This document shows, in pieces, positions 1 through 64,000 of a stretch of 64,000 nucleotides of DNA. Both the position numbers and the translations under genes were made by a program. The DNA is from an uncultured Planctomycetia bacterium. GTDB taxonomy: Bacteria; Omnitrophota; Gorgyraeia; 1-14-0-20-64-10. The stretch is from NCBI GenBank assembly GCA_964373805.1, contig CAYJWF010000001.1, positions 47,181 to 111,180 on the forward strand. Reading direction: 5' to 3'. A model generated the notes under the pieces. The model saw only the letters and a program-made list of their open reading frames with translations, had not been told where the DNA came from and ran no database searches. How positions within the stretch are numbered: position 1 is the stretch's first letter; the number at the start of each line of letters is the position of its first letter.

Positions 1-978
1 TGGTCCGTAAAGGGTCAACCCCTCGACCTCTTTAAGCCGATGGAGCGCTTCCTGGGTTAAAGCCACCTCGTGCCGGCGAATCTCCGACATCCCGATCTCA
101 TCCAGGTAATCCACCGCCTCCCCAAAGGCGATGACGTCGGCGATATTGGGAGTGCCGGCCTCGAATTTCCAGGGAAGGTCGTTCCAGATGGCCCGGTCCA
201 GCCAGACGTCCCGGATCATGTCCCCTCCGCCTAAGAAGGGATCCATCTGCTCGAGGATTGCTTCTTTCGCGTAGAGAACCCCCACTCCCGTGGGTCCCAG
301 CATCTTATGCGAGGAGAAGGCCAGGAAATCGCAGTTTAACTCCAGGACATTCAACGGAAGGTGCGCCACCCCTTGGGCGCCATCCACCAACACCGGAATT
401 CCCTTGGCGTGCGCGGCCTCAACGATCTCCTTAACCGGGTTGATCGTTCCCAATACGTTGGACATCCAGGTCAAACTCACCAGTTTGGTCTTTCCCTCCA
501 AAAGTCGGGGAAGTCCTTCCAGGGCGAGTCGACCGTCCTGGGTGACCGGGATAAACTTTAAGGTGGCCCCTTTTTCCTGAGCCAACAGTTGCCAGGGAAC
601 CAGATTCGAGTGATGTTCCATCTCGGTCAGGAGAATCTCGTCCCCCTCTTCCAGATGTTTTCGGCCCCAGGCGTGCGCCACCAGATTGATCGCCTCGGTC
701 GTGTTGCGCGTGAAGATGACCGTCGTCGGCTTTGGCGCCCCGATGAAGCCGGCGATCCGTTCTCGGGCTCCCTCGTACTGGGCGGTCGCCTCCTCGCTTA
801 AGGCGTGGATTCCCCTGTGGATGTTGGCGTTGGTTTGGGTGTAATACTGAACCAACGCGTCGATCACTCTCTTCGGTTTCTGAGAGGTGGCGGCGTTATC
901 CAGGTAGACGAGCGGCTTACCGTGCACCCGTCGTTCCAGGATAGGGAAATCCTTTCTAATCCGGTGAACGTCAAGCAT
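1..978 (-). CDS. sufS: cysteine desulfurase SufS-like (3' end runs off window start)
   Basis: Minus-strand translation from ATG at 978: MLDVHRIRKDFPILERRVHGKPLVYLDNAAT..., class-V aminotransferase/SufS N-terminus; missing from ORF track because it is truncated by the window edge; last gene of the suf cluster. Confidence 0.8.
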   Translation of the reverse strand, partial: MLDVHRIRKDFPILERRVHGKPLVYLDNAATSQKPKRVIDALVQYYTQTNANIHRGIHALSEEATAQYEGARERIAGFIGAPKPTTVIFTRNTTEAINLVAHAWGRKHLEEGDEILLTEMEHHSNLVPWQLLAQEKGATLKFIPVTQDGRLALEGLPRLLEGKTKLVSLTWMSNVLGTINPVKEIVEAAHAKGIPVLVDGAQGVAHLPLNVLELNCDFLAFSSHKMLGPTGVGVLYAKEAILEQMDPFLGGGDMIRDVWLDRAIWNDLPWKFEAGTPNIADVIAFGEAVDYLDEIGMSEIRRHEVALTQEALHRLKEVEGLTLYGP

Positions 979-1000
979 GAACCCCCCTTGTCATGACACC

Positions 1001-1324
1001 CTAGACACTAAACGAGTGTCCGCAGCCGCAGGAACCCTTGGCGTTGGGATTCTGAATGGTAAAACCAGCCCCGGTCAAGCCATCGGCCCAGTCCACCTGA
1101 GCGTTATCGATCATCGGCAACGACTTTGGGTCGACGAACAGCTTCACTCCATGGTCCTCAAAAACGGAGTCGTCGGTCGTCGGCTCCTGGTCGAAATCCA
1201 TCTGGTAGGAGTAGCCGGAGCATCCCCCTCCCACGACGCGCAGGCGCAGGCCGTAGCCCGGCTTTCCCTCCTGCTGTTGCAGCAGACGCACCTTCTCAAC
1301 TGCCTTATCGGTTAACGTGATCAT
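1001..1324 (-). CDS. sufA: Fe-S cluster insertion protein, HesB/IscA/SufA family
   Basis: 107 aa, C-terminal CGCGHSF motif and GxxL core typical of A-type carriers. Confidence 0.8.
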   Translation of the reverse strand: MITLTDKAVEKVRLLQQQEGKPGYGLRLRVVGGGCSGYSYQMDFDQEPTTDDSVFEDHGVKLFVDPKSLPMIDNAQVDWADGLTGAGFTIQNPNAKGSCGCGHSFSV

Positions 1325-1342
1325 CTTTTCTGTTCCTCCTTT

Positions 1343-1651
1343 CTACAACTCGACGAATACCTCGCTACCGGTTACCTTCACCGGGAAGATCTTGACCGGC
1401 AACACCGCCGGCAACGTGAGGGCCTGCCCGGTTTTCACATCGAAACGAGCCCCATGACGGGGACACTCGATCTGTCCCCCCAACAGCTCCCCTTCCCCCA
1501 ACGGCCCATCGTCGTGGGTGCAGAGGTCCTGAATGGCGAAGAGATCTCCCTGGATGTTGGCCACGACCACCCTCTGGCCGCCGGCCTCTAGGGCCTTCAC
1601 CCGTCCTTGCGGGATCTCTCCAACCTCAGCGACCTTGACCCAATTCGACAT
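1343..1651 (-). CDS. Rieske [2Fe-2S] ferredoxin-like protein
   Basis: 102 aa with CTHDDGPL ... CPRHGARF Rieske motifs; embedded in suf operon. Confidence 0.75.
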   Translation of the reverse strand: MSNWVKVAEVGEIPQGRVKALEAGGQRVVVANIQGDLFAIQDLCTHDDGPLGEGELLGGQIECPRHGARFDVKTGQALTLPAVLPVKIFPVKVTGSEVFVEL

Positions 1652-1652
1652 C

Positions 1653-3095
1653 TCACGCCCTTCCGTTCAGACGATGGCTGACCTCTTTCATGAGCTGCTC
1701 CTGCAGATCTCCCAGGGGAACCCTTTTGAACACCTGCTCAAAGAATCCTTCCACGATGAGCCGTTCCGCCTCTGGCCGAGGGAGTCCTCGACTCATCAGG
1801 TAAAAGCTCTGCTCCTCATCCACAGGCCCGACGGCCACCCCATGGGTGCAGCGCACGTCGTCCGCCTCGATCTCCAACATAGGAACCGAGTCGGCTTTCG
1901 CTCCTTGGCTTAACAGGAGGTTCCGATTGGCCTGGTAGGCATCCGATTTCTGCGCCTCTTTTCGAATCCGAATCAGTCCCGTGTAGATCGATTGGGATCG
2001 ATCTTTGAGGGCGCTCTTGTACAGGAGGTCGCTTGTCGTGTGGGGGGCCCGATGGTCTTGAAGCGTGTGGAAGTCAAAATGTTGATCGGCTTGTTCAAAG
2101 AAGACTCCCAGCAGATCGGACCGACTCCCAGGTTCCGACAATTCCGTTTCCACCTGGGCTTTGGTCAGGCAACTTCCTAGGCCGACCAAGAGGTTGAAGA
2201 ATTGGGCATCCCGTTTCAAGACCGCCCGCTGGGTGTAAAGTTGCGTGGTGGCGAGGTTCCATCGTTGAAGGTGGAGGTACCGGAGGCTGGCCCCTTCTTG
2301 GATAACGATCTCCACCATCTCATCGGCAAAAAGCGGTTGTGCACCTACCCCTACGTTTTTGGCTGCGCCAGCGGCCAGTTCAGGGAAGTGCCGCACATCA
2401 GCGCGGCCTACCCCTACGTTTTTGGCTGCGCTGGGGCGCGTGGTGGCGCTTCCGACAGCGCCAGCCGCTGCGCTGGGGCGCGTGGTGGCGCTTCCGACAG
2501 CGCCAGCCGCCGCGCTAGCGGCCAATCTAGAAAAGTCCCGCGCATCAGCGCGGGGCTCCCCATCGGATCTCCTCTCATCGATCACGGTCACCTCAGCGCC
2601 GGCTCCCACGACCAAAAGGGTGTGGGGAAAGATCGGTCCGTTTCCCCCCTGGGCCTCCACCCAGCACCTGATAGGAAGTCTCACCCGGACTCCTTCCGGG
2701 ATGTAACAGAAGATCCCGGGATGGAAGAGGGCCTGATGCAGGGCGATGAATTTTGAGAGTCCCTGAGGGGTTCCGGTGCGAAAGAGATGCTCCTCGACCA
2801 GCTCCGGAAACTGTCGGAGGGCCGTGTCAAGGTCCGTTACGATGACCCCGTCCCGGACCGATTCCGAGGGGAGTTCCTCCCAGCCTGCCTGGAAGGCAGG
2901 AACGTCCTGCTCACCCTCGATCGAGGTTCTCGCTTTCGCGAGGATGGGTAAACTCCCGCGAGAATCAAACTCTCCCTCTGAGAGGTGAAGCTGGGCCGGG
3001 TCGGTCCGGCGCCACTCCTCGTCGGTCTTGGTCGGCCAGGGAAGGGCTTCGAACCGTTTCCAGGCCTCCTGCCGGAACTCCTTGACGTTAACCAA
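1653..3095 (-). CDS. sufD: Fe-S cluster assembly protein SufD carrying an in-frame repeat-element insertion
   Basis: SufD-like C-terminal half (LYTGLIRI..., SRGL...EAERLIVEGFF); ORF-track 5' extension to 3176 is Arg/Ser-rich and judged spurious, likely TTG start at 3095 overlapping sufB stop; contains ~70-aa Ala/Gly-rich insert encoded by palindromic repeat at 2345-2557. Confidence 0.7.
   Translation of the reverse strand: MVNVKEFRQEAWKRFEALPWPTKTDEEWRRTDPAQLHLSEGEFDSRGSLPILAKARTSIEGEQDVPAFQAGWEELPSESVRDGVIVTDLDTALRQFPELVEEHLFRTGTPQGLSKFIALHQALFHPGIFCYIPEGVRVRLPIRCWVEAQGGNGPIFPHTLLVVGAGAEVTVIDERRSDGEPRADARDFSRLAASAAAGAVGSATTRPSAAAGAVGSATTRPSAAKNVGVGRADVRHFPELAAGAAKNVGVGAQPLFADEMVEIVIQEGASLRYLHLQRWNLATTQLYTQRAVLKRDAQFFNLLVGLGSCLTKAQVETELSEPGSRSDLLGVFFEQADQHFDFHTLQDHRAPHTTSDLLYKSALKDRSQSIYTGLIRIRKEAQKSDAYQANRNLLLSQGAKADSVPMLEIEADDVRCTHGVAVGPVDEEQSFYLMSRGLPRPEAERLIVEGFFEQVFKRVPLGDLQEQLMKEVSHRLNGRA
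2345..2557. repeat. rearranged double copy of ~105-bp GC-rich palindromic element, in-frame inside sufD
   Basis: Units L (ctacccctacgtttttggctgcgc, x2), B (tggggcgcgtggtggcgcttccgacagcgccagccgc, perfect x2) and C (gcgctagcggccaatctagaaaagtcccgcgcatcagcgcggggctc); reverse complement of the copy at 28866-28972. Confidence 0.8.
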
Positions 3096-5574
3096 CCGAT
3101 CCCTCCATCTCCAATTGGATGAGCCGGTTGAGTTCCACCGCGTACTCGAGCGGCAGCTCCTTGGCGAATGCCTCAAAGAAGCCGTTCACAATCATCGTGG
3201 TCGCCTCCTGCTCTTTAAGTCCTCGGCTCATCAGGTAGAACAGCTGCTCCTCCCCCACCTTGCTCACCGTCGCCTCGTGTTCGATCCGCACCTGTTCGGC
3301 ATCAATCTCCATGGTGGGATAGGTATCCGATCGGGAGATTTCGTCCATCAGCAACGCATCGCAGCGAACCGAAGATTTCACATGCTCGGCCTGAGGATAG
3401 ACCTTCACCAACCCTCGGTAGCTGGTGCGGCCGCCGTCTTTGGAGATCGACTTTGACAGGATCGTGGAGCTGGTTTCTGAAGCGGCATGAACCATCTTGG
3501 CTCCGGCGTCTTGGTGCTGGCCCTTGCCAGAAAACGCCACCGAAACGACTTCCCCTCGGGCCTTGCGCCCCATCAAATAAACCCCGGGGTACTTCATGGT
3601 CAGCTTTGAGCCCAAATTTCCATCGAGCCATTCAACGATCGCATTCTCATAGGCGATGGCCCGTTTTGTGACCAGGTTGTACACGTTCTTTGACCAGTTC
3701 TGGATTGTCGTGTATCGGATGTGCGCGTGGGGCATGGCCACGAGCTCCACCACCGCCGAGTGAAGGCTGTCGGACGAATAGGTAGGAGCCGTGCAGTTGT
3801 GGACGGCAAAACCACGAGCCAGGTAAGCGTTCGGCGCACGGTCCATCTCGATGTTAAAGACCGGTCCTTCATAAGGAGCACGTCGAATTTCTTTCACCGG
3901 TACAAGGAAGGAATCTCCTTGGCGGCGGACTTCACCCATCTGCCTATTGGGGGAATAATAAATGATGTACTGATCCTGCCGAGTTATGGGTCGCCCCAGG
4001 ATCGTATCCTTTCCTCCTTTACGTAAGGAGATGGTTGCGTAATGGCCTTGACGTGCCAGAAGCTCCTGGAGCTGTCGAGCCAAGTTCAAAGAAACAGTCG
4101 AAGCGCGGAGCATGGTATGGGCTCGCCGATACCAACTCCCATCCCCCAGAAAGTACGTCTCCAACAGATGAGCCTGTTTCTCTGGTGGAAGCTCCATGAT
4201 CGTCTTGCTCAGCTGCTTCGTCGATGCCCCTTTGCCGCAGCTTTCAAGGCAAAGCTCCCTGAGAGGGCGGGAGTAGACTACCACGTTAATTCCATGTTTC
4301 TTGCGGTCTACGACTTCCATAGCCCGCTTGCCCGTCACCTCGCGAATAAGTTTCTTGGCCTCTTCCACCAGGGCCCGGTCTGTGGAGCCGAATGAGAGTG
4401 CGACAACCGGCATCCGCAGGGTCTTGTGGACAAACGTAGATCCTTCGGCCAGGTAGTAGCCTAGGAGGCGCAGAGCAGGTACGGTGTACCGAGGATCATC
4501 TTGGGTCTTCTTTGGGATTGGGAAGACGATGAAATCTCCTCGCTGAAGTTTGCCCGCTTCTATGAAATGGGGTTCCGTTGTAAGAAGCTTGGAGGTGCTC
4601 ACCTCTCCAAGCCAGTGGCCGCGCGCTTTCCGGGCGACGCGAACATCCTCTCGCTGGACACCCAGCACAGGGTGCTCCGGTGTGAGGCGAAAGCTGTTTC
4701 CAGAAGACAGTGGCTGGATCGTGATCAGCTCGCCACGGTAGGGACGCACGCGACTGGCCGCAACCTTTGCCTCCTCACCGTTACTGTTCAAAACGCTGTC
4801 GCCTGGCTGGATCGATTCGATGTTTACCCAGCGTTGGCCGGTAGAAACCTGTTCGCCTGCAGGCAGGCATCCCTCTATGTAATGCACGCTGGATCCCTCG
4901 TCGGCGATGATCAAGGTCCGTTCGAACTGGCCCATGTTCTCCGCGTTGATTCGGAAATAGGCCTGCAAGGGAATGGCTACCTTCACCCCTTTCGGAACGT
5001 AGATAAAGCTTCCTCCCGACCAGACCGCGGAGTTTAAAGCGGAAAACTTGTTGTCCGCTGAGGGGATCACCGTGCCAAAGTACTTTTTCACCAACTCCGG
5101 ATATTTCTTGAGGCCATCGTCCATCCCAAGGAAGATGACCCCTTGTTTCTCGAGATCTTCTCGAAGAGAGTGGTACACGACCTCAGACTCGTATTGGGCG
5201 GTGACCCCCGCGAGGAACTTCCGTTCCGCCTCTGGGATTCCCAATTTTTCAAAGGTGTTCTTGATATCCTCGGGAACCTCCTCCCAGCTTTTCTCCTGTT
5301 TATCCACCGGCTTCAGGTAGTAATGGATGTTGTCGAAGTGGATCTGGGAAAGGAGCGTCAAATCGGCCCAGGCCGGTAAGGGCTTCCGGTTGAAATGTTC
5401 CAGCGCCTTTAATCGAAGTTCCCGCATCCAATCCGGTTCCGACTTCATCCAGGAGATCTCCTCCACCACTTCCTTGGAGAGGCCCTTCTTGGCCTTGAAG
5501 AGGTAATGCTCCGGATCGTGGAATCCGTACTTCTCTTCGTAGTCTTTCCCGATATTGAGCGGTTTATCCGTCAT
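3088..5574 (-). CDS. sufB: Fe-S cluster assembly protein SufB interrupted by an intein (extein 470 aa + intein 358 aa)
   Basis: 828 aa instead of ~470; SufB N- and C-terminal halves; conserved EGC|TAP site split by insert beginning CLPAG and ending VHN followed by CTAPTYSS. Confidence 0.9.
3796..4869 (-). mobile_element. intein with LAGLIDADG homing-endonuclease domain inside sufB
   Basis: Insert residues 236-593: N-terminal Cys (codon 4867-4869), C-terminal His-Asn (3796-3801) followed by +1 Cys (3793-3795); two LAGLIDADG motifs [10 protein letters not shown] and [10 protein letters not shown]; exteins rejoin to canonical SufB ...[13 protein letters not shown]... Confidence 0.85.
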
Positions 5575-6332
5575 GGGGTAACCATCTCCTTTTTCGGTTC
5601 GTACGGCGCGTAGCCGTGTTTCTCCAGCTCGTGGGCCAGCTCCTTGCCGCCGGAACGGATGATCTGGCCGTTGATCAAAACGTGAACGAAATCCGGCTGC
5701 ACGTAATTTAAAATCCGCTGGTAATGGGTGATTACCAAAACTCCCAGCTCCGGCCCTTTCAGGCGATTGATTCCATCGGCCACGGTGCGCAGGGCATCGA
5801 TGTCGAGTCCGGAGTCGGTCTCATCCAGGATGGCCAGCTCCGGTTTGAGGAGCGCCATCTGGAGAATCTCGTGCCGCTTCTTCTCCCCTCCGGAGAAGCC
5901 GTCGTTGACGTATCGGGTGGCAAAGCTCTCATCGATCTCGAGATGGGCCATGGCCGCTTTAAGCTGCTTGCGAAACTCCTTTGACGCGAAGCCCTCCCCA
6001 AACCGGGCCTTCATTGCGGTCCGTAAGAAGTTGGCCACGCTCACCCCCGGGATGGCGGTGGGATACTGGAAGGCCAAGAAGATTCCAGCTCGGGCTCGCC
6101 CATCGATTTTGAGAGTCGTCAAGTCCCCTCCCTTGTAGAGGATCCGACCCTGGGTTACCTGGTACTTCGGGTGTCCCATTAAGGAATTGGAGAGGGTCGA
6201 CTTCCCAGAGCCGTTTGGGCCCATCAAGGCATGGACCTCCCCCTTCTGCACGGTAAGGGAAATCCCTTTCAGGATCTCCTTCCCATCGATCTCTGCGTGG
6301 AGATTCTCGATTTGAAGCAAAGGGGCGCTCAT
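5571..6332 (-). CDS. sufC: Fe-S cluster assembly ATPase SufC
   Basis: 253 aa ABC ATPase with Walker [10 protein letters not shown], signature FSGGEKKR, Walker [11 protein letters not shown]. Confidence 0.9.
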
Positions 6333-6338
6333 CGCGGA

Positions 6339-6815
6339 TCAGCTCTTTAAAGGCGGGGTGAGCCAGGTCATCCGTTGGCCTAAGGTCTGACGGATCTTGG
6401 CCTCCGACCCCATTAAATCCGACAGGAAAGTTCCATCCAGAAAGGCCTGAATGGCCATGGTCAGCGTCTCCCACGCGGATCGGATGCAGCACTCATCGAT
6501 GTGGATACAACTGGAACGATTTCCCGTGAACTGATGGCAGATCTCCTCGGTGTTGGGGACTTTTCCTAGGGCCCGAACCACGTTGCCCAGGCTGATCTCC
6601 TGGGCGTGGCGATTGAGGAGATACCCCCCTCTCATCCCTCGGACCGAGTGGATCAAGCCCGCTCGGCCGAGCAGGCGAAGCAGCTTCTCCACGTAGGCTG
6701 GGGAGAGGCCTTCCTTCAAGGCGATCGCCTTGACGGTTAACCCCCCCTTCTCCTCGGCCTGGGCCAGCTGCAACAAGCACCTTAAGCCATACTCTTCTTG
6801 CGCCGTGATCTTCAT
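6339..6815 (-). CDS. Rrf2-family transcriptional regulator (IscR/SufR-like)
   Basis: Rrf2 N-terminus MKITAQEEYGLRCLLQLA and three Cys in C-terminal half; start moved to ATG 6815 (ORF-track start 6941 reads through a palindromic repeat). Confidence 0.75.
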   Translation of the reverse strand: MKITAQEEYGLRCLLQLAQAEEKGGLTVKAIALKEGLSPAYVEKLLRLLGRAGLIHSVRGMRGGYLLNRHAQEISLGNVVRALGKVPNTEEICHQFTGNRSSCIHIDECCIRSAWETLTMAIQAFLDGTFLSDLMGSEAKIRQTLGQRMTWLTPPLKS

Positions 6816-6920
6816 CCTATAATCTAGGATACCAGGAAACATGACTCTTTTGTCAACTATTTTCATGGGGTCTGACCCCATGGGGTTGCAGGGCGTTTTA
6901 CAATTTGATACAGTACGTCT

Positions 6921-7454
6921 ATGATCCTTAAAGTAACCCAATTAGGACACCCAATTCTTCGCCTGAAGGCGAAACCAGTTCCAGTCGGGAGAATTACCAC
7001 TTCCCCCTTTCAGGCTTTCCTGGAGGATTTGGGTTCGACCCTGCACGAATACAATGGGGTAGGGATCGCTGCTCCTCAGGTTCATGTCTCCCTCCAGGTG
7101 GCGGTGATCGAGGTCGACCGGAACCCCCGATACCCGAAGGCCCCCAGGATCTCACGGACGATCCTCATCAATCCCCGCGTCAAACCGATCGGAAAACTCA
7201 AGGCATTCGACTGGGAAGGATGCCTTTCGGTCGACGGCTTTCGCGGACGCGTTCCACGCTGGCGTTCGGTAGAGGTTCAGGCGTATAATGCCCGCGGTGA
7301 ACCAATTCGGATCAAGGCGCACGGTTTTTTTGCCCGGGTGATTCAACACGAATGGGATCACCTGCAAGGAAAGGTGTATCTGGATCGGATGGAGGATCTT
7401 TTGACCCTGACGCATCTTACCGAATATACGCGCTATTGGCAGAGCCATGGTTAA
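6921..7454 (+). CDS. def: peptide deformylase
   Basis: GVGIAAPQV, EGCLS and HEWDHLQG motifs. Confidence 0.85.
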   Translation: MILKVTQLGHPILRLKAKPVPVGRITTSPFQAFLEDLGSTLHEYNGVGIAAPQVHVSLQVAVIEVDRNPRYPKAPRISRTILINPRVKPIGKLKAFDWEGCLSVDGFRGRVPRWRSVEVQAYNARGEPIRIKAHGFFARVIQHEWDHLQGKVYLDRMEDLLTLTHLTEYTRYWQSHG

Positions 7455-7845
7455 GGTAGAGAAGCAGCTTTCAATTTTTCTGGAGAATCGGCCCGGCGGA
7501 TTGGCCAAGATCTGCGGCACCTTGGCCGAGGCTGGGATCAACGTCTTGGCCTTGTCGATCCACGACACCGTGGACCATGCCATCATTCGGCTCCTGGCCG
7601 ATCGGCCGGTCAAAGCGCTGCTCATCCTGGAGCAGTTGGGGCTTTACATCCTGGAGTCGGATGTCGTCGTCGTGGAGTTGGACAACCGATCCGGGGCGTT
7701 GGCCGATGTGGCCCGGAAGCTGGCCCGGGCCGATATCAACATCGAGTACGCCTACTGCTCGGCCACCGAGCATCAACCCATGGGGAGCCTCATCCTCCGG
7801 ACCGATGAGGCGGACCGAACCCTGGAACTTTTGAGCGAGACGTAG
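7447..7845 (+). CDS. ACT-domain protein
   Basis: 132 aa, two ACT-like beta-alpha-beta-beta-alpha-beta units (LENRPGGLAKI..., VELDNRSGALADV...). Confidence 0.6.
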   Translation: MVKVEKQLSIFLENRPGGLAKICGTLAEAGINVLALSIHDTVDHAIIRLLADRPVKALLILEQLGLYILESDVVVVELDNRSGALADVARKLARADINIEYAYCSATEHQPMGSLILRTDEADRTLELLSET

Positions 7846-7851
7846 GTTTTA

Positions 7852-7890
7852 GGGTCAGACCCCGGCACTTGGGGGTCTGACCCTTTAGAT
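7852..7890 (+). terminator. rho-independent terminator-like hairpin built from two inverted GGGTCAGACCCC units
   Basis: gggtcagacccc ggcacttg ggggtctgaccc followed by tttagatttt, directly after the ACT gene stop. Confidence 0.6.
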
Positions 7891-7905
7891 TTTCAGGAGG
7901 AAACC

Positions 7906-8460
7906 ATGGCTCTTCAATTGATGGATGCGATTCCTTCCTTTAACCTGCCTGCCACCGATGGGAAGACCTATTCTCTGGACTCCTTTTCGTCCGCCAAACT
8001 CCTCGTGGTGATCTTCAGTTGCAACCACTGTCCCTATGTTCAGGCGTACGAGGATCGGATGATCGCCCTCCAACGGGATTACGGCCCCAAAGGGGTTCAG
8101 TTGGTGGCGATCAATTCCAATGAGACAGGGAACCATCCAGAGGATGATTTTCCTCACATGGTGGAGCGCTCCAAGGCGAAGGGATTTAACTTCCCGTATC
8201 TGCGGGACGAAACCCAGGAAGTGGCCCGTGCCTACGGGGCGGAGCGAACCCCGCACATCTTCCTCTTCGAAAAGGTGCCTGGCACCATTTCAGAAGGTGC
8301 CAGGCACCGACTCCGCTACACCGGCCGGATCGACGACAACTGGCAGAACCCATCCGCGGTCAAGTCCCATGATCTGAGAAACGCCCTCGATGCCCTCCTC
8401 GCCGGCAAGGAACCCCCCTCGAACACCCCCGCCATCGGCTGCACCGTCAAGTGGAAGTAG
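7906..8460 (+). CDS. thioredoxin-family thiol-disulfide oxidoreductase with 12-aa in-frame hairpin-encoded insert
   Basis: CNHCP active site, C-terminal GCTVKWK; insert VPGTISEGARHR encoded by palindrome 8274-8308. Confidence 0.7.
   Translation: MALQLMDAIPSFNLPATDGKTYSLDSFSSAKLLVVIFSCNHCPYVQAYEDRMIALQRDYGPKGVQLVAINSNETGNHPEDDFPHMVERSKAKGFNFPYLRDETQEVARAYGAERTPHIFLFEKVPGTISEGARHRLRYTGRIDDNWQNPSAVKSHDLRNALDALLAGKEPPSNTPAIGCTVKWK
8274..8308. repeat. hairpin of two 13-mers GGTGCCTGGCACC / GGTGCCAGGCACC inside CDS
   Basis: ggtgcctggcacc atttcagaa ggtgccaggcacc. Confidence 0.8.
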
Positions 8461-8615
8461 TCCATCGTGAGAGCAGTAGCGATAAGGGAGAAGGAAGAAC
8501 TCTTCCGATTGTTGGATAAATTTGAGCGTCGATCCAGAGCCCTTGGACTGACAGAGGCCGATGTTGCCCAAGGGGTGAAGGTCTATCGAAAGGAGCGGAA
8601 GCTTTCGCGGAAAAC

Positions 8616-8843
8616 CTGAAGTTCCTGGAATGCGCCGTCGCCGGCCACGCCCAATTTCCAGTTACCGATGGGCAGGTTCGTCAAACGGCGCTCTACCCTG
8701 AGCGAACCATGGCTGGGTATAGGGGTCGTAAGATTGCAGAAAAGGCGATGGATGCCGAGCATGCTTTGCGAGTAGTTTACGAAGAGCGACCAGGAGAACT
8801 TGAGGTGATCACTTTTTATCCGGTACGGAGGAAACGCTTATGA
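8616..8843 (+). pseudogene. DUF4258-like toxin gene remnant (no convincing start codon)
   Basis: Frame ending TGA 8841-8843 encodes ...HALRVVYEERPGELEVITFYPVRRKRL typical of DUF4258 C-termini; only in-frame ATG (8709) would give 44 aa; stop overlaps ATG of the DUF2283 gene. Confidence 0.3.
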
Positions 8844-9052
8844 GAATCGGCTATGATCGTGAAAAAGACATTCTTTTAATCGAAGTTTCCAGGAAGCCAA
8901 TTGATCATGCAGAGGAACTCGGGCCACTCATCGTCCACTTCTCTCGGCAGGGCCATCCGGTACTTCTTGAAGTCTTGGATGCGAGCGACTTTTTGTCGGC
9001 GGCAACCAAGGTGACGGCGAGAGCAAAGACGGAACAGCTTGTTCCTCTCTGA
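8840..9052 (+). CDS. DUF2283-family small protein (usual partner of DUF4258)
   Basis: MRIGYDREKDILLIEV...LLEVLDAS pattern of DUF2283. Confidence 0.6.
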   Translation: MRIGYDREKDILLIEVSRKPIDHAEELGPLIVHFSRQGHPVLLEVLDASDFLSAATKVTARAKTEQLVPL

Positions 9053-9118
9053 GATTTCTACGGGAAAGCTGCGTAATTTCGCCATCCCTTTCTACTGAGC
9101 GTGGTAAACTACTGCTCG

Positions 9119-9550
9119 ATGTTCACCCTCGAGAAATCTCTCGAAAAACTGGCCAAGGCGCACCGGGAGATCGTGGCCCTTTATCTGTTTGGATCTCAGG
9201 CCACGGCGAAGAAGGGGCCTTTGAGTGATGTAGACGTCGCTCTGTTACTGGATGAGGGACGGGTCCAGCCTCGGAAACGATTCGATCTTCAGCTTGAGCT
9301 GCTCGGCGAGGCGATGCACCGTTGTAGGCGATCCGATGTCGACCTGGTGTTGTTGAACGAGGCAACCCCCTTGTTGGCCTACGAAGTGATCCGATCCGGT
9401 CGGCTCCTTTACGAGCGGGACCACGATGCCCGCGTTTCCTTTGAGGCCAAGGCACTTCAACATTACCTGGATCTAGAGCCGTTCTACCGGGTTGGTCGCC
9501 AGTACCTCAGGCACCAGCTTCTTCATGCAAAGGGGCATGGTCAATCCTGA
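9119..9550 (+). CDS. nucleotidyltransferase (MntA-like antitoxin)
   Basis: LFGSQATAKKGPLSDVDVALL minimal NTase motif; start moved to ATG 9119. Confidence 0.7.
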   Translation: MFTLEKSLEKLAKAHREIVALYLFGSQATAKKGPLSDVDVALLLDEGRVQPRKRFDLQLELLGEAMHRCRRSDVDLVLLNEATPLLAYEVIRSGRLLYERDHDARVSFEAKALQHYLDLEPFYRVGRQYLRHQLLHAKGHGQS

Positions 9551-9950
9551 GGTCGTTGCCAATCGGCTGAGTAGACTTAAGGAGTACCTGGGCTATCTGC
9601 GCAGCCTCCGGCGCTATCCTTACAAGCGGTTTTCCAGTGATCCCTTTATTCGAGGCAGTGCCGAGCGGTACCTTCATTTGGCCATTGAGTGCTGCCTGGA
9701 CATGGGCAACCACCTGATCGCGGACCGGGAGCTTCGCAAGGCCCAGGATTACCGAGAGGTATTTCTCATCCTGGGGGAAGTCAAGATCCTTCCTCCCGCG
9801 TTTGCCAAGCGGATCGCTCCCATGGGAAGCTTCAGGAACATCCTCGTTCACGATTATCTGCGAGTAGATCCGAAGAAGGTGTACGAGTTCCTGCACAAGC
9901 ACCTTGCCGATTTCACCCGGTTCGCCACGGCCATGGCGAAGTTCCTTTAG
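9537..9950 (+). CDS. HEPN-domain toxin (HepT/DUF86)
   Basis: FRNILVHDY (Rx4-6H HEPN motif); overlaps upstream NTase gene; start moved to ATG 9537. Confidence 0.7.
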   Translation: MVNPEVVANRLSRLKEYLGYLRSLRRYPYKRFSSDPFIRGSAERYLHLAIECCLDMGNHLIADRELRKAQDYREVFLILGEVKILPPAFAKRIAPMGSFRNILVHDYLRVDPKKVYEFLHKHLADFTRFATAMAKFL

Positions 9951-10874
9951 GTGAAGGGTGGCCTTCTTTTCTTGCCGCGGTACCTAGAGCATGAGGCGGG
10001 CAAAGGGCATCCGGAGTCGCCGGAGCGGCTGAAGGCGGTCTGGGAACATCTCCAAGCGGTCGGCCTGACAAAGCAGCTTGAGCTTATCGAGCCGAGCCTC
10101 CACGATCTGAACTGGATCGAGACGATCCACGATCCTGCCTATATCCGAAGGGTAAAGGAATCCTGTGAACGAGGAGATTCCCATATCGATTCGCCGGATG
10201 TTGGAATTTGTCGGGCCTCCTTCGAGATCGCGAAACTGGCGGTGGATGGGGCCTTGACCTTGGTGGATTGGGTGACGGACGGAGAAGTTCGACGGGGGTT
10301 TGGGTTGATCCGGCCGCCGGGGCATCACGCGGAGAGGGATCGAGCCTTAGGGTTTTGCCTGTTCAACAACATCGCCATCGCGGCGCGGTACGCCCAGAAG
10401 CAGTACGGCCTCAAGAAGGTCCTGATCCTCGATTGGGACGTCCACCATGGCAACGGCACCCAACACGCCTTCGAGAAGGACCCTTCTGTTCTTTATGTCA
10501 GTACCCACCAGTGGCCCCTTTACCCAGGGACCGGCCGCCGCGAAGAGAAGGGAACGGGGAATATCCTGAACATTCCGTTACCACCGGAATCTGGGGATTC
10601 CGAGCATCTCAAGGCCTTTCAGGAAGAAATCCATCCGGCCGTCGAGGCGTTTCGGCCGGAGCTCATCTTGATCTCTGCCGGGTTTGACGCCCACGTCAAC
10701 GACCCTCTGGCCAACATGTCGGTAACCGAGATGGGATACCGCCGCATGACCGGGTTTGCGGTTCGGTGGGCCGAGGATTACGCGCAAGGACGGATCGTTT
10801 CTCTCCTCGAAGGGGGATACCATCTGCCCTCCTTGGCCCGTTCGGTCCAGGCTCACTTAGAGGCGATGTTTTGA
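9951..10874 (+). CDS. histone deacetylase-family protein (AcuC/HDAC-like)
   Basis: PPGHHA, DWDVHHGNGTQ, ISAGFDAH motifs; GTG start. Confidence 0.8.
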   Translation: MKGGLLFLPRYLEHEAGKGHPESPERLKAVWEHLQAVGLTKQLELIEPSLHDLNWIETIHDPAYIRRVKESCERGDSHIDSPDVGICRASFEIAKLAVDGALTLVDWVTDGEVRRGFGLIRPPGHHAERDRALGFCLFNNIAIAARYAQKQYGLKKVLILDWDVHHGNGTQHAFEKDPSVLYVSTHQWPLYPGTGRREEKGTGNILNIPLPPESGDSEHLKAFQEEIHPAVEAFRPELILISAGFDAHVNDPLANMSVTEMGYRRMTGFAVRWAEDYAQGRIVSLLEGGYHLPSLARSVQAHLEAMF

Positions 10875-10875
10875 C

Positions 10876-10947
10876 GGGGTCAGACCTGTACCAGGTACAA
10901 AATCGGCTCAACTTTTAAAAAGTTAGGCCCAAATTGTACCTGGTACC
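10876..10947. repeat. MITE-like palindromic element (GGGGTCAGACC + GTACCAGGTAC ... AACTTTTAAAAAGTT ... GTACCTGGTAC)
   Basis: Terminal inverted 12-13-mers around AT-rich central palindrome; near-identical copy at 48459-48521. Confidence 0.7.
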
Positions 10948-10963
10948 ATATAATGTCTCCTCG

Positions 10964-12634
10964 ATGTCGCTGACCCTCGTTGCGGGAATCGTTCTGATCC
11001 TCTTCGGACTGGCCTACTTGGGTTACAGCCGGCTGTTGGCCAGGAAAGTGGGCTTAGACGACGCCCAGCCGACCCCAGCCTGCACGATGACCGATGGAAT
11101 CGACTTTGTCCCGGCCAAGGCTCCCTTCCTGTTGGGCCAGCATTTCTCGGCCATCGCCGCGGCCGGCCCGATTGTGGGACCGATCCTGGCGGGGCTCTCC
11201 TTTGGATGGCTGCCCACCTTGCTCTGGATCGTTTTGGGGGCAATCTTTATCGGGGCGGTTCACGATTTCTCCAGTTTGATCGGATCGGTTCGTCATCAAG
11301 CACAGTCGGTGGCCGAGATCGTTCAGCGGCACATCGGCCAGCGGGCCTACCTTTTGTTCCTCGGCTTCATCTGGCTCTCCTTGGTCTACGTGATCACCGC
11401 GTTCGCGGATCTCACCTCCAGCTCCTTCGCCGAACCGGTCTACGGGGGCGGGGTAGCCACCTCTTCGGTCCTCTATCTCGGATTAGCGATTTTAATGGGA
11501 ATCCTCGTCACTCGACTCGGAATGCCGTTAAGAATCGCCACCTTGATCTTTATCCCGGTTCTGGCCGTGGTGATCTGGATGGGGCAGGCGGTTCCGATCC
11601 GATTGCCGGCCCTACCCGGGATCCGACCGGTTCTGGTCTGGGATGGGATTCTGTTGGGATACTGTTTCTTGGCCTCGGTGCTGCCGGTTTGGCTGCTCCT
11701 TCAGCCCCGAGGCTATTTGGGTGGAGTCTTCCTCTATACAGCGCTGGGTGCTGGTTTGGTGGGGTTGGCCTTAGGCGGGATGCGGGTCAACTACCCGGCC
11801 TTTATCGGGTGGTCGGGATCAAGCGGTTGGCCCTTGTTTCCAATGCTGTTCGTCACCGTGGCCTGTGGAGCCTGTTCCGGTTTCCATGGATTGGTCTCCT
11901 CGGGGACCACCTCCAAGCAGATCGCCAGGGAGAGCGATTGCCGGTCGATCGGTTACGGAGGAATGTTGCTGGAAGGGTTGGTGGCCCTCATTGCTCTGGC
12001 CACGGTGATGATGTTGGCCCCAGCCGATGCCGCGACCAAACTTTCGCCCGACCGGATCTACGCGCAAGGGTTGGCCACCTTCGTGGAGCAGTTTGGGATC
12101 AATCCCCAATTCGCGATGGCCTTTGTCCTGCTCGGCTTTGCCACCTTTATCTTCGACACCCTGGATGTGGCCACCCGTCTAGGAAGGTACATCCTTCAGG
12201 AGCTGTTTGGATGGAAAGGTTCCTGGGGTCGGATCTGGGCGACTCTGGTGACGCTCGCCCTTCCGGCCTGGTGCGTCACCGCTACCGTGACCGACGCCAG
12301 CGGGAAGCTCCTCCCGGCCTGGAAGGTATACTGGACGGTGTTCGGGACCTCGAATCAGTTGCTGGCCGCCCTTACCCTGCTGGGGTTGACAGCGTGGTTG
12401 AAGAAAAGTGGAAAGCCATGGGGATTCGCTGCGGTCCCATGCGCCTTCATGATGGGAATGACCGTCTGGGCATTGGGGATTCTGATTCAAAGTTGGTGGA
12501 CCAAAGGGATGGCCGGCCAAGGGGCCCTTTTGGATCCGGTGGGGATGGCTTGTCTGCTGCTTATGGCGCTGGCTCTCATTCTCTTTAAGGAAGGGATCGA
12601 GGCCCTTCGAAAAAGCGGATGCGTAAAGCCGTAA
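10964..12634 (+). CDS. cstA: carbon starvation protein A
   Basis: Polytopic membrane protein with CstA N-terminal signature; start moved to ATG 10964 downstream of the repeat element. Confidence 0.8.
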   Translation: MSLTLVAGIVLILFGLAYLGYSRLLARKVGLDDAQPTPACTMTDGIDFVPAKAPFLLGQHFSAIAAAGPIVGPILAGLSFGWLPTLLWIVLGAIFIGAVHDFSSLIGSVRHQAQSVAEIVQRHIGQRAYLLFLGFIWLSLVYVITAFADLTSSSFAEPVYGGGVATSSVLYLGLAILMGILVTRLGMPLRIATLIFIPVLAVVIWMGQAVPIRLPALPGIRPVLVWDGILLGYCFLASVLPVWLLLQPRGYLGGVFLYTALGAGLVGLALGGMRVNYPAFIGWSGSSGWPLFPMLFVTVACGACSGFHGLVSSGTTSKQIARESDCRSIGYGGMLLEGLVALIALATVMMLAPADAATKLSPDRIYAQGLATFVEQFGINPQFAMAFVLLGFATFIFDTLDVATRLGRYILQELFGWKGSWGRIWATLVTLALPAWCVTATVTDASGKLLPAWKVYWTVFGTSNQLLAALTLLGLTAWLKKSGKPWGFAAVPCAFMMGMTVWALGILIQSWWTKGMAGQGALLDPVGMACLLLMALALILFKEGIEALRKSGCVKP

Positions 12635-13950
12635 GCGTCAAGAGAACCGCGAGATACCGTTACGCGGTAGATCTCGTCAAGAGCTTAAGGGCCGCTGGCG
12701 AAGAGGCGTTCCTCGTTGGGGGATGCGTCCGGGACCTGTTGATGAGGCGCATCCCAAAGGATTACGACATCGCCACCTCGGCCCGGCCCGAGAAGGTGGC
12801 GAAGCTTTTCCCCAAGACGATCCCCGTGGGAGTCCAATTTGGGGTGCTCTTGGTGCTCAAAGGGGGTTACCCCTACGAGGTGGCCACCTTTCGGACCGAC
12901 CAAGGTTACCGCGACGGCCGGCATCCGGTCGGGGTGGTCTTTTCCTCTGCCAAAGAGGACGCCTTGCGCCGCGACTTCACCATCAATGGTCTCTTCCTGG
13001 ACCCCCTGAAGAACCGCGTGATCGATTACGTCGGTGGAGAGAGGGACCTAAAGTCCAAGGTCATCCGGGCCATTGGAGATCCGGCCCAGCGATTTGAAGA
13101 GGACAAGTTGCGGGTGCTTCGGGCGGTCCGCTTCGCGGCGAACCTGACGTTTCCCATTGATCCCACCACCTTTCAGGCGATTCAAAAAGCGGCTCCCCAG
13201 ATCCTTCAGGTCAGCGCCGAGCGGATTCGGGACGAGCTGGTCAAACTGTTCACCGGTCCCCACCCAGGAAAAGGACTGGCTCTATTAGAGGAAAGCGGAT
13301 TGTTAAAGGTGATCCTTCCCGAGGTGGACCGGATGAAAGGGGTCCTGCAGCCGCCGGAGTTTCACCCGGAAGGGGACGTTTTCACGCACACCCAGTTGGT
13401 GTTGGATCGTCTTAAAAATTCCTCCACCGTCCTGGGTTTCGGCGCCCTTTTGCACGACGTCGGCAAGCCCCCCACCTTTAAGGTAGCCGATCGGATCCGA
13501 TTCGACGGCCACGATAGGGTCGGCGCCGACATGGCCCGAACCATCTTAAGGCGCCTTCGTTTCTCCAATGTGGAGACGGACGTCATCGTGACCCTGGTGA
13601 GGAACCACATGAAGTTCAAGGATGTCCGCAAGATGCGGTTGTCCACCTTAAAGAGGTTCGTCCGGACCGCCACCTTTTCGGAGGAGCTCAAACTCCATCG
13701 GGCCGACTGCCTCGCCTCCCATGGGGATCTCTCCAACTGGCGCTTTTTGAAGCGGAAGCTTAAAACGCTGCCGCCGGATGAGCTGAAACCGAAACGGTTA
13801 ATCACCGGGCACGATCTGTTGAAGCTCGGCTACACTCAGGGGCCCTTGATCGGCACCATCTTGAAGGCCCTCGAGGAAAGGCAACTGGAGGGAGAGTTGA
13901 CCTCTAAGGCCCAGGCCTTGACCTGGGTGAAAGAGTCGTTCCCCCAGTGA
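12619..13950 (+). CDS. cca: CCA-adding tRNA nucleotidyltransferase with HD domain
   Basis: FLVGGCVRDLL...DYDIAT head domain, HD motif LHDVGKP. Confidence 0.8.
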   Translation: MRKAVSVKRTARYRYAVDLVKSLRAAGEEAFLVGGCVRDLLMRRIPKDYDIATSARPEKVAKLFPKTIPVGVQFGVLLVLKGGYPYEVATFRTDQGYRDGRHPVGVVFSSAKEDALRRDFTINGLFLDPLKNRVIDYVGGERDLKSKVIRAIGDPAQRFEEDKLRVLRAVRFAANLTFPIDPTTFQAIQKAAPQILQVSAERIRDELVKLFTGPHPGKGLALLEESGLLKVILPEVDRMKGVLQPPEFHPEGDVFTHTQLVLDRLKNSSTVLGFGALLHDVGKPPTFKVADRIRFDGHDRVGADMARTILRRLRFSNVETDVIVTLVRNHMKFKDVRKMRLSTLKRFVRTATFSEELKLHRADCLASHGDLSNWRFLKRKLKTLPPDELKPKRLITGHDLLKLGYTQGPLIGTILKALEERQLEGELTSKAQALTWVKESFPQ

Positions 13951-14705
13951 TTCAGGCTCCCTTTTCCATACTGGCCTGGACGATGGTGGGGATCCTGACA
14001 ATCTTCTCGACCTCACTGATCGCGTTGACCTACCTGATCCACCCGTTGGTCGACCCTCTCTTGCGGATGGCCCATCGAATCGCCTCCTGGTGGGGACGCA
14101 GTCTCGTCGCCCTGGCCCCCGGTTGTCGGGTGCGGGTTTTTGGGGAGGAGCATCTTCCCGACAAAAAGCCGGTGGTTTTTGTGGCAAACCACCAGAGCTA
14201 CGTCGATATCCCGGTTCTCTTTTTTATCCGCCGTCCCTTCAAGTGGGTGGCCGATCAGGATCTTTTTCGGATCCCTTTTTTAGGTTGGGCCATGCGGATG
14301 GCCGGATACATCTCGGTGGATCGAGGCGACCGCCACAGCAGTGCGTCGACCTTAAAGCGGGCTACCCGATGGTTGAGTCGAGGGGTTTCGGTCTTTATTT
14401 TTCCCGAAGGGACCCGCAGCCATACCGGGGCCTTCGGCCGGTTTCATCTGGGAGCCTTTCAATTGGCGGCGCTGACCAAGACCCCCCTCATGCCGATTGT
14501 GGTGGTGGGAACCCGACAACTGCTGCCTCGGGGATCTTGGATTTTACGTTGGGGGGTAAGCCTTGAGATTCACATCTTGCCTCCTGTGGCGCCTTCCTCA
14601 TCGGGATTGAAGGCGATTTATCAACGGGCGGCCCAAGTGCGGGGCGAGATGCGCCAGGTCTATTCTAGGAGACTCCGAGAGTTTCGGAGATCTGGTCGTC
14701 CGTGA
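13947..14705 (+). CDS. plsC: 1-acyl-sn-glycerol-3-phosphate acyltransferase
   Basis: NHQSYVD and FPEGTRS acyltransferase motifs, N-terminal TM helix. Confidence 0.8.
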   Translation: MIQAPFSILAWTMVGILTIFSTSLIALTYLIHPLVDPLLRMAHRIASWWGRSLVALAPGCRVRVFGEEHLPDKKPVVFVANHQSYVDIPVLFFIRRPFKWVADQDLFRIPFLGWAMRMAGYISVDRGDRHSSASTLKRATRWLSRGVSVFIFPEGTRSHTGAFGRFHLGAFQLAALTKTPLMPIVVVGTRQLLPRGSWILRWGVSLEIHILPPVAPSSSGLKAIYQRAAQVRGEMRQVYSRRLREFRRSGRP

Positions 14706-15286
14706 AGGGACGTGCTACACTGAAAACTGTGTCGACCGCAGTGGTACTGATCGGCCACGGCGCTCCAGCCACCGATTGCCCGCCTCAATGGGTTGGAGAG
14801 CTGATGGGCTTACAGTGGCAGGCGGAGGGCCATTCGCATGGGGGTGGTGCGGCCGAAGGCCGAATCGCTGAGTTGGACGCCAAGATCCGGAATTGGCCAC
14901 GGCATGCCGAGAACGATCCTTACAAGGTAGGTCTAGAGCAGTTGGCCGCCGAATTGAAGGCCCTTTTGCCGAACCAGTTATCCGCCGTCGGTTACAACGA
15001 ATTTTGCCGACCGTCCATTCCCGAGGCGGTGGAGCAGGTGATCCGCCAGGGCGCCCAGCGGGTCTTGGTGGTCCCCTCCATGTTGACCCCTGGCGGGGTT
15101 CACTCCGAGGTGGATATCCCAAAGGCCCTGGAAGCGTTACGCCGGAAATATCCAGAAGTTTCGATCGAGTATCTCTGGCCTTTCGATGTGAAAGAGGTCG
15201 CGGGGCTGCTGGCTTCTCAGGTTAAGGCGAAGGGCGCTTTTTTAGACGTCCCCCGACCCACTGGCCAAGAACGGCTGCCCCGATGA
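14702..15286 (+). CDS. cbiX: sirohydrochlorin chelatase CbiX-like
   Basis: VVLIGHGAP ... VVPSMLTPGGVH pattern of short CbiX. Confidence 0.6.
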   Translation: MKGRATLKTVSTAVVLIGHGAPATDCPPQWVGELMGLQWQAEGHSHGGGAAEGRIAELDAKIRNWPRHAENDPYKVGLEQLAAELKALLPNQLSAVGYNEFCRPSIPEAVEQVIRQGAQRVLVVPSMLTPGGVHSEVDIPKALEALRRKYPEVSIEYLWPFDVKEVAGLLASQVKAKGAFLDVPRPTGQERLPR

Positions 15287-15467
15287 CCAGTGGAACGGTG
15301 GCGTAGGGAATTCCGAGGCCGATTCGAAAGGCGATGACCAATGGAATGGGAAGATGGATGGCCAGCCACCAGGGCAGGGAAAACTTCCGGAACCCCTGGC
15401 GCCAAGCCCCGAAGGGGAGATTGAGTACGAAGGTGACGAGTAAAACCAAAAACAGTTTGGTCAGCAT
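15222..15467 (-). CDS. small membrane protein
   Basis: Two hydrophobic helices; start moved to ATG 15467 (ORF-track extension reads into hairpin repeat). Confidence 0.4.
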   Translation of the reverse strand: MLTKLFLVLLVTFVLNLPFGAWRQGFRKFSLPWWLAIHLPIPLVIAFRIGLGIPYATVPLVIGAAVLGQWVGGRLKKRPSP

Positions 15468-15491
15468 CTTGAAGCCGTATGATACCACATT

Positions 15492-15526
15492 GGGTGCCAG
15501 GCACCATTTTCGGATGCCTGGCACCC
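15492..15526. repeat. GGTGCCAGGCACC-type hairpin (12-bp stem) in divergent intergenic region
   Basis: gggtgccaggca ccattttcgga tgcctggcaccc. Confidence 0.7.
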
Positions 15527-15547
15527 AACAGAGGGCCATCTAAAGAA

Positions 15548-16024
15548 ATGGATCTTGAGGCCAAGAAGAAGGCGCTGAGAAAAATCGTCCACGGCGTCTA
15601 CGTGGTCGGGGTCCAGCAGGACGGAAGATTAAACGCCTTTACCGCCACTTGGGTGACGCAGGTCTCCTTTAAGCCGCCGCTCGTGGTGGTGGGGATGGCG
15701 AAGGATTCTCTCTCCTATGCGATGGCGGCGGCGAGCCGGGTGTTTGTCATCAATTTCTTAGGACAGGACCAGAAAATGTTGGCGCAGCATTTCTTGAAAC
15801 CGGCCCACTTAGGCAGCGACAAGCTTGCCGGGATTCTGTATCGACTGGGAAAGGTTGGAGCTCCCATCTTGGAAGAGGCGGCCGCTTTTGTCGAGTGCGA
15901 GGTCCGGGACATTCATCCGGGCGGCGACCACGCCATCGTCATCGGGGAGGTTGTGGAGGCCGGGGTCCATCGGGACGTGGACCCATTGAATTTGAGCCAG
16001 ACCGGTTGGCAATACGGTGGATAA
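15548..16024 (+). CDS. flavin reductase-like FMN-binding protein
   Basis: HGVYVVGV...FTATWVTQVSFKPPLVVVG split-barrel pattern; start moved to ATG 15548. Confidence 0.65.
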   Translation: MDLEAKKKALRKIVHGVYVVGVQQDGRLNAFTATWVTQVSFKPPLVVVGMAKDSLSYAMAAASRVFVINFLGQDQKMLAQHFLKPAHLGSDKLAGILYRLGKVGAPILEEAAAFVECEVRDIHPGGDHAIVIGEVVEAGVHRDVDPLNLSQTGWQYGG

Positions 16025-17144
16025 AACGGCACTTTTAATTGTGGCGGCGAGTGAGCAGGATGCCAACCTCTATTACGCGACCCGATTCTGGGCGCCGGAT
16101 CCGTTCATCTTCGCTCAAATCGATGGCCGCAAGATCCTGGTGATGAGCGATCTCGAGATCGATCGGGCGAAGGCCCAGTCCCAGGTGGAGGAGGTGCTCT
16201 CCTTTTCCAAGCTGCAGCTTAAGGCCAAGAAAAGAAAAGGTTCCACCGGTGGAACCACCGATATCGTGGATCTTCTCTTTAAGGAGCGAAAGGTCGCCCG
16301 CGTTCGTGTGCCGAGCAACTTTTCCGTAGCCTTAGCCGACCGTTTGCGTAAGAAAGGGTACACCTTAGAAGTGGTCCCGGACCCGTTCTTTCCGGAAAGG
16401 ACCGTCAAGCGTAGAGAAGAGGTGGCCGCGATCCAGGAAACTCAGCGTTTAACCGAGGAGGCGGTTCGGTCGGCCATGGATGTGATCCGAGAGTCAGAGA
16501 TCAAAAACGGGGAACTTTGGCTTAAAGGAAAACCGCTCACCTCGGAGCTCATCCGGAAAGTCCTCCACTTGACGTTGATGGGTTCCGACTGTTTGGGCCG
16601 CGAGACGATCGTCGCGGGAGGCACTCAGGCGTGCGATCCCCATTGCATTGGAAGCGGCCCCTTGAAAGCCCATTGGCCGATCGTCTTGGATGTGTTTCCG
16701 GTTTCCTTGAAAACCCGTTACTTTGCCGACATGACCCGGACCGTCGTTAAGGGTAAGCCCTCCAAGAAAGTTAAAAAGATGTACCAGGTGGTTGAGCATG
16801 CCCAAGAGATCGCCTTTGAAAAGCTGAAAGCCGGAGTCGATGGGAAAAGCGTTCACACCGCGATCCTGAAATATTTCCAAGGCCAAGGCTTTCACACCGG
16901 CTGGATCAAAGGCCGGATGCAAGGCTTCTTCCACGGAACCGGCCATGGGGTGGGGCTCGAGATCCACGAGCCTCCTCGGATCAGTTCCACCTCAGACCTT
17001 CTCAAGGAAGGGCAGGTGGTGACCGTGGAACCAGGTCTCTACTACCTCGATGCCGGCGGCATCCGCCTGGAGGACATGGTGGTCATCACCAAAACCGGCT
17101 GTAAAAACCTCACCCCCTTCCCCAAACTCCTCGAACTGAGCTGA
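16017..17144 (+). CDS. M24-family Xaa-Pro aminopeptidase
   Basis: HGTGHGVGLEIHEPP and creatinase-like N-domain. Confidence 0.8.
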   Translation: MDKTALLIVAASEQDANLYYATRFWAPDPFIFAQIDGRKILVMSDLEIDRAKAQSQVEEVLSFSKLQLKAKKRKGSTGGTTDIVDLLFKERKVARVRVPSNFSVALADRLRKKGYTLEVVPDPFFPERTVKRREEVAAIQETQRLTEEAVRSAMDVIRESEIKNGELWLKGKPLTSELIRKVLHLTLMGSDCLGRETIVAGGTQACDPHCIGSGPLKAHWPIVLDVFPVSLKTRYFADMTRTVVKGKPSKKVKKMYQVVEHAQEIAFEKLKAGVDGKSVHTAILKYFQGQGFHTGWIKGRMQGFFHGTGHGVGLEIHEPPRISSTSDLLKEGQVVTVEPGLYYLDAGGIRLEDMVVITKTGCKNLTPFPKLLELS

Positions 17145-17171
17145 AGGTGTCCCATCGCAGGATAACTTATC

Positions 17172-17200
17172 TTGAACATTGGTAATACTTATGTTATACT
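17172..17200 (+). promoter_or_regulatory. sigma70-like promoter TTGAAC-N17-TATACT with overlapping operator palindrome ATACTATAGTAT
   Basis: -35 17172-17177, -10 17195-17200, palindrome 17196-17207, RBS aaaggggg then ATG 17225. Confidence 0.5.
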
Positions 17201-17224
17201 ATAGTATGAAAGGGGGAATACTGA

Positions 17225-17482
17225 ATGGCATCTCAAACAGCGAAGGTAGCGATCAGCATGCCGAAAGAGGTGTTTCGCTCGGTAGAGCAGACCAGGCGGA
17301 AATTGAAGATGGACAGAAGCGAGGCCGTGGTGGAGGCCCTGCAGGCCTGGCTGAAGGAACACGAGGAAAGGGAGCTGGTTCGGCAATACGTAGAAGGGTA
17401 CCGGAAGCACCCCGAATCCAAGAGGGAGGCCAAGGCTTGGACCCATTTGGCCACCGAGGTGTTTCGTAGGAATCCTTGGTGA
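17225..17482 (+). CDS. MazE-like antitoxin
   Basis: 85 aa upstream of and overlapping the mazF-like gene. Confidence 0.55.
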   Translation: MASQTAKVAISMPKEVFRSVEQTRRKLKMDRSEAVVEALQAWLKEHEERELVRQYVEGYRKHPESKREAKAWTHLATEVFRRNPW

Positions 17483-17796
17483 TGAAGAAGGGAGAGGTCT
17501 GGTGGGCTCGTTTGTCTAAGCCTGTGGGAGCACGCCCGGTCTTATTGCTTTCGCGGGATGAAGCCTATCTGATCCGAGAAAGTATCACCATTGCGCCCGT
17601 GACGACACGAAGGCGTGGTTTGTTCACAGAGGTACCTTTGAGCGCCAAGGATGGAATGCCAAGGGAGTGCGTGGTTAATTTGGATTCCATGGCGACGATA
17701 GAGAAAGTTTCTCTCATCGATCGGATTTGCGAGTTGAGTCCTGAGAAGATGAACCAGGTGCACGGGGCGATTCAGTTTGCCCTGGACCTTCCCTGA
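17476..17796 (+). CDS. mazF: MazF/PemK-family mRNA interferase toxin
   Basis: GEVWWARL...RPVLLLSRD PemK signature. Confidence 0.75.
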   Translation: MVMKKGEVWWARLSKPVGARPVLLLSRDEAYLIRESITIAPVTTRRRGLFTEVPLSAKDGMPRECVVNLDSMATIEKVSLIDRICELSPEKMNQVHGAIQFALDLP

Positions 17797-18433
17797 ACAA
17801 TTGTGGATCATGCTGAGCCTCGAACGCAGCGATCTGTCTTTCGTGCTGGAGGGTGAGCCCGATCTCATCCAGGCCGCGGATCAGGTGGTCCTTGATGGAA
17901 GGGTCGACCTCAAAATGGAACGAGATCTCCTCGGGAAGGTGCAAGGTGATCCGCTGCTCTTCTAAGTTGACCGTTGCTTCCAGTCCTTTGTAGCGGCCGA
18001 CCATCTGAAAGATCTCCTCGACCTCCGGTTCCTCCAACTCGACTGTCAACAGCCCATTCTTCGTGGCATTGTTTCGGAGGATGTCGGCAAAGGCCGGAAC
18101 CATGGTGTCTCCTCTTTTTTGTCGAGGGGCGATCACCACCTTGAATCCATACTGCTGAATAGCCCAGACGGCATGTTCCCTGGAAGAGCCGCACCCAAAG
18201 TTGTTCCGAGTCACCAGAATGGAAGCTCCTTTGAATCGCGGCGCATTTAATTCGAACTCTGGGTTCGGACGACCATCGGAGAGATGCCGCCAGTCAAAGA
18301 ATAGGTTCTCCCCAAATCCGGTTCGACCGATCGCCTTCAAAAACTGTTTGGGGATGATCTGGTCGGTATCCACATTCGCCCGATCCAGCGTGGCGATTAA
18401 TCCTCGGTGGTTTTTAAATGGAGTCAGGCCCAT
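17714..18433 (-). CDS. leuD: 3-isopropylmalate dehydratase small subunit
   Basis: [34 protein letters not shown]; start at ATG 18433; carries ~30-aa C-terminal extension overlapping mazF 3' end. Confidence 0.8.
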
Positions 18434-19824
18434 GTTCGGATATCCACAAAGTGACCCGTAACGGCTGCCGCCGCAGCCATCTCGGGGCTGACCAAGTGGG
18501 TGCGGCCTCCTTTTCCTTGACGACCCTCGAAGTTTCTGTTGGAGGTGGAGGCACAGCGTTGACCGGACTTGAGTTGGTCCGGATTCATCCCGAGGCACAT
18601 GCTGCAGCCGGAGTAGCGCCAGTCGCAGCCGGCTTCTTTGAAAACCCGGTCCAATCCCTCGGCGATTGCCTGGGTGCGCACCTGTTCCGACCCTGGGACG
18701 ACGAGCGCCTTAACCCCGGCTGCCACCTTTCGTCCTTTCAAGATTTGGGCGGCGGCCCGGAGATCCTCGATCCGGGCGTTGGTGCAGCTTCCGATAAAAA
18801 CGACATCGATCGGGATCTCAGGTATCGGTGTTCCGGTCTCAAGTCCCATGTAGGCGAGAGCCTGTTCCACATCCCGCCGGCTGTAACCGGGAACCTGATC
18901 GGGTTCAGGGACTTTTCCCGTGACCTCCACCACCATCCCGGGGTTCGTTCCCCAGGTGACCTGCGGGGCGATCTGCGAGGCATCGATCGTGATCGAGCGA
19001 TCGAAGGGGGCGTCCGGGTCGGAGGGCAGAGTTTTCCAGAAGGCGATCGATCGATCCAGATCGCTTCCTTTCGGAGCAAACGGTCGATGGCCGGTGGCGA
19101 TGTACTGGAACGTGGTATCGTCGGGTGCGATCATACCGGCCCGCGCCCCGGCCTCGATCGACATGTTGCAGATCGTCATCCGAGCCTCCAGGGAGAGGGA
19201 TTTCACTGCCGATCCGGTATACTCAAACACGTGTCCGGTCCCACCGGCGGTCCCGATGGTTCCGATTAACTTCAGGATCATGTCCTTGGAGGTGACGTGG
19301 GGTTTGAGCTGTCCCGTAAACTCCACCTGAAACGTTTTTGGCCTCTTCTGGGTGAGACACTGGGTGGCCAGGACATGTTCCAGCTCCGAGGTTCCGATCC
19401 CAAAGGCCAGCGTCCCAAAGGCGCCGTGGGTGGAGGTGTGGGAATCTCCGCAGACGATCGTGGTTCCGGGCAAGGTGAGGCCCAACTCCGGCCCGATGAT
19501 GTGAACGATCCCTTGATGGTCGCTTTTCAAATCGTACAGGGTGATGCCGAACTCAGCGCAGTTCTTCGACAGAGCCTCGATCTGGGCTCGGGAGATCGGA
19601 TCCTGGATGGTCGTCCGGTTATCGGTCGGGACGTTGTGGTCCATGGTGGCGATGGTCAACTCCGGCCGCCGGACCGCTCGAGCCCTCAGGCGCAGCCCCT
19701 CAAAGGCCTGGGGAGAGGTCACTTCATGGATGAGATGCCGGTCGATGTAGAGAAGGGCTGTCCCATCCGGGAACGTGGTGACCAGGTGCCGGTCCCAGAT
19801 CTTCTCAAACAGCGTTTTTCCCAT
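18424..19824 (-). CDS. leuC: 3-isopropylmalate dehydratase large subunit
   Basis: Aconitase-family motifs; alternative upstream ATG at 19851 lies within the GGGGTCAGACCCC repeat (MGSDPSGLA). Confidence 0.85.
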
Positions 19825-19826
19825 AG

Positions 19827-20339
19827 CTAAACCTGAGGGGTCTGACCCCATTTGGTTTTCTTTTCGAGGGTTATAAAACTGAAGGGGTATGGGTTCTCTT
19901 GATCCGGGGAAAAATCCTCCCGAGAGGCTTCCTGCCAGACCGAGCGATCCAAAGAGAATAGAGGTGTATCCCCCGGAAAATCATGGTGGATCAAGGTGAG
20001 GTAGATGCGATTCGCGAACGGCAAGGCCTGCTCAAAGATCTGGCCACCGCCAATGACAAAGACCTCCTCGTCTCTCTCACAGAGGCGAAGCGCTTCCTCC
20101 AAGGAGTGGGCCACCAAGCCGTCTTGAGCTCTGAAATCGCTCTGTCGGGTGACGACCACGTTGGTTCTACCGGGCAAGGCCTTTCCGATCGATTCGTATG
20201 TTTTTCGTCCCACGATGATGGGGTGGTTCATGGTGAGTTGCTTAAAGTGCTTCAGATCCGCGGGCAAGTGCCACGGGAGCCGATTCTTGTTTCCGATGAC
20301 CCCGTTTTGGGAAGCTGCACAAAGGATGGAGATCATCAC
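19827..20339 (-). CDS. folA: dihydrofolate reductase
   Basis: [14 protein letters not shown]...[13 protein letters not shown] signature; last 8 codons plus stop supplied by the 13-mer repeat. Confidence 0.8.
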
Positions 20340-20350
20340 GTCGCACCGAT

Positions 20351-21145
20351 TTAAACTGCCACCTCGGCCCGGATCGGTGGGTGGTGCTGGTAATTCTCCA
20401 GTTGGAAATCCTCATAGGTGAAATCGAAGATCGATCGGACGTTGGGATTTAGTTTCATCCGAGATAAGGGGAATGGCTCTCGGGTGAGCTGCAGCCTGGC
20501 GAGCTCGAGATGACTTAAGTAGAGGTGAACGTCCCCCAAGGTGTGGACGAACTCCCCAGGTTTAAGATCGCACACGGAAGCGACCATGAGCGTCAGAAGC
20601 GCGTAGGAGGCGATGTTGAAGGGGACCCCCAGGAAAAGGTCGGCGCTTCGTTGGTACAACTGGCACGACAGTTTCCCATCGGCTACGTAAAATTGAAACA
20701 AACAGTGACAAGGAGGCAGCCTCATCTTATCGAGATCCGCCACGTTCCAGGCGGAGACGACCAGCCGTCGGGAGTCCGGGTCTTTCTGGATTGCCTCGAC
20801 CAACCGGCTCACCTGATCGATGGCGCCGCCGTCGGGGCAGGGCCAGCTTCGCCACTGATGGCCGTAGACCGGCCCTAAGTCACCTTTGGAATCGGCCCAC
20901 TCATCCCAGATGGTGACCCCGTGGTCCTTGAGGTACTTGACGTTGGTGTCCCCTTTCAGAAACCAGAGCAGTTCATAGATCGCCGATTTCAGGTGAACCT
21001 TCTTCGTGGTGACCAAGGGGAACCCCTGGGCCAGATCGAACCGCATCTGGTAGCCGAAGAGGCTGAGCGTCCCGGTCCCCGTTCGATCCGGTCGCTTCAC
21101 CCCATGGTCCAGGATGCGCTGCATCAGTTCAAGATACTGTTTCAT
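20351..21145 (-). CDS. thyA: thymidylate synthase
   Basis: [16 protein letters not shown]...DRTGTGT ThyA N-terminus, 264 aa. Confidence 0.9.
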
Positions 21146-21194
21146 CGACGGAAAGCCCCCAGATTTTCCTGAGCCCTATTATAGCCATGTTATA

Positions 21195-21566
21195 ATGAAA
21201 GTTCTATCGATGGTTGAGTACGCAGGGATTTTGATTACCTTCCTTCTGGCTGCCTTGGTGGCCGGTGGGTTTCTGATGCTGGCGAGCCTGTTGGGGCCGA
21301 AGAGGCCGTCGCCGGCGAAATTGGAGCCGTTTGAGTGCGGATCAGAACCGTTTCAGCTGCCGGCCGGTCGGTTTTCGATCAAGTTCTATCTCGTGGCGAT
21401 GCTGTTTATCCTGTTCGATGTGGAGTTGGTCTTCCTATTCCCTTGGGCGGTGGTCTACCGGGAGTTGGGGTTTCCGGGATTTCTCGAGATGGCGGTCTTC
21501 CTCGGCATTGTCCTAGTGGGTTTTGTCTACGCTTGGAAGAAAGGGGCCTTGGAGTGGGCGGATTGA
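21195..21566 (+). CDS. nuoA: NADH-quinone oxidoreductase subunit A
   Basis: Three TM helices, ...FLFPWAV motif; start ATG 21195. Confidence 0.8.
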   Translation: MKVLSMVEYAGILITFLLAALVAGGFLMLASLLGPKRPSPAKLEPFECGSEPFQLPAGRFSIKFYLVAMLFILFDVELVFLFPWAVVYRELGFPGFLEMAVFLGIVLVGFVYAWKKGALEWAD

Positions 21567-22057
21567 ATTTCTTTACCAGTAGGTTAGAGGCGGCGGTCGG
21601 GTGGGCGAGGAAGTTCTCCATCTTTCAGTATCCGTTCGTCACCGCCTGCTGTGGGATGGAGTACATGGCCACTGCCTGCTCCCATTACGATGTGGATCGC
21701 TTCGGCGCCGGGTTCCCCCGCTTCTCCCCCCGCCAGGCGGATGTGTTGTTCGTCGTGGGCACGATCAGCCACAAGATGGCCCCCGTCTTAAAGAAGATCT
21801 ACGATCAGATGACGGAACCGAAGTGGGTCGTGGCTTTTGGGGTCTGCACCTGTACCGGAGGATTTTACGACAACTACGCCACGGTGATGGGAATCGACAC
21901 CTTCATTCCGGTGGACATCTACATCCCCGGTTGCCCCCCTCGGCCTGAGAACGTGCTCGATGGGCTGATGAAACTTCAGGAGAAGATCCAGGCGCAGCAC
22001 TCTGGAAAACCGTATCCCCCGGCGCAACAGTACCATGGAGCCTCCTTTACTGTGTGA
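21553..22057 (+). CDS. nuoB: NADH-quinone oxidoreductase subunit B
   Basis: [32 protein letters not shown] motifs; GTG start overlapping nuoA end. Confidence 0.8.
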
Positions 22058-22619
22058 ACAGTTGGCCCGCCGATTTCCCGAGGCGGTATTGGCCACCCAT
22101 ACCTACCGAGGGGAGGCCACCGCGACGATCCGCCGGGAGCGGCTTCTGGAGGTGGCCCGATTCTTGAAAGAGGATCCCCTTTTTAAGATGAACTTCCTCG
22201 TGGATCTGACAGCGGTGGATTACCTGACTTTTGGAAAGCAGCCGCCCGCTCAAGGGGCCTTTGTCAACAGCGGGATAGCCGTTCGGCCCGCGTCAGAGAT
22301 TCCGGATCCGAATCCTTGGCCCGGTCGCGCGACCTCGGATCGGTTTGAGGTGGTTTACCATTTCTTCTCGCTTGCCTTAAGGCATCGGATCCGGATCAAG
22401 GTCCCGGTTTCGGAGGCCGATCCGCAGGTGCAGTCGCTCACCTCTCTTTGGGCAGGAGCCGACTGGTTTGAGCGGGAGATCTGGGACATGTTTGGGATTC
22501 GATTCCGAGGGCATCCCAACTTGAAACGGATCCTGATGTACGAGGAGTTTGTGGGCCATCCGTTGCGGAAGGATTATCCGGTGAATAAACGACAGCCTCT
22601 GATCGGGCCGGTAAATTGA
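22035..22619 (+). CDS. nuoC: NADH-quinone oxidoreductase subunit C
   Basis: 30-kDa subunit family. Confidence 0.75.
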
Positions 22620-22637
22620 CGCGGACCGAAGGACCGC

Positions 22638-22672
22638 GTCATTGCGAGGAACGATGGTGACGAAGCAATCTC
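22638..22672. repeat. REP-like repeat family copy (GTCATTGCGAGGAACGATGGTGACGAAGCAATCTC)
   Basis: Family consensus GTCATTGCGAGGARCGAAGTGACGAAGCAATC; other copies 27483-27560, 44254-44322, 45811-45860, 49228-49263. Confidence 0.75.
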
Positions 22673-24051
22673 CTACAAGCGAGATCGCCACGCCCCCGCT
22701 TAAAGCGGGGGCTCGCGATGACGTACGGTTAGAAACGCGGGAGATGCTCCTTAACGTGGGGCCGGCCCATCCGGCGATGCACGGGATCATCCGGATCGTC
22801 TTGAAACTGGATGGGGAGACGATTCGCTCGAGCGATGTGGAGATCGGGTACCTCCATCGGGGTTTCGAAAAGATGTCGGAAGTGGTCACCTATAACGGGG
22901 TGATCCCTTACGCCGATCGGTTAAACTACGTCTCACCCCTCATCAACAACGTAGGCTACTGCATGGCCGTCGAGAAGCTGCTCGGGATCGAAACCCCGGA
23001 GCGATGCCAATACATCCGGGTGATCGTATCGGAAATCTCTCGGGTCACCGACCATTTGACCTGCATTGGGGCCTCGGCCATGGAACTCGGGGCCTTCACC
23101 GTGTTCCTCTACATGATCAAGGCCCGGGAGTTTCTCTGGGAGTTGGTGGAGGTGGTGACCGGGGCGAGGCTCACCGTTTCCTATTGCCGAGTGGGGGGAA
23201 TCAAGGCCGACCTGCCGGAGGGATTTTCCGATCGGTGCCGGAAGGCGATCGCCGAGACTCGGAAGGTGCTGGTGGAGGTGGACAAGCTCTTGACCCGGAA
23301 TCGGATCTTTGTCGACCGGATGAAAGGGACCGGTCGGATCTCCCAGGAGGAAGCGATCTCCTACGGGATCACCGGTCCTTTCTTAAGAGCGACCGGGGTG
23401 AACTACGACGTTCGCAAGGTTTCACCCTATTTGGTGTACGACCGGCTGCAGTTTGACGTGCCGCTCGGTTCCCATGGGGACAATTTGGACCGATATTACG
23501 TCCGGATGGAGGAGATGGAGCAGTCGATGCGGATCATCGAGATCTGCCTGAAGGGGATTCCCGCCGGGCCTATTGGAGTTGAGCCGGAGACCGGCAAGCC
23601 CATCTCTGCGGCTGAGATGGTTGATAAAGGAAAGATGGGCCGGATCCATGAGATTGCCGACAAGGTGGCGGTGACCGACCCTACTTTGGAAGGAGCCTCC
23701 AAACCGGTTTACGGAGGGATCGCTGCCGGGCAGAAGCGGGTTTTCCTGCCGCCCAAAGAGGATACCTACGGGAACATCGAGGGCCTCATGCAGCATTTCA
23801 AGCTGGTCATGTTTGGGCATGGTATCCGGCCCCCTCAGGGAGAGGTTTATTTCCCGGTCGAAGGGGCCAACGGCGAGTTGGGATTCTACGTGGTGAGCGA
23901 CGGTTCGGACAAGGCGTACCGGGTTCGGGTGCGGCCGCCCTGCTTTACCATTATGTCGGCGTTACCGAGGCTGCTGACAGGCGATATGGTGGCCGATCTG
24001 GTCCCGACCTTTGGGTCGGTCAACATGATCGGCGGTGAGCTCGACCGATGA
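22654..24051 (+). CDS. nuoD: NADH-quinone oxidoreductase subunit D
   Basis: LNVGPAHPAMHG 49-kDa subunit signature; ATG 22654 lies inside REP-like repeat (ATGGTGACGAAGCAATCTCC). Confidence 0.85.
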   Translation: MVTKQSPTSEIATPPLKAGARDDVRLETREMLLNVGPAHPAMHGIIRIVLKLDGETIRSSDVEIGYLHRGFEKMSEVVTYNGVIPYADRLNYVSPLINNVGYCMAVEKLLGIETPERCQYIRVIVSEISRVTDHLTCIGASAMELGAFTVFLYMIKAREFLWELVEVVTGARLTVSYCRVGGIKADLPEGFSDRCRKAIAETRKVLVEVDKLLTRNRIFVDRMKGTGRISQEEAISYGITGPFLRATGVNYDVRKVSPYLVYDRLQFDVPLGSHGDNLDRYYVRMEEMEQSMRIIEICLKGIPAGPIGVEPETGKPISAAEMVDKGKMGRIHEIADKVAVTDPTLEGASKPVYGGIAAGQKRVFLPPKEDTYGNIEGLMQHFKLVMFGHGIRPPQGEVYFPVEGANGELGFYVVSDGSDKAYRVRVRPPCFTIMSALPRLLTGDMVADLVPTFGSVNMIGGELDR

Positions 24052-24077
24052 CTTCTTGAAGAGGATGACGGTTTGAA

Positions 24078-25886
24078 ATGGATTTTAAGCAGCTAGAACC
24101 GAAGGCGGCCGAGATCATCGCGCGGTACGAGCAGAAACAGGCGGCGATGCTGCCACTTTTGTGGCTCCTCCAGGAGAGGATCGGCTACATTCCCGTGGAG
24201 GGGGAGGCCTGGGTTTCGGAGAAGTTGGGCGTCAGCATCGCCCATGTGGATGAGGTTGTCTCCTTCTATACCCTGTTCCATCGAAAGCCGGTTGGTAAAC
24301 ACCACATCCAGGTTTGCACGACGCTCCCCTGCCTCTTAAACGGGGCCAAACAGGTTTTGGCCCAATTGGAGGAACGGCTAGGAATCGGGGTAGGGAAGAC
24401 TTCTTCCGATGGGAAGGTGACCCTTTCCACGGTTGAGTGCCTCTGCGCCTGCGAAGTGGCGCCGGTGGCCCAGGTCAACGACCGATACGTAGGGCCGTTG
24501 ACCCCGGAGTCGGTCCCGTCCTTCCTAAAAACGGTGTCTGACACCTCGCAGTTGCGAGAAGCGGTGTCAGACACCACCTACGTTTCCACCGATGGGCCGG
24601 TTCTCTCCAGGCGATTCAGGAACGCCGAGGGGAACTGGTTTGATGCCTATGTCGCCGATGGAGGGTATCAAGCGGCGAAGAAGGCGCTGACCTCCATGAC
24701 GCCTCAACAGGTGATCGACGTCGTCTCCCGGTCGAACCTTCGTGGACTGGGAGGGGCAGGCTTTCCGACTGGAAAGAAATGGGGGTTTGTCCCCAAGAAC
24801 AGCGCGAAGCCGGTCTATTTGGTGGTCAACGCCGATGAAGGGGAACCAGGCACTTTCAAGGATCGGTACATTCTGGAGCGGGACCCCCATGCCCTGATGG
24901 AAGGGATGATCATCGCTGCTTACGCCATTGGGGCGCACAAGGCGTACGTCTACGTTCGGGGGGAGTACGTCCGGCCGTTCCACCGGTTCTCGCAAGCGGT
25001 CCAAGAAGCTACCCAACACGGATGGCTGGGGAAGAAGATCCAGGGAACCAGTTTTGACCTGGAGGTGGTGGTTCATCGAGGGGCTGGGGCCTACATCTGT
25101 GGGGAAGAGACGGCCCTGTTGACCTCTCTCGAAGGAGGCAAAGGTTTCCCCAAATTAAAGCCGCCGTTTCCGGCGATCTCTGGGCTTTTCAAGTGTCCCA
25201 CCATGGTGAACAACGTGGAGACCCTGGCCTGTGTTCCACCGATCGTTCGAAACGGTCCCGAGTGGTTTGCGAAGCTGGGAACCCTTAAGCAGGGAGGGAC
25301 CCGCCTGTTCAGCCTCTGTGGGCATGTCAACCGTCCTGGCCTATACGAGGCCCCGGTGGGGGTAAGCTTAAGGGAGCTCATCTATCATCATGCCGAAGGG
25401 ATTCGAGGAGGCCGCGAGCTTAAGGCGGTTGTCCCCGGCGGAATCTCGGCCAAGATCTTGACCGCCCAGGAGATCGATGTGGGCATGGACTTCGATTCGC
25501 TTTCGGCGGCCGGGACGATGGCCGGATCGGCCGGGGTGATTGTGATGGATGAGACGACCTGCATGGTGGAGGCCCTGGTGAGCGCGGCCCGCTTTTTTGC
25601 CGATGAGTCCTGCGGGCAATGTTCCCCTTGCCGGGAAGGGACCGGCTGGATCCTGAAGATCCTGACTCGGATGAAGGAGGGCCAGGGCCGTCCGCAAGAT
25701 TTGGAGAGTCTCCTTTCCATTGCGGGGAACATGGAGGGCAAGACGATCTGCGTCTTTGCCGATGCGGCCGCTTGGCCGGTGCAGAGCTACATCACGAAGT
25801 TCCGGGAAGAGTTTGAATACCACGTCCGAGAGGGGCGGTGCGATTTAGAGGATCACCCGTTCGTCCTTAAGCATGTCGAAGGATAA
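24078..25886 (+). CDS. nuoEF: fused NADH-quinone oxidoreductase subunits E and F
   Basis: N-terminal 24-kDa NuoE (CTTLPC...CLCACEVAP) and C-terminal NuoF (GLGGAGFPTG, CGQCSPCREG) in one 602-aa ORF; junction carries a palindromic repeat. Confidence 0.8.
   Translation: MDFKQLEPKAAEIIARYEQKQAAMLPLLWLLQERIGYIPVEGEAWVSEKLGVSIAHVDEVVSFYTLFHRKPVGKHHIQVCTTLPCLLNGAKQVLAQLEERLGIGVGKTSSDGKVTLSTVECLCACEVAPVAQVNDRYVGPLTPESVPSFLKTVSDTSQLREAVSDTTYVSTDGPVLSRRFRNAEGNWFDAYVADGGYQAAKKALTSMTPQQVIDVVSRSNLRGLGGAGFPTGKKWGFVPKNSAKPVYLVVNADEGEPGTFKDRYILERDPHALMEGMIIAAYAIGAHKAYVYVRGEYVRPFHRFSQAVQEATQHGWLGKKIQGTSFDLEVVVHRGAGAYICGEETALLTSLEGGKGFPKLKPPFPAISGLFKCPTMVNNVETLACVPPIVRNGPEWFAKLGTLKQGGTRLFSLCGHVNRPGLYEAPVGVSLRELIYHHAEGIRGGRELKAVVPGGISAKILTAQEIDVGMDFDSLSAAGTMAGSAGVIVMDETTCMVEALVSAARFFADESCGQCSPCREGTGWILKILTRMKEGQGRPQDLESLLSIAGNMEGKTICVFADAAAWPVQSYITKFREEFEYHVREGRCDLEDHPFVLKHVEG
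24533..24575. repeat. hairpin of two 13-mers GGTGTCTGACACC / GGTGTCAGACACC with inner palindrome, at nuoE-nuoF junction
   Basis: ggtgtctgacacc tcgcagttgcgagaagc ggtgtcagacacc; codes KTVSDTSQLREAVSDTT. Confidence 0.75.
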
Positions 25887-25889
25887 CCG

Positions 25890-27503
25890 ATGCCGACACT
25901 AACCATTGACGGCAAGTCGATCACCGTGCCGGAGGGGACGACCGTCATTCAGGCGGCCGAAAGCCAAGGGATCTTCATCCCTCGGTACTGCTACCATCCG
26001 GGGCTTTCCATCGCGGGGAACTGCCGAATCTGTCTCGTGGAGATCGAGAAGAACCCCAAGCTGCAGATCGCCTGCAACACCCCGGTCGTCGAGGGAATGG
26101 TGGTCCGCACAAACTCCCCTCGGGTTTCGCAGGGCCAACAGTCGGTGCTCGAGTTTCTCCTCATCAACCACCCGTTGGACTGCCCGGTCTGCGACCAGTC
26201 CGGCGAGTGCGACCTTCAGAACTTCTACCTCAAGTACGGGCTGTACGATGCTCGGTTTAGGGAGCAAAAGGTCAAGAAGCCGAAGGTCGTTCCCATTGGC
26301 CCGACGGTGATGTTGGACGCCGAGCGTTGCATCCTCTGCTCCCGATGTGTCCGGTTTACCGATGAGATCACGAAGACCGGGGAGCTCGGGATTTTTAACC
26401 GCGGTGATCAGGCCGAGATCGGGCTGGGGCCGGGCAAGGTTCTGGACAACCGATATTCCGGCAACGTGGTGGACATCTGCCCGGTCGGGGCCTTGACCGA
26501 CCGGGATTTCCGGTTCAAGGCACGGGTCTGGTATCTTTCCACCTCGCCATCGATCTGCAACGGTTGTTCCCAAGGATGCAACATCGAACTCCATGATGTG
26601 CTCGATCGGCCGCATTTGAGCGGGGGCGCCCGGGTGATGCGGATAAAACCGCGGTATAACGCCGAGGTCAATCAATGGTGGATCTGCGATGAGGGCCGCT
26701 ACGGTTATAAATTCATCGACCAGGACCGCCTGCGGAAGGTACTTCGCCATGGAGTGGAGAGTTCCTGGGAAAAGGCGTTGTCGGAGTTGGCCGAGGGCTT
26801 AAGACAGGTCCATCTGGAGGCCGCACCGCATCGATTAGGGGTACTTCCATCGGCCCAACTGACCCTGGAGGAGCTGTTCCTCATCCGAAAGCTGTTCAAG
26901 GATCTTCTCGGGGTGCCGTATTGCACAGCGGATGTCCCAGCCCGGCCAGGGTATGCGGACGATTTTCTCATCAAGGCGGATAAGAACCCCAACACCCGAG
27001 GGGCGACTCTTCTGGGTTTAGCGGGCGAGGGGGTTCCTCCGGCTGCCCAGGTGATCGAGGAGATTCAAGCCGGTCGAATCAGAGCCCTCTGGGTCTTTGG
27101 CCACGATCTCGTGGAGCTGTTCGGGGAGGCCCTGGTTAAGGATTTGGCAAAAAGGCTATGCGTATTTATCTTTCAGGGTTCCAACGTGAACGGAACCGCT
27201 CGCTACGCCCATTGGGTCCTGCCCAGCGCCGTGTATGCCGAGAAGGAGGGGACCTTTGTGAACGTCCACGGGCGCCTCCAGCGGATCTTTCAGGCCTTTG
27301 AACCCCTTCCAGAGGCTCGATCCGATAGCGAGATTCTTCTGGATCTGTTCGATCACCTGAACCTGCCGGTTCCGGGCCGGACGGCAGAAGAGATCTTCCA
27401 CGCGGTGGGGGAGGCGGTACCCATCTTCTCGGGGCTCACCTACGAGAAGATCGGATTGCAGGGAACACAACTGGTGAACTCGTCATTGCGAGGAGCGAAG
27501 TGA
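25890..27503 (+). CDS. nuoG: NADH-quinone oxidoreductase subunit G (short form)
   Basis: N-terminal 2Fe-2S and 4Fe-4S Cys clusters (CYHPGLSIAGNCRICLVE, CPVCDQSGEC, CILCSRCVRF). Confidence 0.8.
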   Translation: MPTLTIDGKSITVPEGTTVIQAAESQGIFIPRYCYHPGLSIAGNCRICLVEIEKNPKLQIACNTPVVEGMVVRTNSPRVSQGQQSVLEFLLINHPLDCPVCDQSGECDLQNFYLKYGLYDARFREQKVKKPKVVPIGPTVMLDAERCILCSRCVRFTDEITKTGELGIFNRGDQAEIGLGPGKVLDNRYSGNVVDICPVGALTDRDFRFKARVWYLSTSPSICNGCSQGCNIELHDVLDRPHLSGGARVMRIKPRYNAEVNQWWICDEGRYGYKFIDQDRLRKVLRHGVESSWEKALSELAEGLRQVHLEAAPHRLGVLPSAQLTLEELFLIRKLFKDLLGVPYCTADVPARPGYADDFLIKADKNPNTRGATLLGLAGEGVPPAAQVIEEIQAGRIRALWVFGHDLVELFGEALVKDLAKRLCVFIFQGSNVNGTARYAHWVLPSAVYAEKEGTFVNVHGRLQRIFQAFEPLPEARSDSEILLDLFDHLNLPVPGRTAEEIFHAVGEAVPIFSGLTYEKIGLQGTQLVNSSLRGAK

Positions 27504-27560
27504 CGAAGCAATCCCGTTTTAAGGACGAGATTGCTTCGCCCCTGCGGGGCTCGCAATGAC
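27483..27560. repeat. REP-like repeat, inverted pair between nuoG and nuoH
   Basis: gtcattgcgaggagcgaagtgacgaagcaatc ... gagattgcttcgcccctgcggggctcgcaatgac; supplies nuoG TGA and nuoH ATG. Confidence 0.8.
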
Positions 27561-28638
27561 CGGAATCGACCTTTGCATTAAACTGGCCTTGGCGGGGCTC
27601 GTCTTCTTTGGGGTCCTCAACCTGGCCGGTCTCCACACCTGGGTGGAGCGCAAGCAATCGGCCATCATGCAGGACCGGATCGGCGCGAACCGGGCCTCGA
27701 TCTTTGGCCTGCGCCTCTTTGGCCTGTTTCATCCTTTGGCCGACGCGATCAAGATGTTCACCAAGGAAGATTTTATTCCGGCCCACGCGGATCGGCTTCT
27801 TCACACCCTGGCTCCATTTCTCTCGGTCTTCTTTGCCCTCGTCGCTTTTGCCGGCATCCCGTTTGGAGATCGGCTCTTTCTGGGGGATCGGGTGATTGAT
27901 CTCCAAGTGGCCAAGATCGACGTCGCCCTCCTCTACATCTTTGCCATGCTCTCCTTGGGGGTTTATGGAGTGATCTTGGCCGGTTTCGCCTCCCGGAACA
28001 ACTACGCCCTGTTGGGATCTTTGAGGGCCTCGGCCCAGATGCTCTCCTACGAGGTCACCTTGGGGATCGCCATCGTCGGGGTGGTGATGAGTTTTGGAAC
28101 GCTGGACCTCCAGGAGATGGTCCGAGCTCAGGGGAGATACCTCTTCGGGTGGATTCCGATGTGGGGGATCCTGTTGCAGCCGGTCGCCTTTTTCATCTTC
28201 TTGACCGCCGCCTTGGCGGAGACGAAACGGGTCCCGTTCGATCTGCCGGAAGGGGAGTCGGAGATCATCGGCTACTTTGTCGAGTACAGCGGCATGAAGT
28301 TTGGGATGTTCTTCTTAACCGATTTCATCGAAACGGTGATGGTGGCTTGTCTGGCCACCACCTTATTTTTGGGAGGGTGGCAGGTTCCGTTTCTTTCTCC
28401 GGACGGCTTCCACTTTCCGTGGGGCGGGCTTCTCTCGGTTAAGCCTTTGGGGTACACCCTCTTAGGGGTAGCGAGCTTCACGGTGAAGGTGTTGGTCTTC
28501 TGCTGGCTGTTCATGGCGATTCGCTGGACGCTGCCTCGGTTTCGGTACGATCAGCTGATGCACCTCGGGTGGAAGATCTTGTTCCCCATCTCGGTAGCCA
28601 ACGTGTTGGTGACCGGATTGCTCTTACTGGTGGTGTGA
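27556..28638 (+). CDS. nuoH: NADH-quinone oxidoreductase subunit H
   Basis: Polytopic membrane protein, QDRIGANR motif; ATG within REP-like repeat. Confidence 0.85.
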   Translation: MTGIDLCIKLALAGLVFFGVLNLAGLHTWVERKQSAIMQDRIGANRASIFGLRLFGLFHPLADAIKMFTKEDFIPAHADRLLHTLAPFLSVFFALVAFAGIPFGDRLFLGDRVIDLQVAKIDVALLYIFAMLSLGVYGVILAGFASRNNYALLGSLRASAQMLSYEVTLGIAIVGVVMSFGTLDLQEMVRAQGRYLFGWIPMWGILLQPVAFFIFLTAALAETKRVPFDLPEGESEIIGYFVEYSGMKFGMFFLTDFIETVMVACLATTLFLGGWQVPFLSPDGFHFPWGGLLSVKPLGYTLLGVASFTVKVLVFCWLFMAIRWTLPRFRYDQLMHLGWKILFPISVANVLVTGLLLLVV

Positions 28639-29382
28639 ATGCCGCGTAAACGGGAACTGACGTTCTGGGAACGAATTTACCTACCGGAGATTGTCCGGGG
28701 GGTGTGGATTACCTCTCGTCACTTCTTCGTTAATCTCTTTCTCCACACGGCACATCTCTTTGGGCTGTTCAAGGACCGCGCGGCCTCGGTCACCTTTCAG
28801 TATCCGGAGCAGCCCCGACCGTTGGCTCCCCGTTTAAGGACTCGGCATCGGTTAACGGTTCGGCCAGAGCCCCGCGCTGACGCGCGGGACTTTTCTGGAT
28901 TGGCCGCTGACGCAGCGGCTGGCGCTGTCGGAAGCGCCACCACGCGCTCCGGCGCAGCCAGAAACATAGAGGAAGGGACTCCCCGGTGTGTGGCCTGCAT
29001 GCTCTGCGAGACGGTCTGCCCGGCCAAATGCATCACGATCGTCGCTGGAGAGCACCCGGATCCGAACGTGGAGAAATATCCGATTCGGTTCGACATTGAT
29101 TTAGGGGTCTGCGTCTACTGCGGCTACTGTGTCGAGGCCTGTCCGGAGGATGCCATTCGGATGGACACCGAGATCCTGGACATCGCCGCCTATTCTAGGG
29201 CCCAGATGAAGCTGGACATCCATGAGCTCATGGATCCCAAGCTGCGCAAGCCGGTGAACCAGTGTGAACTAAGGTTTCCACACCAATGCGCCCTGCACGG
29301 TGGTCAGATGAAAGGGAACTGGCAAGACGTCTATGGGAAAACGGAACAGGGACTGTCCCCGCAGGGGACTGTCCCTGGCTAA
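28639..29382 (+). CDS. nuoI: NADH-quinone oxidoreductase subunit I with in-frame ~35-aa repeat-encoded insert and C-terminal extension
   Basis: Two 4Fe-4S motifs CVACMLCETVCP and CVYCGYCVEACP; insert PRADARDFSGLAADAAAGAVGSATTRSGAARN between N-terminal segment and first ferredoxin motif. Confidence 0.8.
   Translation: MPRKRELTFWERIYLPEIVRGVWITSRHFFVNLFLHTAHLFGLFKDRAASVTFQYPEQPRPLAPRLRTRHRLTVRPEPRADARDFSGLAADAAAGAVGSATTRSGAARNIEEGTPRCVACMLCETVCPAKCITIVAGEHPDPNVEKYPIRFDIDLGVCVYCGYCVEACPEDAIRMDTEILDIAAYSRAQMKLDIHELMDPKLRKPVNQCELRFPHQCALHGGQMKGNWQDVYGKTEQGLSPQGTVPG
28866..28972. repeat. single copy of the same ~105-bp palindromic element, in-frame inside nuoI
   Basis: gagccccgcgctgacgcgcgggacttttctggattggccgctgacgcagcggctggcgctgtcggaagcgccaccacgcgctccggcgcagccagaaacatagagg. 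Confidence 0.8.
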
Positions 29383-29385
29383 AAT

Positions 29386-30387
29386 ATGCGTTATCGAGAA
29401 CTTGCCAAGAGTGGTTTAAAACTTTCCGAGATCGGGTTCGGGGTCTGGACCGTCTCCACCACCTGGTGGGGAGTCAAGGAGGAGTCGGTCGGCGTCGATC
29501 TGCTGCGGAAGGCTTTCGATCTGGGGATCACCTTTTTTGATACCGCCGATACCTACGGTAACGGGCTGGGGGAGACGATCCTAGCGAAGGCGCTGGGAGA
29601 CAAAAGAGATCAATTCGTGATCGGCACCAAGGTCGGCTACGATTTCTATCACCACACCGGCCGAAGAGGGCAGGAGGAACTCCCCCAAGATTTCTCGTCC
29701 AACTATCTCGAGTTTGCTTTAGGGGAATCGCTCAAGAGATTGGGGACAGATTGCGTCGACCTGTATCAGCTCCACAACCCGCGGATCGATGTGATTGAGC
29801 GCGACGAGGTGTTCCAGACCCTTGAGCGTTTCAAGCGGGAAGGGAAGATCCGAGCCTATGGGGCCGCCTTGGGGCCGGCCATCGCTCCTCGGCAGATCGA
29901 AGAAGGAAAGGCCGCCATTGCCCGAGGATTCAATTCGGTCCAGATCATCTACAACCTCTTGGAACAGATGTTGGGGGAGGCCTTGTTTCCGGCGGCCCAA
30001 GGGAGGGATTCCAGTTTCTTGGTACGGGTGCCCCATGCCTCCGGCCTTCTCGATGGGACGGTGACGCGCGAGACCACCTTCTCCGAGACCGATCACCGGT
30101 ATCATCGGGTCTCGACCGACGATCGAAAGCGGCTCTGGCAGGAAGAGGGGTTAAAGAAGGTGGAGCAACTGTCATTCCTCACCGAGGGAACCAGCCGGAC
30201 CTTAGGCCAAGCAGCCTTGAGATTCATCTTAAGCGAACCGACCGTGGCTTCGGTCTTGCCCAACCTCTACAACGAACAACTCCTCACCGAATTCGCCGCT
30301 GCAAGCGACGTTGCCGATCTTTCTTCAGAGGAGCTGGCCCGAGCCGTGGCTGCGGCTAGAGGAAGCCGCACCACTTGTAAGCTCTGA
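29386..30387 (+). CDS. aldo/keto reductase family oxidoreductase
   Basis: [11 protein letters not shown], ...GASGLL AKR motifs. Confidence 0.75.
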
Positions 30388-30448
30388 GTCGCCCAGCTTC
30401 AGGCCTCCTAAGCTCGGAGCGGCCACCTCGAAGATTTGTAGAGAAGTA

Positions 30449-30476
30449 TTGACAATTTAAAGTACCACTTTAGAAT
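30449..30476 (+). promoter_or_regulatory. sigma70-like promoter TTGACA-N16-TAGAAT giving a leaderless transcript of the ATPase gene
   Basis: -35 30449-30454, -10 30471-30476, ATG at 30484; AT-rich context unlike surrounding DNA. Confidence 0.5.
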
Positions 30477-30483
30477 AGCATAT

Positions 30484-31704
30484 ATGTATATCCATCGTTT
30501 ACTGGAGAAAACCTTAAAAGAGGCCCTCGCGTCATTTCCTGTCGTCTTCATAGGCGGTCCGCGGCGTTCAGGGAAGACCACGCTGGTGAAGCAGCTTGTC
30601 CCACGGTCCAGGTATGTGCTTTTGGATGAGATGGATGTTCGTGCCTTTGCTTCAGAAGACCCGAAAGGGTTCTTGGACGCGAATCCGCCGCCGGTCATCA
30701 TGGATGAGATTCAAAACGTTCCACAACTCTTGCCCTATATCAAAGCGCGGGCAGACAAAGACAAAAAGCCCGGGCAGTGGGTATTGACCGGCTCACAGCA
30801 GTGGGCGCCTATGAAAGGCATCGGCGAAACTCTGGCCGGTCGAGTCGCTGTGCTGCACCTTTATCCATTCTCTTTGACGGAAATACAGAAAAGAGCCGCG
30901 ACTCAGCCTGAAGGAATTGAAAAGCTCATGGAATATTTTGAGCGGGCGGTGCCTCGGCCGCAAAAAGCGGTTGCGCTGGGTGATTGGATCTTAAAGGGTG
31001 GATATCCGGAAGTCGTGCTTGGCAAAAGTACCTCCCGTAAATTGTGGTTTTCAAGTTACATGCAGACCTACATTGACCGGGATGTTCGCGGAAACATCAA
31101 GGAAATCAACCTCAGGGACTTCGAGCGGTTTGTCCGGCTTCTTGCGGCCAGATCCGCGCAGCAACTTAACGCCTCAACTCTTGCCGGGGACGTCGGAGTA
31201 ACCGTCCCCACCATCAAGGCATGGTTGACTCTTTTGGAGGCCGGCGGCTTGATTTTCTTTTTGATGCCTTATCATAGGAATTTTGGCAAGAGAGTGATCA
31301 AGGCGCCAAAGTGTTATTTCATGGATACCGGTCTTATCTGTTATCTTGTCGGGATCAAAGATGGGCTATCCGCCCTACGGGGTCCGATGGGAGGCGCTCT
31401 TTTTGAGACTGCGTGCGTCTCTCAAATGTATAAACGCCTTGCCGCGATGGGGGAGGAGAGGGCGCTTTATTATTTCCGGAGCCATGACGGTCTGGAGATC
31501 GATATGCTGATTGAACGGCCACAGCGCTGTTATCCCATTGAAATCAAGCTATCTTCGACTATCAGCAGTCAGCAGGCGTGGGGTATCAGGAGATGGATGG
31601 AATTGAGCGGAGACAAAAAACAAACCGGGTTCGTTGTGTCAACGGCTAAGGAATTGGGCATAGTGGCATCAGGGATACGCAATATCCATTACAACCTCTT
31701 ATAA
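30484..31704 (+). CDS. AAA+ ATPase with DUF4143 domain
   Basis: Walker A GGPRRSGKTT, Walker B VIMDEIQ; architecture of the ATPase/DUF4143 family. Confidence 0.65.
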   Translation: MYIHRLLEKTLKEALASFPVVFIGGPRRSGKTTLVKQLVPRSRYVLLDEMDVRAFASEDPKGFLDANPPPVIMDEIQNVPQLLPYIKARADKDKKPGQWVLTGSQQWAPMKGIGETLAGRVAVLHLYPFSLTEIQKRAATQPEGIEKLMEYFERAVPRPQKAVALGDWILKGGYPEVVLGKSTSRKLWFSSYMQTYIDRDVRGNIKEINLRDFERFVRLLAARSAQQLNASTLAGDVGVTVPTIKAWLTLLEAGGLIFFLMPYHRNFGKRVIKAPKCYFMDTGLICYLVGIKDGLSALRGPMGGALFETACVSQMYKRLAAMGEERALYYFRSHDGLEIDMLIERPQRCYPIEIKLSSTISSQQAWGIRRWMELSGDKKQTGFVVSTAKELGIVASGIRNIHYNLL

Positions 31705-31708
31705 GAAT

Positions 31709-31748
31709 CAGGGGGACGCTCCATTTGGGGACACTCTACTGTGGAAAG
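31709..31748. repeat. 40-bp direct repeat copy 1 flanking the AbiE cassette
   Basis: cagggggacgctccatttggggacactctactgtggaaag; ~92% identical to 33075-33115. Confidence 0.7.
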
Positions 31749-31836
31749 AGCCTGCATTTTCCACAAGGGTCTGTCCCTTTTTGATTGAGTTATTTATCAT
31801 ATCAGTATACAATATTGTATACCACTGGTTTAATTT

Positions 31837-32394
31837 ATGAACAATTCAGAGCGGTTAAAAATACTCATGGAATCCGGAAGGTCGATATTTACGCCTCTGG
31901 ACATGCGCCTGTTGTGGCAGATGAATGCCTTGAGCGCCAAGATCAGCGCTGTGCGGATGGTGGAAAATGGGCTCATGATGAGGTTGGCCAATGGCTATTA
32001 TGCTCTGAATGATCGGTATAACCCGTATGAACTCGCCAACCGCCTGGTCTCGCCTTCCTACGTCTCGTTTCAGGCCTCTCTTTTTCACGCGGGGATCAAT
32101 TTTCAAGCGCGTCGGGAGATCGGATCCGTGGCGACTCGAGACCGCCAAAGGAAAGTGGGGGACGTCCTTTATACCTATGCCGCCATGAAGAAGGAGTTGT
32201 TTTTCGGCATGGAAGGTGTGGTGACTCGCGAAGGCGTGTCGATAGCGAGCCCTGAGCGCGCGATCCTGGACAGTTTTTACTTCGGGTATTTACCGGATAT
32301 CGACGATGCCGGAAAATTAAATAAAACCACTTTGGCGAAATTAAGCGCTGGGTACCCTAAGACCGTTCAAAAGAAGGTGAAAAATCTTTTATGA
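31837..32394 (+). CDS. AbiEi-family antitoxin (type IV TA transcriptional regulator)
   Basis: 185 aa, precedes and overlaps an AbiEii-like NTase gene; AbiEi-like N-terminal wHTH region. Confidence 0.5.
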   Translation: MNNSERLKILMESGRSIFTPLDMRLLWQMNALSAKISAVRMVENGLMMRLANGYYALNDRYNPYELANRLVSPSYVSFQASLFHAGINFQARREIGSVATRDRQRKVGDVLYTYAAMKKELFFGMEGVVTREGVSIASPERAILDSFYFGYLPDIDDAGKLNKTTLAKLSAGYPKTVQKKVKNLL

Positions 32395-33140
32395 GCCGCT
32401 TGTTTGAACGGGACACGCATAAAAGGTATCTTGCGCTTTTACTGACAGAGATGGCAAAGGCATTTCCTGAGAAGATCGCGTTTAAAGGCGGCACCTGCGC
32501 TCATTTTTTTTACAACCTTCCGCGATTCTCATTTGATCTGGATTTCGATATGGTCCGAGCCTTTAAGGCCGTCGATGTCGATCGATTCCGTGAGCTTGTG
32601 GAAAAACATGGACAAGCGAAGGATTTTTATGACAAGGCAAACACCTTATTTTGCCTTTTTGATTACGGGAAAGGCTATCCCAATATCAAAATCGAGCTGA
32701 ATAAGCGTGTGTGGACCCATAATGTTTATAAACCCGTCTGGTTGATGGGGGTGCCGATTTCTATTGCGGATGAAACCACGGTTCTTACGAATAAGCTGGT
32801 CGCGCTCACGGATCGAAAGACCGCGGTCGCGAGAGACTTATACGATATCTGGTACTTTTTAAAGGCGGGGTTTCCGGTCCACGATGCCCTTGTCCTCGAG
32901 CGCACCGGCAAGGATGCCCGAACCTATTTGGCATCCATCACCGCGTTTATCAAGAAAACCTATACGCCCCGTAACGTGTTGCACGGGCTGGGTGATGCGC
33001 TCGATGAAAAACAGAAGGCTTGGGCAAAGGATCATCTTGTTTCAGAAACCATACAGGAGATCAATCGGCGTGAGTCGGGGGGACGCTCCATTTTGGGACA
33101 CTCTACTGCGGAAAGAACCGCGTCCCCATCGCCACCCTAA
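32391..33140 (+). CDS. AbiEii/AbiGii-family nucleotidyltransferase toxin (DUF1814)
   Basis: FKGGTCAHFFYNLPRFSFDLDFD NTase core; C-terminal 20 codons read through direct repeat copy 2. Confidence 0.6.
   Translation: MSRLFERDTHKRYLALLLTEMAKAFPEKIAFKGGTCAHFFYNLPRFSFDLDFDMVRAFKAVDVDRFRELVEKHGQAKDFYDKANTLFCLFDYGKGYPNIKIELNKRVWTHNVYKPVWLMGVPISIADETTVLTNKLVALTDRKTAVARDLYDIWYFLKAGFPVHDALVLERTGKDARTYLASITAFIKKTYTPRNVLHGLGDALDEKQKAWAKDHLVSETIQEINRRESGGRSILGHSTAERTASPSPP
33075..33115. repeat. 40-bp direct repeat copy 2
   Basis: tcggggggacgctccattttgggacactctactgcggaaag. Confidence 0.7.
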
Positions 33141-33249
33141 CGACTCCCCCAGCGGCTGCGGCTGAAGGAGGCCGCACCACGGCCCTCGGGCCGGTGGCTT
33201 ATGCGGTTAAGGTGAAAGGGGTCGGGACGACCTGGCACCTTAAGGCGCC

Positions 33250-34692
33250 TTAAAACAGTCCCTTGACGGCGGCGTAGGAAAGCCGGAGGAACGGTTCTTG
33301 CCAGATGCCGATCCCCAACATACCCAGGAGACAGACGTAAAGGGCGATGCGGACCGGTATCGCTACTGGAATCGGGGTAGGATCGTCGGGCGGATCCACG
33401 TACATCCTCTTGACCAACACCAGGTAGTAGTAAAGGGAGATCACCACCGCCGCGGCTCCCACGACCGCTAACCAGAAATACCCTTCTCCCACCGCGCTTA
33501 AAAGGAGCAGGAATTTCCCAAAGAATCCGGAAAGGGGCGGCACCCCGGCCAGGGAAAGCAGCGCCACAAAGAGAGTCGCTGCCAAGAAGGGGGATCGCCG
33601 GGAGAGACCGGCGTAGGAGCGCATCTCGTCGGATCCCACCTGCTTCGAGAAGGCGGCCACGACCAGGAAGACGGCCAGGTTCGTGACCAGGTAGCTTACG
33701 AGATAAAAGACAACCGCGGTGGCGCCGAGACTCGAAGGAGAGGCGATCCCGATCAACAGGTATCCGGCATGCCCGATCGAGGAGTACCCCAAGAACCGCT
33801 TGATGTTCGTCTGAGGGATCGCTCCTAAGTTCCCGTAGAGGATCGTCAAACCGGCCAGCCACGCGATCAGGATCGACCAGTGGCCGCTTGCGGGAAGAAA
33901 CAGCTCATGGAGGACCCGAATGGCGACCAAGAATCCGGCCGCTTTGGAACCGACCGAGAGGAAGGCGGTGACCGGCGTGGGAGCCCCTTCGTAAACGTCC
34001 GGCACCCAGAGATGAAACGGAACCGCCGCCGCCTTGAACGTAATCCCCCCTAAGATCATGAGGAGCCCCAAGAGCATCCCGGCTGGAAGCTGCTCTCGAT
34101 CTCGCAGAACCGCTTGGATTTCGGAGAACCTCGTTGACCCGGTGGCGCCGTACAGATAGGCGATCCCATAGAGGAAAAATGCCGAGGCGATAGAGCCTAA
34201 GATGAGGTACTTAAGACCCGCCTCCAGGGAGCGGGCGTCGGTTTTGAGATAGGCCGTCATCACGTAAAAGGAGATCGTGATCAGCTCCAGAGAGATAAAC
34301 AGCGTCAGGAAATCGCCTGCCGAAGCCACGAACAACATCCCTAAGGTGGCCGCTAAGAGGAGGAGATAAAACTCCGAATGATTCTGCTCCAGGGTGTGGA
34401 CAAGCTCGCGGGTCATGAGGACGACGAGAAGCGCAGTTAAAGCGAAGATCCCTTTGAAGAGGGTCGATAATGGATCGATTCGATACATCCCACCGAGGAG
34501 ATCTTGGACGCCCAACGAACCTTGCCATAGGAGGATCGGTAGTAAAGGAGTGAGCCCCAGCGCCGTGATCGTACCAAGGGTTCGATGGCGCGTAGCCCCA
34601 CGCCACTTAAGGTCGAGCGCCAGGAGCAATCCCATCAGGCCGGCCAGCCAAAATTCTGGCAGCAGAAAACTCCAGCCCGATGGGATGCTCAT
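33250..34692 (-). CDS. nuoN: NADH-quinone oxidoreductase subunit N
   Basis: Complex I antiporter-like subunit; start MSIPSGW overlapping nuoM stop; ORF-track extension to 35550 judged spurious. Confidence 0.8.
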   Translation of the reverse strand: MSIPSGWSFLLPEFWLAGLMGLLLALDLKWRGATRHRTLGTITALGLTPLLPILLWQGSLGVQDLLGGMYRIDPLSTLFKGIFALTALLVVLMTRELVHTLEQNHSEFYLLLLAATLGMLFVASAGDFLTLFISLELITISFYVMTAYLKTDARSLEAGLKYLILGSIASAFFLYGIAYLYGATGSTRFSEIQAVLRDREQLPAGMLLGLLMILGGITFKAAAVPFHLWVPDVYEGAPTPVTAFLSVGSKAAGFLVAIRVLHELFLPASGHWSILIAWLAGLTILYGNLGAIPQTNIKRFLGYSSIGHAGYLLIGIASPSSLGATAVVFYLVSYLVTNLAVFLVVAAFSKQVGSDEMRSYAGLSRRSPFLAATLFVALLSLAGVPPLSGFFGKFLLLLSAVGEGYFWLAVVGAAAVVISLYYYLVLVKRMYVDPPDDPTPIPVAIPVRIALYVCLLGMLGIGIWQEPFLRLSYAAVKGLF

Positions 34693-36182
34693 AATTGGGC
34701 CAGCATCCGTAAGGGGTTCAGGGCCTCCAGGACCGATCCGGTGGAAACCGAGATGAGATCGGTGAGTGTTCTCGGCCAGCAGCCGACGATGAGAAGGCCA
34801 GCAATCAAGATGAGGTACGGGAGCCGTTCGAAAGGGGTGGCGTCCTGCAGGTGGACCCATCGGGGGTTGAGCGGGCCAAAGAAGGCGGTCCGGACGATCC
34901 TCAGCATGTAGAAGGCGGTGATCACAATCCCCAACACCGCGGCCAAGGCGGACCACCGATAGGTTTCCCAGGCGCCGAAGAAGATGAGGAGCTCCGAGGC
35001 AAAATTGGCAAAGCCTGGCAAACCGGCCGAGGCCAACGCGGCCATGATGAACAGAACCGCGATGAAAGGGACCTGCCGAGCCAATCCTCCCCACTCCGAG
35101 AAGATCCGGGTGTGGGTCTGATCGTAGATGTGGCCGACCGCGGCGAAGGCCAGGGCGGTCATGAGGCCGTGGCCAAACATAAGGAGCACCGCTCCGTTTA
35201 ACCCGATCGGATTTAAGCAGGCGATTCCCAACAGCACGTATCCCATGTGGCTGGAGGAGGAGTAGCCGATCAAGAACTTGGCGTCCCGCTGGGCCATGGC
35301 CACCCATCCGCCGTAGAGGATGTTCATCACCACAATCCCTGCCACCCAGGGGAGCCACGTGATCGCCCCTTGGGGGAGGAGTGGAACGGCGATCCGAAGG
35401 ATCGCGTACGACCCCAGCTTCATGAGCACCCCGGCATGCAGCATGCTCACCGCCGAGGGAGCCGCCGCGTGCCCAATGGGGGACCAGGAATGAAACGGCC
35501 ACATCGGGGCAATCACCCCAAACCCAATCAGGAGAAAAGGGAAAAGCCAACGCTGCAAGGGGCCGGGGATCGGATTCTGGGCCAGGTACCGTTTCAGAAA
35601 AAGGAGATCAAAGGTTGGCACTCCACTGACCACGTAGAGGATGAGAAGCCCCACGAGAGCCAAGACCGCCCCGGCAGTCAAGTAGAGGGTGAGCTTCATC
35701 GTGGCGTACTCTTTGTCCCCGGATCCCCAGATCCCAATCAAGGGGAACATCGGGATCGCCGCCATCTCGTAGAAGAAATAGAAGAAGAACAGATCGAGCG
35801 ACGTGAAAACCCCGTACACCCCGCCGATCAACAAGAGATAGAAGAGGTAATACTCCTTGACCCGCTCCCGGATTCGGTAAGAGATGAGCACCCCGGTAAA
35901 GCTGCAGAGGGCGTTGAGCAAGGTCAGCGTGAGACTGATGCCGTCCAGTCCAACCTGATAATGGATCCCTAAATAGGGGATCCACGGGATCCGGTCGACC
36001 CATTGGTAATCCCCAGCGGCCCGGTCGTAACAGGCCACTAAAATCAGAGTGATGATCAAAGGCAGACCGGTGGCCGCTGCCGAAATCCGGCGCACCCAGC
36101 GGACTCGGTCGTTGGGGATAACCAAAAGCAACAAGGCGCCGATCAAGGGGCTCAGGAGAATGACGCTTACCGGTCCCATCAT
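34689..36182 (-). CDS. nuoM: NADH-quinone oxidoreductase subunit M
   Basis: 497-aa antiporter-like subunit. Confidence 0.85.
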   Translation of the reverse strand: MMGPVSVILLSPLIGALLLLVIPNDRVRWVRRISAAATGLPLIITLILVACYDRAAGDYQWVDRIPWIPYLGIHYQVGLDGISLTLTLLNALCSFTGVLISYRIRERVKEYYLFYLLLIGGVYGVFTSLDLFFFYFFYEMAAIPMFPLIGIWGSGDKEYATMKLTLYLTAGAVLALVGLLILYVVSGVPTFDLLFLKRYLAQNPIPGPLQRWLFPFLLIGFGVIAPMWPFHSWSPIGHAAAPSAVSMLHAGVLMKLGSYAILRIAVPLLPQGAITWLPWVAGIVVMNILYGGWVAMAQRDAKFLIGYSSSSHMGYVLLGIACLNPIGLNGAVLLMFGHGLMTALAFAAVGHIYDQTHTRIFSEWGGLARQVPFIAVLFIMAALASAGLPGFANFASELLIFFGAWETYRWSALAAVLGIVITAFYMLRIVRTAFFGPLNPRWVHLQDATPFERLPYLILIAGLLIVGCWPRTLTDLISVSTGSVLEALNPLRMLAQL

Positions 36183-38029
36183 CTGAGGCTGAAGTACAGG
36201 AGAATCGTTAAGCCGCCCAAGAGGGTCAGGGCGTACGCCTGGACCTTACCGGTCTGCGCCCGGCGTACCAAAGATCCGGTTAAGCCGGTGACCTTGGCTA
36301 TGCCGTTGGCCCAGAGCCCGATGATCACGTACCGTTCGAAGAGGCTTAAAAGGATGGCCCATCGCTGCTGGACGTTCTGGTTCAACCAGCGGTACAGATC
36401 GTCCACGAAATATTTTCGACGAAGAACATACGCCATCCAATCGACGGCCGGGACACCGAGCTTGACCGGCCGCCAGTTTCCTCGATACAAGCCGTACGCC
36501 AGACCCAGCCCGCTCAAGGCGACCAGAGTCGAGACCAATGCCACAAAGGGATTAAACTCCGCGTGAGCGCTTTCCATCTCATGGAGTAACCCGGGGATTC
36601 CGTAACCTCCCACGACCGAAAGGACTGCCAGCACGATGAGAGGCCCAGTCATGATCCGGGGAGCTTCATGGTGATGCGCGTGGATCTTAGGTTCGCCCCC
36701 AAAGGCGAGACACCAAACCCGTCCCATGTAGAAGGCGGTCATCCCAGCGGTGATCGTCGCGACGATCCAGAGGAATTGATTCTGGGTAAAAGCCAGGGTC
36801 AGGATCTCATCCTTACTCCAGAACCCGCTTAACGGAAAGATTCCACAGAGGGCCAACGAGGCGATAAAGAAGGTAGCGCTGGTCACCGGCATCGACTTCG
36901 TGAGTCCTCCCATCTGTTTCAAGTCGTTGGTATGGAGGGCATGAATGACGCAGCCGGCTCCGAGGAAGAGGAGCGCTTTAAAAAAGGCGTGGGTCGTTAA
37001 ATGGTACATCCCAACGACTGGACTGCCCAGCCCCAGGGCCATCACCATGTATCCCAGTTGACTCAAGGTGGAGTAGGCGAGTACCCTCTTCAAGTCGTTT
37101 TCCACTATGGCGAGGCTGGCGGCAAAGAAGGCGGTGAAGACCCCTAGGATGGCAATCCCTTGAAGCAGGAAAGGGTTCAAGGAGAAGAGGAAAAAGAGGC
37201 GGGCCATGAGATACACGCCGGCCGCTACCATGGTGGCGGCATGGATTAAAGCGGAAACAGGGGTGGGACCTTCCATCGCATCCGGCAGCCAGACGTGCAG
37301 CGGGAATTGAGCCGATTTGCCGACCACTCCGCAGAAGAGGAGCGCTCCGATCAGACCCAAGAGGCCGACGGAGACGTTGCCATGGAGGACGAATAGATCC
37401 AGACGTTCCTCCAATTTAAGGAAATTGAGCGTCTTGGGCTCCGCCCCCACACCGGATAAGCTCCAGAGCATCAAAATCCCGATTAGGAATCCGAAGTCAG
37501 CGATCCGGTTGACGAGGAACGCTTTCTTCCCGGCCTCGGCCGCTTGCGGCCGCTCAAACCAGTGGCCGATCAAGAGATAGGAGCTCGCCCCCACAAGTTC
37601 CCAGAAGATGAATAAGGTCACAAAGTTGTTGGCGAGGACGATTCCCAACATGGAGAAGGCAAACCCGGCCAGACCAGCGAAGTAGCGGGAGAAGCCGGTA
37701 TCGTCGGCCATGTAGCCGACCGAGTAGATGAAGATCATGAGCCCCACACCGGTGACGACGAGGCTCATGAGGATGGATAGCGGCGTCAGGAGCAGCCCGA
37801 ACTCCAGGTGCAAACCGGGCAGGTTAATCCAGGGGACCGATACCTCGAGCGGCAGTTGGATTTTCCATAGGGTGAAATCCAGGAAGGCCTTGAGCGATGC
37901 GAGGAAACTTACCCCTAAGCCGGCGATCGATAGAATCGCGGCCCACCTTTTGGAGGACCGATTTCCCAACACGATTCCTAAACAGGCCAACGCCGGCGCA
38001 AAGAGGATGATCCAGGGCAAGGCTACCAT
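36179..38029 (-). CDS. nuoL: NADH-quinone oxidoreductase subunit L
   Basis: 616-aa antiporter-like subunit with long C-terminal helix. Confidence 0.85.
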   Translation of the reverse strand: MVALPWIILFAPALACLGIVLGNRSSKRWAAILSIAGLGVSFLASLKAFLDFTLWKIQLPLEVSVPWINLPGLHLEFGLLLTPLSILMSLVVTGVGLMIFIYSVGYMADDTGFSRYFAGLAGFAFSMLGIVLANNFVTLFIFWELVGASSYLLIGHWFERPQAAEAGKKAFLVNRIADFGFLIGILMLWSLSGVGAEPKTLNFLKLEERLDLFVLHGNVSVGLLGLIGALLFCGVVGKSAQFPLHVWLPDAMEGPTPVSALIHAATMVAAGVYLMARLFFLFSLNPFLLQGIAILGVFTAFFAASLAIVENDLKRVLAYSTLSQLGYMVMALGLGSPVVGMYHLTTHAFFKALLFLGAGCVIHALHTNDLKQMGGLTKSMPVTSATFFIASLALCGIFPLSGFWSKDEILTLAFTQNQFLWIVATITAGMTAFYMGRVWCLAFGGEPKIHAHHHEAPRIMTGPLIVLAVLSVVGGYGIPGLLHEMESAHAEFNPFVALVSTLVALSGLGLAYGLYRGNWRPVKLGVPAVDWMAYVLRRKYFVDDLYRWLNQNVQQRWAILLSLFERYVIIGLWANGIAKVTGLTGSLVRRAQTGKVQAYALTLLGGLTILLYFSLR

Positions 38030-38325
38030 TTCAGCTCCCGCATTTCATCGGCATCACCCTTGCCGGTGGTTCGGACCAAAACCACAGCGATGGCGAGCCC
38101 AACGGTCACCTCAGCCGCCGCCACGAGGATCACGAAGAAGACCATGAGCTGTCCGTTTAAGTTTCCCAATGCCCGGGAGAAGGCTACAAAGGTGAGATTC
38201 ACCGCGTTGAGCAGGATCTCCAGGCTGAGCAGAATCATGATGACGTTTCGGCGGGTGATGACTCCTACCAGCCCAATGGTAAATAGGATCCCGCTTAAGA
38301 TGAGGTAATGCGTCAGGGTGACCAT
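38023..38325 (-). CDS. nuoK: NADH-quinone oxidoreductase subunit K
   Basis: ~100 aa MVTLTHYLILSGILFTIGL...; ORF-track 5' extension reads through repeat. Confidence 0.8.
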   Translation of the reverse strand: MVTLTHYLILSGILFTIGLVGVITRRNVIMILLSLEILLNAVNLTFVAFSRALGNLNGQLMVFFVILVAAAEVTVGLAIAVVLVRTTGKGDADEMRELKW

Positions 38326-38326
38326 T

Positions 38327-38848
38327 TTAAAGGGGTCGGGTCGACCTGGTACCTTTGGCCAGCACGATTGCCCCGATGATCCCAACGAGGAGGAGCCCGG
38401 AGGCCACCTCAAACGGCAGTGCGTAGGTGGTAAACAGCAGCTTCCCAACCGCCGCGGTGGTTCCAGGAACTGGAGGACCTTGACCAGTCCACGGCACAAG
38501 CGGGATCCAGCCCATCTTGGCGACGAGGATCAGCTCTCCGAGGAAGAGGAGTCCTACCAAGGTTCCGGTCCCCCTCAAGGTTCCCCCTTTCATCCGGAAC
38601 ACCCTTTCCGGGGCCAGGTCGAGCAGCATCACGACAAAGAGGAACAGGACCAGGATTGCCCCCGCATACACCAGGATCTGGACGATCGCCACGAAGTAAG
38701 CCTGAAGCAGAACGAAGAGACCGGAGAGGGCCAGAAAGGTCCCCACCAGGCTCAACACCCCATAGACCGGGTGCCGGGCCAAGATCACCCCCAAGGCACT
38801 GGCCACCATCACGGTGGCTAGACCGTAGAACACAGTAGGATGCCCCAT
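38327..38848 (-). CDS. nuoJ: NADH-quinone oxidoreductase subunit J
   Basis: NuoJ-like TM helices (…LVYAGAILVLFLFVVML); start moved to ATG 38848. Confidence 0.75.
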   Translation of the reverse strand: MGHPTVFYGLATVMVASALGVILARHPVYGVLSLVGTFLALSGLFVLLQAYFVAIVQILVYAGAILVLFLFVVMLLDLAPERVFRMKGGTLRGTGTLVGLLFLGELILVAKMGWIPLVPWTGQGPPVPGTTAAVGKLLFTTYALPFEVASGLLLVGIIGAIVLAKGTRSTRPL

Positions 38849-38905
38849 CGGACAAAACCGAAGAATCCGCATTATATCATCAAATCCCCTGACCACTCGG
38901 AGAAC

Positions 38906-38935
38906 TTGACAAACCGTTAAAAGGTAAGGTAAATT
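38906..38935 (+). promoter_or_regulatory. sigma70-like promoter TTGACA-N17-GTAAAT for the small secreted AGLEE protein genes
   Basis: -35 38906-38911, -10 38929-38935, RBS aaggaga 38944-38950, GTG 38961. Confidence 0.5.
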
Positions 38936-38960
38936 GCTCTTAAAAGGAGACCCCATCCCG

Positions 38961-39443
38961 GTGAAAAACCGAACTCCCCGATTCGTCGCTATTTTTCTTA
39001 TCTATGCCCTGCTTCTGCCAAGCCCTGCCTTTGCCATGAGGACACAGAGTGCCGATTCCAAAACAGTCGAATCCGGCCTGGAAGAAGCCCTTCGATCCGG
39101 AAAGCCGGATGCCCTTTTCAAATTCGGCACCGCCCGCCTCGCCGGCGCCCTGGGGATATCTCCGGCTGTTCCCTCTTCGAGAGCACCTGCCGTCGTTCCT
39201 CCGCGCTCCTCGACTGTCGCCGCCGGCCTGGAGGAGAGGGCTGTGGTGCAGGAGCGGGTGCGCCGGTTCTTAGCGGGGTTGGAGGAGCAAGCCCCGCAGG
39301 GGATGACCCCTATTCTGATTGGCCGGGCTCTACAAGGGCAGGATGCCCGGTTCCGAGCCTTAGCTGGGTTGGAGCAATTCAGCATTTATCTGGATCCTGG
39401 AGCCAGGGACAGAGACTCTCTCTTTTTACTCAATTTGTCATGA
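38961..39443 (+). CDS. small secreted protein with four [AS]GLE[EQ] motifs
   Basis: GTG start after good RBS; signal peptide (M)KNRTPRFVAIFLIYALLLPSPAFA|MRTQ; mature ~135 aa Ala/Arg/Leu-rich with SGLEE, AAGLEE, LAGLEE, LAGLEQ. Confidence 0.55.
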   Translation: MKNRTPRFVAIFLIYALLLPSPAFAMRTQSADSKTVESGLEEALRSGKPDALFKFGTARLAGALGISPAVPSSRAPAVVPPRSSTVAAGLEERAVVQERVRRFLAGLEEQAPQGMTPILIGRALQGQDARFRALAGLEQFSIYLDPGARDRDSLFLLNLS

Positions 39444-39673
39444 AAGGCTACCGGCATTTCCTTTTTGCCGGTTTGGAGGAGGCACAGGCTCTGCGTCCCT
39501 TAGCGGGTCTAGCCGGTATGACCCTTGACGTGGTTCCTCCGCAGCGATTCGAGGAGCTCATGCCATCCCTTTTGGCCAAGGCCACTGGATTGGAACAGGA
39601 GGCCCTTCGGGCCTGGGAAGGCTTCGGCCAGGTCATGGCCGGTTTGGAAGAGCTCGCCGCCCTCGGCGTGTAA
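39440..39673 (+). CDS. small protein with three xGLE[EQ] motifs, translationally coupled (ATGA) to upstream gene
   Basis: 77 aa MKGYRHFLFAGLEEAQ...ATGLEQEA...MAGLEELAALGV. Confidence 0.5.
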   Translation: MKGYRHFLFAGLEEAQALRPLAGLAGMTLDVVPPQRFEELMPSLLAKATGLEQEALRAWEGFGQVMAGLEELAALGV

Positions 39674-39736
39674 GCCTGCTCGAAGAGGTACCGGGACTGT
39701 ACAGTTTAGGTCAAAGGCGTTGACCCACCTCGTATC

Positions 39737-40084
39737 TTGCGTTATTCTAGCTGCACGGTGACTCCTGTGGGACTTCATAGAGAGCTTAATCGTGTAGTCG
39801 ATCTGATTAAGAAGCGGTACCATCCGAAGGAGATTATTCTCTTTGGATCTCTGGCAAGAGGACGCAGTCGTTCCGGCAGCGATATTGATCTCGTTGTGAT
39901 CAAATCTACTCGAAAATCCTTTGTAGATCGCTTGCGGGAAGTGGCCTTGCTCCACCACGCCCGTGTCGGGGTCGACATTCTAGTCTACACGCCTAAAGAG
40001 TGGGAACGATTGCAGCACGAGAAGCGTTGGTTTATCCTGGACGAGGTCTTAAAGAAGGGGCGAATCCTCTATCGTGCCGCCTGA
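39737..40084 (+). CDS. nucleotidyltransferase (MNT antitoxin-like)
   Basis: LFGSLARGRSRSGSDIDLVV minimal NTase motif. Confidence 0.7.
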   Translation: MRYSSCTVTPVGLHRELNRVVDLIKKRYHPKEIILFGSLARGRSRSGSDIDLVVIKSTRKSFVDRLREVALLHHARVGVDILVYTPKEWERLQHEKRWFILDEVLKKGRILYRAA

Positions 40085-40499
40085 TACAGGAGCCGTTGGC
40101 CACTGGTTACGATTTGCGGCAGATGATTTAAAAGCTGCTCGGTCGGTCCTGCGAGAAGGTCTTTACCACGTGACCTGTTTCCACGCCCAGCAAGCGGTTG
40201 AAAAAGGTCTAAAGGCGTATCTGGTGGCGAGAGGGAAAGCGTTGCCGCGTGAGCATCACCTGATTAACCTTTTACAGCACTGTGTCCGTTCAAAACTAAG
40301 CGGTAGTAGAGGAGTAGAGCATGCTTGTAAGATCTTGGATCAGTACTATCTACCTACTCGGTATCCAGATGCCCTAGTGGGAAGCCTCCCTCAAGGATTA
40401 CCCACTCGTTCCCACGCAACAGAGGCCATCGACCTGGCCGAGACGGCTTTGCGAGCCGTTCGGCGATCCATCAGAAGAAAATCTGTTTTCCCCGGGTAA
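40074..40499 (+). CDS. HEPN-domain protein
   Basis: FHAQQAVEKGLKAYL and YYLPTRYPD HEPN features; overlaps NTase gene. Confidence 0.7.
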   Translation: MPPDTGAVGHWLRFAADDLKAARSVLREGLYHVTCFHAQQAVEKGLKAYLVARGKALPREHHLINLLQHCVRSKLSGSRGVEHACKILDQYYLPTRYPDALVGSLPQGLPTRSHATEAIDLAETALRAVRRSIRRKSVFPG

Positions 40500-40544
40500 G
40501 CTCCTATGGTTCCCATGGGGCCGGCGTGCTATGCTTAAAGTGAG

Positions 40545-40866
40545 ATGGATGGCCGGATAAGAATTTTGCTGGCGGAGTTGAAAAAAAGAACTCCAGGCGA
40601 TTTACGGAGGCCGTTTGATAAGGGTCCACCTGTACGGTTCCTATGCCAGAGGCGAGGCGGATCCGGAGTCGGATGTCGATGTGTTGGTCGTGTTGGACGA
40701 ATACGACCGGTATTCTGTAGAGATAAGGCGGACCAGTCAACGGATCTCCTCCCTATGCCTCAAGTACAGTGTCAGCGTTAGTCGTGTGTTCATTTCTGAA
40801 GAGAAATGGTTAAGGGACGATTCGCCCTTTCTCCGGAACACGCGATCTGAAGCCATTGCCGCATGA
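40545..40866 (+). pseudogene. nucleotidyltransferase gene disrupted by +1 frameshift in an A7 tract (40581-40587)
   Basis: ATG 40545 frame gives MDGRIRILLAELKK then, with A6, would continue ELQAIYGGRLIRVHLYGSYARGEADPESDVDVLVV (the 40615..40866 ORF). Confidence 0.6.
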
Positions 40867-40991
40867 AGCCAGAGACTGAGAAACTGCTGGAGAAGGCGGC
40901 ACCTGGCAGGCCAACAGTAAGATTCCCTGTTCCGCAAGATGTCCGGCATTTCCTTTTTGCCGGTCTGGAACAGCTCGGCTCCAGCGCGTAG
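40863..40991 (+). CDS. 42-aa peptide ending RHFLFAGLEQLGSSA
   Basis: ATG overlaps NTase stop (ATGA); shares 30-nt identity (ccggcatttcctttttgccggt...tgga) with start of gene 39440..39673; below ORF-track size cutoff. Confidence 0.3.
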   Translation: MKPETEKLLEKAAPGRPTVRFPVPQDVRHFLFAGLEQLGSSA

Positions 40992-41136
40992 GCCCATCCC
41001 AACTTCCTCTGCGGGTGCATCCCAAGTTTGTCGGTAAAGGGTTAAAATAAGAGGAACTCCCCGAAGAAAGGAGTTCCTCTACCGTCGGGTTGATTCTCCC
41101 TTTTCGCTGTGGTAAAGTCGTTTTAAGGAGATACCC

Positions 41137-41358
41137 ATGCGGCTCAGTGAGGCAAAAAGGAAATATCGAGGCCAGTGGTTGGCGTTCTCTATCCGACGGG
41201 AGAAAGACGCAGATCCGGAAGGGACTCTGGTGGCCCACGCGAAGAGTCGCCATGAGCTGCATCGAAGGCTTCAAAAGCGACACATCTGGCGCGTGTATCT
41301 AACCTTTGCAGGTCCTCCTGTAAGGCCAGGCTACGCCGTCGTTTTTGTTCTGACTTAA
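41137..41358 (+). CDS. DUF5678-like small protein
   Basis: 73 aa; recollection of DUF5678 pattern, low certainty. Confidence 0.35.
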   Translation: MRLSEAKRKYRGQWLAFSIRREKDADPEGTLVAHAKSRHELHRRLQKRHIWRVYLTFAGPPVRPGYAVVFVLT

Positions 41359-41751
41359 GTGGAGCTTCCCCTCGTATTTGGAAAACCAATCCTCGTTCCG
41401 AGAGTCCGCGTCACTGGGCCAAAGGCCATCCGCGAGGTGGACCTATTCCTCGATACGGGGGCCCTTTATACCCTCCTCGCCGTTGATGTGTTACGTGAAG
41501 TTGGATGTGACCCGCTGGCTGCTCGTCGTCGCATTCCTATGGTGACTGCCAAGGGCGTCCTTACGGTTCCTGTTGTTCGAGTCCCATCCGTAGAGGTTGC
41601 CGGCTTTCGACTGAGGAACGTTTCTGTGCTTTGTCACGATATCCCTGAACTGGCCGAAGCGGCCGGATTACTTGGGCTTAACGTGTTGGAGTCGTTCATC
41701 ACTACGTTGGATTATGAGAAAAGGAAACTTCTCTTCCAGTTGTGGCGCTAA
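41359..41751 (+). CDS. retropepsin-like (clan AA) aspartic protease
   Basis: FLDTGALYT catalytic DTG motif in ~130-aa protein, GTG start abutting upstream gene. Confidence 0.6.
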   Translation: MELPLVFGKPILVPRVRVTGPKAIREVDLFLDTGALYTLLAVDVLREVGCDPLAARRRIPMVTAKGVLTVPVVRVPSVEVAGFRLRNVSVLCHDIPELAEAAGLLGLNVLESFITTLDYEKRKLLFQLWR

Positions 41752-42623
41752 AGATCCCTCTTTCTGAACTTCCCGCCGTTGCCAGAGAGATTCGTAAAGA
41801 AGTGGTCCGGATGCTGGGGGTGGCCGGTTCCGGGCATCCCGGCGGCTCTCTATCGGCGGCGGATATCGTGGCCACCCTGTTTTTCCACGTGATGCGGTAC
41901 GATCCGAAGAATCCCGATTGGGAAGACCGGGACCGGTTCGTCTTGAGTAAGGGGCACGGTTGTCCGGTCGTTTACGCGGCCATGGCGTTGGCCGGGTATT
42001 TTCCGCGAGAGCAGTTGATGACCTTACGAAAACTCGGCTCCCCGTTACAGGGGCATCCGGATCGGAAGCGCCTACCCGGTCTGGAGGCCTCTACCGGCTC
42101 CTTGGGGCAGGGGCTCTCCATTGCCAATGGGATCGCCTTGAGCGGCGCCATGGACCGAAAGGATTATTGGACCTTTTGCCTGATGAGCGACGGGGAGCTC
42201 CAGGAGGGGCAGAGCTGGGAAGCGGCCGCTTTCGCCGGGTTCCATCGGTTGGAGCGGCTCATCGCCATCGTCGATTACAATAAGTTCCAGTTGGATGGAG
42301 CGGTGGCCCAGATCAACGATCCGGAGCCCCTGCGGGCGAAGTGGGAAGCCTTCCGGTGGCACGTGCAGGAGATCGATGGGCACGATATCCCAAGGATCGT
42401 TCAGGCGATCGAGGCGGCGAAAGCGGTCAAGAAACAACCTCATATGATCATCGCCCATACGATCAAGGGAAAGGGGGTATCCTTCATGGAGAACAACAAC
42501 TATTTCCATGGGGTGGCTCCGAACGCCGAGGAGGCGCAAGCGGCTCTGAAAGAGCTGGAGGGTGACCCCTCTCTTTCGCAGGCGCTCATCGCCGCCGGCA
42601 AGGTGAAGACGGGCAACAAGTGA
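41742..42623 (+). CDS. transketolase, N-terminal (thiamine diphosphate-binding) subunit
   Basis: GHPGGSLS, GSLGQGLS TPP-binding motifs; split-transketolase arrangement. Confidence 0.8.
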   Translation: MALKIPLSELPAVAREIRKEVVRMLGVAGSGHPGGSLSAADIVATLFFHVMRYDPKNPDWEDRDRFVLSKGHGCPVVYAAMALAGYFPREQLMTLRKLGSPLQGHPDRKRLPGLEASTGSLGQGLSIANGIALSGAMDRKDYWTFCLMSDGELQEGQSWEAAAFAGFHRLERLIAIVDYNKFQLDGAVAQINDPEPLRAKWEAFRWHVQEIDGHDIPRIVQAIEAAKAVKKQPHMIIAHTIKGKGVSFMENNNYFHGVAPNAEEAQAALKELEGDPSLSQALIAAGKVKTGNK

Positions 42624-43609
42624 CGGTTATAGAAACCATGGAACGAAAACTGGGATGTGCCACCCGAGACGCGTACGGCCAGACCCTGGTCGAGTTGGGA
42701 AGAAACAATCCCCAGATCGTGGTGTTGGACGCGGATCTCGCCTCCTCCACGAGAACCCGGCTATTTGCCAAGGAGTTCCCGGACCGATTCTTTAATGTGG
42801 GGATCTCAGAGGCCAACATGGTGGGGATGGCCGGTGGGTTAGCTTCCTCTGGGAAAATCCCCTTTATCTCCAGCTTTGCCTGCTTCATGACCTGCAAGGC
42901 GTACGATCAGCTCCGGATGGCGGTGGCGTATCCCCATTTGAACGTCAAGGTGGTCGTTTCCCATGGTGGGATCAGCGTAGGAGAAGATGGAGTCTCCCAG
43001 CAGTCGATCGAAGACGTGGCCCTGATGACGTCGCTTGCCCATTTTACCGTGATCGTCCCGGCCGATGAGCATGCCACGCGGGCGCTGGTGAAGGAGGCCG
43101 CGTCAACGGTGGGGCCCATCTACCTTCGAACCGGAAGGCCCAAGGCCCCTTTGATCTATCAACAGTCGTCGGCCTTTTCCATGGGGAAAGGGAATCTGCT
43201 TCGCCAGGGAAAGGATGTCACCGTGATGGCCAACGGCCTATTGGTCTTTGAAGCGCTGGTGGCGGCCGAGGAGTTGGAGAAGGCAGGGATTTCCGCCGCC
43301 GTGGCGGATCTCCACACGGTTAAGCCGCTGGATGAGTCGCTGATTCTCTCTCAGGCGAAGGCCACCGGGGCGATTGTCACCGCCGAGGAGCACCAGATCT
43401 GGGGCGGCTTAGGTTCGGCGGTAGCCCGCATGGTAGCCCGGACGCATCCCGTTCCGATGGAGTTCGTGGCCATCCAAGACACCTATGCCGAATCGGGCAA
43501 GCCGGAAGAGCTGTTCGAAAAGTACGGGCTTACCTCCCAGCACGTCGTCGAGGCGGTCCGGCGGGTGTTGGAGAGAAAATCTAAAGGGGTCAGACCCCAT
43601 CAGCAATGA
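42620..43609 (+). CDS. transketolase, C-terminal (pyrimidine-binding) subunit
   Basis: Transketolase Pyr and C-terminal domains; last codons KGVRPHQQ encoded by GGGGTCAGACCCC repeat. Confidence 0.8.
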   Translation: MTVIETMERKLGCATRDAYGQTLVELGRNNPQIVVLDADLASSTRTRLFAKEFPDRFFNVGISEANMVGMAGGLASSGKIPFISSFACFMTCKAYDQLRMAVAYPHLNVKVVVSHGGISVGEDGVSQQSIEDVALMTSLAHFTVIVPADEHATRALVKEAASTVGPIYLRTGRPKAPLIYQQSSAFSMGKGNLLRQGKDVTVMANGLLVFEALVAAEELEKAGISAAVADLHTVKPLDESLILSQAKATGAIVTAEEHQIWGGLGSAVARMVARTHPVPMEFVAIQDTYAESGKPEELFEKYGLTSQHVVEAVRRVLERKSKGVRPHQQ

Positions 43610-44250
43610 AACTTTATCTTAAATCTCTCGAGTTAGGGCCCCTTCAAAACCTTGTCTATTTAATCGGCTGCCTCGAGACCCGAGAATCGGCCGTGGTCGA
43701 TCCGGCCTGGAATGTTCCCAAAATCTTGGAGACCGCCGTCCAGGATGAGATGCGGGTGACGACCGCGATCATCACCCACACCCATTTCGATCATGTGAAT
43801 GGCCTGTCGGATCTCTTGAAAGCGGTGGATCCCAAAGTGATCGTCCATAAAAAGGAGGCGGCTCAGCTTGCCATCGAGCGATCCAGCGTCCAGGCCGTCG
43901 AGGGAGGGCAAGAGATCCCCCTAGGAAACTTAAAGCTCTCATTCCTCCATACCCCAGGGCATACGCCCGGCTCTCAGTGCATCACCGTGGCCGATCGGTT
44001 GATCGCCGGGGATACCCTCTTCGTTGGGGGCTGCGGTCGTTGCGACCTTGCCGGCGGGGACCCCGAGGCGCTGTACCAGAGTTTGGTTCGATTGAACCAA
44101 CTCGACGATCGAACGATTCTCCACCCCGGCCATAACTACGCCGCTTCCCCTACCTCGACCTTGAGGGAGGAGAAGTCGTACAATCCGTTCTTGAAGGCCC
44201 CGAGCGTGGAGGGCTTCCTTCAGCTCGTTGGCGCCGTCCGAAAGCGGTAA
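43606..44250 (+). CDS. MBL-fold metallo-hydrolase
   Basis: THTHFDHVNG HxHxDH motif. Confidence 0.75.
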   Translation: MKLYLKSLELGPLQNLVYLIGCLETRESAVVDPAWNVPKILETAVQDEMRVTTAIITHTHFDHVNGLSDLLKAVDPKVIVHKKEAAQLAIERSSVQAVEGGQEIPLGNLKLSFLHTPGHTPGSQCITVADRLIAGDTLFVGGCGRCDLAGGDPEALYQSLVRLNQLDDRTILHPGHNYAASPTSTLREEKSYNPFLKAPSVEGFLQLVGAVRKR

Positions 44251-44253
44251 GGC

Positions 44254-44322
44254 GAGATTGCTTCGTTCCCATTGCGGAGTTTACCCTGAGAGCCATCGAA
44301 GGGCTCTGGGTCCTCGCAATGA
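44254..44322. repeat. REP-like repeat, degenerate inverted pair between MBL-hydrolase gene and folB
   Basis: gagattgcttcgttcccattgcggag ... gggtcctcgcaatgac. Confidence 0.6.
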
Positions 44323-44335
44323 CGGTGGTGGATGA

Positions 44336-44734
44336 ATGGACCGGATCCTGATGGAAGGGCTCAAAGCCGATGCCCATGTCGGGGTTCTCTTAAAGGAACG
44401 AGAGAAACGCCAGCGGATCTTGATCGATCTGGAGTTGGGGTTGGATTTAAAGCTGGCCGGTGAGAGGGACCGCGTGCAGGCGACGATCGATTACGTCGCG
44501 GTGGCTAAGGAAGTGAAGGATCTTGTGGAGGGCCGGTCTTTCCACTTGGTGGAGGCGATGGCCGAGGCGGTCGGAAAGCTGGTTTTAGAGCGGTTCAAAC
44601 CGGCTCAGGTTCGGGTCAGGATCCGGAAGTTTTCGGTTCCGGCAACGAGCTGGGTGGGTGTAGAGATGATCCGGCCTACGAGTTCCGGTAACTCGCGAAA
44701 GAGGTCGACGTCTCCCAGAGTCGGACCTCGGTGA
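44336..44734 (+). CDS. folB: dihydroneopterin aldolase
   Basis: FolB-like core ...TIDYVAVAKEV...VGVEMIRP; C-terminal tail overlaps queD on opposite strand. Confidence 0.6.
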   Translation: MDRILMEGLKADAHVGVLLKEREKRQRILIDLELGLDLKLAGERDRVQATIDYVAVAKEVKDLVEGRSFHLVEAMAEAVGKLVLERFKPAQVRVRIRKFSVPATSWVGVEMIRPTSSGNSRKRSTSPRVGPR

Positions 44735-45080
44735 CCGGAAAGCCTTTGGATTGGGCGTAGGTGAAGATCATCCGAGCCAGCGCCTCGGCGGTGGGATTCT
44801 CCTCGATTATGACGATGGGTTCCTTCAGGCTGTTTAAGTGCGGGATGATGAGATCCGCTCGGTTCAGGATCATCTTGTGATCCAGGGCGGTGTCGATCCA
44901 AGCCTGGATGCCCTGTTTAATCTCCTCGAAATCCATCACCATCCCCCGGTGGTCCAGTGTATTGCGGCTGAGCTCAATCTCCACCTTGGCGTTGTGCCCG
45001 TGGAGGAACCGACACTTCCCCTCGTAGTTCAACAGCCGATGGCCGTAGCAGAAATGAATCTCTTTGGTCACCTTGTACAA
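44676..45080 (-). CDS. queD: 6-carboxy-5,6,7,8-tetrahydropterin synthase
   Basis: CYGHRLLNYEGKCRFLHGHN motif. Confidence 0.8.
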   Translation of the reverse strand: MYKVTKEIHFCYGHRLLNYEGKCRFLHGHNAKVEIELSRNTLDHRGMVMDFEEIKQGIQAWIDTALDHKMILNRADLIIPHLNSLKEPIVIIEENPTAEALARMIFTYAQSKGFPVTEVRLWETSTSFASYRNS

Positions 45081-45142
45081 GAACGCTTCTCCTAGGGACA
45101 GTTCTCTTAAAGAGAACCGTCCCTGACTCGCCCCATGATACG

Positions 45143-45859
45143 ATGAAGCGACCGAAGGATCAAGCCACGGCCGTGGGCGTTTTGACCAGCGGCGGGGTGG
45201 AGTCGGCGGCTCTCTTGACCGAGGCCGTTCAACGATACGAGCGGGTTTACCCGATCTATGTCCAGAAGGGGTTCCAGTGGGAAAGGGTAGAGCTTTCCTA
45301 TTTAAAGAGACTTCTCAGTACCTTGGCCTGCGACGGGATGGCCCGGTTGACGATTCTCCGTCTGCCGGTAAAATCGATCTACGGATCTCATTGGAGCTTA
45401 GGGAGATTGAGGACGCCCGGTTCTAGAGCGCCGGATCAGGCGGTCTATCTGCCGGGGCGGAACCTCTTGTTGTTAAGCGGCGCGGCCCTTTTCTGTTGTT
45501 TGAGGAAGATCCCGGTGCTTTGGATCGGGATCTTGAGGGGAAACCCCTTCCGCGACGCCCGATACAACTTCTTGGAGGGGATCGGGAGATTAATTCAGGA
45601 GGCGCTGGAGGAGCCGATTCGGATTGTGGCTCCTTTGAGAGAGTTGAATAAGGCTGAGGTCATTCGGCGTTGGTCTGAGGTTCCATGGGGAAAGACCTTT
45701 TCCTGTCTCAATCCTTTCGGGCAGATCCACTGCGGCCGGTGTCAGAAGTGCGCGGAGCGAAAGGGCGGCTTCCGAGCGGTCGGGATTCCGGATCCAACCA
45801 CCTACGCACGCGCGTCATTACTTCGCTCCTCTCGCCTTCGCTCGGGGTCCTCGCAATGA
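45143..45859 (+). CDS. queC: 7-cyano-7-deazaguanine synthase-like PP-loop ATPase
   Basis: VGVLTSGGVESAAL PP-loop, C-terminal CLNPFGQIHCGRCQKC zinc site. Confidence 0.65.
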   Translation: MKRPKDQATAVGVLTSGGVESAALLTEAVQRYERVYPIYVQKGFQWERVELSYLKRLLSTLACDGMARLTILRLPVKSIYGSHWSLGRLRTPGSRAPDQAVYLPGRNLLLLSGAALFCCLRKIPVLWIGILRGNPFRDARYNFLEGIGRLIQEALEEPIRIVAPLRELNKAEVIRRWSEVPWGKTFSCLNPFGQIHCGRCQKCAERKGGFRAVGIPDPTTYARASLLRSSRLRSGSSQ

Positions 45860-45860
45860 C
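45811..45860. repeat. REP-like repeat, degenerate copy between queC and sdhC
   Basis: gcgtcattacttcgctcctctcgccttcgctcggggtcctcgcaatgac; contains queC stop. Confidence 0.6.
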
Positions 45861-45881
45861 GATGATAGGAGAATTTACACC

Positions 45882-46244
45882 ATGATTTACCGCGGCGGTA
45901 TCGGCCAGTGGTCTTGGGCTCTGCACCGCGTGACCGGCATCGGGGTGCTCCTGTTCCTTTTTACCCACATCTTGGATACGGCCCTCATCATGCTGGGTCC
46001 CCAATGGTACAACCGGGTGATCGGGATCTATCGGATGCCGATCTTTGGGCTCCTGGAGATCGGCCTATTTGCCGCGGTCCTGTACCACGCCTTAAACGGT
46101 GTGCGGATCGTTCTGTTCGATTTCTGGCCGGGGCTGACGGTCCATTACAAAACGATGTTCATGATTCAGATGGTCTTGTTCATGGTCGTCTTCCTTCCGG
46201 TCGCCTGGATCATGCTGGGGCACATCCTTCCTGGGGGGGCCTAA
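45882..46244 (+). CDS. sdhC: succinate dehydrogenase cytochrome b subunit
   Basis: 120 aa, three TM helices with His ligand. Confidence 0.7.
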   Translation: MIYRGGIGQWSWALHRVTGIGVLLFLFTHILDTALIMLGPQWYNRVIGIYRMPIFGLLEIGLFAAVLYHALNGVRIVLFDFWPGLTVHYKTMFMIQMVLFMVVFLPVAWIMLGHILPGGA

Positions 46245-46679
46245 ATGACCCGCCCTCCGGTGTTCATGAAAGGAAATCCTGATCTTGGGTATGGACATCC
46301 TAGGCCCTCCGGTGGGACGGAGTTGTACGCCTGGCTCTTCATGCGGCTCTCCGGGATTCTGCTGTTGGTGTTGGCCCTCGGGCATTTCTTCATCATGCAT
46401 CTTTTTAACAGCGTTCACACCATCGACTACGATTTTGTCGCGGCCCGGTACCTGGGACTTTTCTGGCGTGGCTATGATCTCGCCCTGCTGTGGCTGGCGA
46501 TGATCCACGGGATCAATGGAGCCCGCATGCTGGCCGACGATTACCTGCGTCCACCGGTTCGAGGGTGGGTGGTGAAGGGGCTGTATCTCGTGGGAATTTT
46601 GTTTCTGGTGTTGGGCACTTGGGTGATTGTAGCGTTCCAACCGATGGTGCCAGGCACCAAAACCCTGAAACTTTTATAA
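46245..46679 (+). CDS. sdhD: succinate dehydrogenase membrane anchor subunit
   Basis: 144 aa hydrophobic; position between sdhC and sdhA; last codons read into repeat. Confidence 0.65.
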   Translation: MTRPPVFMKGNPDLGYGHPRPSGGTELYAWLFMRLSGILLLVLALGHFFIMHLFNSVHTIDYDFVAARYLGLFWRGYDLALLWLAMIHGINGARMLADDYLRPPVRGWVVKGLYLVGILFLVLGTWVIVAFQPMVPGTKTLKLL

Positions 46680-46691
46680 AGTTAAGCCAAA

Positions 46692-46705
<14 letters not shown>
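46646..46705. repeat. MITE-like element: GGTGCCAGGCACC ... AACTTTTATAAAGTT ... GGTGCCAGGCAC
   Basis: Spans sdhD stop and sdhA start; supplies ATGGTGCCAGGCAC = MVPGT. Confidence 0.7.
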
Positions 46706-48458
<1,753 letters not shown>

Positions 48459-48521
48459 ATGGTACCAGGTACAATTTCGGCTCAACTTTTTAAAAGTTAT
48501 ACCGATTTTGTACCTGGTACC
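48459..48521. repeat. MITE-like element (GGTACCAGGTACA ... AACTTTTTAAAAGTT ... TGTACCTGGTACC)
   Basis: Between sdhA stop and sdhB; near-identical to 10887-10947. Confidence 0.75.
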
Positions 48522-48540
48522 GTTTTCGTACCGTTTTCCG

Positions 48541-49239
48541 ATGCAAGTAACCTTTAAGATTCTACGGTTCAATCCCGAGCAGGACCCCAAGCCGCACTGG
48601 GAGACCTACCCGGTGGAGTTGGAGCCGACCGATCGGGTGTTGGACGGCCTGGAGGCGATCAAGGGACGGCTGGATGGGACCTTGGCCTTGCGGCGCTCCT
48701 GCGCCCACGGGATCTGCGGCTCCGATGCCATGCTGGTGAATGGCCGGAATCGGTTGGCCTGCAAGGTATTGGTTAAAAATTTAAAGCAGCCGATCGCCAT
48801 TGAACCGATGCGGGGTTTTAAGGTTTTGAAGGACCTGATCGTTGACATGGAAGGTTTCTTTGCCAAGTACCGATCGATGAAGCCGTATCTGATCGAGGCC
48901 GGCCCAGCCCCAGAAAAGGAACGGCTTCAGTCGCCGGCCGAACGGGAACGGTTCGACGACACCACCAAGTGTATCCTCTGTGGGGCCTGCACGACCAGTT
49001 GCCCCTCTTTCTGGTCCAATCCGGATTATGTGGGACCGGCGGCGATCGTCCAGGCCCATCGGTTTCTTTTCGACAGCCGTGACGAGGGGAAGGAAGAGCG
49101 CCTGAAGGTTTTAAATACCTCGGATGGCGTCTGGCGCTGCCGAACGGTCTTTAATTGTGTGGAAGCCTGCCCGCGCGGCATCAACGTGACCCGCGCCATC
49201 GGCGAAGTGAAACTCGCGCTCATGAGTGCGTCATTGTGA
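48541..49239 (+). CDS. sdhB: succinate dehydrogenase iron-sulfur subunit
   Basis: CAHGICGSDAMLVNG, CILCGACTTSCP, CVEACP clusters; start ATG 48541; stop inside REP-like repeat. Confidence 0.85.
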   Translation: MQVTFKILRFNPEQDPKPHWETYPVELEPTDRVLDGLEAIKGRLDGTLALRRSCAHGICGSDAMLVNGRNRLACKVLVKNLKQPIAIEPMRGFKVLKDLIVDMEGFFAKYRSMKPYLIEAGPAPEKERLQSPAERERFDDTTKCILCGACTTSCPSFWSNPDYVGPAAIVQAHRFLFDSRDEGKEERLKVLNTSDGVWRCRTVFNCVEACPRGINVTRAIGEVKLALMSASL

Positions 49240-49263
49240 GGAACGAAGTGACGAAGCAATCTC
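49228..49263. repeat. REP-like repeat copy at sdhB stop
   Basis: gcgtcattgtgaggaacgaagtgacgaagcaatctc. Confidence 0.75.
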
Positions 49264-49478
49264 GGTTTAAGGGATCGCCCGCCCCGGCCCCTGGTTCCCA
49301 AGCCGGGCCGGGGAGTCGGCCTGGCACCTTTGGGCCAGAGGCCTTCCCTCCGGCGTCTCCCCCCGACAACACGCAGCGTCACCTCTACTGCCCCACGTGC
49401 GGCCAGCGTCTCACCAATCGCTCGTGCAAATGGTGGTGCCCGACCTGCGGCTACCACGAATCCTGCGCCGATGGCTAA
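49249..49478 (+). CDS. small zinc-ribbon protein (uncertain)
   Basis: C-terminal CPTCGQRLTNRSCKWWCPTCGYHESC; possible GTG start inside repeat; mostly low-complexity. Confidence 0.3.
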
Positions 49479-49486
49479 TCGGCCGG

Positions 49487-49564
49487 CCCCCCACGTTTTG
49501 TTTTGTTTCGTTTGCCCTGAGGAATCGCGCGAAGCAAAACGAAACTTAGGGGGGCTGGGCAACG
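49487..49564 (+). terminator. long GC-clamped imperfect stem-loop after sdh operon
   Basis: cccccc acgttttgttttgtttcgtttgc ... gcgaagcaaaacgaaac ttagggggg; no U-tract. Confidence 0.3.
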
Positions 49565-49596
49565 GTGAAGTAAAAATTAGATAAACCCAGTTATCC

Positions 49597-49625
49597 TTGA
49601 CAATTTCCGGCCGATCGGCCATACT
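49597..49625 (+). promoter_or_regulatory. candidate promoter of giant gene: TTGACA, 12-bp palindrome GGCCGATCGGCC in spacer, weak -10, near-leaderless
   Basis: TTGACA 49597-49602; CATACT/ATACTT 49620-49626; ATG 49638 with no Shine-Dalgarno. Confidence 0.35.
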
Positions 49626-49637
49626 TAATACATCCCT

Positions 49638-52600
49638 ATGCGAAATCGAATCGTAGCTGGTTTAACCGTTCTAGCATTCCTGCTTGGCCAAACGCCCGCC
49701 TACCCCTTTGACCACGGGGAAGGAGGGAAGCGTCCCGGCTTTGGGTCAGCCGTTCTTCGCCCTCTCAGCCCGGATCAGTCGGATTGGATGAGGCAGGCCA
49801 TTGAAGCCGGTTTGGAGGAGCCCGCCGGAGAAGAAACGCGCTCGTTTGAGGAGCTGCTTTTAGAGATTCTGGACGAGGAGAAAGCCAGAAACCGCTCCAG
49901 CCGGGATTCAAAGAGACTGTTGAATCGGTTTGTGGAGTTTTTTGAAGAGGATGCAAGGAGCGGTTCTTCGGTGCCCGAGACTGTGACTGTGGAGGCAAGG
50001 GCCAGGAGGATCTTATTAAGGCAGACCCCCGGAGTAACCGTGGCTAAATTACGCCAAGAGACAGACAACCCCAGTAAGAGGTTTTCCCTTCGGAACCTTC
50101 CGGGAAGGAAAGGGGAAATGGCCTTGCCTAACGTATGGGTCTTGCGGGAACAGGTAGCAAGGACTGCTCGGATTCTCGAGGGGTTAAAGATTACCCAAGA
50201 CAAGGGGCCTATCTCCGAGCCTCCTACTTTAGAATCAACCCTGACACCTACAGAGTACTTAGCTAGGTTAAGAACGCACCTGTTCTATTCCAACCAACAG
50301 CAACAGTACCTTTCGGTCCCGACGTACGGGGTCGTTGGTTTTTTTGATCCGGAGGAATACCGCCGCGCGGGAGAAGAAACACCCTATGCGGTTTTACCTG
50401 TCTTGGCCGTCCGACAAATCGGCCTTCAGCCTTCCCTCCGAGCCTTTGACTTGGCCATCGGAATGGTGGACAACGGGCTCAAGAAGGTCGAAATGCGAGA
50501 ATCGGGAACCGACCATCCGCCTTTTCTTCTTCTCCACTTTGCAAGGCCACTGATCGATGCCGAAAGCGGCCGGAGAGGTCTGGACCGGCTGGCCGTTTTT
50601 CTGCTCAAGACACCCTGGCCTGAGCTTCCCAAGTTGGCGGGGGATAGACCGCTTGAGACTCTTCCCGATGAGGAATTTCTTAACGCGGTTCTGCAATCTT
50701 TACTGGCGGAGAGAGAACATCTCGAGCAGGACGCGGGACGGCTTCGGCAGATTGCCTTTGAGGAAGGGGAACCGGTTTCTATTCAGATAGAGAAACGGGA
50801 ATCCCTTCTCCGGTTAGCCCTAGCGGAGAGGCTTGTTCCTCGGTCAGGCTATCAACCTTACACGGCAGCCAGCGCCGTGAGACTCGCTCGGTGGATGGGC
50901 CGAACCGTGAGGGAGAGGCAGTTCATCCGACAGCATATGGAGTTGTTGATAGAGGAGGCGAACCTGATCGAGGCCTCCGGAGCTGTGACGTGGAGTCGTT
51001 CGTCTAAAACGGAGAAAGCCATAGAGGCACTTTGGGAGAGGTTTCACCGGTGGAAGAGGCGCACAGGGATTTTGCAAGAGCTTGGGACCTTGGATCTGGC
51101 TGAGATCCCGGGGGCTGCAGAAAGGGTTGAGCAGCTCGACAAGAAGCTTCTGATTCCTAAAAAGGACGTTTCGATGGAAGCTTGGCGGCTGTATCTGCCG
51201 TTGCTTCGGCTGGTTCTTGCCAGAGATTCCCTGGGCCAATGGGTGCTCAACGACCAGGAGGCTACCTACCTGCTCAATCGCATGGAAAAATTCCGTCAGG
51301 AGTTGCTGAATGGGGTTCTCGTGATGGAGAGAACGTTAGCCTCGATGACCCCGGGAGAGGCTCAGGCGATCCTATCTTTTGAACTTAACCAGGCACTTCT
51401 TGACCCGCTGATTCAGAAACCGCTGAAAACCCCTCGGGTGACGCTGCAAAAGGCCCTGCTGAAGGAATGTGAGCGGTTGTTCCAGGTTTCTTTGGGCAGG
51501 TCCCCCACGGCTTTGGCCCTGTTAAGAGACGAGCGAGAGGCTTTATTCAAAGAGGTTCGCCAGGTTCAGGGCAGATTCTGGGCCAGCCTTCTGGGGAACT
51601 TGTCGGAAGCAGAGAAGGCTCTGACGGAGTTCGAGCGACTGGATGAGCGTTTGAGGGCGTTCGGTCCGCGGCTTGCAGGCAGGGACGTAGGGGTGGCTTC
51701 GGAGGGCGGCGGCGTGCCACCCCTACCACTGTCTCAAGAAGGAATTTTGTCTTTCCTAGACAGGATGAAGGAAAAGATAACAACACCAGCGAATTTGGGA
51801 CGACTGGAAAATCCTTCTGGGCTTGATCTGTACCGATCCCTTTTGGATATCGCCCGGCTCGTCCCAGAAGGCCGTGTGAGAGAGGCTTTCGAAAGGAGCC
51901 GGTTGGATGCAGCGATCTCGCTGGAGGAATGGGAGCGGCCCTTTTTGGGTTCGTTCCGGCGGAGACTGGCTGAGCGGATTGCCCAAGAGGTCCTGGAGGA
52001 TGCCCAGACCGCTCCGCCAACACAGCAGAAGGCAGCCGAACAGCGGATCTTAGAGGCAGCGGAACTGGTAGGGGAGTTTCCACAGATCGCAGGGAAACTT
52101 TTAACCACCGATCGGGCCAAGGCGAAGGCTTTACTCTCGGCTTTTACCACGGAATTGTCGGATAAGGGAAACCGGCTCCTTCGAGAATTTGTAGTGGCTA
52201 AGGCCAGCCGGGAACCTTTCCCAGAAGCCAAGGAGGATAAGCTCAGAAAACGTTACCGCAGTCTCCATTCCGGTAGAGGAGTCCCAACGCTGTACGAACG
52301 GGTAGCCTTGGATCTGGATCCCTCCCTTCTTCCCAACCGACCCATTCCTTCCGGATCGGTTTCGCCAACGATTGTAAGGAAGGAAGATTCCACCGCCGGC
52401 CTGGAGGAGAAAAAGGGCGGTTCCATTTTGGATAGGGAAGGGGAGAAGCAGATCCGCGAGGCCACTCAGGCATTAGACGGAGCCCTCCACCCCATTGGGA
52501 ACCCGGTCGTTTTTTTCTCCAAGGTCGAAGCTGCGGTCGTTTTTTTCTCCAAGGTCGAAGCTGCGCTGAAGGCCATTGGAGAAGTGCCTTCTTCTCGATG

Positions 52601-55600
52601 GCCTAACCTTTTTCAAGAGGAGTTTAAACGACTTAGGGATCAATTGAGAATTGCCGAGAGGCATCCTGACCAGAAGGAGTTTGCCCAGAGGATGCGGCAC
52701 TCCCTCTCTGATTTTCGGGACCGGTGGAACAGGTCTCTTGCCCAAGAGGGAATTTCGTCTGGCCGGGAACAAAAGCCCGCCAGTGAGAAAAAGGTCGATG
52801 GGGGAATTATCCCTCAACAGAGGCCTTTGCCTAAGCGACCATCGAAACGGCAGCGGATCATTGAGGAGCTGTCGCGGTTGCCGGATGAGAGAAAACGTCT
52901 CAAATCCCTTCGCCTGGCGGCTGGATTTCGGTCTCCCCATGAGTTAGAAAAAGCAGCCGGGGTGGCCTGGGCGACGGTATCCCGAATGGAATCCGGCAAG
53001 CGAGGAATCGGTCCCCACGTCAGGCGAAAGGTGAAAGGGCTATTGGAAAAGGAGTTGGGTCTACGACTGACGTTTCACTTCCGTTTGATAGAGTTTCCTT
53101 TAGAGCGCAGTGTCAATGTCTTGCCGACGACCGAGGATCGGTTTACTTTCCTCAAGGACGAACTTCTGGGATGGACCAAGCAAGAACTCGCTCAGCGAGC
53201 GAACGCCATCAGGAGTCTCCCTTCTCCTGCTTTGGACACGCGCTACCGCCATGCGCCGATGGATCAAACCCATTTCTGGATTCGGCGTTCCATCCGGGAT
53301 GCTCTGGAACGTGGTTTATCGGAGGAGTTTCAACGCCCTGTACGGCTTGACGGACGTCTTCGGATTGTTACGAATTCGGTTGCCGGGCATCTCAGAGCTT
53401 TGCCCAATGCCGAGGCGCGTCTGACCTGGTTGTTGGAGGAGGAACTTGTCTGGTATCGGAGCGAATTTCTTAGAGAAGCGGGGTTCAAAGAGCATGGGAA
53501 GGTACAGCCCCCTCCGAATCAGCAATCCCAGGCGTTGCAGAGGTGGGAGAAACTCCGTCGCGCGCTCGAGCGAGGTTTGGCCAAGCGGGGAGAGCAGATT
53601 TCTCTTGATGCCAACTTGCTCCCTCAGACCGGCCTGGAGGAACGGAACCAGAGCAGACCCAGTGGGTTGGACCTAGGGCAACAGGTGAGGCGGCTGGTGG
53701 ATACGGCGAAGGGGTTAGCCTCCTCCGGACAGGAAGGGGATGCCCTAGGGGTGCTGGATGAGGCGCTTCGGTTAGATCCTGAGAATGCCCATACCTTGGT
53801 GGAGAAGGCGAGCCTGTTGGACCGACGGCGGAGCTTAAGAAAAGCCCTTCAGGCCATTAATCGAGCCCTCTTGATCGATCGCCGTCGCATCCGTGAACTT
53901 GGGATCGGCCCGATTCGTGGTCGAGATAAATCTGGACGTATTTATCTGGTCATCCGAACGATTCGGGCAAGGATCCTGTTTCACTTAAGTCAACAAGAAA
54001 GGGATCCGACGCAGCGTCTTCATTTCCATCGAGGAGCAGAGAATTCGGTTAAGCAGGCCCTCCAGTGGGATCCGACGGATCCTTGGGCGGTGAAACAAGC
54101 GGTTCAGATCATTCATAGGCGTCCAGTGGAGCACGAGAGCTATGAACAAAGGTGGGAGGATGCCCAGGAAGTGGCGGCTCCCCTCTTGGCCAGAGTGGGC
54201 AGAGGGGAGTTTCGAGAGGAAGATGACCGACTTTCTATTGCACAGATACTTCATGATCTCAAGTGGACCGAGAGAATGGTTACGTTTCTTGAGGAAACGG
54301 TGTTACCCCAGAACCCCGGGTGGCCTCCAGCGTTAAAACTCTTGAGTGAGGGAAAGCGCGATTTAAATAAACCCACCGCTGGTTTGGAGGAGCGGTGGGT
54401 GCGTGTGATTGCCGACGATGCCACGGGTGGCGCGGAGTTGGTGTTGGAGCTCGCCAAGAGAGGTAAGAGGGCCCTTCTCGTCTCTCTGGACACCCCGGAT
54501 AAGCTTCTCAAGCGGTATCGGGTTATTGTGTACAACACCCTGGCTCGGAATCTGTCTCCCCGAGAGACGCGCCTTCGCACAGGCCAGGTCAAGGGTTCCA
54601 TTCTTCAACCGGGAGAGTGGGCCTACCTTAAGATCGATTCGACCCTCCGTGGGAATTGGCTGGATGGGATCATCGCCTGGACCAAGAGGCTTCAACCGGA
54701 GGTGATCTTGGTGGCGCCGGCCATTGTTTCACAGGGAAGAGCGACCCGACAGGGAGTCCATGAACTCCTCGAGGGAGGGAGTTGGATCCCCCTGCATCAA
54801 ACCATGTACCGTGACCTGATTGATCCGGGACTGGTTCAATCAGAATCCAATCTTCAGGAATATCTGCGGCAGCGGGTCTCGGCGAAGGTGGAGCTCCTCA
54901 ACCGAGAGGTCATTGAGCAAGGGTCTGAAGAGGTTCGCAAACGGCTCGCCGGTGTGGAAAAAGGGACTTACCTCGTGGCGGATGCCACCGAGAGCCGACA
55001 CCTTGAATCCATAGCTGAAGCTGTCCATGAGCTTCCCCGACCGATCCTTTGTTCCGGTTCTGCCGGCCTCTTCGGCACCCTGGTCAAGGAAGAGAAATCG
55101 GTTGAATTAGTGCCCTGGGTGGAACAGCTCATCAAAAAGACTTCACGGGGCAGAGGGAAGGTGTTGGTACTGGCCGGCTCTCGTCACCCAAGATCAGACG
55201 AACAGGTCAGAAGAGCTCTCGAGAGTCTTCCGGGTCGCGTGGCCCTGCTGAAGATTTCCACGGAAGGCTTCCAAAGAAGGCAGACTCGAGCTGCTGGGAT
55301 TCGGCGTGCCCAGCGGAAGATCCATCGAGCTTGGCAGCAGGCCCAAGGTGTCATCCTCCAGTTCGAGCCGCCGCGTCTTAAGAAACGGAGCCACCAAACA
55401 CAGCGTGCCATGGCGGAATTTTACCGTGAACTGTTCGGCACAAGGGAGATTCAAGGTCAGCTCGGCCTTCTCGTTGTTTTTGGGGGAGACACCTTGGGTA
55501 CAGTTCTAACGGGCTTCCAAGCCGGGTTTACCGCTACAGGAGAAGTGGCTCCTCAGATCTCTTACGGGCAGCTCATCACCATGGATCGACCGCCTTTGCC

Positions 55601-58145
55601 TCTCATCAGCAAAGCCGGCGGATTTGGGGATCGGGACTTGCTCGTCGATATCCTGACCCAAGCGCGTGCCATCGCCCCTGCCCGCCTGGGGATTACCATG
55701 GGGGATCCGGCGGGGAGCGGGCCGGAGCTGCTCCTTCGGGCTCTCGTCCAAGAACCCACCTTCCTGGAAAAGGCGGAGCTTCTCGTCATTGGCGATGCCA
55801 AGGTCCTCAGGCAAGCGCGGGATTACTTTAAAATTCGAGGGGCTCCTCAAATTCGGGCGATTGCTCGGGTGGAAGAGGCCCGATTTGTTCCAGGGGTTCT
55901 CAATGTGATGGATCTTGAGAATGTCAATTCGGAGATCCTCAAGAAAAGTTTTGGCCCGGTCGGTGTGGATTTGGACGAGGAAACCCGCCGTCATTTTGGC
56001 CAAGCAGCCCTGCAGTCTATCGATGGGGGAATGGAGTTGGCTTCGGCAGGGAAGGTGGATGGCCTGGTCACCCTGCCGGTTACCAAGGAGGATATCGATC
56101 TGGTTTCTCCAGGTTTCCGAGGCCATACCGACCATCTGGCCAAGGGGTTAGGCACCCTCACCGGCTCTGGGGTGGTCACCATCGCCTTGATTTACGGAAA
56201 GCTCCGGGTCCTTCACGTGACGACGCACCTGTCGCTTAAAAAGGTGGTGGAGGAGTTCCAGAAGCCGGAGATTACCGATAAGATTCTAGAGCTCATTCGG
56301 ATAGCAGACCAGATGGGACGTCGCTACTTCGGTTTTAGCCTGGCGAAACGACCTCGCATTGGGGTATTGGGACTCAACCCTCATGCCGGAGAAGGGGGAC
56401 TGCTGGGCACGGAGGATCAAGAACGGATTCAGCCGGCTATTGATCAGGCTTTGGAAGAAGGATTGAACGTTGCGCCACACCCGGTCCCTGCCGACACGGC
56501 CTTTACCAGAGAGGTCCGCAATGGCTACGATTTCATCATCGCCATGTCCCACGATCAGGGCCACGGACCCTTTAAGGCGCTGGCCGGGTTTGAGGGGGTG
56601 AACGTAACCGGGAATCTACCGATTGTTCGTACCAGCCCAGACCACGGAACCGCTCGGCAGGAGGCCTGGAACAGAGATCGGGATGTCTCCCTTACCACGA
56701 GAGGGCTCATCGCCTCCATCCGCTCCGCCATCAAGATGGTCCACGCCGCCCCCCGCTCTGCCTTGATGTCGAAGGAGACTACCGCCGGCCTGGAGGAGAC
56801 CGCCAAGGAAAAAGCGAAAAGGGTCAAGGGGTTGCTAGAGGTGGCTTCCCACTTGGCTTCTGCAGAGAGATTTGAGGATGCCTTGGAGAAAGCTCGGGAG
56901 GCTTTTCGGTTGGATTCCGGCAACACGGCGGTCGTAGTGCAGTTAGCAAGTCACTTGGATCGGATCGGATATCGGGATCAGGATTCTGAGAAAGTCCATA
57001 ATGCGCTAAGCGCTATTGAGGTGGTTCTTGGGAAACTCCCGAAGAATCCGGGCGCGCTAACGGTCAAAGCCAGAATTCTGTTTCATCTCAGTAAACTGGA
57101 GAAGGACGAGAAGAGCCCAGAACGCCACATCGAGGCAGAGAGAATCCTTTGGCGCGTTCTCAGGGAAAATTTCCCAGACCACCGGGCAACGCTTACGCTC
57201 GTCCACGTTATCCATGGTCGTTCTCACGAAGACGCCCGGTTTCAAGGTAAGCATGTCGATGCCCTGCGGGTTGCGTTGCGAATTTTGGAAAGAGGTGAGC
57301 CCCGTCGAATGAAATACCGAGAATGGTTTGCCCAGCTCTTATTCGACTTAGGAGACCTGGGATGGGCAGACCATGTTGCCAGTAAAATGGTTCAACAGGG
57401 TCGTAAGGGACCCCCTTCTTTCCGCCGCCTTGTTGAGAATATCCCAGCCAGGCGCAAGGAGTTCGGTGATATGAAACTCATGTTGCGTGCGGCCTTGAAG
57501 GGGCTCAGCGATTGGGACAGAACGGTTTTCTACCGGGCGCGGAATCGCAGTTTGGGATCCCTCGCTGGCCCTTCGGTTCGTGCTCCGGACTCGCTCGGAG
57601 CCGGTTTGGAGGAGTTGCCGGAGCCGGTGGCGGAGGCGTTGAGGGCGGAGCCGGAGGCGGCGGTGACGAGGGCGGTGGTACTGGATGCGGATGGGATTCC
57701 GCAGGTGGTGGTGACACTTCGGGTACCGGTTGATGTTCCGTCGGCTCCCAAGATTTTGGTGAAGCCGGTGGTGTTGGCGCAGTTGGGGTTGTTGCCAGAT
57801 CAGGTCGTGGGACGATTCCAATCCTGGGGATGGTCGGTGACGTTCATGCCGGCCGATTTAACGGGGAAACGGCTTCTGGGGGAAGTCGACGCTGGCCTTG
57901 AAGAATGGGAGGGCCCCCTTTTCGTGATCGTCGATGAAAAGTGGGAGGAAACGGTTAAGCAACTACCGGCCTACTCCCGTGTGACGGCGGTTGCCTTGGA
58001 TCGATCGTTGGCGCATGCCCTGGATCCTGACCTGCTGGTTTTGTCTCTCTTGCAGGCTTTCAAGAACCTTCCCGGCCGGTTCCTCAGGCCGGAATATTTC
58101 CTTCAGACCGGCTTGGAAGAGATCGTCGTCGCTACCCAGTTGTAG
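49638..58145 (+). CDS. giant (2835-aa) signal-peptide helical/TPR protein with embedded DUF1537 kinase-PdxA dehydrogenase module
   Basis: Single stop-free ORF; N-terminal hydrophobic signal/anchor; Leu/Glu/Arg-rich helical and TPR-like sequence; residues ~1588-2375 carry IADDATGG, VVFGGDTLG (four-carbon acid sugar kinase) and ITMGDPAGSGPEL, NPHAGEGG, MSHDQGHGP (PdxA family); eight xGLEE motifs. Confidence 0.7.
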   Translation: MRNRIVAGLTVLAFLLGQTPAYPFDHGEGGKRPGFGSAVLRPLSPDQSDWMRQAIEAGLEEPAGEETRSFEELLLEILDEEKARNRSSRDSKRLLNRFVEFFEEDARSGSSVPETVTVEARARRILLRQTPGVTVAKLRQETDNPSKRFSLRNLPGRKGEMALPNVWVLREQVARTARILEGLKITQDKGPISEPPTLESTLTPTEYLARLRTHLFYSNQQQQYLSVPTYGVVGFFDPEEYRRAGEETPYAVLPVLAVRQIGLQPSLRAFDLAIGMVDNGLKKVEMRESGTDHPPFLLLHFARPLIDAESGRRGLDRLAVFLLKTPWPELPKLAGDRPLETLPDEEFLNAVLQSLLAEREHLEQDAGRLRQIAFEEGEPVSIQIEKRESLLRLALAERLVPRSGYQPYTAASAVRLARWMGRTVRERQFIRQHMELLIEEANLIEASGAVTWSRSSKTEKAIEALWERFHRWKRRTGILQELGTLDLAEIPGAAERVEQLDKKLLIPKKDVSMEAWRLYLPLLRLVLARDSLGQWVLNDQEATYLLNRMEKFRQELLNGVLVMERTLASMTPGEAQAILSFELNQALLDPLIQKPLKTPRVTLQKALLKECERLFQVSLGRSPTALALLRDEREALFKEVRQVQGRFWASLLGNLSEAEKALTEFERLDERLRAFGPRLAGRDVGVASEGGGVPPLPLSQEGILSFLDRMKEKITTPANLGRLENPSGLDLYRSLLDIARLVPEGRVREAFERSRLDAAISLEEWERPFLGSFRRRLAERIAQEVLEDAQTAPPTQQKAAEQRILEAAELVGEFPQIAGKLLTTDRAKAKALLSAFTTELSDKGNRLLREFVVAKASREPFPEAKEDKLRKRYRSLHSGRGVPTLYERVALDLDPSLLPNRPIPSGSVSPTIVRKEDSTAGLEEKKGGSILDREGEKQIREATQALDGALHPIGNPVVFFSKVEAAVVFFSKVEAALKAIGEVPSSRWPNLFQEEFKRLRDQLRIAERHPDQKEFAQRMRHSLSDFRDRWNRSLAQEGISSGREQKPASEKKVDGGIIPQQRPLPKRPSKRQRIIEELSRLPDERKRLKSLRLAAGFRSPHELEKAAGVAWATVSRMESGKRGIGPHVRRKVKGLLEKELGLRLTFHFRLIEFPLERSVNVLPTTEDRFTFLKDELLGWTKQELAQRANAIRSLPSPALDTRYRHAPMDQTHFWIRRSIRDALERGLSEEFQRPVRLDGRLRIVTNSVAGHLRALPNAEARLTWLLEEELVWYRSEFLREAGFKEHGKVQPPPNQQSQALQRWEKLRRALERGLAKRGEQISLDANLLPQTGLEERNQSRPSGLDLGQQVRRLVDTAKGLASSGQEGDALGVLDEALRLDPENAHTLVEKASLLDRRRSLRKALQAINRALLIDRRRIRELGIGPIRGRDKSGRIYLVIRTIRARILFHLSQQERDPTQRLHFHRGAENSVKQALQWDPTDPWAVKQAVQIIHRRPVEHESYEQRWEDAQEVAAPLLARVGRGEFREEDDRLSIAQILHDLKWTERMVTFLEETVLPQNPGWPPALKLLSEGKRDLNKPTAGLEERWVRVIADDATGGAELVLELAKRGKRALLVSLDTPDKLLKRYRVIVYNTLARNLSPRETRLRTGQVKGSILQPGEWAYLKIDSTLRGNWLDGIIAWTKRLQPEVILVAPAIVSQGRATRQGVHELLEGGSWIPLHQTMYRDLIDPGLVQSESNLQEYLRQRVSAKVELLNREVIEQGSEEVRKRLAGVEKGTYLVADATESRHLESIAEAVHELPRPILCSGSAGLFGTLVKEEKSVELVPWVEQLIKKTSRGRGKVLVLAGSRHPRSDEQVRRALESLPGRVALLKISTEGFQRRQTRAAGIRRAQRKIHRAWQQAQGVILQFEPPRLKKRSHQTQRAMAEFYRELFGTREIQGQLGLLVVFGGDTLGTVLTGFQAGFTATGEVAPQISYGQLITMDRPPLPLISKAGGFGDRDLLVDILTQARAIAPARLGITMGDPAGSGPELLLRALVQEPTFLEKAELLVIGDAKVLRQARDYFKIRGAPQIRAIARVEEARFVPGVLNVMDLENVNSEILKKSFGPVGVDLDEETRRHFGQAALQSIDGGMELASAGKVDGLVTLPVTKEDIDLVSPGFRGHTDHLAKGLGTLTGSGVVTIALIYGKLRVLHVTTHLSLKKVVEEFQKPEITDKILELIRIADQMGRRYFGFSLAKRPRIGVLGLNPHAGEGGLLGTEDQERIQPAIDQALEEGLNVAPHPVPADTAFTREVRNGYDFIIAMSHDQGHGPFKALAGFEGVNVTGNLPIVRTSPDHGTARQEAWNRDRDVSLTTRGLIASIRSAIKMVHAAPRSALMSKETTAGLEETAKEKAKRVKGLLEVASHLASAERFEDALEKAREAFRLDSGNTAVVVQLASHLDRIGYRDQDSEKVHNALSAIEVVLGKLPKNPGALTVKARILFHLSKLEKDEKSPERHIEAERILWRVLRENFPDHRATLTLVHVIHGRSHEDARFQGKHVDALRVALRILERGEPRRMKYREWFAQLLFDLGDLGWADHVASKMVQQGRKGPPSFRRLVENIPARRKEFGDMKLMLRAALKGLSDWDRTVFYRARNRSLGSLAGPSVRAPDSLGAGLEELPEPVAEALRAEPEAAVTRAVVLDADGIPQVVVTLRVPVDVPSAPKILVKPVVLAQLGLLPDQVVGRFQSWGWSVTFMPADLTGKRLLGEVDAGLEEWEGPLFVIVDEKWEETVKQLPAYSRVTAVALDRSLAHALDPDLLVLSLLQAFKNLPGRFLRPEYFLQTGLEEIVVATQL
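52505..52564 (+). repeat. perfect 30-bp in-frame tandem duplication (2 x ggtcgtttttttctccaaggtcgaagctgc) inside giant ORF
   Basis: Encodes VVFFSKVEAA twice; each unit contains a T7 homopolymer (52510-52516, 52540-52546). Confidence 0.9.
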
Positions 58146-58256
58146 TACAATTCACACCGGTATTTCGACTGCTCTGCTATTGAAGGAACGGCGAAAGGGA
58201 AGGCTTCTCGAAGAACGCAAGATAAAGAGACCATTTAGGGCTGACCCTATGATAGT

Positions 58257-58613
58257 ATGCATGGGGTAATTGTTATGGAAATTTCATGGGCGGTTACTCG
58301 AGAAAAGATTGAGCAGGCTGTTAAGAGGATCATCCGTTTTGAGCAGCCAAGGAGGGTTGTTTTGTTTGGTTCCGCGGCGCATGGCAATGCCACACTTCAC
58401 AGCGACGCGGATATTCTCGTGGTAACCAAGAAGGAAGTGGACAGCTCTCGTAAGGAGAGTGTTCGGATCCGTCGGCAACTACGTGGTATTTCCATGCCAA
58501 TGGACATCCTGGTGATTTCAGAAAATCGCCTAAAGGCATTGGCCGACCATCCCGGACTCATCTATCGGGAGGCCCTGCGGCATGGAAAAGTCCTCTATGA
58601 GGCCGCAGCCTGA
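58257..58613 (+). CDS. nucleotidyltransferase (MNT antitoxin-like)
   Basis: LFGSAAHGNATLHSDADILVV. Confidence 0.7.
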   Translation: MHGVIVMEISWAVTREKIEQAVKRIIRFEQPRRVVLFGSAAHGNATLHSDADILVVTKKEVDSSRKESVRIRRQLRGISMPMDILVISENRLKALADHPGLIYREALRHGKVLYEAAA

Positions 58614-59007
58614 AAAGGGGATTCCGGGATCGCCAAGAGAATGGCTGATCCACGCTGAAAGTGATCTAAAACTGGCCTGCTTGGCCAGAGATTCCGAAGG
58701 TGTTTTACCGGAACAGAGCTGTTTTCACTCCCAGCAGACGGCTGAGAAAGCCTTGAAAGCTGTTCTCCTTTTCAATAAGATCGATTTCCCCCTTACCCAT
58801 GATATCGAAGAGCTACTTGAACTCGGTAAACAAGGAGGTTTAACGCTGCCCTCCCAGATAGAGGAGGTAGGTAGCCTTACTCCCGATGCCGTGGAGGCCC
58901 GCTACCCTGGTCATTTTGAAGAAATTACATCTCCCGACGTTGATGAGGCAATCCGCGTAGCTGAAGTAGTTCTTCAGTGGGCTAGGGAGATCGTTGGAGA
59001 GTCGTAA
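58582..59007 (+). CDS. HEPN-domain protein
   Basis: FHSQQTAEKALKAVL, EARYPGHF HEPN features; overlaps NTase gene. Confidence 0.7.
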   Translation: MEKSSMRPQPEKGIPGSPREWLIHAESDLKLACLARDSEGVLPEQSCFHSQQTAEKALKAVLLFNKIDFPLTHDIEELLELGKQGGLTLPSQIEEVGSLTPDAVEARYPGHFEEITSPDVDEAIRVAEVVLQWAREIVGES

Positions 59008-59025
59008 CCCCGTTAAATCTAAGCT

Positions 59026-60000
59026 ATGGTTTCCAGCCGGTCGCCGTACATCAGGCATCTGTTTGTCTGCGTGAATCAGCGGGATCCCGGTGTGACCTGC
59101 TGTTCTCACACTGGCGGGGAGGCGATCCTGGAGGAGCTTAAAGGCTACGTGAAGGCCAACGGATTACAGGGAAAGGTGCGGGTGAGCAAGTCCGGCTGCA
59201 TGGACCTTTGCGCGCAGGGGCCGAACGTGATGGTGGAGCCGGACCACCGGTGGTACCGCCATGTGATGCTGGAGGATGTGGAGAAGATTATTGAGAAAGA
59301 GCTTAAACCGCTCATGCAAAAGGGGTCAGACCCCTTCTGGTCTCTATCGGTGCCAGGTCTTAGACCTGGCACCGATTTCCCATCTGCCCAGCCGATCCGC
59401 GCCTTTCTCTTTGATCTGGGCAACGTCTTGGTTCAGTTTGACCACCTGCGGGCGGCCGAGCGGATCGCGGCCAACGCGAAGGTAACCCCAGAAGAGCTGT
59501 ACCGGCTGTTCTTTGAGTCTCCCCTGATCATCGAGCACGATGAAGGCAAGATCTCGACCGCCACCTTTTTCGAACGGTTGAAGGCCCAGATTGGGTTATC
59601 CCTGTCTTTTGGAGAATTCTTGGAAATCTGGAATGGGATCTTCACCGAGAATCGGCCGGTCGCCCAATTGGTCCGACGGTTGCTCGCCCAGTACCCCTGT
59701 TATCTCATCTCGAATACCAACCGGCCCCATTTCGAACATTGCGTTGAACGTTATCCGGTGCTCAAGGAGCTCACCGGGCGGATCTTATCCTATGAAGTGG
59801 GGGTGTTGAAGCCGCATCCGAAGATTTATCGCCGGGCATTGGAGCTGGCCCAGATACCGCCTTCCCAGATCTTCTACGTGGACGATCGAGCCGATCTCAT
59901 TGAGGCCGGTCGGTCGATCGGGTTCCAGGTGCATCGGTTTACCGACACCGAGGGACTTCTTTCCGAGTTGAAGGCCAAGGGGATCAACCACGGAGTTTAG
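59026..60000 (+). CDS. fusion ORF: thioredoxin-like [2Fe-2S] ferredoxin domain + HAD-family hydrolase, joined through palindromic repeats
   Basis: N-terminal CxxC...C...C ferredoxin-like (CCSHTGGE...SGCMDLCAQGPNV); C-terminal FLFDLGNVLV...DD HAD motifs; linker KGSDPFWSLSVPGLRPGT encoded by GGGGTCAGACCCC and GGTGCCAGGTC-tta-GACCTGGCACC; possible internal GTG start at 59350. Confidence 0.55.
   Translation: MVSSRSPYIRHLFVCVNQRDPGVTCCSHTGGEAILEELKGYVKANGLQGKVRVSKSGCMDLCAQGPNVMVEPDHRWYRHVMLEDVEKIIEKELKPLMQKGSDPFWSLSVPGLRPGTDFPSAQPIRAFLFDLGNVLVQFDHLRAAERIAANAKVTPEELYRLFFESPLIIEHDEGKISTATFFERLKAQIGLSLSFGEFLEIWNGIFTENRPVAQLVRRLLAQYPCYLISNTNRPHFEHCVERYPVLKELTGRILSYEVGVLKPHPKIYRRALELAQIPPSQIFYVDDRADLIEAGRSIGFQVHRFTDTEGLLSELKAKGINHGV
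59322..59373. repeat. GGGGTCAGACCCC 13-mer plus GGTGCCAGGTC-tta-GACCTGGCACC hairpin inside fusion ORF linker
   Basis: Seen directly at 59322-59334 and 59349-59373. Confidence 0.75.
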
Positions 60001-60009
60001 AGCCGGCTC

Positions 60010-60921
60010 TTAGTACCGTTCGATCTGGTTGAGCAGGATGTAGCTTAGGTAATCCTTTTGGGCGATCAAGCGTAAGGCCCCCTTGCGCCGGCGCCAAAAG
60101 GCGTACAGGCTGATCCGCAGGTTCAAGGCGGCCGCCTCCTCCTTGTAAAAGCGGAGGTAGTAAAGTTCCACCGCCTGACGCTGGGAAGGCGGCAACCCCT
60201 TCACCGTTCCATGGACCCGTTCGTGATGGTAAGGGTTGAGGAACTGGTACGGGACGCATCGAAGATACGAGTAGCCGGTGAGCTTGCGCTGAGCGGGATC
60301 CGGAGGATTCTCCAGGGTCCGGTAGTTTTTCAAAAGGGTGGGCCAAAAGGTCTGCTTGAAAACCCAGCGGAATCCGGTGGTCTCGAAGGGAGGGATCGCG
60401 GCGTAGTTCAAGCCCCGCCGATGCGGGACTCTTCTCGACGGGCCGCTATCGCAGCCAGAAACGTAGAGGAAGAGGCACTCTTTAAAGGTTCGGTAAACAA
60501 TTCTCTGAAAATCGTTCTGGGAGAAGGCGCGGTAGTCTCCTCGGCAGTAAAGCTTCTCCTCCATGGACCGCAGGACAAAACGGCATCCCTCGGTCGAAAG
60601 GAGAAATTCCCAACAGGAAAGGGCCCATTGGATGGCCGGCTGAAACTCGGCCAGCAGCTCTCCATAGGCCTGGCCGAAGCCGGAGCTGTCTTGGGATTGA
60701 TGGGCTTTCGCGGCCTGGGCGACCAGTTTTTGAATGGGGGCTTTTCCCCGCTGAAAGCAGGGAGCCTTCGGCCGCCGAAAGAGCTGAGGCAACCATAGGT
60801 CTAGAGGGGGCGCTTCCTCCTCGACAAAGGAAAAAGGATCCTTCAACAGAATCATTGGACGCCTCGGCGATAACCGCGCATCTTGAAGTAAGTATAGCAC
60901 AGGACCTCCCCTCGTTGACAA
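60010..60921 (-). CDS. protein with sigma-70 region-4-like C-terminal HTH
   Basis: LPPSQRQAVELYYLRFYKEEAAALNLRISLYAFWRRRKGALRL resembles sigma70 r4. Confidence 0.35.
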   Translation of the reverse strand: MSTRGGPVLYLLQDARLSPRRPMILLKDPFSFVEEEAPPLDLWLPQLFRRPKAPCFQRGKAPIQKLVAQAAKAHQSQDSSGFGQAYGELLAEFQPAIQWALSCWEFLLSTEGCRFVLRSMEEKLYCRGDYRAFSQNDFQRIVYRTFKECLFLYVSGCDSGPSRRVPHRRGLNYAAIPPFETTGFRWVFKQTFWPTLLKNYRTLENPPDPAQRKLTGYSYLRCVPYQFLNPYHHERVHGTVKGLPPSQRQAVELYYLRFYKEEAAALNLRISLYAFWRRRKGALRLIAQKDYLSYILLNQIERY

Positions 60922-60958
60922 AAGGCCCGGACCTTCGATAAGCTAGTGAAAACAACCC

Positions 60959-61828
60959 ATGTCGTTGACGAATCCCAATTGGTTTGCCCTCATTAAACTT
61001 CTGGGAGACGACCATCCCCAGGTGGTGGAGACGGTCCACGCCAAGCTTCAGGAGCTGGCCCCCGCCGTGGTTCCCCTTCTGAAACAGGCGGCCGAGTCGA
61101 ACGAGGATCCGAAGGTCCGGTTAGGAGCTCGGGCGGTCTTGGAGAGGATTCGTCTGGCCCAGATCCACCGGGAGTGGGATCGGTTCTCCGGTCTGCCGGA
61201 TGCCCAGCTCAATTTGGAAAAAGGGGTCTTCCTTCTCGCCGGGATTTCCTATCCGGATCTCGACCCGAAGCCTTACCAACTTCGGCTGGACGAGTTGGCC
61301 GATCGGATCCGCCCGGCTTTGAAGGCGGTGATCAAACCGCTGGATCGGCTGAAGGTGATGAACCGCGCCCTGTTCAAAACCGAGAAGTTTCGAGGGAATT
61401 GGGCCGACTATTTTGATCCGGAGAATTGTTATCTTCATCGCGTGCTTGAGCGGAAACTCGGAATTCCGATCAGCCTTTCGGTCCTGTACCTGTTGGTGGC
61501 GGGGAGGCTGGATCTGCCGATCGAGGGGGCCGGCATCCCGGGCCACTTCATGGTGAAGTACAGGGACGGCGAGACCGAGTGTTACGTGGACGTCTTTAAC
61601 GAAGGAAGATTCCTCTCCCGATCGGAATGCGTCCAGTTTATTGTTGAGGCGGGGTATCCGTATCAGGTGGCTTTCCTAGAGGGGATCAACGCCCGGGAGA
61701 TCTTAGCCCGCATGATTCGTAACCTCATCCTGATTTACATGGATCGCCAGGAGAAGTCGTTGGAGCAGACCTTCACTGGATTTCTGAGGATCCTCTATCC
61801 TATCTACAGAACCGAAGCGGAGTCGTAA
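60959..61828 (+). CDS. transglutaminase-like/SirB1 (UPF0162) family protein
   Basis: DYFDPENCYLHRVLERKLGIPISLSVLYLLVAGRLDLPIEGAGIPGHFMV matches SirB1-family core. Confidence 0.6.
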   Translation: MSLTNPNWFALIKLLGDDHPQVVETVHAKLQELAPAVVPLLKQAAESNEDPKVRLGARAVLERIRLAQIHREWDRFSGLPDAQLNLEKGVFLLAGISYPDLDPKPYQLRLDELADRIRPALKAVIKPLDRLKVMNRALFKTEKFRGNWADYFDPENCYLHRVLERKLGIPISLSVLYLLVAGRLDLPIEGAGIPGHFMVKYRDGETECYVDVFNEGRFLSRSECVQFIVEAGYPYQVAFLEGINAREILARMIRNLILIYMDRQEKSLEQTFTGFLRILYPIYRTEAES

Positions 61829-61837
61829 AGGGTAACC

Positions 61838-62671
61838 TTGGGCGCCATCCCCATTCGCATTGGGCATAGCCCGGATCCGGACGATGCCTTTCTCTTTTAC
61901 GCCCTGACCCACGGAAAGCTGGACCTGCCCGGTTTTAGGATGACTCACCTGCTGGAAGGGATCGAGCAACTCAACCAACGGGCCTTGAGTGGGGAACTGG
62001 AGATGACGGCCATCTCCTTGGCCGCCTACCCGTATTGTGCCGATCGGTATCTGCTTCTGACGACCGGAGCCAGCGTCGGGGACCGGGTGGGCCCGATGGT
62101 GGTGGCGAAGGAGGAGCTCTCCCTCGAGACTCTTCAAAAGGTTCCGGTCGCGGTGCCGGGTCGGTTGACCACCGCGACCCTCCTGCTCCAGTTGGCCGTG
62201 GGGCAAATTCAACAGGAAGTTCTCCCTTTCGATCAAATCCTCCCGGCGGTCAAAGAAGGCCGCGCGGCCGCCGGGGTCCTCATCCATGAAGGACAACTGA
62301 CGTACCCCGAGTGGGGATTAAAGAAGGTTCTGGATTTAGGCCAGTGGTGGTGGCAGAAGACCGGGCTTCCGGTTCCTTTAGGGGTGAACGTGATCCGGCG
62401 GGATCTGGGAGCCGCGGTCATCGATCGGCTGAACCGAGCCTTTCGAGAGAGCCTCGGGTACGCCTTCGCCCATCGCGAGGAGGCTTTTTCATACGCCTTG
62501 AAATTTGGACGGGGGCTCGATCGGGATCGAGCCAACTTATTTATCGGGAGGTACGTCAACCGCTTCAGCCTCGATGCCCGATCGGAGGCGGCGGCCGCCA
62601 TGCAGCGGCTCTTGGATTGGGGTGCCGAGGCCGGATTCGTTCCCCATCGGGTCCCGATCGAATTCGTTTGA
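61838..62671 (+). CDS. mqnD: 1,4-dihydroxy-6-naphthoate synthase (futalosine pathway)
   Basis: IGHSPDPDDAFLFYAL N-terminus and overall MqnA/MqnD-family pattern. Confidence 0.6.
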   Translation: MGAIPIRIGHSPDPDDAFLFYALTHGKLDLPGFRMTHLLEGIEQLNQRALSGELEMTAISLAAYPYCADRYLLLTTGASVGDRVGPMVVAKEELSLETLQKVPVAVPGRLTTATLLLQLAVGQIQQEVLPFDQILPAVKEGRAAAGVLIHEGQLTYPEWGLKKVLDLGQWWWQKTGLPVPLGVNVIRRDLGAAVIDRLNRAFRESLGYAFAHREEAFSYALKFGRGLDRDRANLFIGRYVNRFSLDARSEAAAAMQRLLDWGAEAGFVPHRVPIEFV

Positions 62672-62686
62672 AACGGATATCACGCC

Positions 62687-63421
62687 ATGAGACTTAAAGG
62701 AAAGGTGGCGCTGGTCACTGGCGGGGCGAAGCGGGTCGGTCGAGCCATTGCCCTGGGGTTGGCTGGTCGGGGTTGCCGGGTCGCCATCACCTATCGGACG
62801 TCCGAAAAGGAGGCCTGGGCCACGGTCCGGTCGATCCGCCGTCATGGGGCAAAGGGACTGGCCCTCCCGGTCGATCAGCGGGAACCTTTGCAGGTCCGGG
62901 CCGCGGTGAAACAGGTTCTGAAAACCTGGGGGCGAATCGACGTCTTGATCAACAACGCCTCCTCCTTTTATCCGACCCCTTGGGCCGAGGTGACTGAGAC
63001 CCAATGGGAGGATCTGGTATCGACGAATCTCACCGGTCCCTGGCGTTTTGCACAGGCGGTGGCTCCGTTGATGATCCGTGAGCGGGCAGGCAAGATCGTC
63101 AACATCGTGGATACCGCTGCCTTCTCTCCATGGACCGACTATCTTCCCTATTGTGCGGCGAAAGGGGGTCTTGTGACTCTGACGAAAGGATTGGCCAAGG
63201 CGTTGGCGCCGCATGTGCAGGTCAACGCGATCGCCCCTGGGCCCATCCTATTTCCTCCAAAGATGACCAGCCAGGAGAGAGAGCGGGCGATCCGTCGAAC
63301 GCTGCTCAAACGGGTGGGCCATCCAGAGGACATCGTCCAGGCGGTTCTTTTCTTTTTGGAAGGTTCCGATTTCGTGACCGGGACGATCCTCCCCGTGGAC
63401 GGTGGGAGGCTCCTTGCCTGA
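62687..63421 (+). CDS. SDR-family NAD(P)-dependent oxidoreductase
   Basis: [16 protein letters not shown] Rossmann motif, YCAAKGG catalytic YxxxK. Confidence 0.8.
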
Positions 63422-63812
63422 TCCGATTCCTCTCGATGTGGTTGTTGCTGTCATTGAGCGGGAGAGCCGCTACCTCATCACCCAACGTCTGGAAAATGAC
63501 TCCTTCGGTGGATGGTGGGAATTCCCGGGAGGAAAGGTGAATCCTGGAGAATCCCTGGAGGCCGCTGTGGTGCGTGAGATCCAGGAAGAGTTGGGATTAA
63601 CGATTGAAGTGGGTATCCTGTTTCAGGTGATTGAGCACCGCTATCCCGAACGGTTCCTTCGACTCCACTGTTTCGCCTGTCGGATCACGGCAGGAGAGCC
63701 GAAAGCGGTGGAGTGCGCCGCCTGGCGATGGGTGAATCCCGATGAGTTTCGCCAATTCAAATTTCCGCCGGCCAGTGAATCGCTCCTGCGAAAGTTGGAA
63801 AACGGCCGGTGA
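63402..63812 (+). CDS. NUDIX hydrolase (MutT-like)
   Basis: [24 protein letters not shown] Nudix box. Confidence 0.8.
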
Positions 63813-64000
63813 CGAAGCGCAAAGGTTCTTCTCGGGATTCGGAGCGCTATCTTAAAGTAGCGATACGGGCCGCCAGGAAGGCGGGCAAAATTCTCCTGGG
63901 GTCTTTGGGCCGGCTCAAGCGGTCCGATGTGAGCCGAAAGGGAGAATCCGATTGGGTGACCACCATCGATCGCTCCTCGGAAGAGGCGATCATCCGTGTT
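63809..64000 (+). CDS. inositol monophosphatase-family protein (5' part; continues beyond window)
   Basis: GTG start overlapping NUDIX stop; ...[10 protein letters not shown]...[16 protein letters not shown]-terminal IMPase pattern. Confidence 0.6.

Follow-up and report, generated by a model that had tools for sequence, protein, structure and literature searches.

In-frame GC-rich hairpin-forming repeats in sufD, nuoI and other genes of an Omnitrophota-like genome, probably translated as passenger peptide loops

Introduction

Rickettsia palindromic elements (RPEs) are repeats that occur in frame in conserved, unrelated housekeeping genes (Ogata et al., 2000, as summarised in PMC2229807 and PMC10969869). 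They measure 105–146 bp, and their terminal inverted repeats of about 12 bp pair the two ends into one long stem-loop. The added peptide seems to be tolerated, and an RPE-containing guanylate kinase was shown to be translated and active (PMC2229807). Intragenic REPs tagged with GTAG or CGTC were reported from Opitutus terrae, a member of the PVC group, and from R. conorii (Di Nocera et al., 2013, PMC3733652). A REP is defined there as a palindrome of 20–40 bp whose stem is directly bordered at one end by an unpaired GTAG or CGTC. The inserts encode 20–30 aa and clusters of them 43–82 aa, some genes hold two, and they were argued to be neutral and to lie in loops or linkers (PMC3733652). Open frames are also found in bacterial MITEs, including the 107-bp Correia element, ERIC, YPAL and QMITE1/2 of Coxiella (PMC2229807, PMC5896051), and BIMEs are mentioned in the same literature (PMC2229807, PMC3733652).

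In this work, in-frame repeats were analysed in a stretch of 64,000 nucleotides (the window), following an original prediction that sufD and nuoI carry a palindromic element resembling RPEs.

Structure and location of the repeat

The host genes, units and hairpins identified in the window are as follows.

1653–3095, minus strand: sufD, host gene (NCBIfam TIGR01981, 240 bits; Pfam SUFBD_core; structure model matches E. coli SufD)
2344–2406, minus strand: short unit C'-L, the 63-nt core form, abutting the long unit (nhmmer E = 4.1e-17)
2407–2557, minus strand: long unit C-B-B-L, ~147 nt (nhmmer E = 5.8e-45); in plus-strand order L 2407–2431, B 2425–2466 and 2467–2508, C 2509–2557
2537–2554, minus strand: C hairpin of sufD, CCCGCGC-TGAT-GCGCGGG, then ACTTTTCT (plus strand cccgcgc-atca-gcgcggg)
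28639–29382, plus strand: nuoI, host gene of 247 aa, equal to protein P0121 (NCBIfam TIGR01971/NuoI models; PDB TYKY/NuoI matches; orthologue alignment A3)
28870–28974, plus strand: C-B-L unit in nuoI (nhmmer E = 4.5e-35; similarity to the sufD copy covers 28867–28976)
28871–28888, plus strand: C hairpin of nuoI, CCCGCGC-TGAC-GCGCGGG, then ACTTTTCT, in the sense orientation of nuoI
60010–60855, minus strand: host gene of the third copy, called product 281 aa
60412–60475, plus strand: third copy, core form C-L (nhmmer E = 9.6e-15), hairpin shortened to CCCGC-CGAT-GCGGG

The sufD product has 480 aa and is 100% identical to protein P0001, and its mechanical open reading frame extends to 3176. The 281-aa product of 60010–60855 matched no Pfam or NCBIfam family. 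In the adjoining SufB, a true intein-sized insert with intein-model matches was observed, and a family of CGTC-tagged palindromes is present in the intergenic DNA of the same window.

Four units at three loci were recovered in the window by nhmmer (E from 1e-14 to 6e-45). A fifth lies inside the gene of protein P0128 on the same 146.9-kb contig, and the DNA sample consists of these five units at four loci plus one chimeric trace. The units are built from three modules. The 5' module C, of about 46 nt, begins with a GC hairpin of 5–7 bp (7 bp in three of the five units). Module B, of 42 nt, has its own hairpin, is bounded by CGCAGC direct repeats and occurs zero, one or two times per unit, and L is the 3' module, CARAAACRTAGRGGWAG. 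The unit lengths are 63, 105 and 147 nt, every one a multiple of three. A degenerate 23-nt pattern of L gave 4 matches against 0.00 expected in shuffled sequence.

The insert in sufD is a composite of 214 nt at 2344–2557. It consists of two abutting units, C-B-B-L and C'-L, and not of one rearranged unit. The finer details of the original prediction were borne out. Two L modules of 25 nt are identical at 25/25 positions (2344–2368 and 2407–2431), B forms a perfect 42-nt tandem (2425–2466 and 2467–2508), and the C hairpin lies at 2537–2554. C' (2362–2406) is diverged, with 80% identity to C. The copy proposed in reverse orientation in nuoI was also found, matching the sufD copy at 85 of 92 nt (92%; E = 5e-34 within the window); the third locus had been missed. 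Near-identical repeat DNA (80–92%) is present in unlinked, unrelated genes. The nuoI insert has a net length of 105 nt (35 codons) and encodes PRADARDFSGLAADAAAGAVGSATTRSGAARNIEE. In both sufD and nuoI the C hairpin is followed on the sense strand by ACUUUUCU, and the sufD hairpin with ACTTTTCT, as far as its sequence indicates, looks like an intrinsic terminator in sense orientation. The third copy opposes the strand of its host gene and would therefore be translated in element frame –1 (…LFLYVSGCDSGPSRRVPHRRGL…), giving a peptide unrelated to that of the other copies; the frame of this copy may have been restored by a compensating 4-nt change.

Relative to the element, frames +1, –1 and –2 are stop-free in all five units. 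A fourth frame is open in the nuoI unit and the short sufD unit, and stops occur in frame +0 of four units and frame +2 of three. The consensus is therefore open in three frames and not in five of six, as had been claimed. The term palindromic holds for the internal hairpins and fails for the ends. No terminal inverted repeats were found when the ends of the five units were compared, the 5' end GCCCCGCGCTGA and the reverse complement of the 3' end CTTCCTCTACGT being unrelated, and the predicted folds are separate internal hairpins. At the four junction pairs no target duplication of at least 3 nt was seen, with an AG dinucleotide possible at both ends and few copies to compare. The long-form units fold better than shuffled sequences (z = –3.3 to –5.0), and support for the hairpins from covariation is weak (five sequences, one pair with a double change). 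The GC content of the inserts is 65–70%, compared with 56–61% in the host genes, so the inserts appear compositionally foreign to their hosts. Their boundaries are uncertain by about 2–3 nt and no recent empty site is available, because the closest orthologues are only ~67% (SufD) and 71–87% (NuoI) identical.

Absence from orthologues and structural setting

The predicted Ala/Gly/Ser-rich segment of about 70 aa in SufD was present in none of the 15 aligned orthologues. Furthermore, the insert peptide was absent from all 119 SufD and all 119 NuoI homologues retrieved (238 in total), so the homologous segment in SufD orthologues that would have contradicted the original prediction did not appear. 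The SufD insert was mapped by orthologue alignment, as phmmer against E. coli SufD spuriously aligned the insert to real sequence. Two other orthologues have small extras in the same loop. For NuoI, a clean gap of 35 aa separates the invariant residues R75 and G113 in 14/14 orthologues, and the insert lies five residues (EGTPR) ahead of the first Cys of the first 4Fe-4S motif.

The structure model of SufD agrees with E. coli SufD at a target-normalised TM of ~0.8. As the original prediction had suggested might be seen, the insert (residues 182–251) is modelled as a low-confidence loop between the beta-helix strands 168–177 and 255–265, with pLDDT below 50, while the rest of the protein is mostly above 90. 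The AlphaFold model of NuoI has a mean pLDDT of 44, and we therefore infer tolerance in NuoI only from the intact gene. The intact frames also suggest that the inserts are translated, into peptides such as AAAGAVGSATTR.

A word-indexed protein search with the 73-aa insert peptide returned no match. This is a retrieval failure and not evidence of absence, because the SufD of the window itself reaches 127 bits in local phmmer. A 17-nt L pattern gave 108 matches in a genome collection, none of which extends beyond ~20 nt; the pattern is too short and they were judged chance. Likewise, the single match of a 23-nt L-junction pattern in a metagenome scan, in a rho gene, was judged chance: it covers the codons of the conserved GAARNIEEGG motif, and the identity stops after 26 nt. 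The repeat was not matched in two viral-contig scans or in a phage blastn search.

Comparison with described repeats

The element shares with RPEs a short repeat length (~100–150 bp), stable predicted stem-loops, open frames, and an in-frame position in conserved genes whose orthologues lack it. The long forms of 105 and 147 nt agree with RPEs in size, whereas the 63-nt core form is shorter. The predicted RPE-like insertion into essential genes, tolerated as extra peptide, is in this respect well founded. On the other hand, RPEs have terminal inverted repeats, whereas the ends here are unrelated and the hairpins internal. RPEs also belong to AT-rich obligate intracellular alphaproteobacteria, in contrast to the GC-rich element here, which is moreover modular with an optional 42-nt unit. 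The RPE families are restricted to Rickettsia, and membership in them is implausible because the host is Omnitrophota-like by its best named hits. The element is best regarded as an analogue of RPEs, not a member.

The likeness to intragenic REPs lies in GC-rich palindromic units that are single, dimeric or clustered within open reading frames of known proteins, and the host belongs to a phylum related to the PVC group. However, no tag adjoins the 5' hairpin, CCCGCGC-TGAY-GCGCGGG. L contains GTAG in four of the five units (CATAG in nuoI), separated from the nearest stem by AAAAAC (6 nt), and the units are 63–147 nt long instead of 20–40 nt and are not inverted dimers of one palindrome. MITEs are similarly non-autonomous repeats of <200 bp with RNA stem-loops and occasional in-frame fusion to genes, but they are defined by terminal inverted repeats (15–30 bp) and by duplication of the target site, and many are AT-rich and end in TA. 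No such features were apparent here beyond the possible AG dinucleotide at the junctions. A literature search on MITEs in Omnitrophota returned nothing. The REPIN/RAYT system and IS200/IS605-derived elements resemble the repeat in having subterminal hairpins and no terminal inverted repeats. They also lack target duplications, of which none of 3 nt or more was seen here. REPINs are, however, extragenic inverted REP doublets, no conserved target tetranucleotide emerged from the copies, and no RAYT/TnpA or other transposase gene was found among the ~30 window ORFs scanned. A mosaic of a few recurring short modules in variable number recalls BIMEs, which differ in being extragenic REP clusters with linker motifs, whereas the modules here are of codon length and intragenic. 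An intein is a self-splicing domain of at least ~130 aa whose N- and C-terminal splice motifs are conserved. Inteins and intervening sequences were rejected as a class for the inserts, which have 21–70 aa, are of low complexity and predicted to be disordered, unlike the insert in SufB.

Discussion

We consider it probable (roughly 75%) that these are lineage-restricted, GC-rich, hairpin-forming dispersed repeats that lie in frame in genes of an Omnitrophota-like genome and are translated as passenger peptide loops. Gene-borne copies would survive only if they keep the frame, use an open frame (one of three) and occupy a permissive loop, and the encoded peptide itself would be free of selection. 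The tandem B in sufD may have originated locally, either through slippage or through unequal exchange at the bounding CGCAGC repeats. An element with a subterminal hairpin but neither terminal inverted repeats nor an evident target duplication would best fit mobilisation in trans, and our tentative guess at the agent is a single-strand enzyme of the HUH/RAYT type (IS200/IS605-like), with the odds clearly against it.

The repeat could also have spread without a dedicated transposase, by hairpin-promoted ectopic recombination or template switching at microhomologies and later local expansion. We regard this as unlikely, even though the same lack of terminal inverted repeats, of a clear target duplication and of a transposase in the window would be expected from it. 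Identities between the left flank and internal L, GCCAGA at nuoI and CGCAGCC at P0128, could be the microhomologies in question. Moreover, gene conversion is suggested by the full identity of the L modules of sufD next to a 20% difference between its C modules, and B is perfectly duplicated between direct repeats. However, these microhomologies are short stretches of GC-rich DNA at inconsistent positions, and the ends GCCCCGCG… …GTAGAGGAAG, conserved in all copies, fit a defined unit that was moved whole.

A more far-reaching reading, which we hold to be quite doubtful, is an active, undescribed mobile DNA specialised for coding sequence, whose movement would depend on an enzyme that has so far not been associated with elements of this kind. 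Codon-length modules (63 + 42n nt), three stop-free frames and the apparent lack of inverted ends and target duplications would all be consistent with it. Across an Omnitrophota lineage, core proteins of Fe-S metabolism and respiration would acquire disordered loops from such DNA, and the 14-codon B module would be a minisatellite expandable within the gene. In-frame intragenic repeats of the REP and RPE type are already on record from several phyla, among them a bacterium of the PVC group (PMC3733652), which lowers the novelty of the present finding as a whole.

Returning to the dispersed repeats proposed above, the passenger character of their peptides has to be weighed against a selected peptide module, such as a linker, recognition tag or disordered arm, that was recruited into many proteins, the DNA likeness reflecting recombinational spread of a useful cassette. 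A profile of the frame +1 peptide matches four further unrelated proteins, including a subtilase, and six of the seven known host proteins share one frame (PRADARDF..LAA.AA(R/K)NVEE). This excess is biased, however, because the search itself used frame +1. In the secreted-looking proteins the insert occupies linker-like regions, such as the junction of prodomain and catalytic domain in the subtilase, as a module might. Several observations speak against this. In the third window copy the opposite strand is read, and the resulting peptide is an unrelated one. Of the 11 nucleotides at which the nuoI and sufD copies differ, 9 are non-synonymous changes in the frame used. The insert is also predicted to be disordered, and the hosts have unrelated functions, with Fe-S assembly, complex I and a protease represented beside proteins of unknown role. 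A selected module is thus improbable.

Very improbable is the removal or skipping of the inserts before the mature protein is formed, by RNA excision, ribosomal bypass or protein splicing, which would leave the enzymes unaltered. The position of the nuoI insert between invariant residues, so close to the first Fe-S-motif Cys, makes such an escape attractive, a stable GC hairpin stands at the 5' end of the element, and the intein in SufB demonstrates that splicing elements exist in this genome. On the other hand, all units have lengths divisible by three and contain no stop in the frame used, properties that neither bypass nor splicing needs, and the possible 4-nt compensation in the third copy would be equally superfluous. 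Units of 21–49 codons are too short for an intein and carry no intein motifs. No intron or ribozyme family was matched in Rfam 15, which gave 0 matches in the window at the gathering threshold and only sub-threshold noise over 2250–2650.

Finally, chimeric joins at low-complexity GC-rich sequence, arising in assembly or binning of a metagenome-assembled genome, are hardly credible as the source of the copies, because independent assemblies reproduce them and all host open reading frames are intact and in frame. The third copy is 100% identical in the independent Logan contig L113, which covers the gene completely, and in contigs L114–L116, which begin inside it, and the P0128 copy is assembled straight through at 100% identity in independent Logan assemblies. 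The junctions of host flank and element end recur in independent assemblies from four sequencing runs. Short-read Logan contigs do break inside the sufD copy and one is chimeric through the nuoI copy, but breaks exactly at these places are expected of a true multi-copy repeat.

Implications

The repeat is a new example of a known phenomenon, in which in-gene repeats add extra peptide loops, as do RPEs and intragenic GTAG/CGTC REPs (PMC2229807, PMC3733652, PMC10969869). Such repeats break short-read assemblies within essential genes, and they inflate or split gene calls and give rise to spurious overlapping open reading frames on both strands. Annotators of Omnitrophota metagenome-assembled genomes should therefore expect them. 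The two inserts can be regarded as natural experiments in insertion tolerance, one with a 70-residue disordered loop in the SufD beta-helix and the other with a 35-residue insert in NuoI. Rickettsia provides the best-known cases of selfish DNA within protein-coding genes, together with the intragenic REPs of a few Proteobacteria and Verrucomicrobia, and this probable case would extend the phenomenon to the candidate phylum Omnitrophota.

The repeat in sufD, nuoI and a third locus

In this work, the repeat composite predicted inside sufD (L twice, B in perfect tandem and a C hairpin) was recovered within 2344-2557, and its host was rightly named as SufD (ORF 1653-3176, minus strand; TIGR01981, 240 bits, and SUFBD_core). 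The predicted reverse-orientation copy in NuoI (ORF 28639-29382) matched at 85/92 nt over 28867-28958 (E = 5e-34 within the window), and its similarity to the sufD copy extends through L as far as 28976. A 23-nt degenerate L-junction pattern had four matches in the window versus 0.00 expected in shuffles. Moreover, a profile made from the copies detected four units at three loci, and none beyond those, across the 64-kb window; the third locus, 60412-60475, is additional to the two first recognized.

Repeat components inside sufD (plus-strand coordinates)
2344-2368 and 2407-2431: L, 25 nt, the pair identical at 25/25 positions
2362-2406: C', diverged, 80% identity to C
2425-2466 and 2467-2508: B, perfect 42-nt tandem
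2509-2557: C, containing the hairpin cccgcgc-atca-gcgcggg at 2537-2554

Insertion into SufD and NuoI

The element segments in SufD and NuoI are, by comparison with homologous proteins, insertions and not ancestral sequence. The window SufD (P0001, from the 146,904-bp NCBI contig) has 480 aa, against a median of 412 aa in 119 homologues, and alignment with 15 orthologues left about 71-73 residues private to it, bounded by ...VTVIDERRSDG and AQPLFADEMVEI. In all 14 NuoI orthologues the sequence is RHRLTVR-(E/P/Q/K/D)(E/D)-GTPRCV with invariant flanks, whereas the window NuoI carries exactly 35 additional residues between these flanks, ending five residues ahead of the initial cysteine in the first Fe-S cluster motif. 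The best named matches of both proteins belong to 'Candidatus Omnitrophica' MAGs (identity of about 67% for SufD and 71-87% for NuoI). The original prediction held that the insert is absent from SufD orthologues, and the element peptide was indeed found neither in the 15 aligned orthologues nor in the 119 homologues; a homologous segment in other SufD proteins, which would have spoken against it, was sought with the same outcome, and 0/238 retrieved SufD and NuoI homologues carry the peptide.

Structure prediction, proposed to show whether the insert is a surface loop, gave an AlphaFold model of SufD (mean pLDDT 80.5) in which residues 182-251 fall below 50 and the remainder is mostly above 90; the insert is placed as a low-confidence loop emerging from the beta-helix, flanked by its strands 168-177 and 255-265. 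Comparison of this model with E. coli SufD (5awf_B, 2zu0, 1vh4) gave a target-normalised TM of about 0.8. Because the insert has low pLDDT while the rest is confident and resembles E. coli SufD, it is predicted to protrude, disordered, from a fold that stays intact, at a site modelled as a permissive loop. The structural evidence on the inserts concerns SufD, the NuoI model (pLDDT 44) being left out. In one aligned orthologue (P0008) the same SufD loop is extended by an unrelated stretch of about 18 residues (...LPLAEAAPLTPPGAQE...), and in another (P0080) by about 10 residues; the loop seems to be generally permissive or repeatedly targeted. Directly upstream of sufD, SufB (3088-5574, minus strand, 828 aa) matches its family in two parts, residues 13-236 and 592-828, and residues 366-516 match intein-containing models; it looks like a host of an intein of about 355 aa.

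Anatomy, reading frames and fold

Modules, unit forms and terminator-like sites (orientation of the nuoI plus strand for modules and units)
C module: about 46 nt, starting GCCCCGCGCTGAYGCGCGGGAC
B module: 42 nt, 0-2 copies per unit, GGCTGGCGCTGTCGGAAGCGCCACCACGCGCYCCRGCGCAGC
L module: CARAAACRTAGRGGWAG
nuoI unit: C-B-L
sufD units: C-B-B-L, then directly C'-L
Third window locus: C-L
Copy on Logan contig L117: C-L
2537-2554, minus strand: terminator-like 5' hairpin in sufD
28871-28888, plus strand: terminator-like 5' hairpin in nuoI

The units measure 63, 105 or 147 nt, every one a multiple of three, and B amounts to 14 codons flanked on both sides by CGCAGC-type direct repeats. The element was predicted to be open in five of six frames, but only three (+1, -1 and -2) are free of stops in every one of the five units; the nuoI unit and the short sufD unit have a fourth open frame, and TGA or TAG stops occupy the remaining two (+0 in 4/5 units, +2 in 3/5). 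The plus-strand ORFs 2202-2756 and 2359-2706, which overlap here, simply correspond to the two antisense frames that are open. Inserts have a GC content of 65-70%, compared with 56-61% in the surrounding host genes. Against shuffled controls, folding is better in the long-form units (z = -3.3 to -5.0) and weakly so in the core forms; every one of the five units retains the 5' hairpin, which is shortened in the third copy, and covariation support from these five sequences is weak. In both long-form copies (sufD and nuoI) ACTTTTCT lies 3' of this hairpin, and together they resemble an intrinsic terminator by a simple scan, in the sense orientation of both genes.

A metagenome scan with the L pattern gave a single match, L112 1050-1075 (JGI contig Ga0272441_10134169), with 26-nt identity to the nuoI copy on the codons of the conserved Rho motif GAARNIEEGG. 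In frame +1, L encodes AARN(I/V)EE. The identity is probably coincidental, though a derivation of L from rho is conceivable.

Further copies and assembly support

A frame +1 peptide profile searched against 1.84 billion representative proteins gave five matches (P0125-P0129), of which the last four carry one core-form copy each (for example ...PRADARDIPRLAASAAKNVEE...).

Proteins matched by the peptide profile
P0125: Logan product, NuoI N-terminus joined via C to another L and another flank
P0126: unknown protein
P0127: S8 subtilase, copy after the prodomain and before the catalytic domain
P0128: unknown protein on the same 146.9-kb contig, copy at L117 3400-3465
P0129: unknown protein, 1103 aa

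One more copy is revealed by P0125, itself a chimeric path. Since the profile favored a single frame and matches of 21 residues lie close to the limit of significance, the actual number of copies certainly exceeds the count given here. An assembly artefact was rejected, as copies and host-element junctions were reproduced in independent Logan assemblies from four sequencing runs (99.96-100% identity to the window). L113 covers the third copy and its entire host gene, three more Logan contigs starting within that gene also cover the copy, and the P0128 copy was assembled straight through in four; other Logan contigs end inside the sufD composite, at 2380, with an identical host-element junction.

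Other repeats in the window and genome

Palindromes starting CGTCATTGCGAGGARCGAAGTGACGAAGCAATC are dispersed at gene ends and intergenic sites (22632-22654, 27476-27560, 44303-44337, 45840-45874, 49224-49272 and the L117 5' end), including just upstream of nuoH and nuoD, and Logan contigs break there; this family looks like a CGTC-tagged REP (cf. PMC3733652). A separate family of 60-nt near-perfect palindromes, GTACCAGGTAC...GTACCTGGTAC (10888-10947, 46647-46706, 48462-48521; arms of 29-30 nt, 72-87% between copies), is intergenic and flanks cstA and sdhA/sdhB-like genes. The 2835-aa ORF 49638-58145 contains a perfect 30-nt (10-codon) tandem duplication at 52504-52563, exactly within which L113 starts. 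A 48-nt direct repeat (31705-31752 and 33072-33119, 90% identical) surrounds a gene for an AbiEii-type toxin together with the ORF upstream of it and could delimit a small inserted cassette. Furthermore, the independent Logan contigs L117 and L118 end 3' at the same GC-rich sequence ...CCGTTCGTCCTGAGCTTGTCGAAGGATGA, which suggests another multi-copy repeat family.

Persistence, movement and relation to known repeats

The element is thus a multi-copy, lineage-restricted repeat of codon-length modules with three open frames, lying inside intact genes and absent from their orthologues. As 9/11 nucleotide differences that separate the nuoI copy from the sufD copy change the amino acid in the frame used, and one host reads the element from the opposite strand, the predicted insert peptide would be a passenger. 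That B is perfectly duplicated and both L copies are identical in sufD suggests recent local events there, by slippage or gene conversion. Among about 30 window ORFs scanned no transposase was found. We tentatively prefer, at a probability of about one in four, a single-strand HUH/RAYT-type mechanism, because inverted repeats were not found when the two unit ends were compared and no target duplication of at least 3 nt was seen at four junction pairs, yet a subterminal hairpin is present; hairpin-promoted ectopic recombination is a slightly less probable alternative.

Rickettsia palindromic elements (RPEs) are 105-146 bp long with terminal inverted repeats of about 12 bp and lie in-frame in many conserved Rickettsia genes, and one enzyme carrying an RPE stays active (PMC2229807, PMC10969869). 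The original likening to RPEs holds for the in-frame intragenic behavior but fails for the terminal inverted repeats, which also define MITEs. Di Nocera et al. described GTAG- and CGTC-tagged REPs within known genes of several species, most numerous in Opitutus terrae (Verrucomicrobia, PVC group) and R. conorii, encoding 20-30 residues, or up to 82 in clusters (PMC3733652); our element behaves alike, but without the tag abutting the stem. No Rfam family matches it, and an earlier report of such repeats in Omnitrophota was not found in the literature. Because its behavior is RPE- and REP-like while the structural features of RPEs, MITEs and tagged REPs and any Rfam match are lacking, the element is a new case of an established kind of intragenic repeat, probably unrelated in sequence to the known ones.

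What the first reader, a model, noticed from the sequence alone, without database searches (positions are those of the whole stretch)
3796..4869. SufB intein with intact LAGLIDADG homing endonuclease at the conserved EGC|TAP site
SufB is 828 aa. Removing residues 236-593 restores the ~470-aa protein with contiguous ...SSVHYIEG|[12 protein letters not shown]. The insert starts with Cys, ends His-Asn, is followed by Cys, and contains both LAGLIDADG blocks ([20 protein letters not shown]). It is probably an active or recently active selfish element in an essential Fe-S assembly gene.
Basis: partly seen in the sequence, partly recalled or inferred. Interest (0 to 1): 0.6.

Follow-up and report, generated by a model that had tools for sequence, protein, structure and literature searches.

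The report
Homing-endonuclease intein inside SufB gene
The iron-sulfur assembly gene sufB in this window is interrupted, in frame, by a 358-residue self-splicing protein element (an intein) that carries its own DNA-cutting enzyme; it is real and intact, but it is an ordinary member of a very widespread, already known kind.

Summary
Observation confirmed exactly. The sufB ORF (3088-5574, minus strand) encodes 828 aa, and residues 236-593 (window 3796-4869) are an in-frame insert. Removing it gives a 470-aa protein that matches the SufB model TIGR01980 end to end.

The insert has Cys1, block B T63xxH66, terminal His357-Asn358 followed by Cys+1, and two LAGLIDADG motifs with their acidic residues (E142, D243). 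A confident AlphaFold model (pLDDT 91.5) matches solved endonuclease-bearing inteins (TliVMA, PI-SceI, PI-PkoII).

Homologous inteins sit at the identical VHY[IV]EG|C...HN|CTAP site in at least 374 species genomes of bacteria and archaea. It is the same insertion point as the studied M. tuberculosis SufB intein. The +1 Cys aligns with E. coli SufB Cys254, the sulfur acceptor.

The closest SufB proteins (85-89% identical, Omnitrophota) lack the intein, and one lies in a fully syntenic operon. Intein-plus and intein-minus alleles are interleaved in the extein tree, and the endonuclease domain is under purifying selection (pN 0.15 vs pS 0.72).

Verdict: a genuine, probably splicing-competent and possibly still mobile intein, and a new member of a known kind. 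Splicing and cleavage were not tested. Generic intein-splicing profiles score below their curated cut-offs.

The parts
3088..5574 (-). sufB precursor ORF, 828 aa plus stop
   Evidence: ORF. TIGR01980 at 703 bits in two stretches; the identical protein occurs in three independent assemblies.
4870..5574 (-). N-extein, SufB residues 1-235, ending ...SSVHYIEG (His at -5, Gly at -1)
   Evidence: PF19295 SufBD_N.
3796..4869 (-). Intein, 358 aa (precursor residues 236-593)
   Evidence: AlphaFold pLDDT 91.5. Foldseek E = 9e-19 to the TliVMA intein and 1e-16 to PI-SceI.
4831..4869 (-). Block [14 protein letters not shown]. Cys1 is the first nucleophile.
   Evidence: Cys1 is invariant in 79 of 79 family members.
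4663..4701 (-). Block [14 protein letters not shown] (T63-x-x-H66)
   Evidence: T63 and H66 are invariant; collinear weak alignment to block B of PI-PkoII.
4525..4869 (-). N-terminal lobe of the splicing (Hint) domain, intein residues 1-115. It includes a basic, less confidently modelled loop around residues 81-90.
   Evidence: beta-strand pattern; block pLDDT 64 for residues 81-90..
3940..4524 (-). LAGLIDADG homing-endonuclease domain, intein residues ~116-310. The boundaries are approximate.
   Evidence: PF14528 at 48 bits against a cut-off of 22.5, two stretches; profile E = 2.4e-18 to PI-PkoII. I-DmoI at E ~2e-6; two alpha-beta-beta-alpha-beta-beta-alpha units.
4438..4467 (-). LAGLIDADG motif 1 (block C), [10 protein letters not shown], with acidic residue E142
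   Evidence: E in 77 and D in 2 of 79 members.
4186..4224 (-). Block D region, [13 protein letters not shown], with conserved Lys218
   Evidence: invariant. K in 77 and R in 2 of 79. The block assignment is from my own knowledge of intein block nomenclature.
4135..4164 (-). LAGLIDADG motif 2 (block E), [10 protein letters not shown], with acidic residue D243
   Evidence: D in 78 of 79.
3796..3939 (-). C-terminal lobe of the splicing domain, intein residues 311-358
3811..3864 (-). Block [19 protein letters not shown]. Position F:4 is Asn339 (invariant in the family) rather than Asp, and the usual His position is Asn347.
3793..3810 (-). Block G, FAVHN, plus the +1 Cys of the C-extein
   Evidence: H357 and N358 are invariant in 79 of 79; the +1 Cys aligns with E. 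coli SufB Cys254.
3088..3795 (-). C-extein, 235 aa plus stop, starting [12 protein letters not shown]. It has the same length as the C-extein of M. tuberculosis SufB.
   Evidence: PMC8891592.
5571..6332 (-). sufC (ABC ATPase), upstream in the same operon
   Evidence: synteny with L083.
1653..3176 (-). sufD, downstream in the operon. It carries an unrelated in-frame repeat insert (see noticed in passing).
6339..6941 (-). Rrf2-family regulator at the head of the operon

Best explanation
Window 3796-4869 encodes a class-1 intein of 358 aa, a Hint-fold protein-splicing domain with a two-motif LAGLIDADG homing endonuclease nested inside it. It is inserted in frame in sufB, immediately before the conserved Cys that corresponds to E. 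coli SufB Cys254, the sulfur acceptor.

Inferred mechanism, which is the established class-1 pathway:
1. The 828-aa precursor is translated.
2. Cys1, helped by the block B Thr63/His66, converts the Gly-1/Cys1 peptide bond into a thioester.
3. The +1 Cys attacks this thioester to form a branched intermediate.
4. Asn358, helped by His357, cyclises and releases the intein.
5. An S-to-N acyl shift leaves a normal 470-aa SufB with ...YIEG-CTAP... restored.

At the DNA level, the free or precursor-borne endonuclease is expected to cut intein-less sufB alleles across the sequence CATTACATMGAGGGA|TGCACGGCYCC. Recombinational repair would then copy the intein in. This is homing.

Shown here: the anatomy, the fold, conservation of the catalytic residues, the identical insertion site across at least 374 species genomes, empty-site alleles in the nearest relatives, and purifying selection on both domains.

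Inferred, not shown: that the element splices, and that the endonuclease is still active.
For: - Boundaries and restored host protein. TIGR01980 matches at 724 bits over positions 2-448 of 448 after removal of the insert.
- Endonuclease: PF14528 scores 48 bits, above its cut-off. A family profile hits PI-PkoII at E = 2.4e-18 and the TliVMA intein at 5.5e-12.
- Fold: the model has pLDDT 91.5 and pTM 0.88. The sixteen best Foldseek matches are all endonuclease-bearing inteins covering both domains (TliVMA TM 0.72, PI-SceI, PhoVMA, PI-PkoII, PI-PfuI). I-DmoI follows for the endonuclease domain alone.
- Family conservation in 79 full-length members: C1, T63, H66, N339, H357 and N358 are invariant. 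E142 is E or D in 79 of 79, D243 is D in 78 of 79, and K218 is K or R in 79 of 79. The endonuclease domain is about as conserved as the splicing lobes (mean column identity 0.59 against 0.62 and 0.65).
- All 80 fetched loci carry the intein at the same SufB site.
- The closest SufB proteins (85-89% identity over 470 aa, Omnitrophica-labelled) are intein-less. One, L083, lies in a syntenic operon, and its uninterrupted site matches the window's flanks at 43 of 60 nt, including 22 of the central 24.
- The extein NJ tree interleaves intein-plus (window, L003, L004, L005) with intein-minus alleles.
- Window against L003: for the endonuclease domain pN is 0.145 and pS is 0.722; for the N-terminal splicing lobe (residues 1-115) 0.173 and 0.744; for the C-terminal lobe (residues 311-358) 0.078 and 0.617; for the exteins 0.06-0.09 and 0.55-0.68.
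- Same insertion point as the experimentally splicing M. tuberculosis SufB intein: Gly252|Cys253, His at -5, a 235-aa C-extein, and 359 aa (PMC8891592).
Against: - Generic intein-splicing profiles are below their curated cut-offs: PF14890 at 27.5 against 35.8, TIGR01445 at 14.5 against 24.5, TIGR01443 at 13.8 against 15.6.
- Block F lacks the commonly cited Asp and His; both positions are Asn here, although Asn339 is invariant in the whole family.
- dS is saturated in every comparison available, so dN/dS values are rough and say nothing about the recent past.
- The 80 loci were retrieved with peptide patterns taken from block C and blocks F/G. This biases the sample towards members with intact motifs.
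- No splicing or cleavage experiment exists for this sequence.
- No intein-less variant from the same population was looked for.
Confidence: 0.88

Rival explanations
1. The intein still splices, but its endonuclease no longer homes. On this reading it is a resident, vertically inherited element. The endonuclease domain is kept because it stabilises the splicing fold, or because no empty sites remain within reach.
For: Within the window's own small clade, intein identity tracks extein identity: L003 has 78% in the intein and 87-91% in the exteins, and L004 has 74% and 81-91%. This fits long vertical descent. dS is saturated, which implies old divergence. No copy of this family was found on phages or plasmids, only inteins of 22-25% identity in other genes.
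Against: Both LAGLIDADG acidic residues and the block D Lys are retained. The endonuclease domain shows the same strength of purifying selection as the splicing lobes. Intein-less alleles are interleaved with intein-bearing ones among close relatives, so targets exist in the gene pool. The intein's third-position GC (0.61 against 0.73) and codon usage (RSCU correlation with neighbouring genes 0.50 against 0.83 for the exteins) differ from the host gene.
Confidence: 0.3
2. The intein has been co-opted as a redox- or sulfur-responsive switch. Cys1 and Cys+1, the latter being the sulfur-acceptor Cys of SufB, would form a disulfide under oxidative stress. Splicing would then be conditional and would gate SufBCD assembly, as proposed for M. 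tuberculosis SufB.
For: The insertion point and the Cys1/Cys+1 pair are the same as in the M. tuberculosis intein. For that intein, oxidative inhibition through a Cys1-Cys+1 disulfide is reported, and the unspliced precursor fails to bind SufC and SufD (summarised in PMC8529194). The family is retained at this one site across many phyla. Homologous inteins also sit before a conserved Cys of IscU.
Against: Nothing in the sequence distinguishes a regulator from a parasite that exploits an immutable codon. The nearest relatives do without the intein. The distribution is patchy rather than clade-fixed.
Confidence: 0.1
3. The insert is a non-splicing insertion or a decaying pseudogene, or it is an assembly chimera. 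In that case this sufB copy would not be functional.
For: Generic splicing-domain profiles score below their curated thresholds.
Against: The 828-codon frame is uninterrupted. All catalytic residues are present. The exteins are under strong purifying selection, with pN 0.06-0.09. sufB is the only copy in the 64-kb window and sits in a complete suf operon. The identical protein appears in three independent assemblies. Eighty other genomes have the same architecture.
Confidence: 0.02

Closest known systems
Mycobacterium tuberculosis SufB (Pps1, Rv1461) intein
   Same: The host protein and the insertion point are the same: Gly-1 | Cys1 with His at -5, a C-extein of exactly 235 aa, and Cys at +1. 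The size is nearly the same (359 aa against 358). The block B His is at position 67 against 66, the intein ends His-Asn, and it contains an endonuclease domain (PMC8891592; window data). It is a class-1 intein whose splicing has been shown experimentally.
   Different: The host here is an uncultured Omnitrophota-like bacterium, not an actinobacterium. The N-extein is 235 aa rather than 252, and residue -38 is Lys rather than the His studied in M. tuberculosis (read directly from the sequence). Actinobacterial alleles at the same site (e.g. the Frankiaceae-labelled P0188) are 36-40% identical over the full length.
SufB inteins of uncultured Omnitrophota/Planctomycetia MAGs (L003 JACQCH010000015, L004, L005, L006)
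   Same: These are the closest relatives found. The inteins are 69-78% identical, sit at the same site and have the same length. The exteins are 74-92% identical.
   Different: They are unannotated and unstudied sequences. They differ from the window by saturated synonymous divergence.
Endonuclease-bearing archaeal and yeast inteins with solved structures (TliVMA 7QSU/7QSS, PI-SceI 1VDE/1LWS, PI-PkoII 2CW7, PI-PfuI 1DQ3)
   Same: The two-domain architecture is the same, with a Hint splicing domain and a nested two-motif LAGLIDADG endonuclease. Foldseek gives E = 1e-12 to 9e-19 and TM up to 0.72. A family profile matches PI-PkoII at 2.4e-18.
   Different: Sequence identity is only 9-18%. The host proteins differ (VMA ATPase, DNA polymerase, RNR). 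Those inteins are larger and have extra DNA-recognition regions. Block F here has Asn where Asp is usual.
Ferroplasma/Thermoplasmata SufB inteins
   Same: Archaeal SufB inteins are known (Ferroplasma is mentioned in PMC8891592). Thermoplasmata MAGs (L056, L059, L060, L062, L067, L074, L076, L081) carry full-length homologues at the identical site, 44-46% identical.
   Different: PMC8891592 states that the Ferroplasma insertion site and sequence diverge from the mycobacterial ones. Ferroplasma itself was not examined here.

Membership tests
Intein (class 1, Hint-fold protein-splicing element) | An in-frame insertion in a conserved host protein whose precise removal restores the contiguous host sequence | tested here: met
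   the spliced 470-aa product matches TIGR01980 over positions 2-448 of 448 in one stretch, while the precursor match breaks at residue 236.
Intein (class 1, Hint-fold protein-splicing element) | Block A: Cys, Ser or Thr as the first residue | tested here: met
   Cys1, invariant in 79 of 79 homologues.
Intein (class 1, Hint-fold protein-splicing element) | Block B: the T-x-x-H motif | tested here: met
   T63-P-E-H66, both invariant.
Intein (class 1, Hint-fold protein-splicing element) | Block F: a beta-strand motif, usually with Asp at F:4 and a His | tested here: inconclusive
   [18 protein letters not shown] aligns collinearly with block F of PI-PkoII and is strongly conserved. However, F:4 is Asn339 (79 of 79), and the usual His position is Asn in 62 of 79 members and His in only 1. 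From my own knowledge, these two residues are not universal among active inteins.
Intein (class 1, Hint-fold protein-splicing element) | Block G: a penultimate His and terminal Asn, followed by Cys, Ser or Thr at +1 | tested here: met
   H357-N358 | Cys+1, invariant in 79 of 79.
Intein (class 1, Hint-fold protein-splicing element) | The Hint fold, formed by the N- and C-terminal lobes | tested here: met
   Model pLDDT 91.5. The full-length Foldseek matches are to solved inteins, with E down to 9e-19 and TM 0.72.
Intein (class 1, Hint-fold protein-splicing element) | A score above the curated cut-offs of the generic splicing-domain profiles. This is an operational criterion, not a mechanistic one. 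| tested here: inconclusive
   PF14890 scores 27.5 bits against a cut-off of 35.8 (E = 3.1e-6). TIGR01445 scores 14.5 against 24.5. TIGR01443 scores 13.8 against 15.6. PF13403 has E = 0.11. The E-value is significant but the scores are below curation thresholds.
Intein (class 1, Hint-fold protein-splicing element) | Intein-less (empty-site) alleles exist in related organisms | tested here: met
   470-aa SufB proteins at 85-89% identity, including a syntenic operon in L083 with an uninterrupted YIEG-CTAP site.
Intein (class 1, Hint-fold protein-splicing element) | Autocatalytic protein splicing | not testable with these tools
   This needs expression of the precursor and detection of the ligated exteins.
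LAGLIDADG homing endonuclease (two-motif, intein-borne) | Two LAGLIDADG motifs, each ending in a catalytic Asp or Glu | tested here: met
   [10 protein letters not shown] (E142) and [10 protein letters not shown] (D243). Conserved in 79 of 79 and 78 of 79 members. PF14528 scores 48 bits against a cut-off of 22.5, in two stretches.
LAGLIDADG homing endonuclease (two-motif, intein-borne) | A pseudo-dimeric alpha-beta-beta-alpha-beta-beta-alpha fold | tested here: met
   Secondary-structure order: H130-142, E143-148, E153-161, H165-179, E184-188, E193-199, H201-211; then H229-243, E244-248, E252-258, H261-273, E279-283, E286-290. Foldseek matches I-DmoI at E ~2e-6 with target TM ~0.68.
LAGLIDADG homing endonuclease (two-motif, intein-borne) | Site-specific double-strand cleavage of the intein-less allele | not testable with these tools
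   This needs purified protein and a substrate carrying the L083 site.
SufB intein at the M. tuberculosis Pps1/SufB insertion site | The same insertion point in SufB | tested here: met
   In the window: Gly-1 | Cys1, His at -5, a 235-aa C-extein, Cys at +1. In M. tuberculosis: Gly252 | Cys253, His248 at -5, a 235-aa C-extein (PMC8891592). The +1 Cys corresponds to E. coli Cys254.
SufB intein at the M. tuberculosis Pps1/SufB insertion site | Sequence homology to the M. tuberculosis intein itself (the same allelic lineage) | not tested
   The M. tuberculosis sequence was not retrievable. Protein searches returned no Mycobacterium-labelled hit. Actinobacterial alleles at the site are 36-40% identical.
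SufB (TIGR01980), the host protein | An equivalog-level match and a suf operon context | tested here: met
   724 bits against a cut-off of 346. The operon order is Rrf2-sufC-sufB-sufD-Rieske-sufA, syntenic with L083.

The most novel reading that the evidence does not exclude
This intein lineage may be specialised for the reactive cysteines of Fe-S scaffold proteins. In SufB it sits before the Cys254-equivalent sulfur acceptor. Full-length homologues of 35-40% identity sit before a conserved Cys of IscU/NifU-N in DPANN-type archaea. On this reading the element persists not only as a parasite but also as a redox- or persulfide-sensitive conditional-splicing switch that gates assembly of the scaffold complex.
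Probability: 0.1. Interest if true: 0.55.

Novelty: new member of a known kind. Interest (0 to 1): 0.2.

Why it matters
For the window itself it matters mainly for annotation. The 828-aa 'SufB' is a precursor, and the functional protein is the 470-aa ligation product. Gene callers often truncate such genes: many database relatives begin inside the intein.

More broadly, the survey done here gives three results. First, the SufB intein site studied in M. tuberculosis as a drug target and stress sensor is occupied by one homologous intein family in at least 374 species-level genomes of bacteria and archaea. Second, in Omnitrophota the element is patchily present among near-identical alleles, which gives natural intein-plus and intein-minus pairs for testing homing. 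Third, the family has also colonised IscU.

None of this changes the understanding of inteins. The window's element is a textbook example.

Tried and rejected
1. Generic profile searches for the splicing blocks (Pfam, NCBIfam) gave only sub-threshold matches. I relied instead on the fold, the family conservation and the empty sites.
2. A single-sequence PDB search found only PI-PkoII at E = 4e-5. The family profile raised this to 2.4e-18.
3. A direct comparison with the M. tuberculosis intein was attempted. The PNAS 2015 paper, the NAR 2001 PI-MgaI paper and the J Bacteriol 2006 paper are not held. A third protein search seeded with an actinobacterial-type allele returned no Mycobacterium-labelled protein. 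Site identity is therefore argued from residue numbers in PMC8891592, and homology to that intein is left untested.
4. Phage and plasmid collections hold only distant inteins of 22-25% identity in other genes. There is no evidence for a vector.
5. dN/dS: dS is saturated against all three nearest relatives. I report pN and pS and treat the ratios as rough.
6. Lower third-position GC in the intein is seen in the window (0.61 against 0.73) and in 73 of 78 loci. I considered this as evidence of recent transfer and rejected it as decisive, because weaker codon selection on less constrained residues would give the same pattern.
7. A weak tblastn hit of intein residues 17-98 at window 58418-58669 (-) (E = 0.009) lies antisense to two toxin-antitoxin-type ORFs. 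I dismissed it as chance.
8. DNA similarity between the IscU and SufB target sites is 14 of 48 nt, which is near random. The IscU copies are therefore not explained by a shared recognition sequence.
Full report

Yes, to the base. One search lists a single ORF on the minus strand, 3088..5574, of 828 aa. locates CLPAGEQV...FAVHN at precursor residues 236-593, which is window 3796-4869 (358 aa). It is preceded by ...[12 protein letters not shown] and followed by [12 protein letters not shown]....

The exact 828-aa protein is on record from an NCBI contig of 146,904 bp and from two independent Logan assemblies, ERR4904390 and ERR4904391. An assembly chimera is therefore excluded.

**2. The host gene**

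With the insert removed, the 470-aa product matches the SufB equivalog model TIGR01980 over positions 2-448 of 448 in one stretch (724 bits against a cut-off of 346). The precursor matches in two stretches that break at residue 236.

The gene lies in a complete suf operon on the minus strand, in the order Rrf2 regulator, sufC, sufB, sufD, Rieske protein, sufA. It is the only sufB in the window; the only other hit is the paralogue sufD.

The +1 Cys aligns without gaps to Cys254 of E. coli SufB (5AWF chain A). [quoted passage not shown] The intein therefore uses an essential, immutable host cysteine as its own +1 nucleophile.

**3. The insert: sequence profiles**

- The endonuclease part is unambiguous. 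Pfam LAGLIDADG_3 scores 48 bits against a cut-off of 22.5, in two stretches.
- The splicing part is weak by generic profiles. PF14890 scores 27.5 bits (E = 3e-6) against a cut-off of 35.8. TIGR01445 scores 14.5 against 24.5. TIGR01443 scores 13.8 against 15.6.
Taken literally, at curated thresholds, the test is borderline.
- A profile built from 13 full-length family members (A1) hits PI-PkoII at 2.4e-18 and the TliVMA intein at 5.5e-12 through the endonuclease domain. Blocks B and F align collinearly but weakly.

**4. The insert: structure**

AlphaFold2 on alignment A1 gives mean pLDDT 91.5 and pTM 0.88. The model has a beta-rich N-lobe, two alpha-beta-beta-alpha-beta-beta-alpha units, and a beta-rich C-lobe.

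Foldseek against the PDB returns as its sixteen best hits only endonuclease-bearing inteins aligned over both domains:

| Match | E-value |
|---|---|
| TliVMA 7QSU (TM 0.72) | 9e-19 |
| PI-SceI | 1e-16 |
| PhoVMA | 5e-14 |
| PI-PkoII | 1e-13 |
| PI-PfuI | 4.5e-12 |

The free-standing LAGLIDADG enzyme I-DmoI follows, for the central domain only. This settles the Hint plus LAGLIDADG architecture.

**5. Catalytic residues and the family**

A protein search with the intein alone found 62 relatives. Nearly all are SufB proteins with the insert at the same VHY[IV]EG|C...HN|CTAP junction.

All 80 loci fetched have the intein at this exact site. They come from Omnitrophota, Planctomycetia-labelled MAGs, Chloroflexota, Armatimonadota, Eisenbacteria, candidate-phyla-radiation groups, Thermoplasmata, Nitrososphaerota, Micrarchaeota and ARMAN-4.

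In 79 full-length members:

| Residue | Role | Conservation |
|---|---|---|
| C1, T63, H66, H357, N358 | splicing | invariant |
| E142 | LAGLIDADG-1 acid | E in 77, D in 2 |
| D243 | LAGLIDADG-2 acid | D in 78 of 79 |
| K218 | block D Lys | K in 77, R in 2 |

Mean column identity of the endonuclease domain (0.59) is close to that of the splicing lobes (0.62 and 0.65).

Two departures from the textbook block F are family-wide. Position F:4 is Asn339 in 79 of 79 members, and the usual His position is Asn in 62 of 79.

One caveat applies to these counts. The loci were retrieved with peptide patterns from block C and blocks F/G, which favours members with intact motifs.

**6. Is it mobile?**

- The best SufB matches to the spliced extein are 470-aa, intein-less proteins at 85-89% identity. 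Several are labelled Candidatus Omnitrophica.
- One of them, L083 (GCA_023818695.1), sits in an operon syntenic with the window, down to the flanking deformylase, ACT-domain and CstA genes. Its uninterrupted site matches the window's joined flanks at 43 of 60 nt and at 22 of the central 24.
- The nearest intein-bearing relatives are L003 (Omnitrophota MAG; intein 78%, exteins 87-91%), L004 (74%, 81-91%), L005 and L006.
- In a neighbour-joining tree of exteins, the window groups with L003 (intein-plus) and P0067 (intein-minus). The four intein-plus alleles are scattered among about 40 intein-minus ones. This patchiness among close relatives is the signature of gain and loss.
- Against L003, pN is far below pS in the endonuclease domain (0.145 and 0.722) and in the N- and C-terminal splicing lobes (0.173 and 0.744; 0.078 and 0.617), as in the exteins. 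Both activities have therefore been under purifying selection. dS is saturated, so this says nothing about the last short interval.
- The intein's third-position GC (0.61) and codon usage (RSCU correlation with nine neighbouring genes 0.50) differ from the exteins (0.73 and 0.83). The same GC3 deficit appears in 73 of 78 loci. This is suggestive of foreign origin but is also explicable by weaker codon selection.
- No close copy was found on phages or plasmids.

**7. Mechanism**

The residues present are exactly those of the class-1 pathway described in PMC8891592:

1. An N-S acyl shift at Gly-1/Cys1, assisted by the block B Thr and His.
2. Trans-thioesterification to Cys+1.
3. Cyclisation of Asn358, assisted by His357.
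4. An S-N shift that restores YIEG-CTAP.

At the DNA level, the two-motif LAGLIDADG domain is expected to recognise about 20 bp or more spanning the junction of an empty allele and to initiate homing. Steps 1-4 and the cleavage are inferred. The anatomy, the fold and the conservation are shown.

**8. Comparison with what is known**

The M. tuberculosis SufB (Pps1) intein is 359 aa. It lies between Gly252 and Cys253 with His at -5, is followed by a 235-aa C-extein, has its block B His at position 67, and carries an endonuclease domain (PMC8891592). The window's intein is 358 aa, has Gly-1 and His-5, a 235-aa C-extein and block B His66. This is the same insertion site.

In M. tuberculosis, splicing is required for SufB to bind SufC and SufD, and it is inhibited by oxidation through a Cys1-Cys+1 disulfide (summarised in PMC8529194). 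I could not obtain the M. tuberculosis sequence, so homology to that particular intein is untested. Actinobacterial alleles at the site (e.g. the Frankiaceae-labelled P0188) are 36-40% identical over the full length.

The element is therefore a new member, in a new host phylum, of a known kind.

**9. Verdict**

The element is an ordinary, well-preserved homing-endonuclease intein. Interest is low (0.2).

The most novel reading left open is that this lineage targets reactive cysteines of Fe-S scaffolds, given the homologous inteins in IscU, and acts as a conditional-splicing switch. I put that at about 0.1.

**10. Things seen in passing**

The window's sufD, a NuoI-like gene and a third ORF each carry an in-frame copy of a modular, hairpin-rich short repeat. 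This may deserve more attention than the intein.

Noticed in passing
window 2344-2553 (in sufD, 1653..3176 -); 28867-28976 (in ORF 28639..29382 +); 60412-60478 (in ORF 60010..60921 -): A modular, GC-rich, hairpin-forming short repeat is inserted in frame in three ORFs. It has three modules: A of ~18 nt, B of 42 nt and C of ~45 nt.
- sufD holds A-C-A-B-B-C. This adds about 70 aa that are absent from the syntenic orthologue L083 (402 aa).
- The NuoI-like ferredoxin subunit holds A-B-C. This adds about 34 aa (EPRADARDFSGLAADAAAGAVGSATTRSGAARNI) just before its first Cys cluster. The peptide is nearly the same as in sufD (EPRADARDFSRLAASAAAGAVGSATTRPSAA).
- The third ORF holds A-C, read on the other strand.
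The RNA fold of one copy is -63.5 kcal/mol, z = -3.2, with three hairpins. In concept this resembles Rickettsia palindromic elements that insert into coding genes (my recollection, not checked)..
   Followed up: partly
P0025, P0028, P0032, P0189, P0191, P0193, P0195-P0197; locus L084 2205-3767: Full-length homologues of this intein (35-40% identity, same length, same blocks) interrupt IscU/NifU-N scaffold proteins at ...FQTFG|C...HN|C(V/G)AA.... This is immediately before a conserved Cys, next to a cysteine desulfurase gene, in DPANN-type archaea (one is labelled Diapherotrites). The reconstituted IscU DNA site shares only 14 of 48 nt with the SufB site, so a shared recognition sequence does not explain the jump..
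   Followed up: partly
Loci L007, L008, L012, L014, L020, L029, L030, L033, L035, L036, L038, L039, L045, L046, L057; protein P0098; window site ~3607-3612 (empty): A second SufB intein site...DGNLG|S..., lies 62 residues into the C-extein. It is occupied in about 15 of the 80 related loci, and some SufB ORFs reach 1,200-1,650 aa, which suggests two or three inteins. P0098 has a mini-intein there (CLAAGT...IVAHN|S). The window's site ([15 protein letters not shown]) is empty..
   Followed up: partly
78 related loci (L003-L082), intein against flanking extein: The intein has lower third-position GC than its host sufB in 73 of 78 genomes (mean difference -0.10). In the window the values are 0.61 against 0.73. 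This could be a signature of repeated transfer or of weaker codon selection, and it is not resolved..
   Followed up: partly
window 9101-9950 (+) and 58257-59007 (+): One ORF pair was checked against Pfam: 9101-9550 matches Polbeta/NTP_transf_2 and 9492-9950 matches HepT-like, i.e. a nucleotidyltransferase/HEPN (MNT-HepT-type) toxin-antitoxin pair. It lies in a segment between the ACT-domain gene and cstA that is absent from the syntenic locus L083. A second pair at 58257-59007 looks similar by eye but was not run against any profile..
   Followed up: no
proteins P0001, P0002, P0006, P0018 and others: Many database entries for intein-bearing SufB start inside the intein or are labelled 'SufD family' or 'hypothetical'. 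Examples are P0001 (602 aa, from a 111-kb contig, beginning MREAQYVEG|CLP) and P0006 (581 aa, starting at intein residue ~15). Gene callers and annotators routinely mis-handle this locus..
   Followed up: no

Follow-up and report, generated by a model that had tools for sequence, protein, structure and literature searches.

A gene for a thioredoxin-fold protein carries within its reading frame a 35-bp perfect hairpin that is probably one copy of a small, non-autonomous palindromic repeat family of the REP/REPIN or MITE kind, gained in its short form in a permissive loop. Comparison with related sequences supports the extra segment of this gene as a lineage-specific in-frame insertion. About 12 loci with members of the family, mostly at gene boundaries, were detected in the window, the whole 64-kb stretch of DNA that was analysed. 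The hairpin and the inserted segment are:

8274-8308, no strand: 35-bp perfect hairpin, GGTGCCTGGCACC-ATTTCAGAA-GGTGCCAGGCACC, a short-form doublet (inverted repeat I11)
8275-8301, plus strand: net inserted segment of 27 nt (V124-A132), a gap in the alignments of DNA and protein relatives

The host open reading frame (7906-8460, plus strand) encodes a 184-residue thioredoxin-fold protein of the Redoxin/AhpC-TSA/Thioredoxin_8 type, with matches to the Pfam families Redoxin (1.9e-18) and AhpC-TSA (9.5e-18) and to PDB entry 2CVB (2.7e-41). The CNHCPYV motif is intact and all 50 of the 50 invariant family residues are kept in an alignment with 17 homologs. The AF2 model of the protein had a pLDDT of 92.4 and matched 2YWO/2CVB in Foldseek (TM 0.90, rmsd 1.3 Å). 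Residues 125-132 of the AlphaFold model form a loop between strands 117-124 and 133-140, and in this model the extra segment is the tip of a surface beta-hairpin, with a loop longer by nine residues.

The hairpin lies exactly where the original prediction had placed it and is composed of GGTGCCTGGCACC (8274-8286), ATTTCAGAA (8287-8295), and GGTGCCAGGCACC (8296-8308). Its arms are complementary at 13 of 13 positions, and either arm alone is also palindromic. The calculated folding energies were -29.7 kcal/mol for RNA (z = -6.3) and -17.9 kcal/mol for DNA. It does not have the features of an intrinsic terminator, being located in the middle of a CDS and followed 3' of 8308 by GACTCCGC, with no U-tract. 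As had also been predicted, it is read in frame as 12 residues, VPGTISEGARHR. The insertion was smaller than the 36 nt and 12 codons first proposed, as 12 codons stand in place of 3, a net gain of 9 codons or 27 nt. This size was obtained consistently from alignments with the 17 homologs, with the DNA of three syntenic relatives (L001, L002, and L004), and with PDB entries 2CVB/2YWI, and the boundaries of the 27-nt insertion (8275-8301) are ambiguous within a few bases. Since the net gain of 27 nt is less than the 35 nt of the hairpin, the right arm extends over ancestral codons, a result that does not fit clean cut-and-paste movement of the entire hairpin.

Homologs were expected to read straight through this position, and they did so in every case examined: the segment was absent from all 119 homologs among the matches listed, from the three syntenic relatives (82-85% nucleotide identity), and from three crystal-structure homologs. 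Among 120 family members listed, 113 had the canonical length, six were longer by four or five residues that are unrelated to the segment studied here, and the host protein alone was longer by nine. No equivalent segment was found in unrelated taxa among these 120 members.

The hairpin was originally assigned to a family of 13-bp odd palindromes, and this assignment held. The building block is GGNNNC-W-GNNNCC, with GGNNNCWGNNNCC as the family pattern that covers singles, doublets, and long forms. The known variants (NNN = GGT, TGC, TAC, or TGT) were joined by a fifth, GGA. All of the copies in the earlier list are present, with corrections of one base for three of them (7851 for 7852, 10887 for 10888, and 15493 for 15492). 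The copies at 10876 and 59349 proved to be a truncated 11-mer and a split variant, GGTGCCAGG-TCTTAGA-CCTGGCACC, respectively, and the list had missed one pair, GGGACTGTCCC at 29348/29364. The copies outside the thioredoxin gene are:

6867-6879, no strand: single GGGGTCTGACCCC in the Rrf2-def divergent spacer, adjoining the likely Rrf2 start codon
7851-7884, no strand: short doublet hairpin, AGGGTCAGACCCC-8 nt-GGGGTCTGACCCT (inverted repeat I10)
10876-10947, no strand: truncated GGGGTCAGACC and an adjoining 61-bp long form (inverted repeat I3)
15493-15525, no strand: short doublet, GGTGCCAGGCACC-ATTTTCG-GATGCCTGGCACC (inverted repeat I7; RNA -32.9 kcal/mol)
19837-19849, no strand: single GGGGTCTGACCCC just upstream of the aconitase start
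24533-24575, no strand: doublet, GGTGTCTGACACC-17 nt-GGTGTCAGACACC (inverted repeat I14)
29348-29376, no strand: pair AGGGACTGTCCCC / GGGGACTGTCCCT, C-terminal tail of NuoI (...GLSPQGTVPG*)
43586-43598, no strand: single GGGGTCAGACCCC, 8 nt upstream of the ATG of the following gene
46646-46706, no strand: 61-bp long form with GGTGCCAGGCACC arms, at the junction of the Sdh membrane-subunit ORF and sdhA
48461-48521, no strand: 61-bp long form with GGTACCAGGTACA / TGTACCTGGTACC arms, in the sdhA-sdhB gap (inverted repeat I2)
59322-59376, no strand: single GGGGTCAGACCCC, then a split hairpin, ATCGGTGCCAGGTCT-T-AGACCTGGCACCGAT (inverted repeat I5)

The doublet at 7851-7884 (RNA -30.3 kcal/mol) lies in the spacer between an ACT-domain gene and the thioredoxin-like gene, and that at 15493-15525, with a loop similar to that of the 8274 copy, lies upstream of a flavin reductase gene. 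Between the deacetylase and cstA genes is the element at 10876-10947, the long form of which is TGTACCAGGTACA - 35 nt with a AACTTTTWAAAAGTT centre - TGTACCTGGTACC. The long form at 48461 (RNA -41.3 kcal/mol, z = -9.5) and the reverse complement of the copy at 10887 have about 90% identity. Copies at 6867 and 7851-7884, like that in the thioredoxin gene, are missing at the orthologous sites of relatives, which argues for insertion of a repeat family. The former is missing in L002/L004, with a net gain of 10 nt in the window, and the latter in L001 and in L002/L004.

Several copies are translated. The copy at 19837, read on the minus strand, is the C-terminal tail of DHFR (...KWGQTPQV*), and the copy at 43586 is the tail of the transketolase C-terminal subunit (...KGVRPHQQ*). 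The doublet at 24533-24575 encodes in-frame residues (VSDTSQLREAVSDT) of the linker in a fused NuoE-NuoF protein (24078-25886). The copies at 59322-59376, whose sequence is identical in two other assemblies, contribute an in-frame stretch (KGSDPF...VPGLRPGT) to the linker that joins the ferredoxin-like and HAD parts of a fusion protein (59026-60000). The long form at 46646 gives both the end of the Sdh membrane-subunit ORF (...MVPGTKTLKLL*) and the start of sdhA (MVPGT...). Read-through of the 13-mers is possible because stop codons are missing in nearly all of their frames.

The 13-mers were strongly over-represented. Thirteen exact CWG-centred palindromes were observed in the window versus 2.4 ± 1.6 expected (maximum 8) from 100 first-order Markov simulations, and the doublet pattern gave five matches over the two strands, at three loci, versus none in 100 shuffles. 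Half-sites were completed by their exact reverse complement in four of seven occurrences of GGTGCC+W, four of 13 of GGGGTC+W, and two of five of GGTGTC+W in the window, a non-circular test in which completion by chance is 1/4096 per occurrence. A pair-covariation count on the 13-mers, which also gave strong numbers, was discarded as circular because its input had been preselected for palindromy.

The family occurs in the window as singles, short doublet hairpins, and long forms of about 61 bp. A doublet consists of two inverted blocks with the central W flipped. All seven doublets have complementary arms with the same variant in both, and their folding energies ranged from -29 to -41 kcal/mol. 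The three long forms (10887, 46646, and 48461) have a common interior with 13-bp ends and a AACTTTTWAAAAGTT centre. Short forms are without the central 26 nt or so of the long form, and their loops (ATTTCAG and ATTTTCG) align with the start of its interior (ATTTCGG).

Among the matches listed, the cores GGGGTCWGACCCC and GGTGCCWGGCACC recur, often adjacent to each other, in genomes from 12 or more phyla and in over 120 metagenome contigs. Both were detected in Bacillaceae, Chloroflexota, Actinomycetota, Planctomycetota, Acidobacteriota, and others, and the same motifs were found in isolate genomes; cultured carriers include Lederbergia graminis KACC 13779 and Alkalihalobacterium elongatum MEB199. 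Raw match counts were not used to judge universality, as viral matches to a composition-matched control palindrome doublet (36) were as numerous as those to the test pattern (37). Of 155 genome doublets listed, 132 had a full 11-mer palindrome in both arms, versus 6 of 29 viral ones, and the 13-mer was complete in 55-65% of the matches listed versus about 12% by chance. Many loci had several copies, and L199 had tandem 13-mer arrays with 2-nt spacers. L199 and L201 derive from the related assemblies GCA_947085785.1 and GCA_947085735.1.

Different 13-mer variants occupy the same linkers in related lineages. The NuoEF and Fdx-HAD linkers of these lineages have GGGGTC, GGTACC, and GGTGTC versions, as confirmed at the DNA level. 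The NuoI tail of relative L201 has the same 13-mer variant as the pair at 29348-29376. The elements were also considered as creators of gene fusions and rejected in this role, as both fusions (NuoE-NuoF and Fdx-HAD) are the ancestral state of the clade. We suggest tentatively that GGGGTCWGACCCC and GGTGCCWGGCACC, together with the paired variants GGTGTC, GGTACC, and GGGGAC, may be conserved core modules of an undescribed hairpin-element family of many phyla, the two cores travelling together and the elements repeatedly colonising the same linkers (for instance NuoE-NuoF and ferredoxin-HAD). It is possible, if somewhat doubtful, that the CWG-centred 13-mer of such a family stays fixed while stems, loops, and flanks diverge in each lineage. 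A family of this kind, if real, would imply either a widespread trans-acting factor that reads the palindromic core or self-propagation via host replication and repair alone.

In the thioredoxin gene, a short-form copy would have inserted at the beta-hairpin turn after the split from the relatives that are 82-85% identical. The exchange of three codons for 12 would have kept the frame, because the net change was +27 nt. Nine residues would merely extend the surface hairpin, and therefore the protein would have been spared and the insertion kept, probably as a neutral or nearly neutral passenger. Throughout the window, the family appears to have colonised short spacers within operons, the C-terminal tails of proteins, the surroundings of start codons, and linkers between domains. 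The process that we infer for the spread of copies would resemble transposition, depend on the hairpin, and be catalysed in trans. Single 13-bp copies and 2-nt-spaced tandem arrays such as those of L199 are not easily explained by transposition unless secondary deletion or slippage followed. Insertions of REP and RPE elements within genes are an established phenomenon (PMC3733652).

The 13-mers could alternatively be mainly sites of binding or modification by a conserved dimeric DNA-binding protein, similar to HIP1-type iterated palindromes with their methyltransferases or to nucleoid or partition sites, although we regard this as unlikely. The sites would be kept by selection or biased repair and not spread as mobile DNA, and the copy in the thioredoxin gene would, improbably, be a by-product. 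The perfect two-fold symmetry of the 13-bp sites, with G2, C6, G8, and C12 invariant, is consistent with protein binding, as are the many single sites and the excess of homotypic over heterotypic halves (227 versus 10 among the matches listed). The cores are the same across at least 12 phyla and the flanks differ, and two variants have a Dcm-type centre, CCWGG. However, the doublets are truly inverted (the central W was flipped in 92 of 155 genome doublets listed), the interiors of the long forms are conserved, copies were gained as blocks of 30-60 nt at orthologous sites, and five co-existing variants would require five specificities. We know of no candidate binding protein for the 13-mers.

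The probability is low that the hairpin was made locally, by replication template-switching (quasi-palindrome completion) and a short tandem duplication, and equally low that near-palindromic ancestral codons (AGG CAC C...) served as its seed. An origin in situ would explain why the right arm, AGGCACCGA, aligns with the ancestral codons of relatives, AAGCGCCGC and AATCGGAAA, and why AAGGTGCC occurs twice with a spacing of 22 nt (5 + 22 = 27). The left-arm palindrome extends into the native flank (GAAAAGGTGCC-T-GGCACCATTTC), and palindromic flanks were present around 20-28% of 13-mers of other genomes versus 1% of random positions, as expected from outward growth of palindromes. Against local origin, three further loci within the 64 kb have the identical 13-mer, the one at 15493 with a similar loop, and the 13-mer occurs in hundreds of unrelated genomes, which makes de novo convergence on 13 bases implausible. 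In addition, the gene would have lost its function in an intermediate with a +5 frameshift.

A selected function in the gene or its mRNA, whether in translational pausing, in RNA stability or processing, or as a new loop of use to the protein, is quite improbable. The RNA fold within the CDS is very stable (-29.7 kcal/mol, z = -6.3), and REP elements reportedly serve as 3'UTR and mRNA-stability regulators. The arms are without mismatch despite 15% divergence from the nearest relative, but a recent insertion explains perfect arms equally well. The insert was conserved in no relative or homolog examined, and identical modules are found in unrelated genes, spacers, and tails that have no context in common. 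A search of Rfam 15 gave no match at gathering scores in the window or at the elements of 32 other loci, where the only matches were tRNAs and one 6S RNA. Finally, an assembly or sequencing artefact (a chimeric join or fold-back read) is effectively refuted: library artefacts can yield perfect palindromes and the source is a metagenome-assembled contig, but independent contigs from runs ERR4904391 and ERR4904392 matched the window with no mismatches over 4.6, 11.3, and 5.7 kb, in stretches that contain element copies, the reading frame is preserved, and isolate genomes hold the same motifs.

The search for a mobilising enzyme around the family's own copies covered 64 kb of the genome, and a Pfam scan of approximately 50 window ORFs detected no transposase, Y1_Tnp included. 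Neither the neighbourhoods of clustered copies in five other genomes nor some 1.5 Mb of loci with elements yielded a transposase. The genes lying between copies in L047, L135, L064, L051, and L111 were ordinary ones, and all-against-all clustering of ORFs near elements at 240 loci revealed no recurrent neighbour. The flanks of all window copies had neither a GTAG/CGTC tag nor any shared tetranucleotide. Another hairpin, at 27478-27560, bears CGTC. No consistent target-site duplication was detected among the copies, and neither the copy at 8274 nor the long forms showed a recognisable one. The sole candidate was TTTAG, possible direct repeats of which flank the copy at 7851-7884, with one TTTAG in the empty site of L001. 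A literature string search with the 11-mers and 13-mers returned eukaryotic primers and similar items and no bacterial repeat paper, and the motifs are not mentioned in a hairpin-census paper (PMC13155455). CTGGCAC inside the motif was considered as a sigma-54 -24 box and rejected, as TTGC was not present at the -12 spacing and many of the host phyla, such as Actinomycetota, are not known to have sigma-54.

The family resembles REP/REPIN-RAYT systems in its small palindromic unit and in its inverted doublets, which form a larger hairpin as in REPIN architecture. Its many copies are mostly extragenic, usually between operon genes, and polymorphic among relatives. By analogy with REP/REPIN, the 13-bp singles are plausibly decayed doublets. 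REPs are described as largely lineage-specific, imperfect palindromes of 20-40 bp with a 5' GTAG guide that a single-copy RAYT recognises (Bertels & Rainey; Nunvar; Ton-Hoang). In contrast, no GTAG/CGTC tetranucleotide was present at a unit end in any window copy, no RAYT was detected in 64 kb, and different phyla have conserved cores in common. The REP/RAYT affiliation that had been implied was thus not upheld by the tags or by the searches of window ORFs and clustered copies.

Like MITEs, the 61-bp long forms (10887, 46646, and 48461) have 13-bp terminal inverted repeats around a conserved non-coding interior, and the short forms resemble internal-deletion derivatives. Correia and Nezha are among the bacterial MITEs. 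Copies of MITEs, like those of the present family, can add residues, stops, or starts to genes, and the QMITEs of Coxiella are protein-altering (PMC5896051). No parent IS sharing the ends of the elements was detected in the window or among the approximately 1.5 Mb of loci, and no clear target-site duplication was seen. Unlike typical MITEs, the elements are only 35-61 bp in size and have ends that are themselves palindromes.

Rickettsia palindromic elements (RPE), reportedly described within protein-coding genes by Ogata et al. in 2000, are 100-150 bp in length and are not known outside Rickettsia. As with RPEs and in-gene REPs, a palindromic repeat is in frame in an intact coding gene, is missing in orthologs, and adds a peptide in a permissive region, and multiple genes per genome are affected. 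Described in-gene REPs have GTAG or CGTC tags (Di Nocera et al., 2013, PMC3733652). The present family differs from both in its 13-bp module, 27-35 nt insert, lack of tags, and cores in many phyla, and it is set apart from RPEs by length and hosts.

HIP1 of cyanobacteria, an 8-mer spread evenly through genes and probably tied to orphan methyltransferases (PMC4390886; PMC5861425), is likewise a short perfect palindrome of very wide range in coding and non-coding DNA, with no known function. Over-representation of the HIP type was seen for the 13-mer locally, within the 64-kb window. HIP1 is not arranged in hairpin doublets or in inserted blocks. Organellar mobile hairpins are likewise tiny, GC-rich hairpins or double hairpins of non-coding sequence that are found in spacers and in frame in genes, and they too recur across species. 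They include the GC clusters of yeast mitochondria and the double-hairpin elements of Allomyces. They differ in that they belong to mitochondrial genomes and have unrelated sequences; to our knowledge, their mechanism is not established either. The RHEs of sponges are a further example (PMC2800124).

In-frame insertions of palindromes are already known as a curiosity, and by itself the thioredoxin gene adds a new instance of such an event; the family behind it is of greater consequence. The 13-bp modules are far shorter than classical REPs and are without their defining tags. If one mechanism operates throughout, they would make up a class of selfish or structural DNA of very wide distribution that none of the curated libraries searched here recognises, and in metagenome annotation they would be a practical cause of spurious small ORFs and of odd extensions to proteins. 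The family provides natural experiments on protein sites that tolerate insertions, and its copies provide genes of the respiratory chain and central metabolism with stops, starts, tails, and residues of linkers.

A 35-bp hairpin (GGTGCCTGGCACC-ATTTCAGAA-GGTGCCAGGCACC) lies in frame at 8274-8308 within the ORF at 7906-8460 (+), and the sequence and the ORF translation bore out the original prediction that it sits inside a thioredoxin-family coding sequence. Inverted-repeat comparison showed that its two 13-mer arms are perfectly complementary to each other, and each arm is an odd palindrome in itself, centered on A/T. The hairpin encodes the peptide VPGTISEGARHR. The 184-aa product of the ORF matched the Pfam families Redoxin, AhpC-TSA, and Thioredoxin_8, and its match to Thioredoxin_2 was slightly under the curated cut-off. 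The local fold at 8274-8308 was -29.7 kcal/mol as RNA (z = -6.3) and -17.9 kcal/mol as DNA.

The insertion had been predicted to add 12 residues; protein, DNA and crystal-structure homolog alignments corrected the net gain to 9. The protein has 184 aa vs. 175 aa in its closest database relatives and, in an 18-member family alignment, reads ...FLFEK-VPGTISEGA-RHR-LRYTG where all 17 other members read ...FLFD(Q/E)-(N/K)R(K/R)-LRYTG. The DNA of three relatives (82-85% nucleotide identity), syntenic for Rrf2, deformylase, ACT-domain gene, thioredoxin-like gene, toxin-antitoxin pair and deacetylase, has a 27-nt gap facing 8275-8301, and right-arm bases AGGCACCGA aligned to their codons AAGCGCCGC and AATCGGAAA. 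The 9-residue gap was likewise present in the crystal-structure homologs 2CVB (Thermus) and 2YWI (Geobacillus). The length at the insert site was canonical in 113 of the 120 family members listed, six had unrelated additions of four or five residues, and only the window protein had nine; thus, no equivalent segment was found in unrelated taxa among these members.

In the AlphaFold2 model of the protein (mean pLDDT 92.4), residues 125-132 are an unstructured stretch joining two strands (117-124 and 133-140), so the insert is modeled as a beta-hairpin tip. Superposition of the model on 2YWO/2CVB gave a TM score of 0.90 and an rmsd of 1.3 Å, and all 50 invariant family positions in the alignment, including the CNHCPYV motif, were kept. 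By analogy with the known thioredoxin fold, the turn would be distant from the CxxC site.

The window contains 13 exact CWG-centered 13-mer palindromes compared to 2.4 ± 1.6 in simulated sequence. The half-sites present were GGGGTC, GGTGCC, GGTGTC, GGTACC, and GGGGAC. GGTGCC+W was continued by an exact GGCACC in four of seven occurrences, and the exact reverse-complement half completed GGGGTC+W in 4 of 13 and GGTGTC+W in two of five. Between variants, changes come in pairs (positions 3/11, 4/10, and 5/9) and one-sided intermediates are absent; a formal count of covariation on this pattern is circular, since palindromy was the criterion for choosing the 13-mers. The copies are:

6867, 19837, 43586, 59322: single 13-mers
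7851-7884, 8274-8308, 15493-15525, 24533-24575, 59346-59376: short doublet hairpins
29348-29376: direct pair of 13-mers, grouped with the short doublets
10887-10947, 46646-46706, 48461-48521: long forms of about 61 bp, center AACTTTTWAAAAGTT

Two copies of the long form share about 90% identity. ATTTCAG and ATTTTCG, the loops of short forms, can be aligned to ATTTCGG, with which the long-form interior begins, so that by sequence the short forms resemble long forms with an internal deletion. The hairpin at 7851-7884 and the single 13-mer at 6867 were gained in the window relative to contigs of relatives (L001 and L002/L004); the latter is a net gain of 10 nt, and the former has possible TTTAG direct repeats where the empty site has one TTTAG. 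No family 13-mers were detected in the four relative contigs (L001-L004).

Like REP/REPIN and MITE elements, the family is made of palindromic units that pair as inverted doublets, exists in long and short forms, has been gained at orthologous sites and favors gene boundaries. Insertion of REP and RPE elements inside genes is established (PMC3733652) and, with the palindromic anatomy, indicates that the thioredoxin-gene hairpin is most likely a copy of a selfish, non-autonomous element, which would have survived by keeping the frame and landing in a permissive turn. We infer a mobilizing step for the family copies. Microhomology, slippage or template switching would seem to play a part in the origin and decay of copies, judging by a net size of 27 nt, the overlap between right arm and ancestral codons, singles of 13 bp, and arrays whose tandem units are 2 nt apart. 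In one defining feature, the GTAG/CGTC tag, which the window 13-mers lack, the family departs from REPs proper. No RAYT turned up among the window ORFs scanned with Pfam or near clustered copies in other genomes. Of the original interpretation, the lineage-specific, in-frame insertion and the reality of the family stand; the 12-residue size does not, and the REP/RAYT affiliation that it implied was not confirmed.

A HIP1-kind model, with the 13-mers as binding or methylation sites, would account for a symmetric core conserved across phyla and is improbable in view of the block-wise gains, flipped centers and conserved interiors that it leaves unexplained. Local template switching is an unlikely origin of the hairpin given that other sites in the window, and other phyla, carry identical 13-mers. 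A function specific to the gene lacks support, the insert being conserved in no relative, and an assembly artefact is excluded because contigs assembled from two other runs showed no difference from the window across stretches of 4.6, 11.3, and 5.7 kb, element copies included. Taken as a mobile-element copy, the thioredoxin-gene insertion alone is a fresh instance of a known phenomenon. The family itself combines minimal, tagless, 13-bp modules, the same cores across phyla and recurrence in protein linkers; a literature string search for the 11-/13-mers found no published description of it.

Several copies are translated:

24533-24575: doublet encoding VSDTSQLREAVSDT, linker of a fused NuoE-NuoF protein
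59322 and 59346-59376: encode KGSDPF...VPGLRPGT, linker of a ferredoxin-like/HAD protein (Fdx-HAD)
DHFR: C-terminal tail KWGQTPQV*
NuoI: C-terminal tail GLSPQGTVPG*
Transketolase C-terminal subunit: tail KGVRPHQQ*
Sdh membrane subunit: tail MVPGTKTLKLL*
sdhA: start MVPGT

In the same linker, NuoEF homologs (70-79% identity) have three copies of GSDP, one or two of VPGT, or VSDT. The linker DNA at three related-lineage loci is GGGGTCAGACCCC-GT-GGGGTCTGACCCC-AC-GGGGTCTGACCCC (L199), GGTACCAGGTACC-GGGGC-GGTACCTGGTACC (L200) and GGTGTCTGACACC-26 nt-GGTGTCAGACACC (L201). Fdx-HAD homologs have VPGT doublets at the position equivalent to the window linker and also peptides characteristic of other palindromic repeats (VIASEAKQS...PRNDG and PEPVEGER...SSGRTE). 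At every locus, the arm variant was the same in both arms. The elements were rejected as creators of the NuoE-NuoF and Fdx-HAD fusions, both architectures being ancestral.

A different, CGTC-tagged palindromic repeat (GTCATTGCGAGGAGCGAAGTGACGAAGCAATCC...) at 27478-27560 has 36-nt arms that are 81% complementary, the first forming the nuoG tail (...SSLRGAK*) and the second supplying the nuoH ATG; its VIASEAKQS...PRNDG-type peptides recur in the relatives' Fdx-HAD linkers. A 110-aa GIY-YIG nuclease gene, which may be a small mobile gene, lies directly upstream of nuoEF at L200:65-397 and overlaps its start; nuoD is directly upstream in the window, with a 26-nt spacer. NuoC (22035-22619) matched a 124-position Pfam profile over 156 residues and the match of the 469-aa NuoD (22642-24051) was split in two; insertions are possible in both proteins, and no family 13-mer palindromes were seen in either gene.

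A genome scan for TGCCWGGCAC-N8-38-TGCCWGGCAC, with one genome per species, detected at least 120 loci. The hosts of the matches listed span at least 12 phyla and include cultured Bacillaceae, many Anaerolineae, Gaiellales/Thermoleophilia, Planctomycetota, Acidobacteriota, Myxococcota, and Gammaproteobacteria. Among viral matches, a control palindrome doublet was found 36 times vs. 37 for the test pattern, so raw counts are little proof. Both arms were full 11-mer palindromes in 132 of 155 genome doublets vs. 6 of 29 viral-contig doublets, and the outer G...C completing the 13-mer was strongly preferred although not demanded by the pattern. GGGGTCWGACCCC adjoins GTGCCWGGCAC in loci chosen for GTGCCWGGCAC alone.

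A metagenome scan found the two recurrent cores at most 30 nt apart in at least 120 loci; we estimated a chance expectation of about 10-80 matches, depending on G+C, for the whole collection. Among the matches listed, full 13-mers made up 65% for one core and 55% for the other vs. about 12% by chance, at least three cores occurred in 67 of 120 loci, and 20-28% of 13-mers centered longer palindromes with lineage-specific stems (1% at random positions). Mixed-half 13-mers were rare (10 vs. 227 homotypic). Chimeric 13-mers joining halves of the two cores (GGGGTCAGGCACC + GGTGCCTGACCCC) formed hairpin arms at L209, L222, L294 (metagenome), L305, and L206, which hints at exchange at the CWG center. 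In the putative viral contig L154 (IMG/VR UViG_3300002461_001168, 2707-11370), GGGGTCWGACCCC occurs eight times within 13 kb, chiefly in doublet hairpins of the 13-5/6-13 type; the motifs are otherwise rare in viral contigs. At L048:5546-5770 and in L058 (Solirubrobacteraceae MAG), two tandem arrays adjoin each other, one of 33-bp units with GGGGTCAGACCCC and one of 23-bp units with GGTGCCTGGCACC. On a soil metagenome contig (L208:11230-11380), about 30 nt separate a two-core hairpin pair from a 6S RNA gene (Rfam RF00013, 54 bits).

Other features of the window include:

3088-5574 (-): 827-aa SufB/SufD-family protein whose SufBD N-terminal and core domains are separated by a LAGLIDADG_3 domain (residues 465-529), probably a SufB intein
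1653-3176 (-): second SufBD paralog
49638-58145 (+): one ORF of 2835 aa, immediately following the sdh genes
9101-9950, 40074-40499, 58257-59007, 30484-33140: defense/toxin-antitoxin-type modules among housekeeping operons

These modules are of the nucleotidyltransferase/HEPN pair, lone HEPN, AAA_14-DUF4143 and AbiEii kinds, and the pair at 9101-9950 stands where the relatives' contigs L002-L004 have a PhdYeFM/ParE pair.
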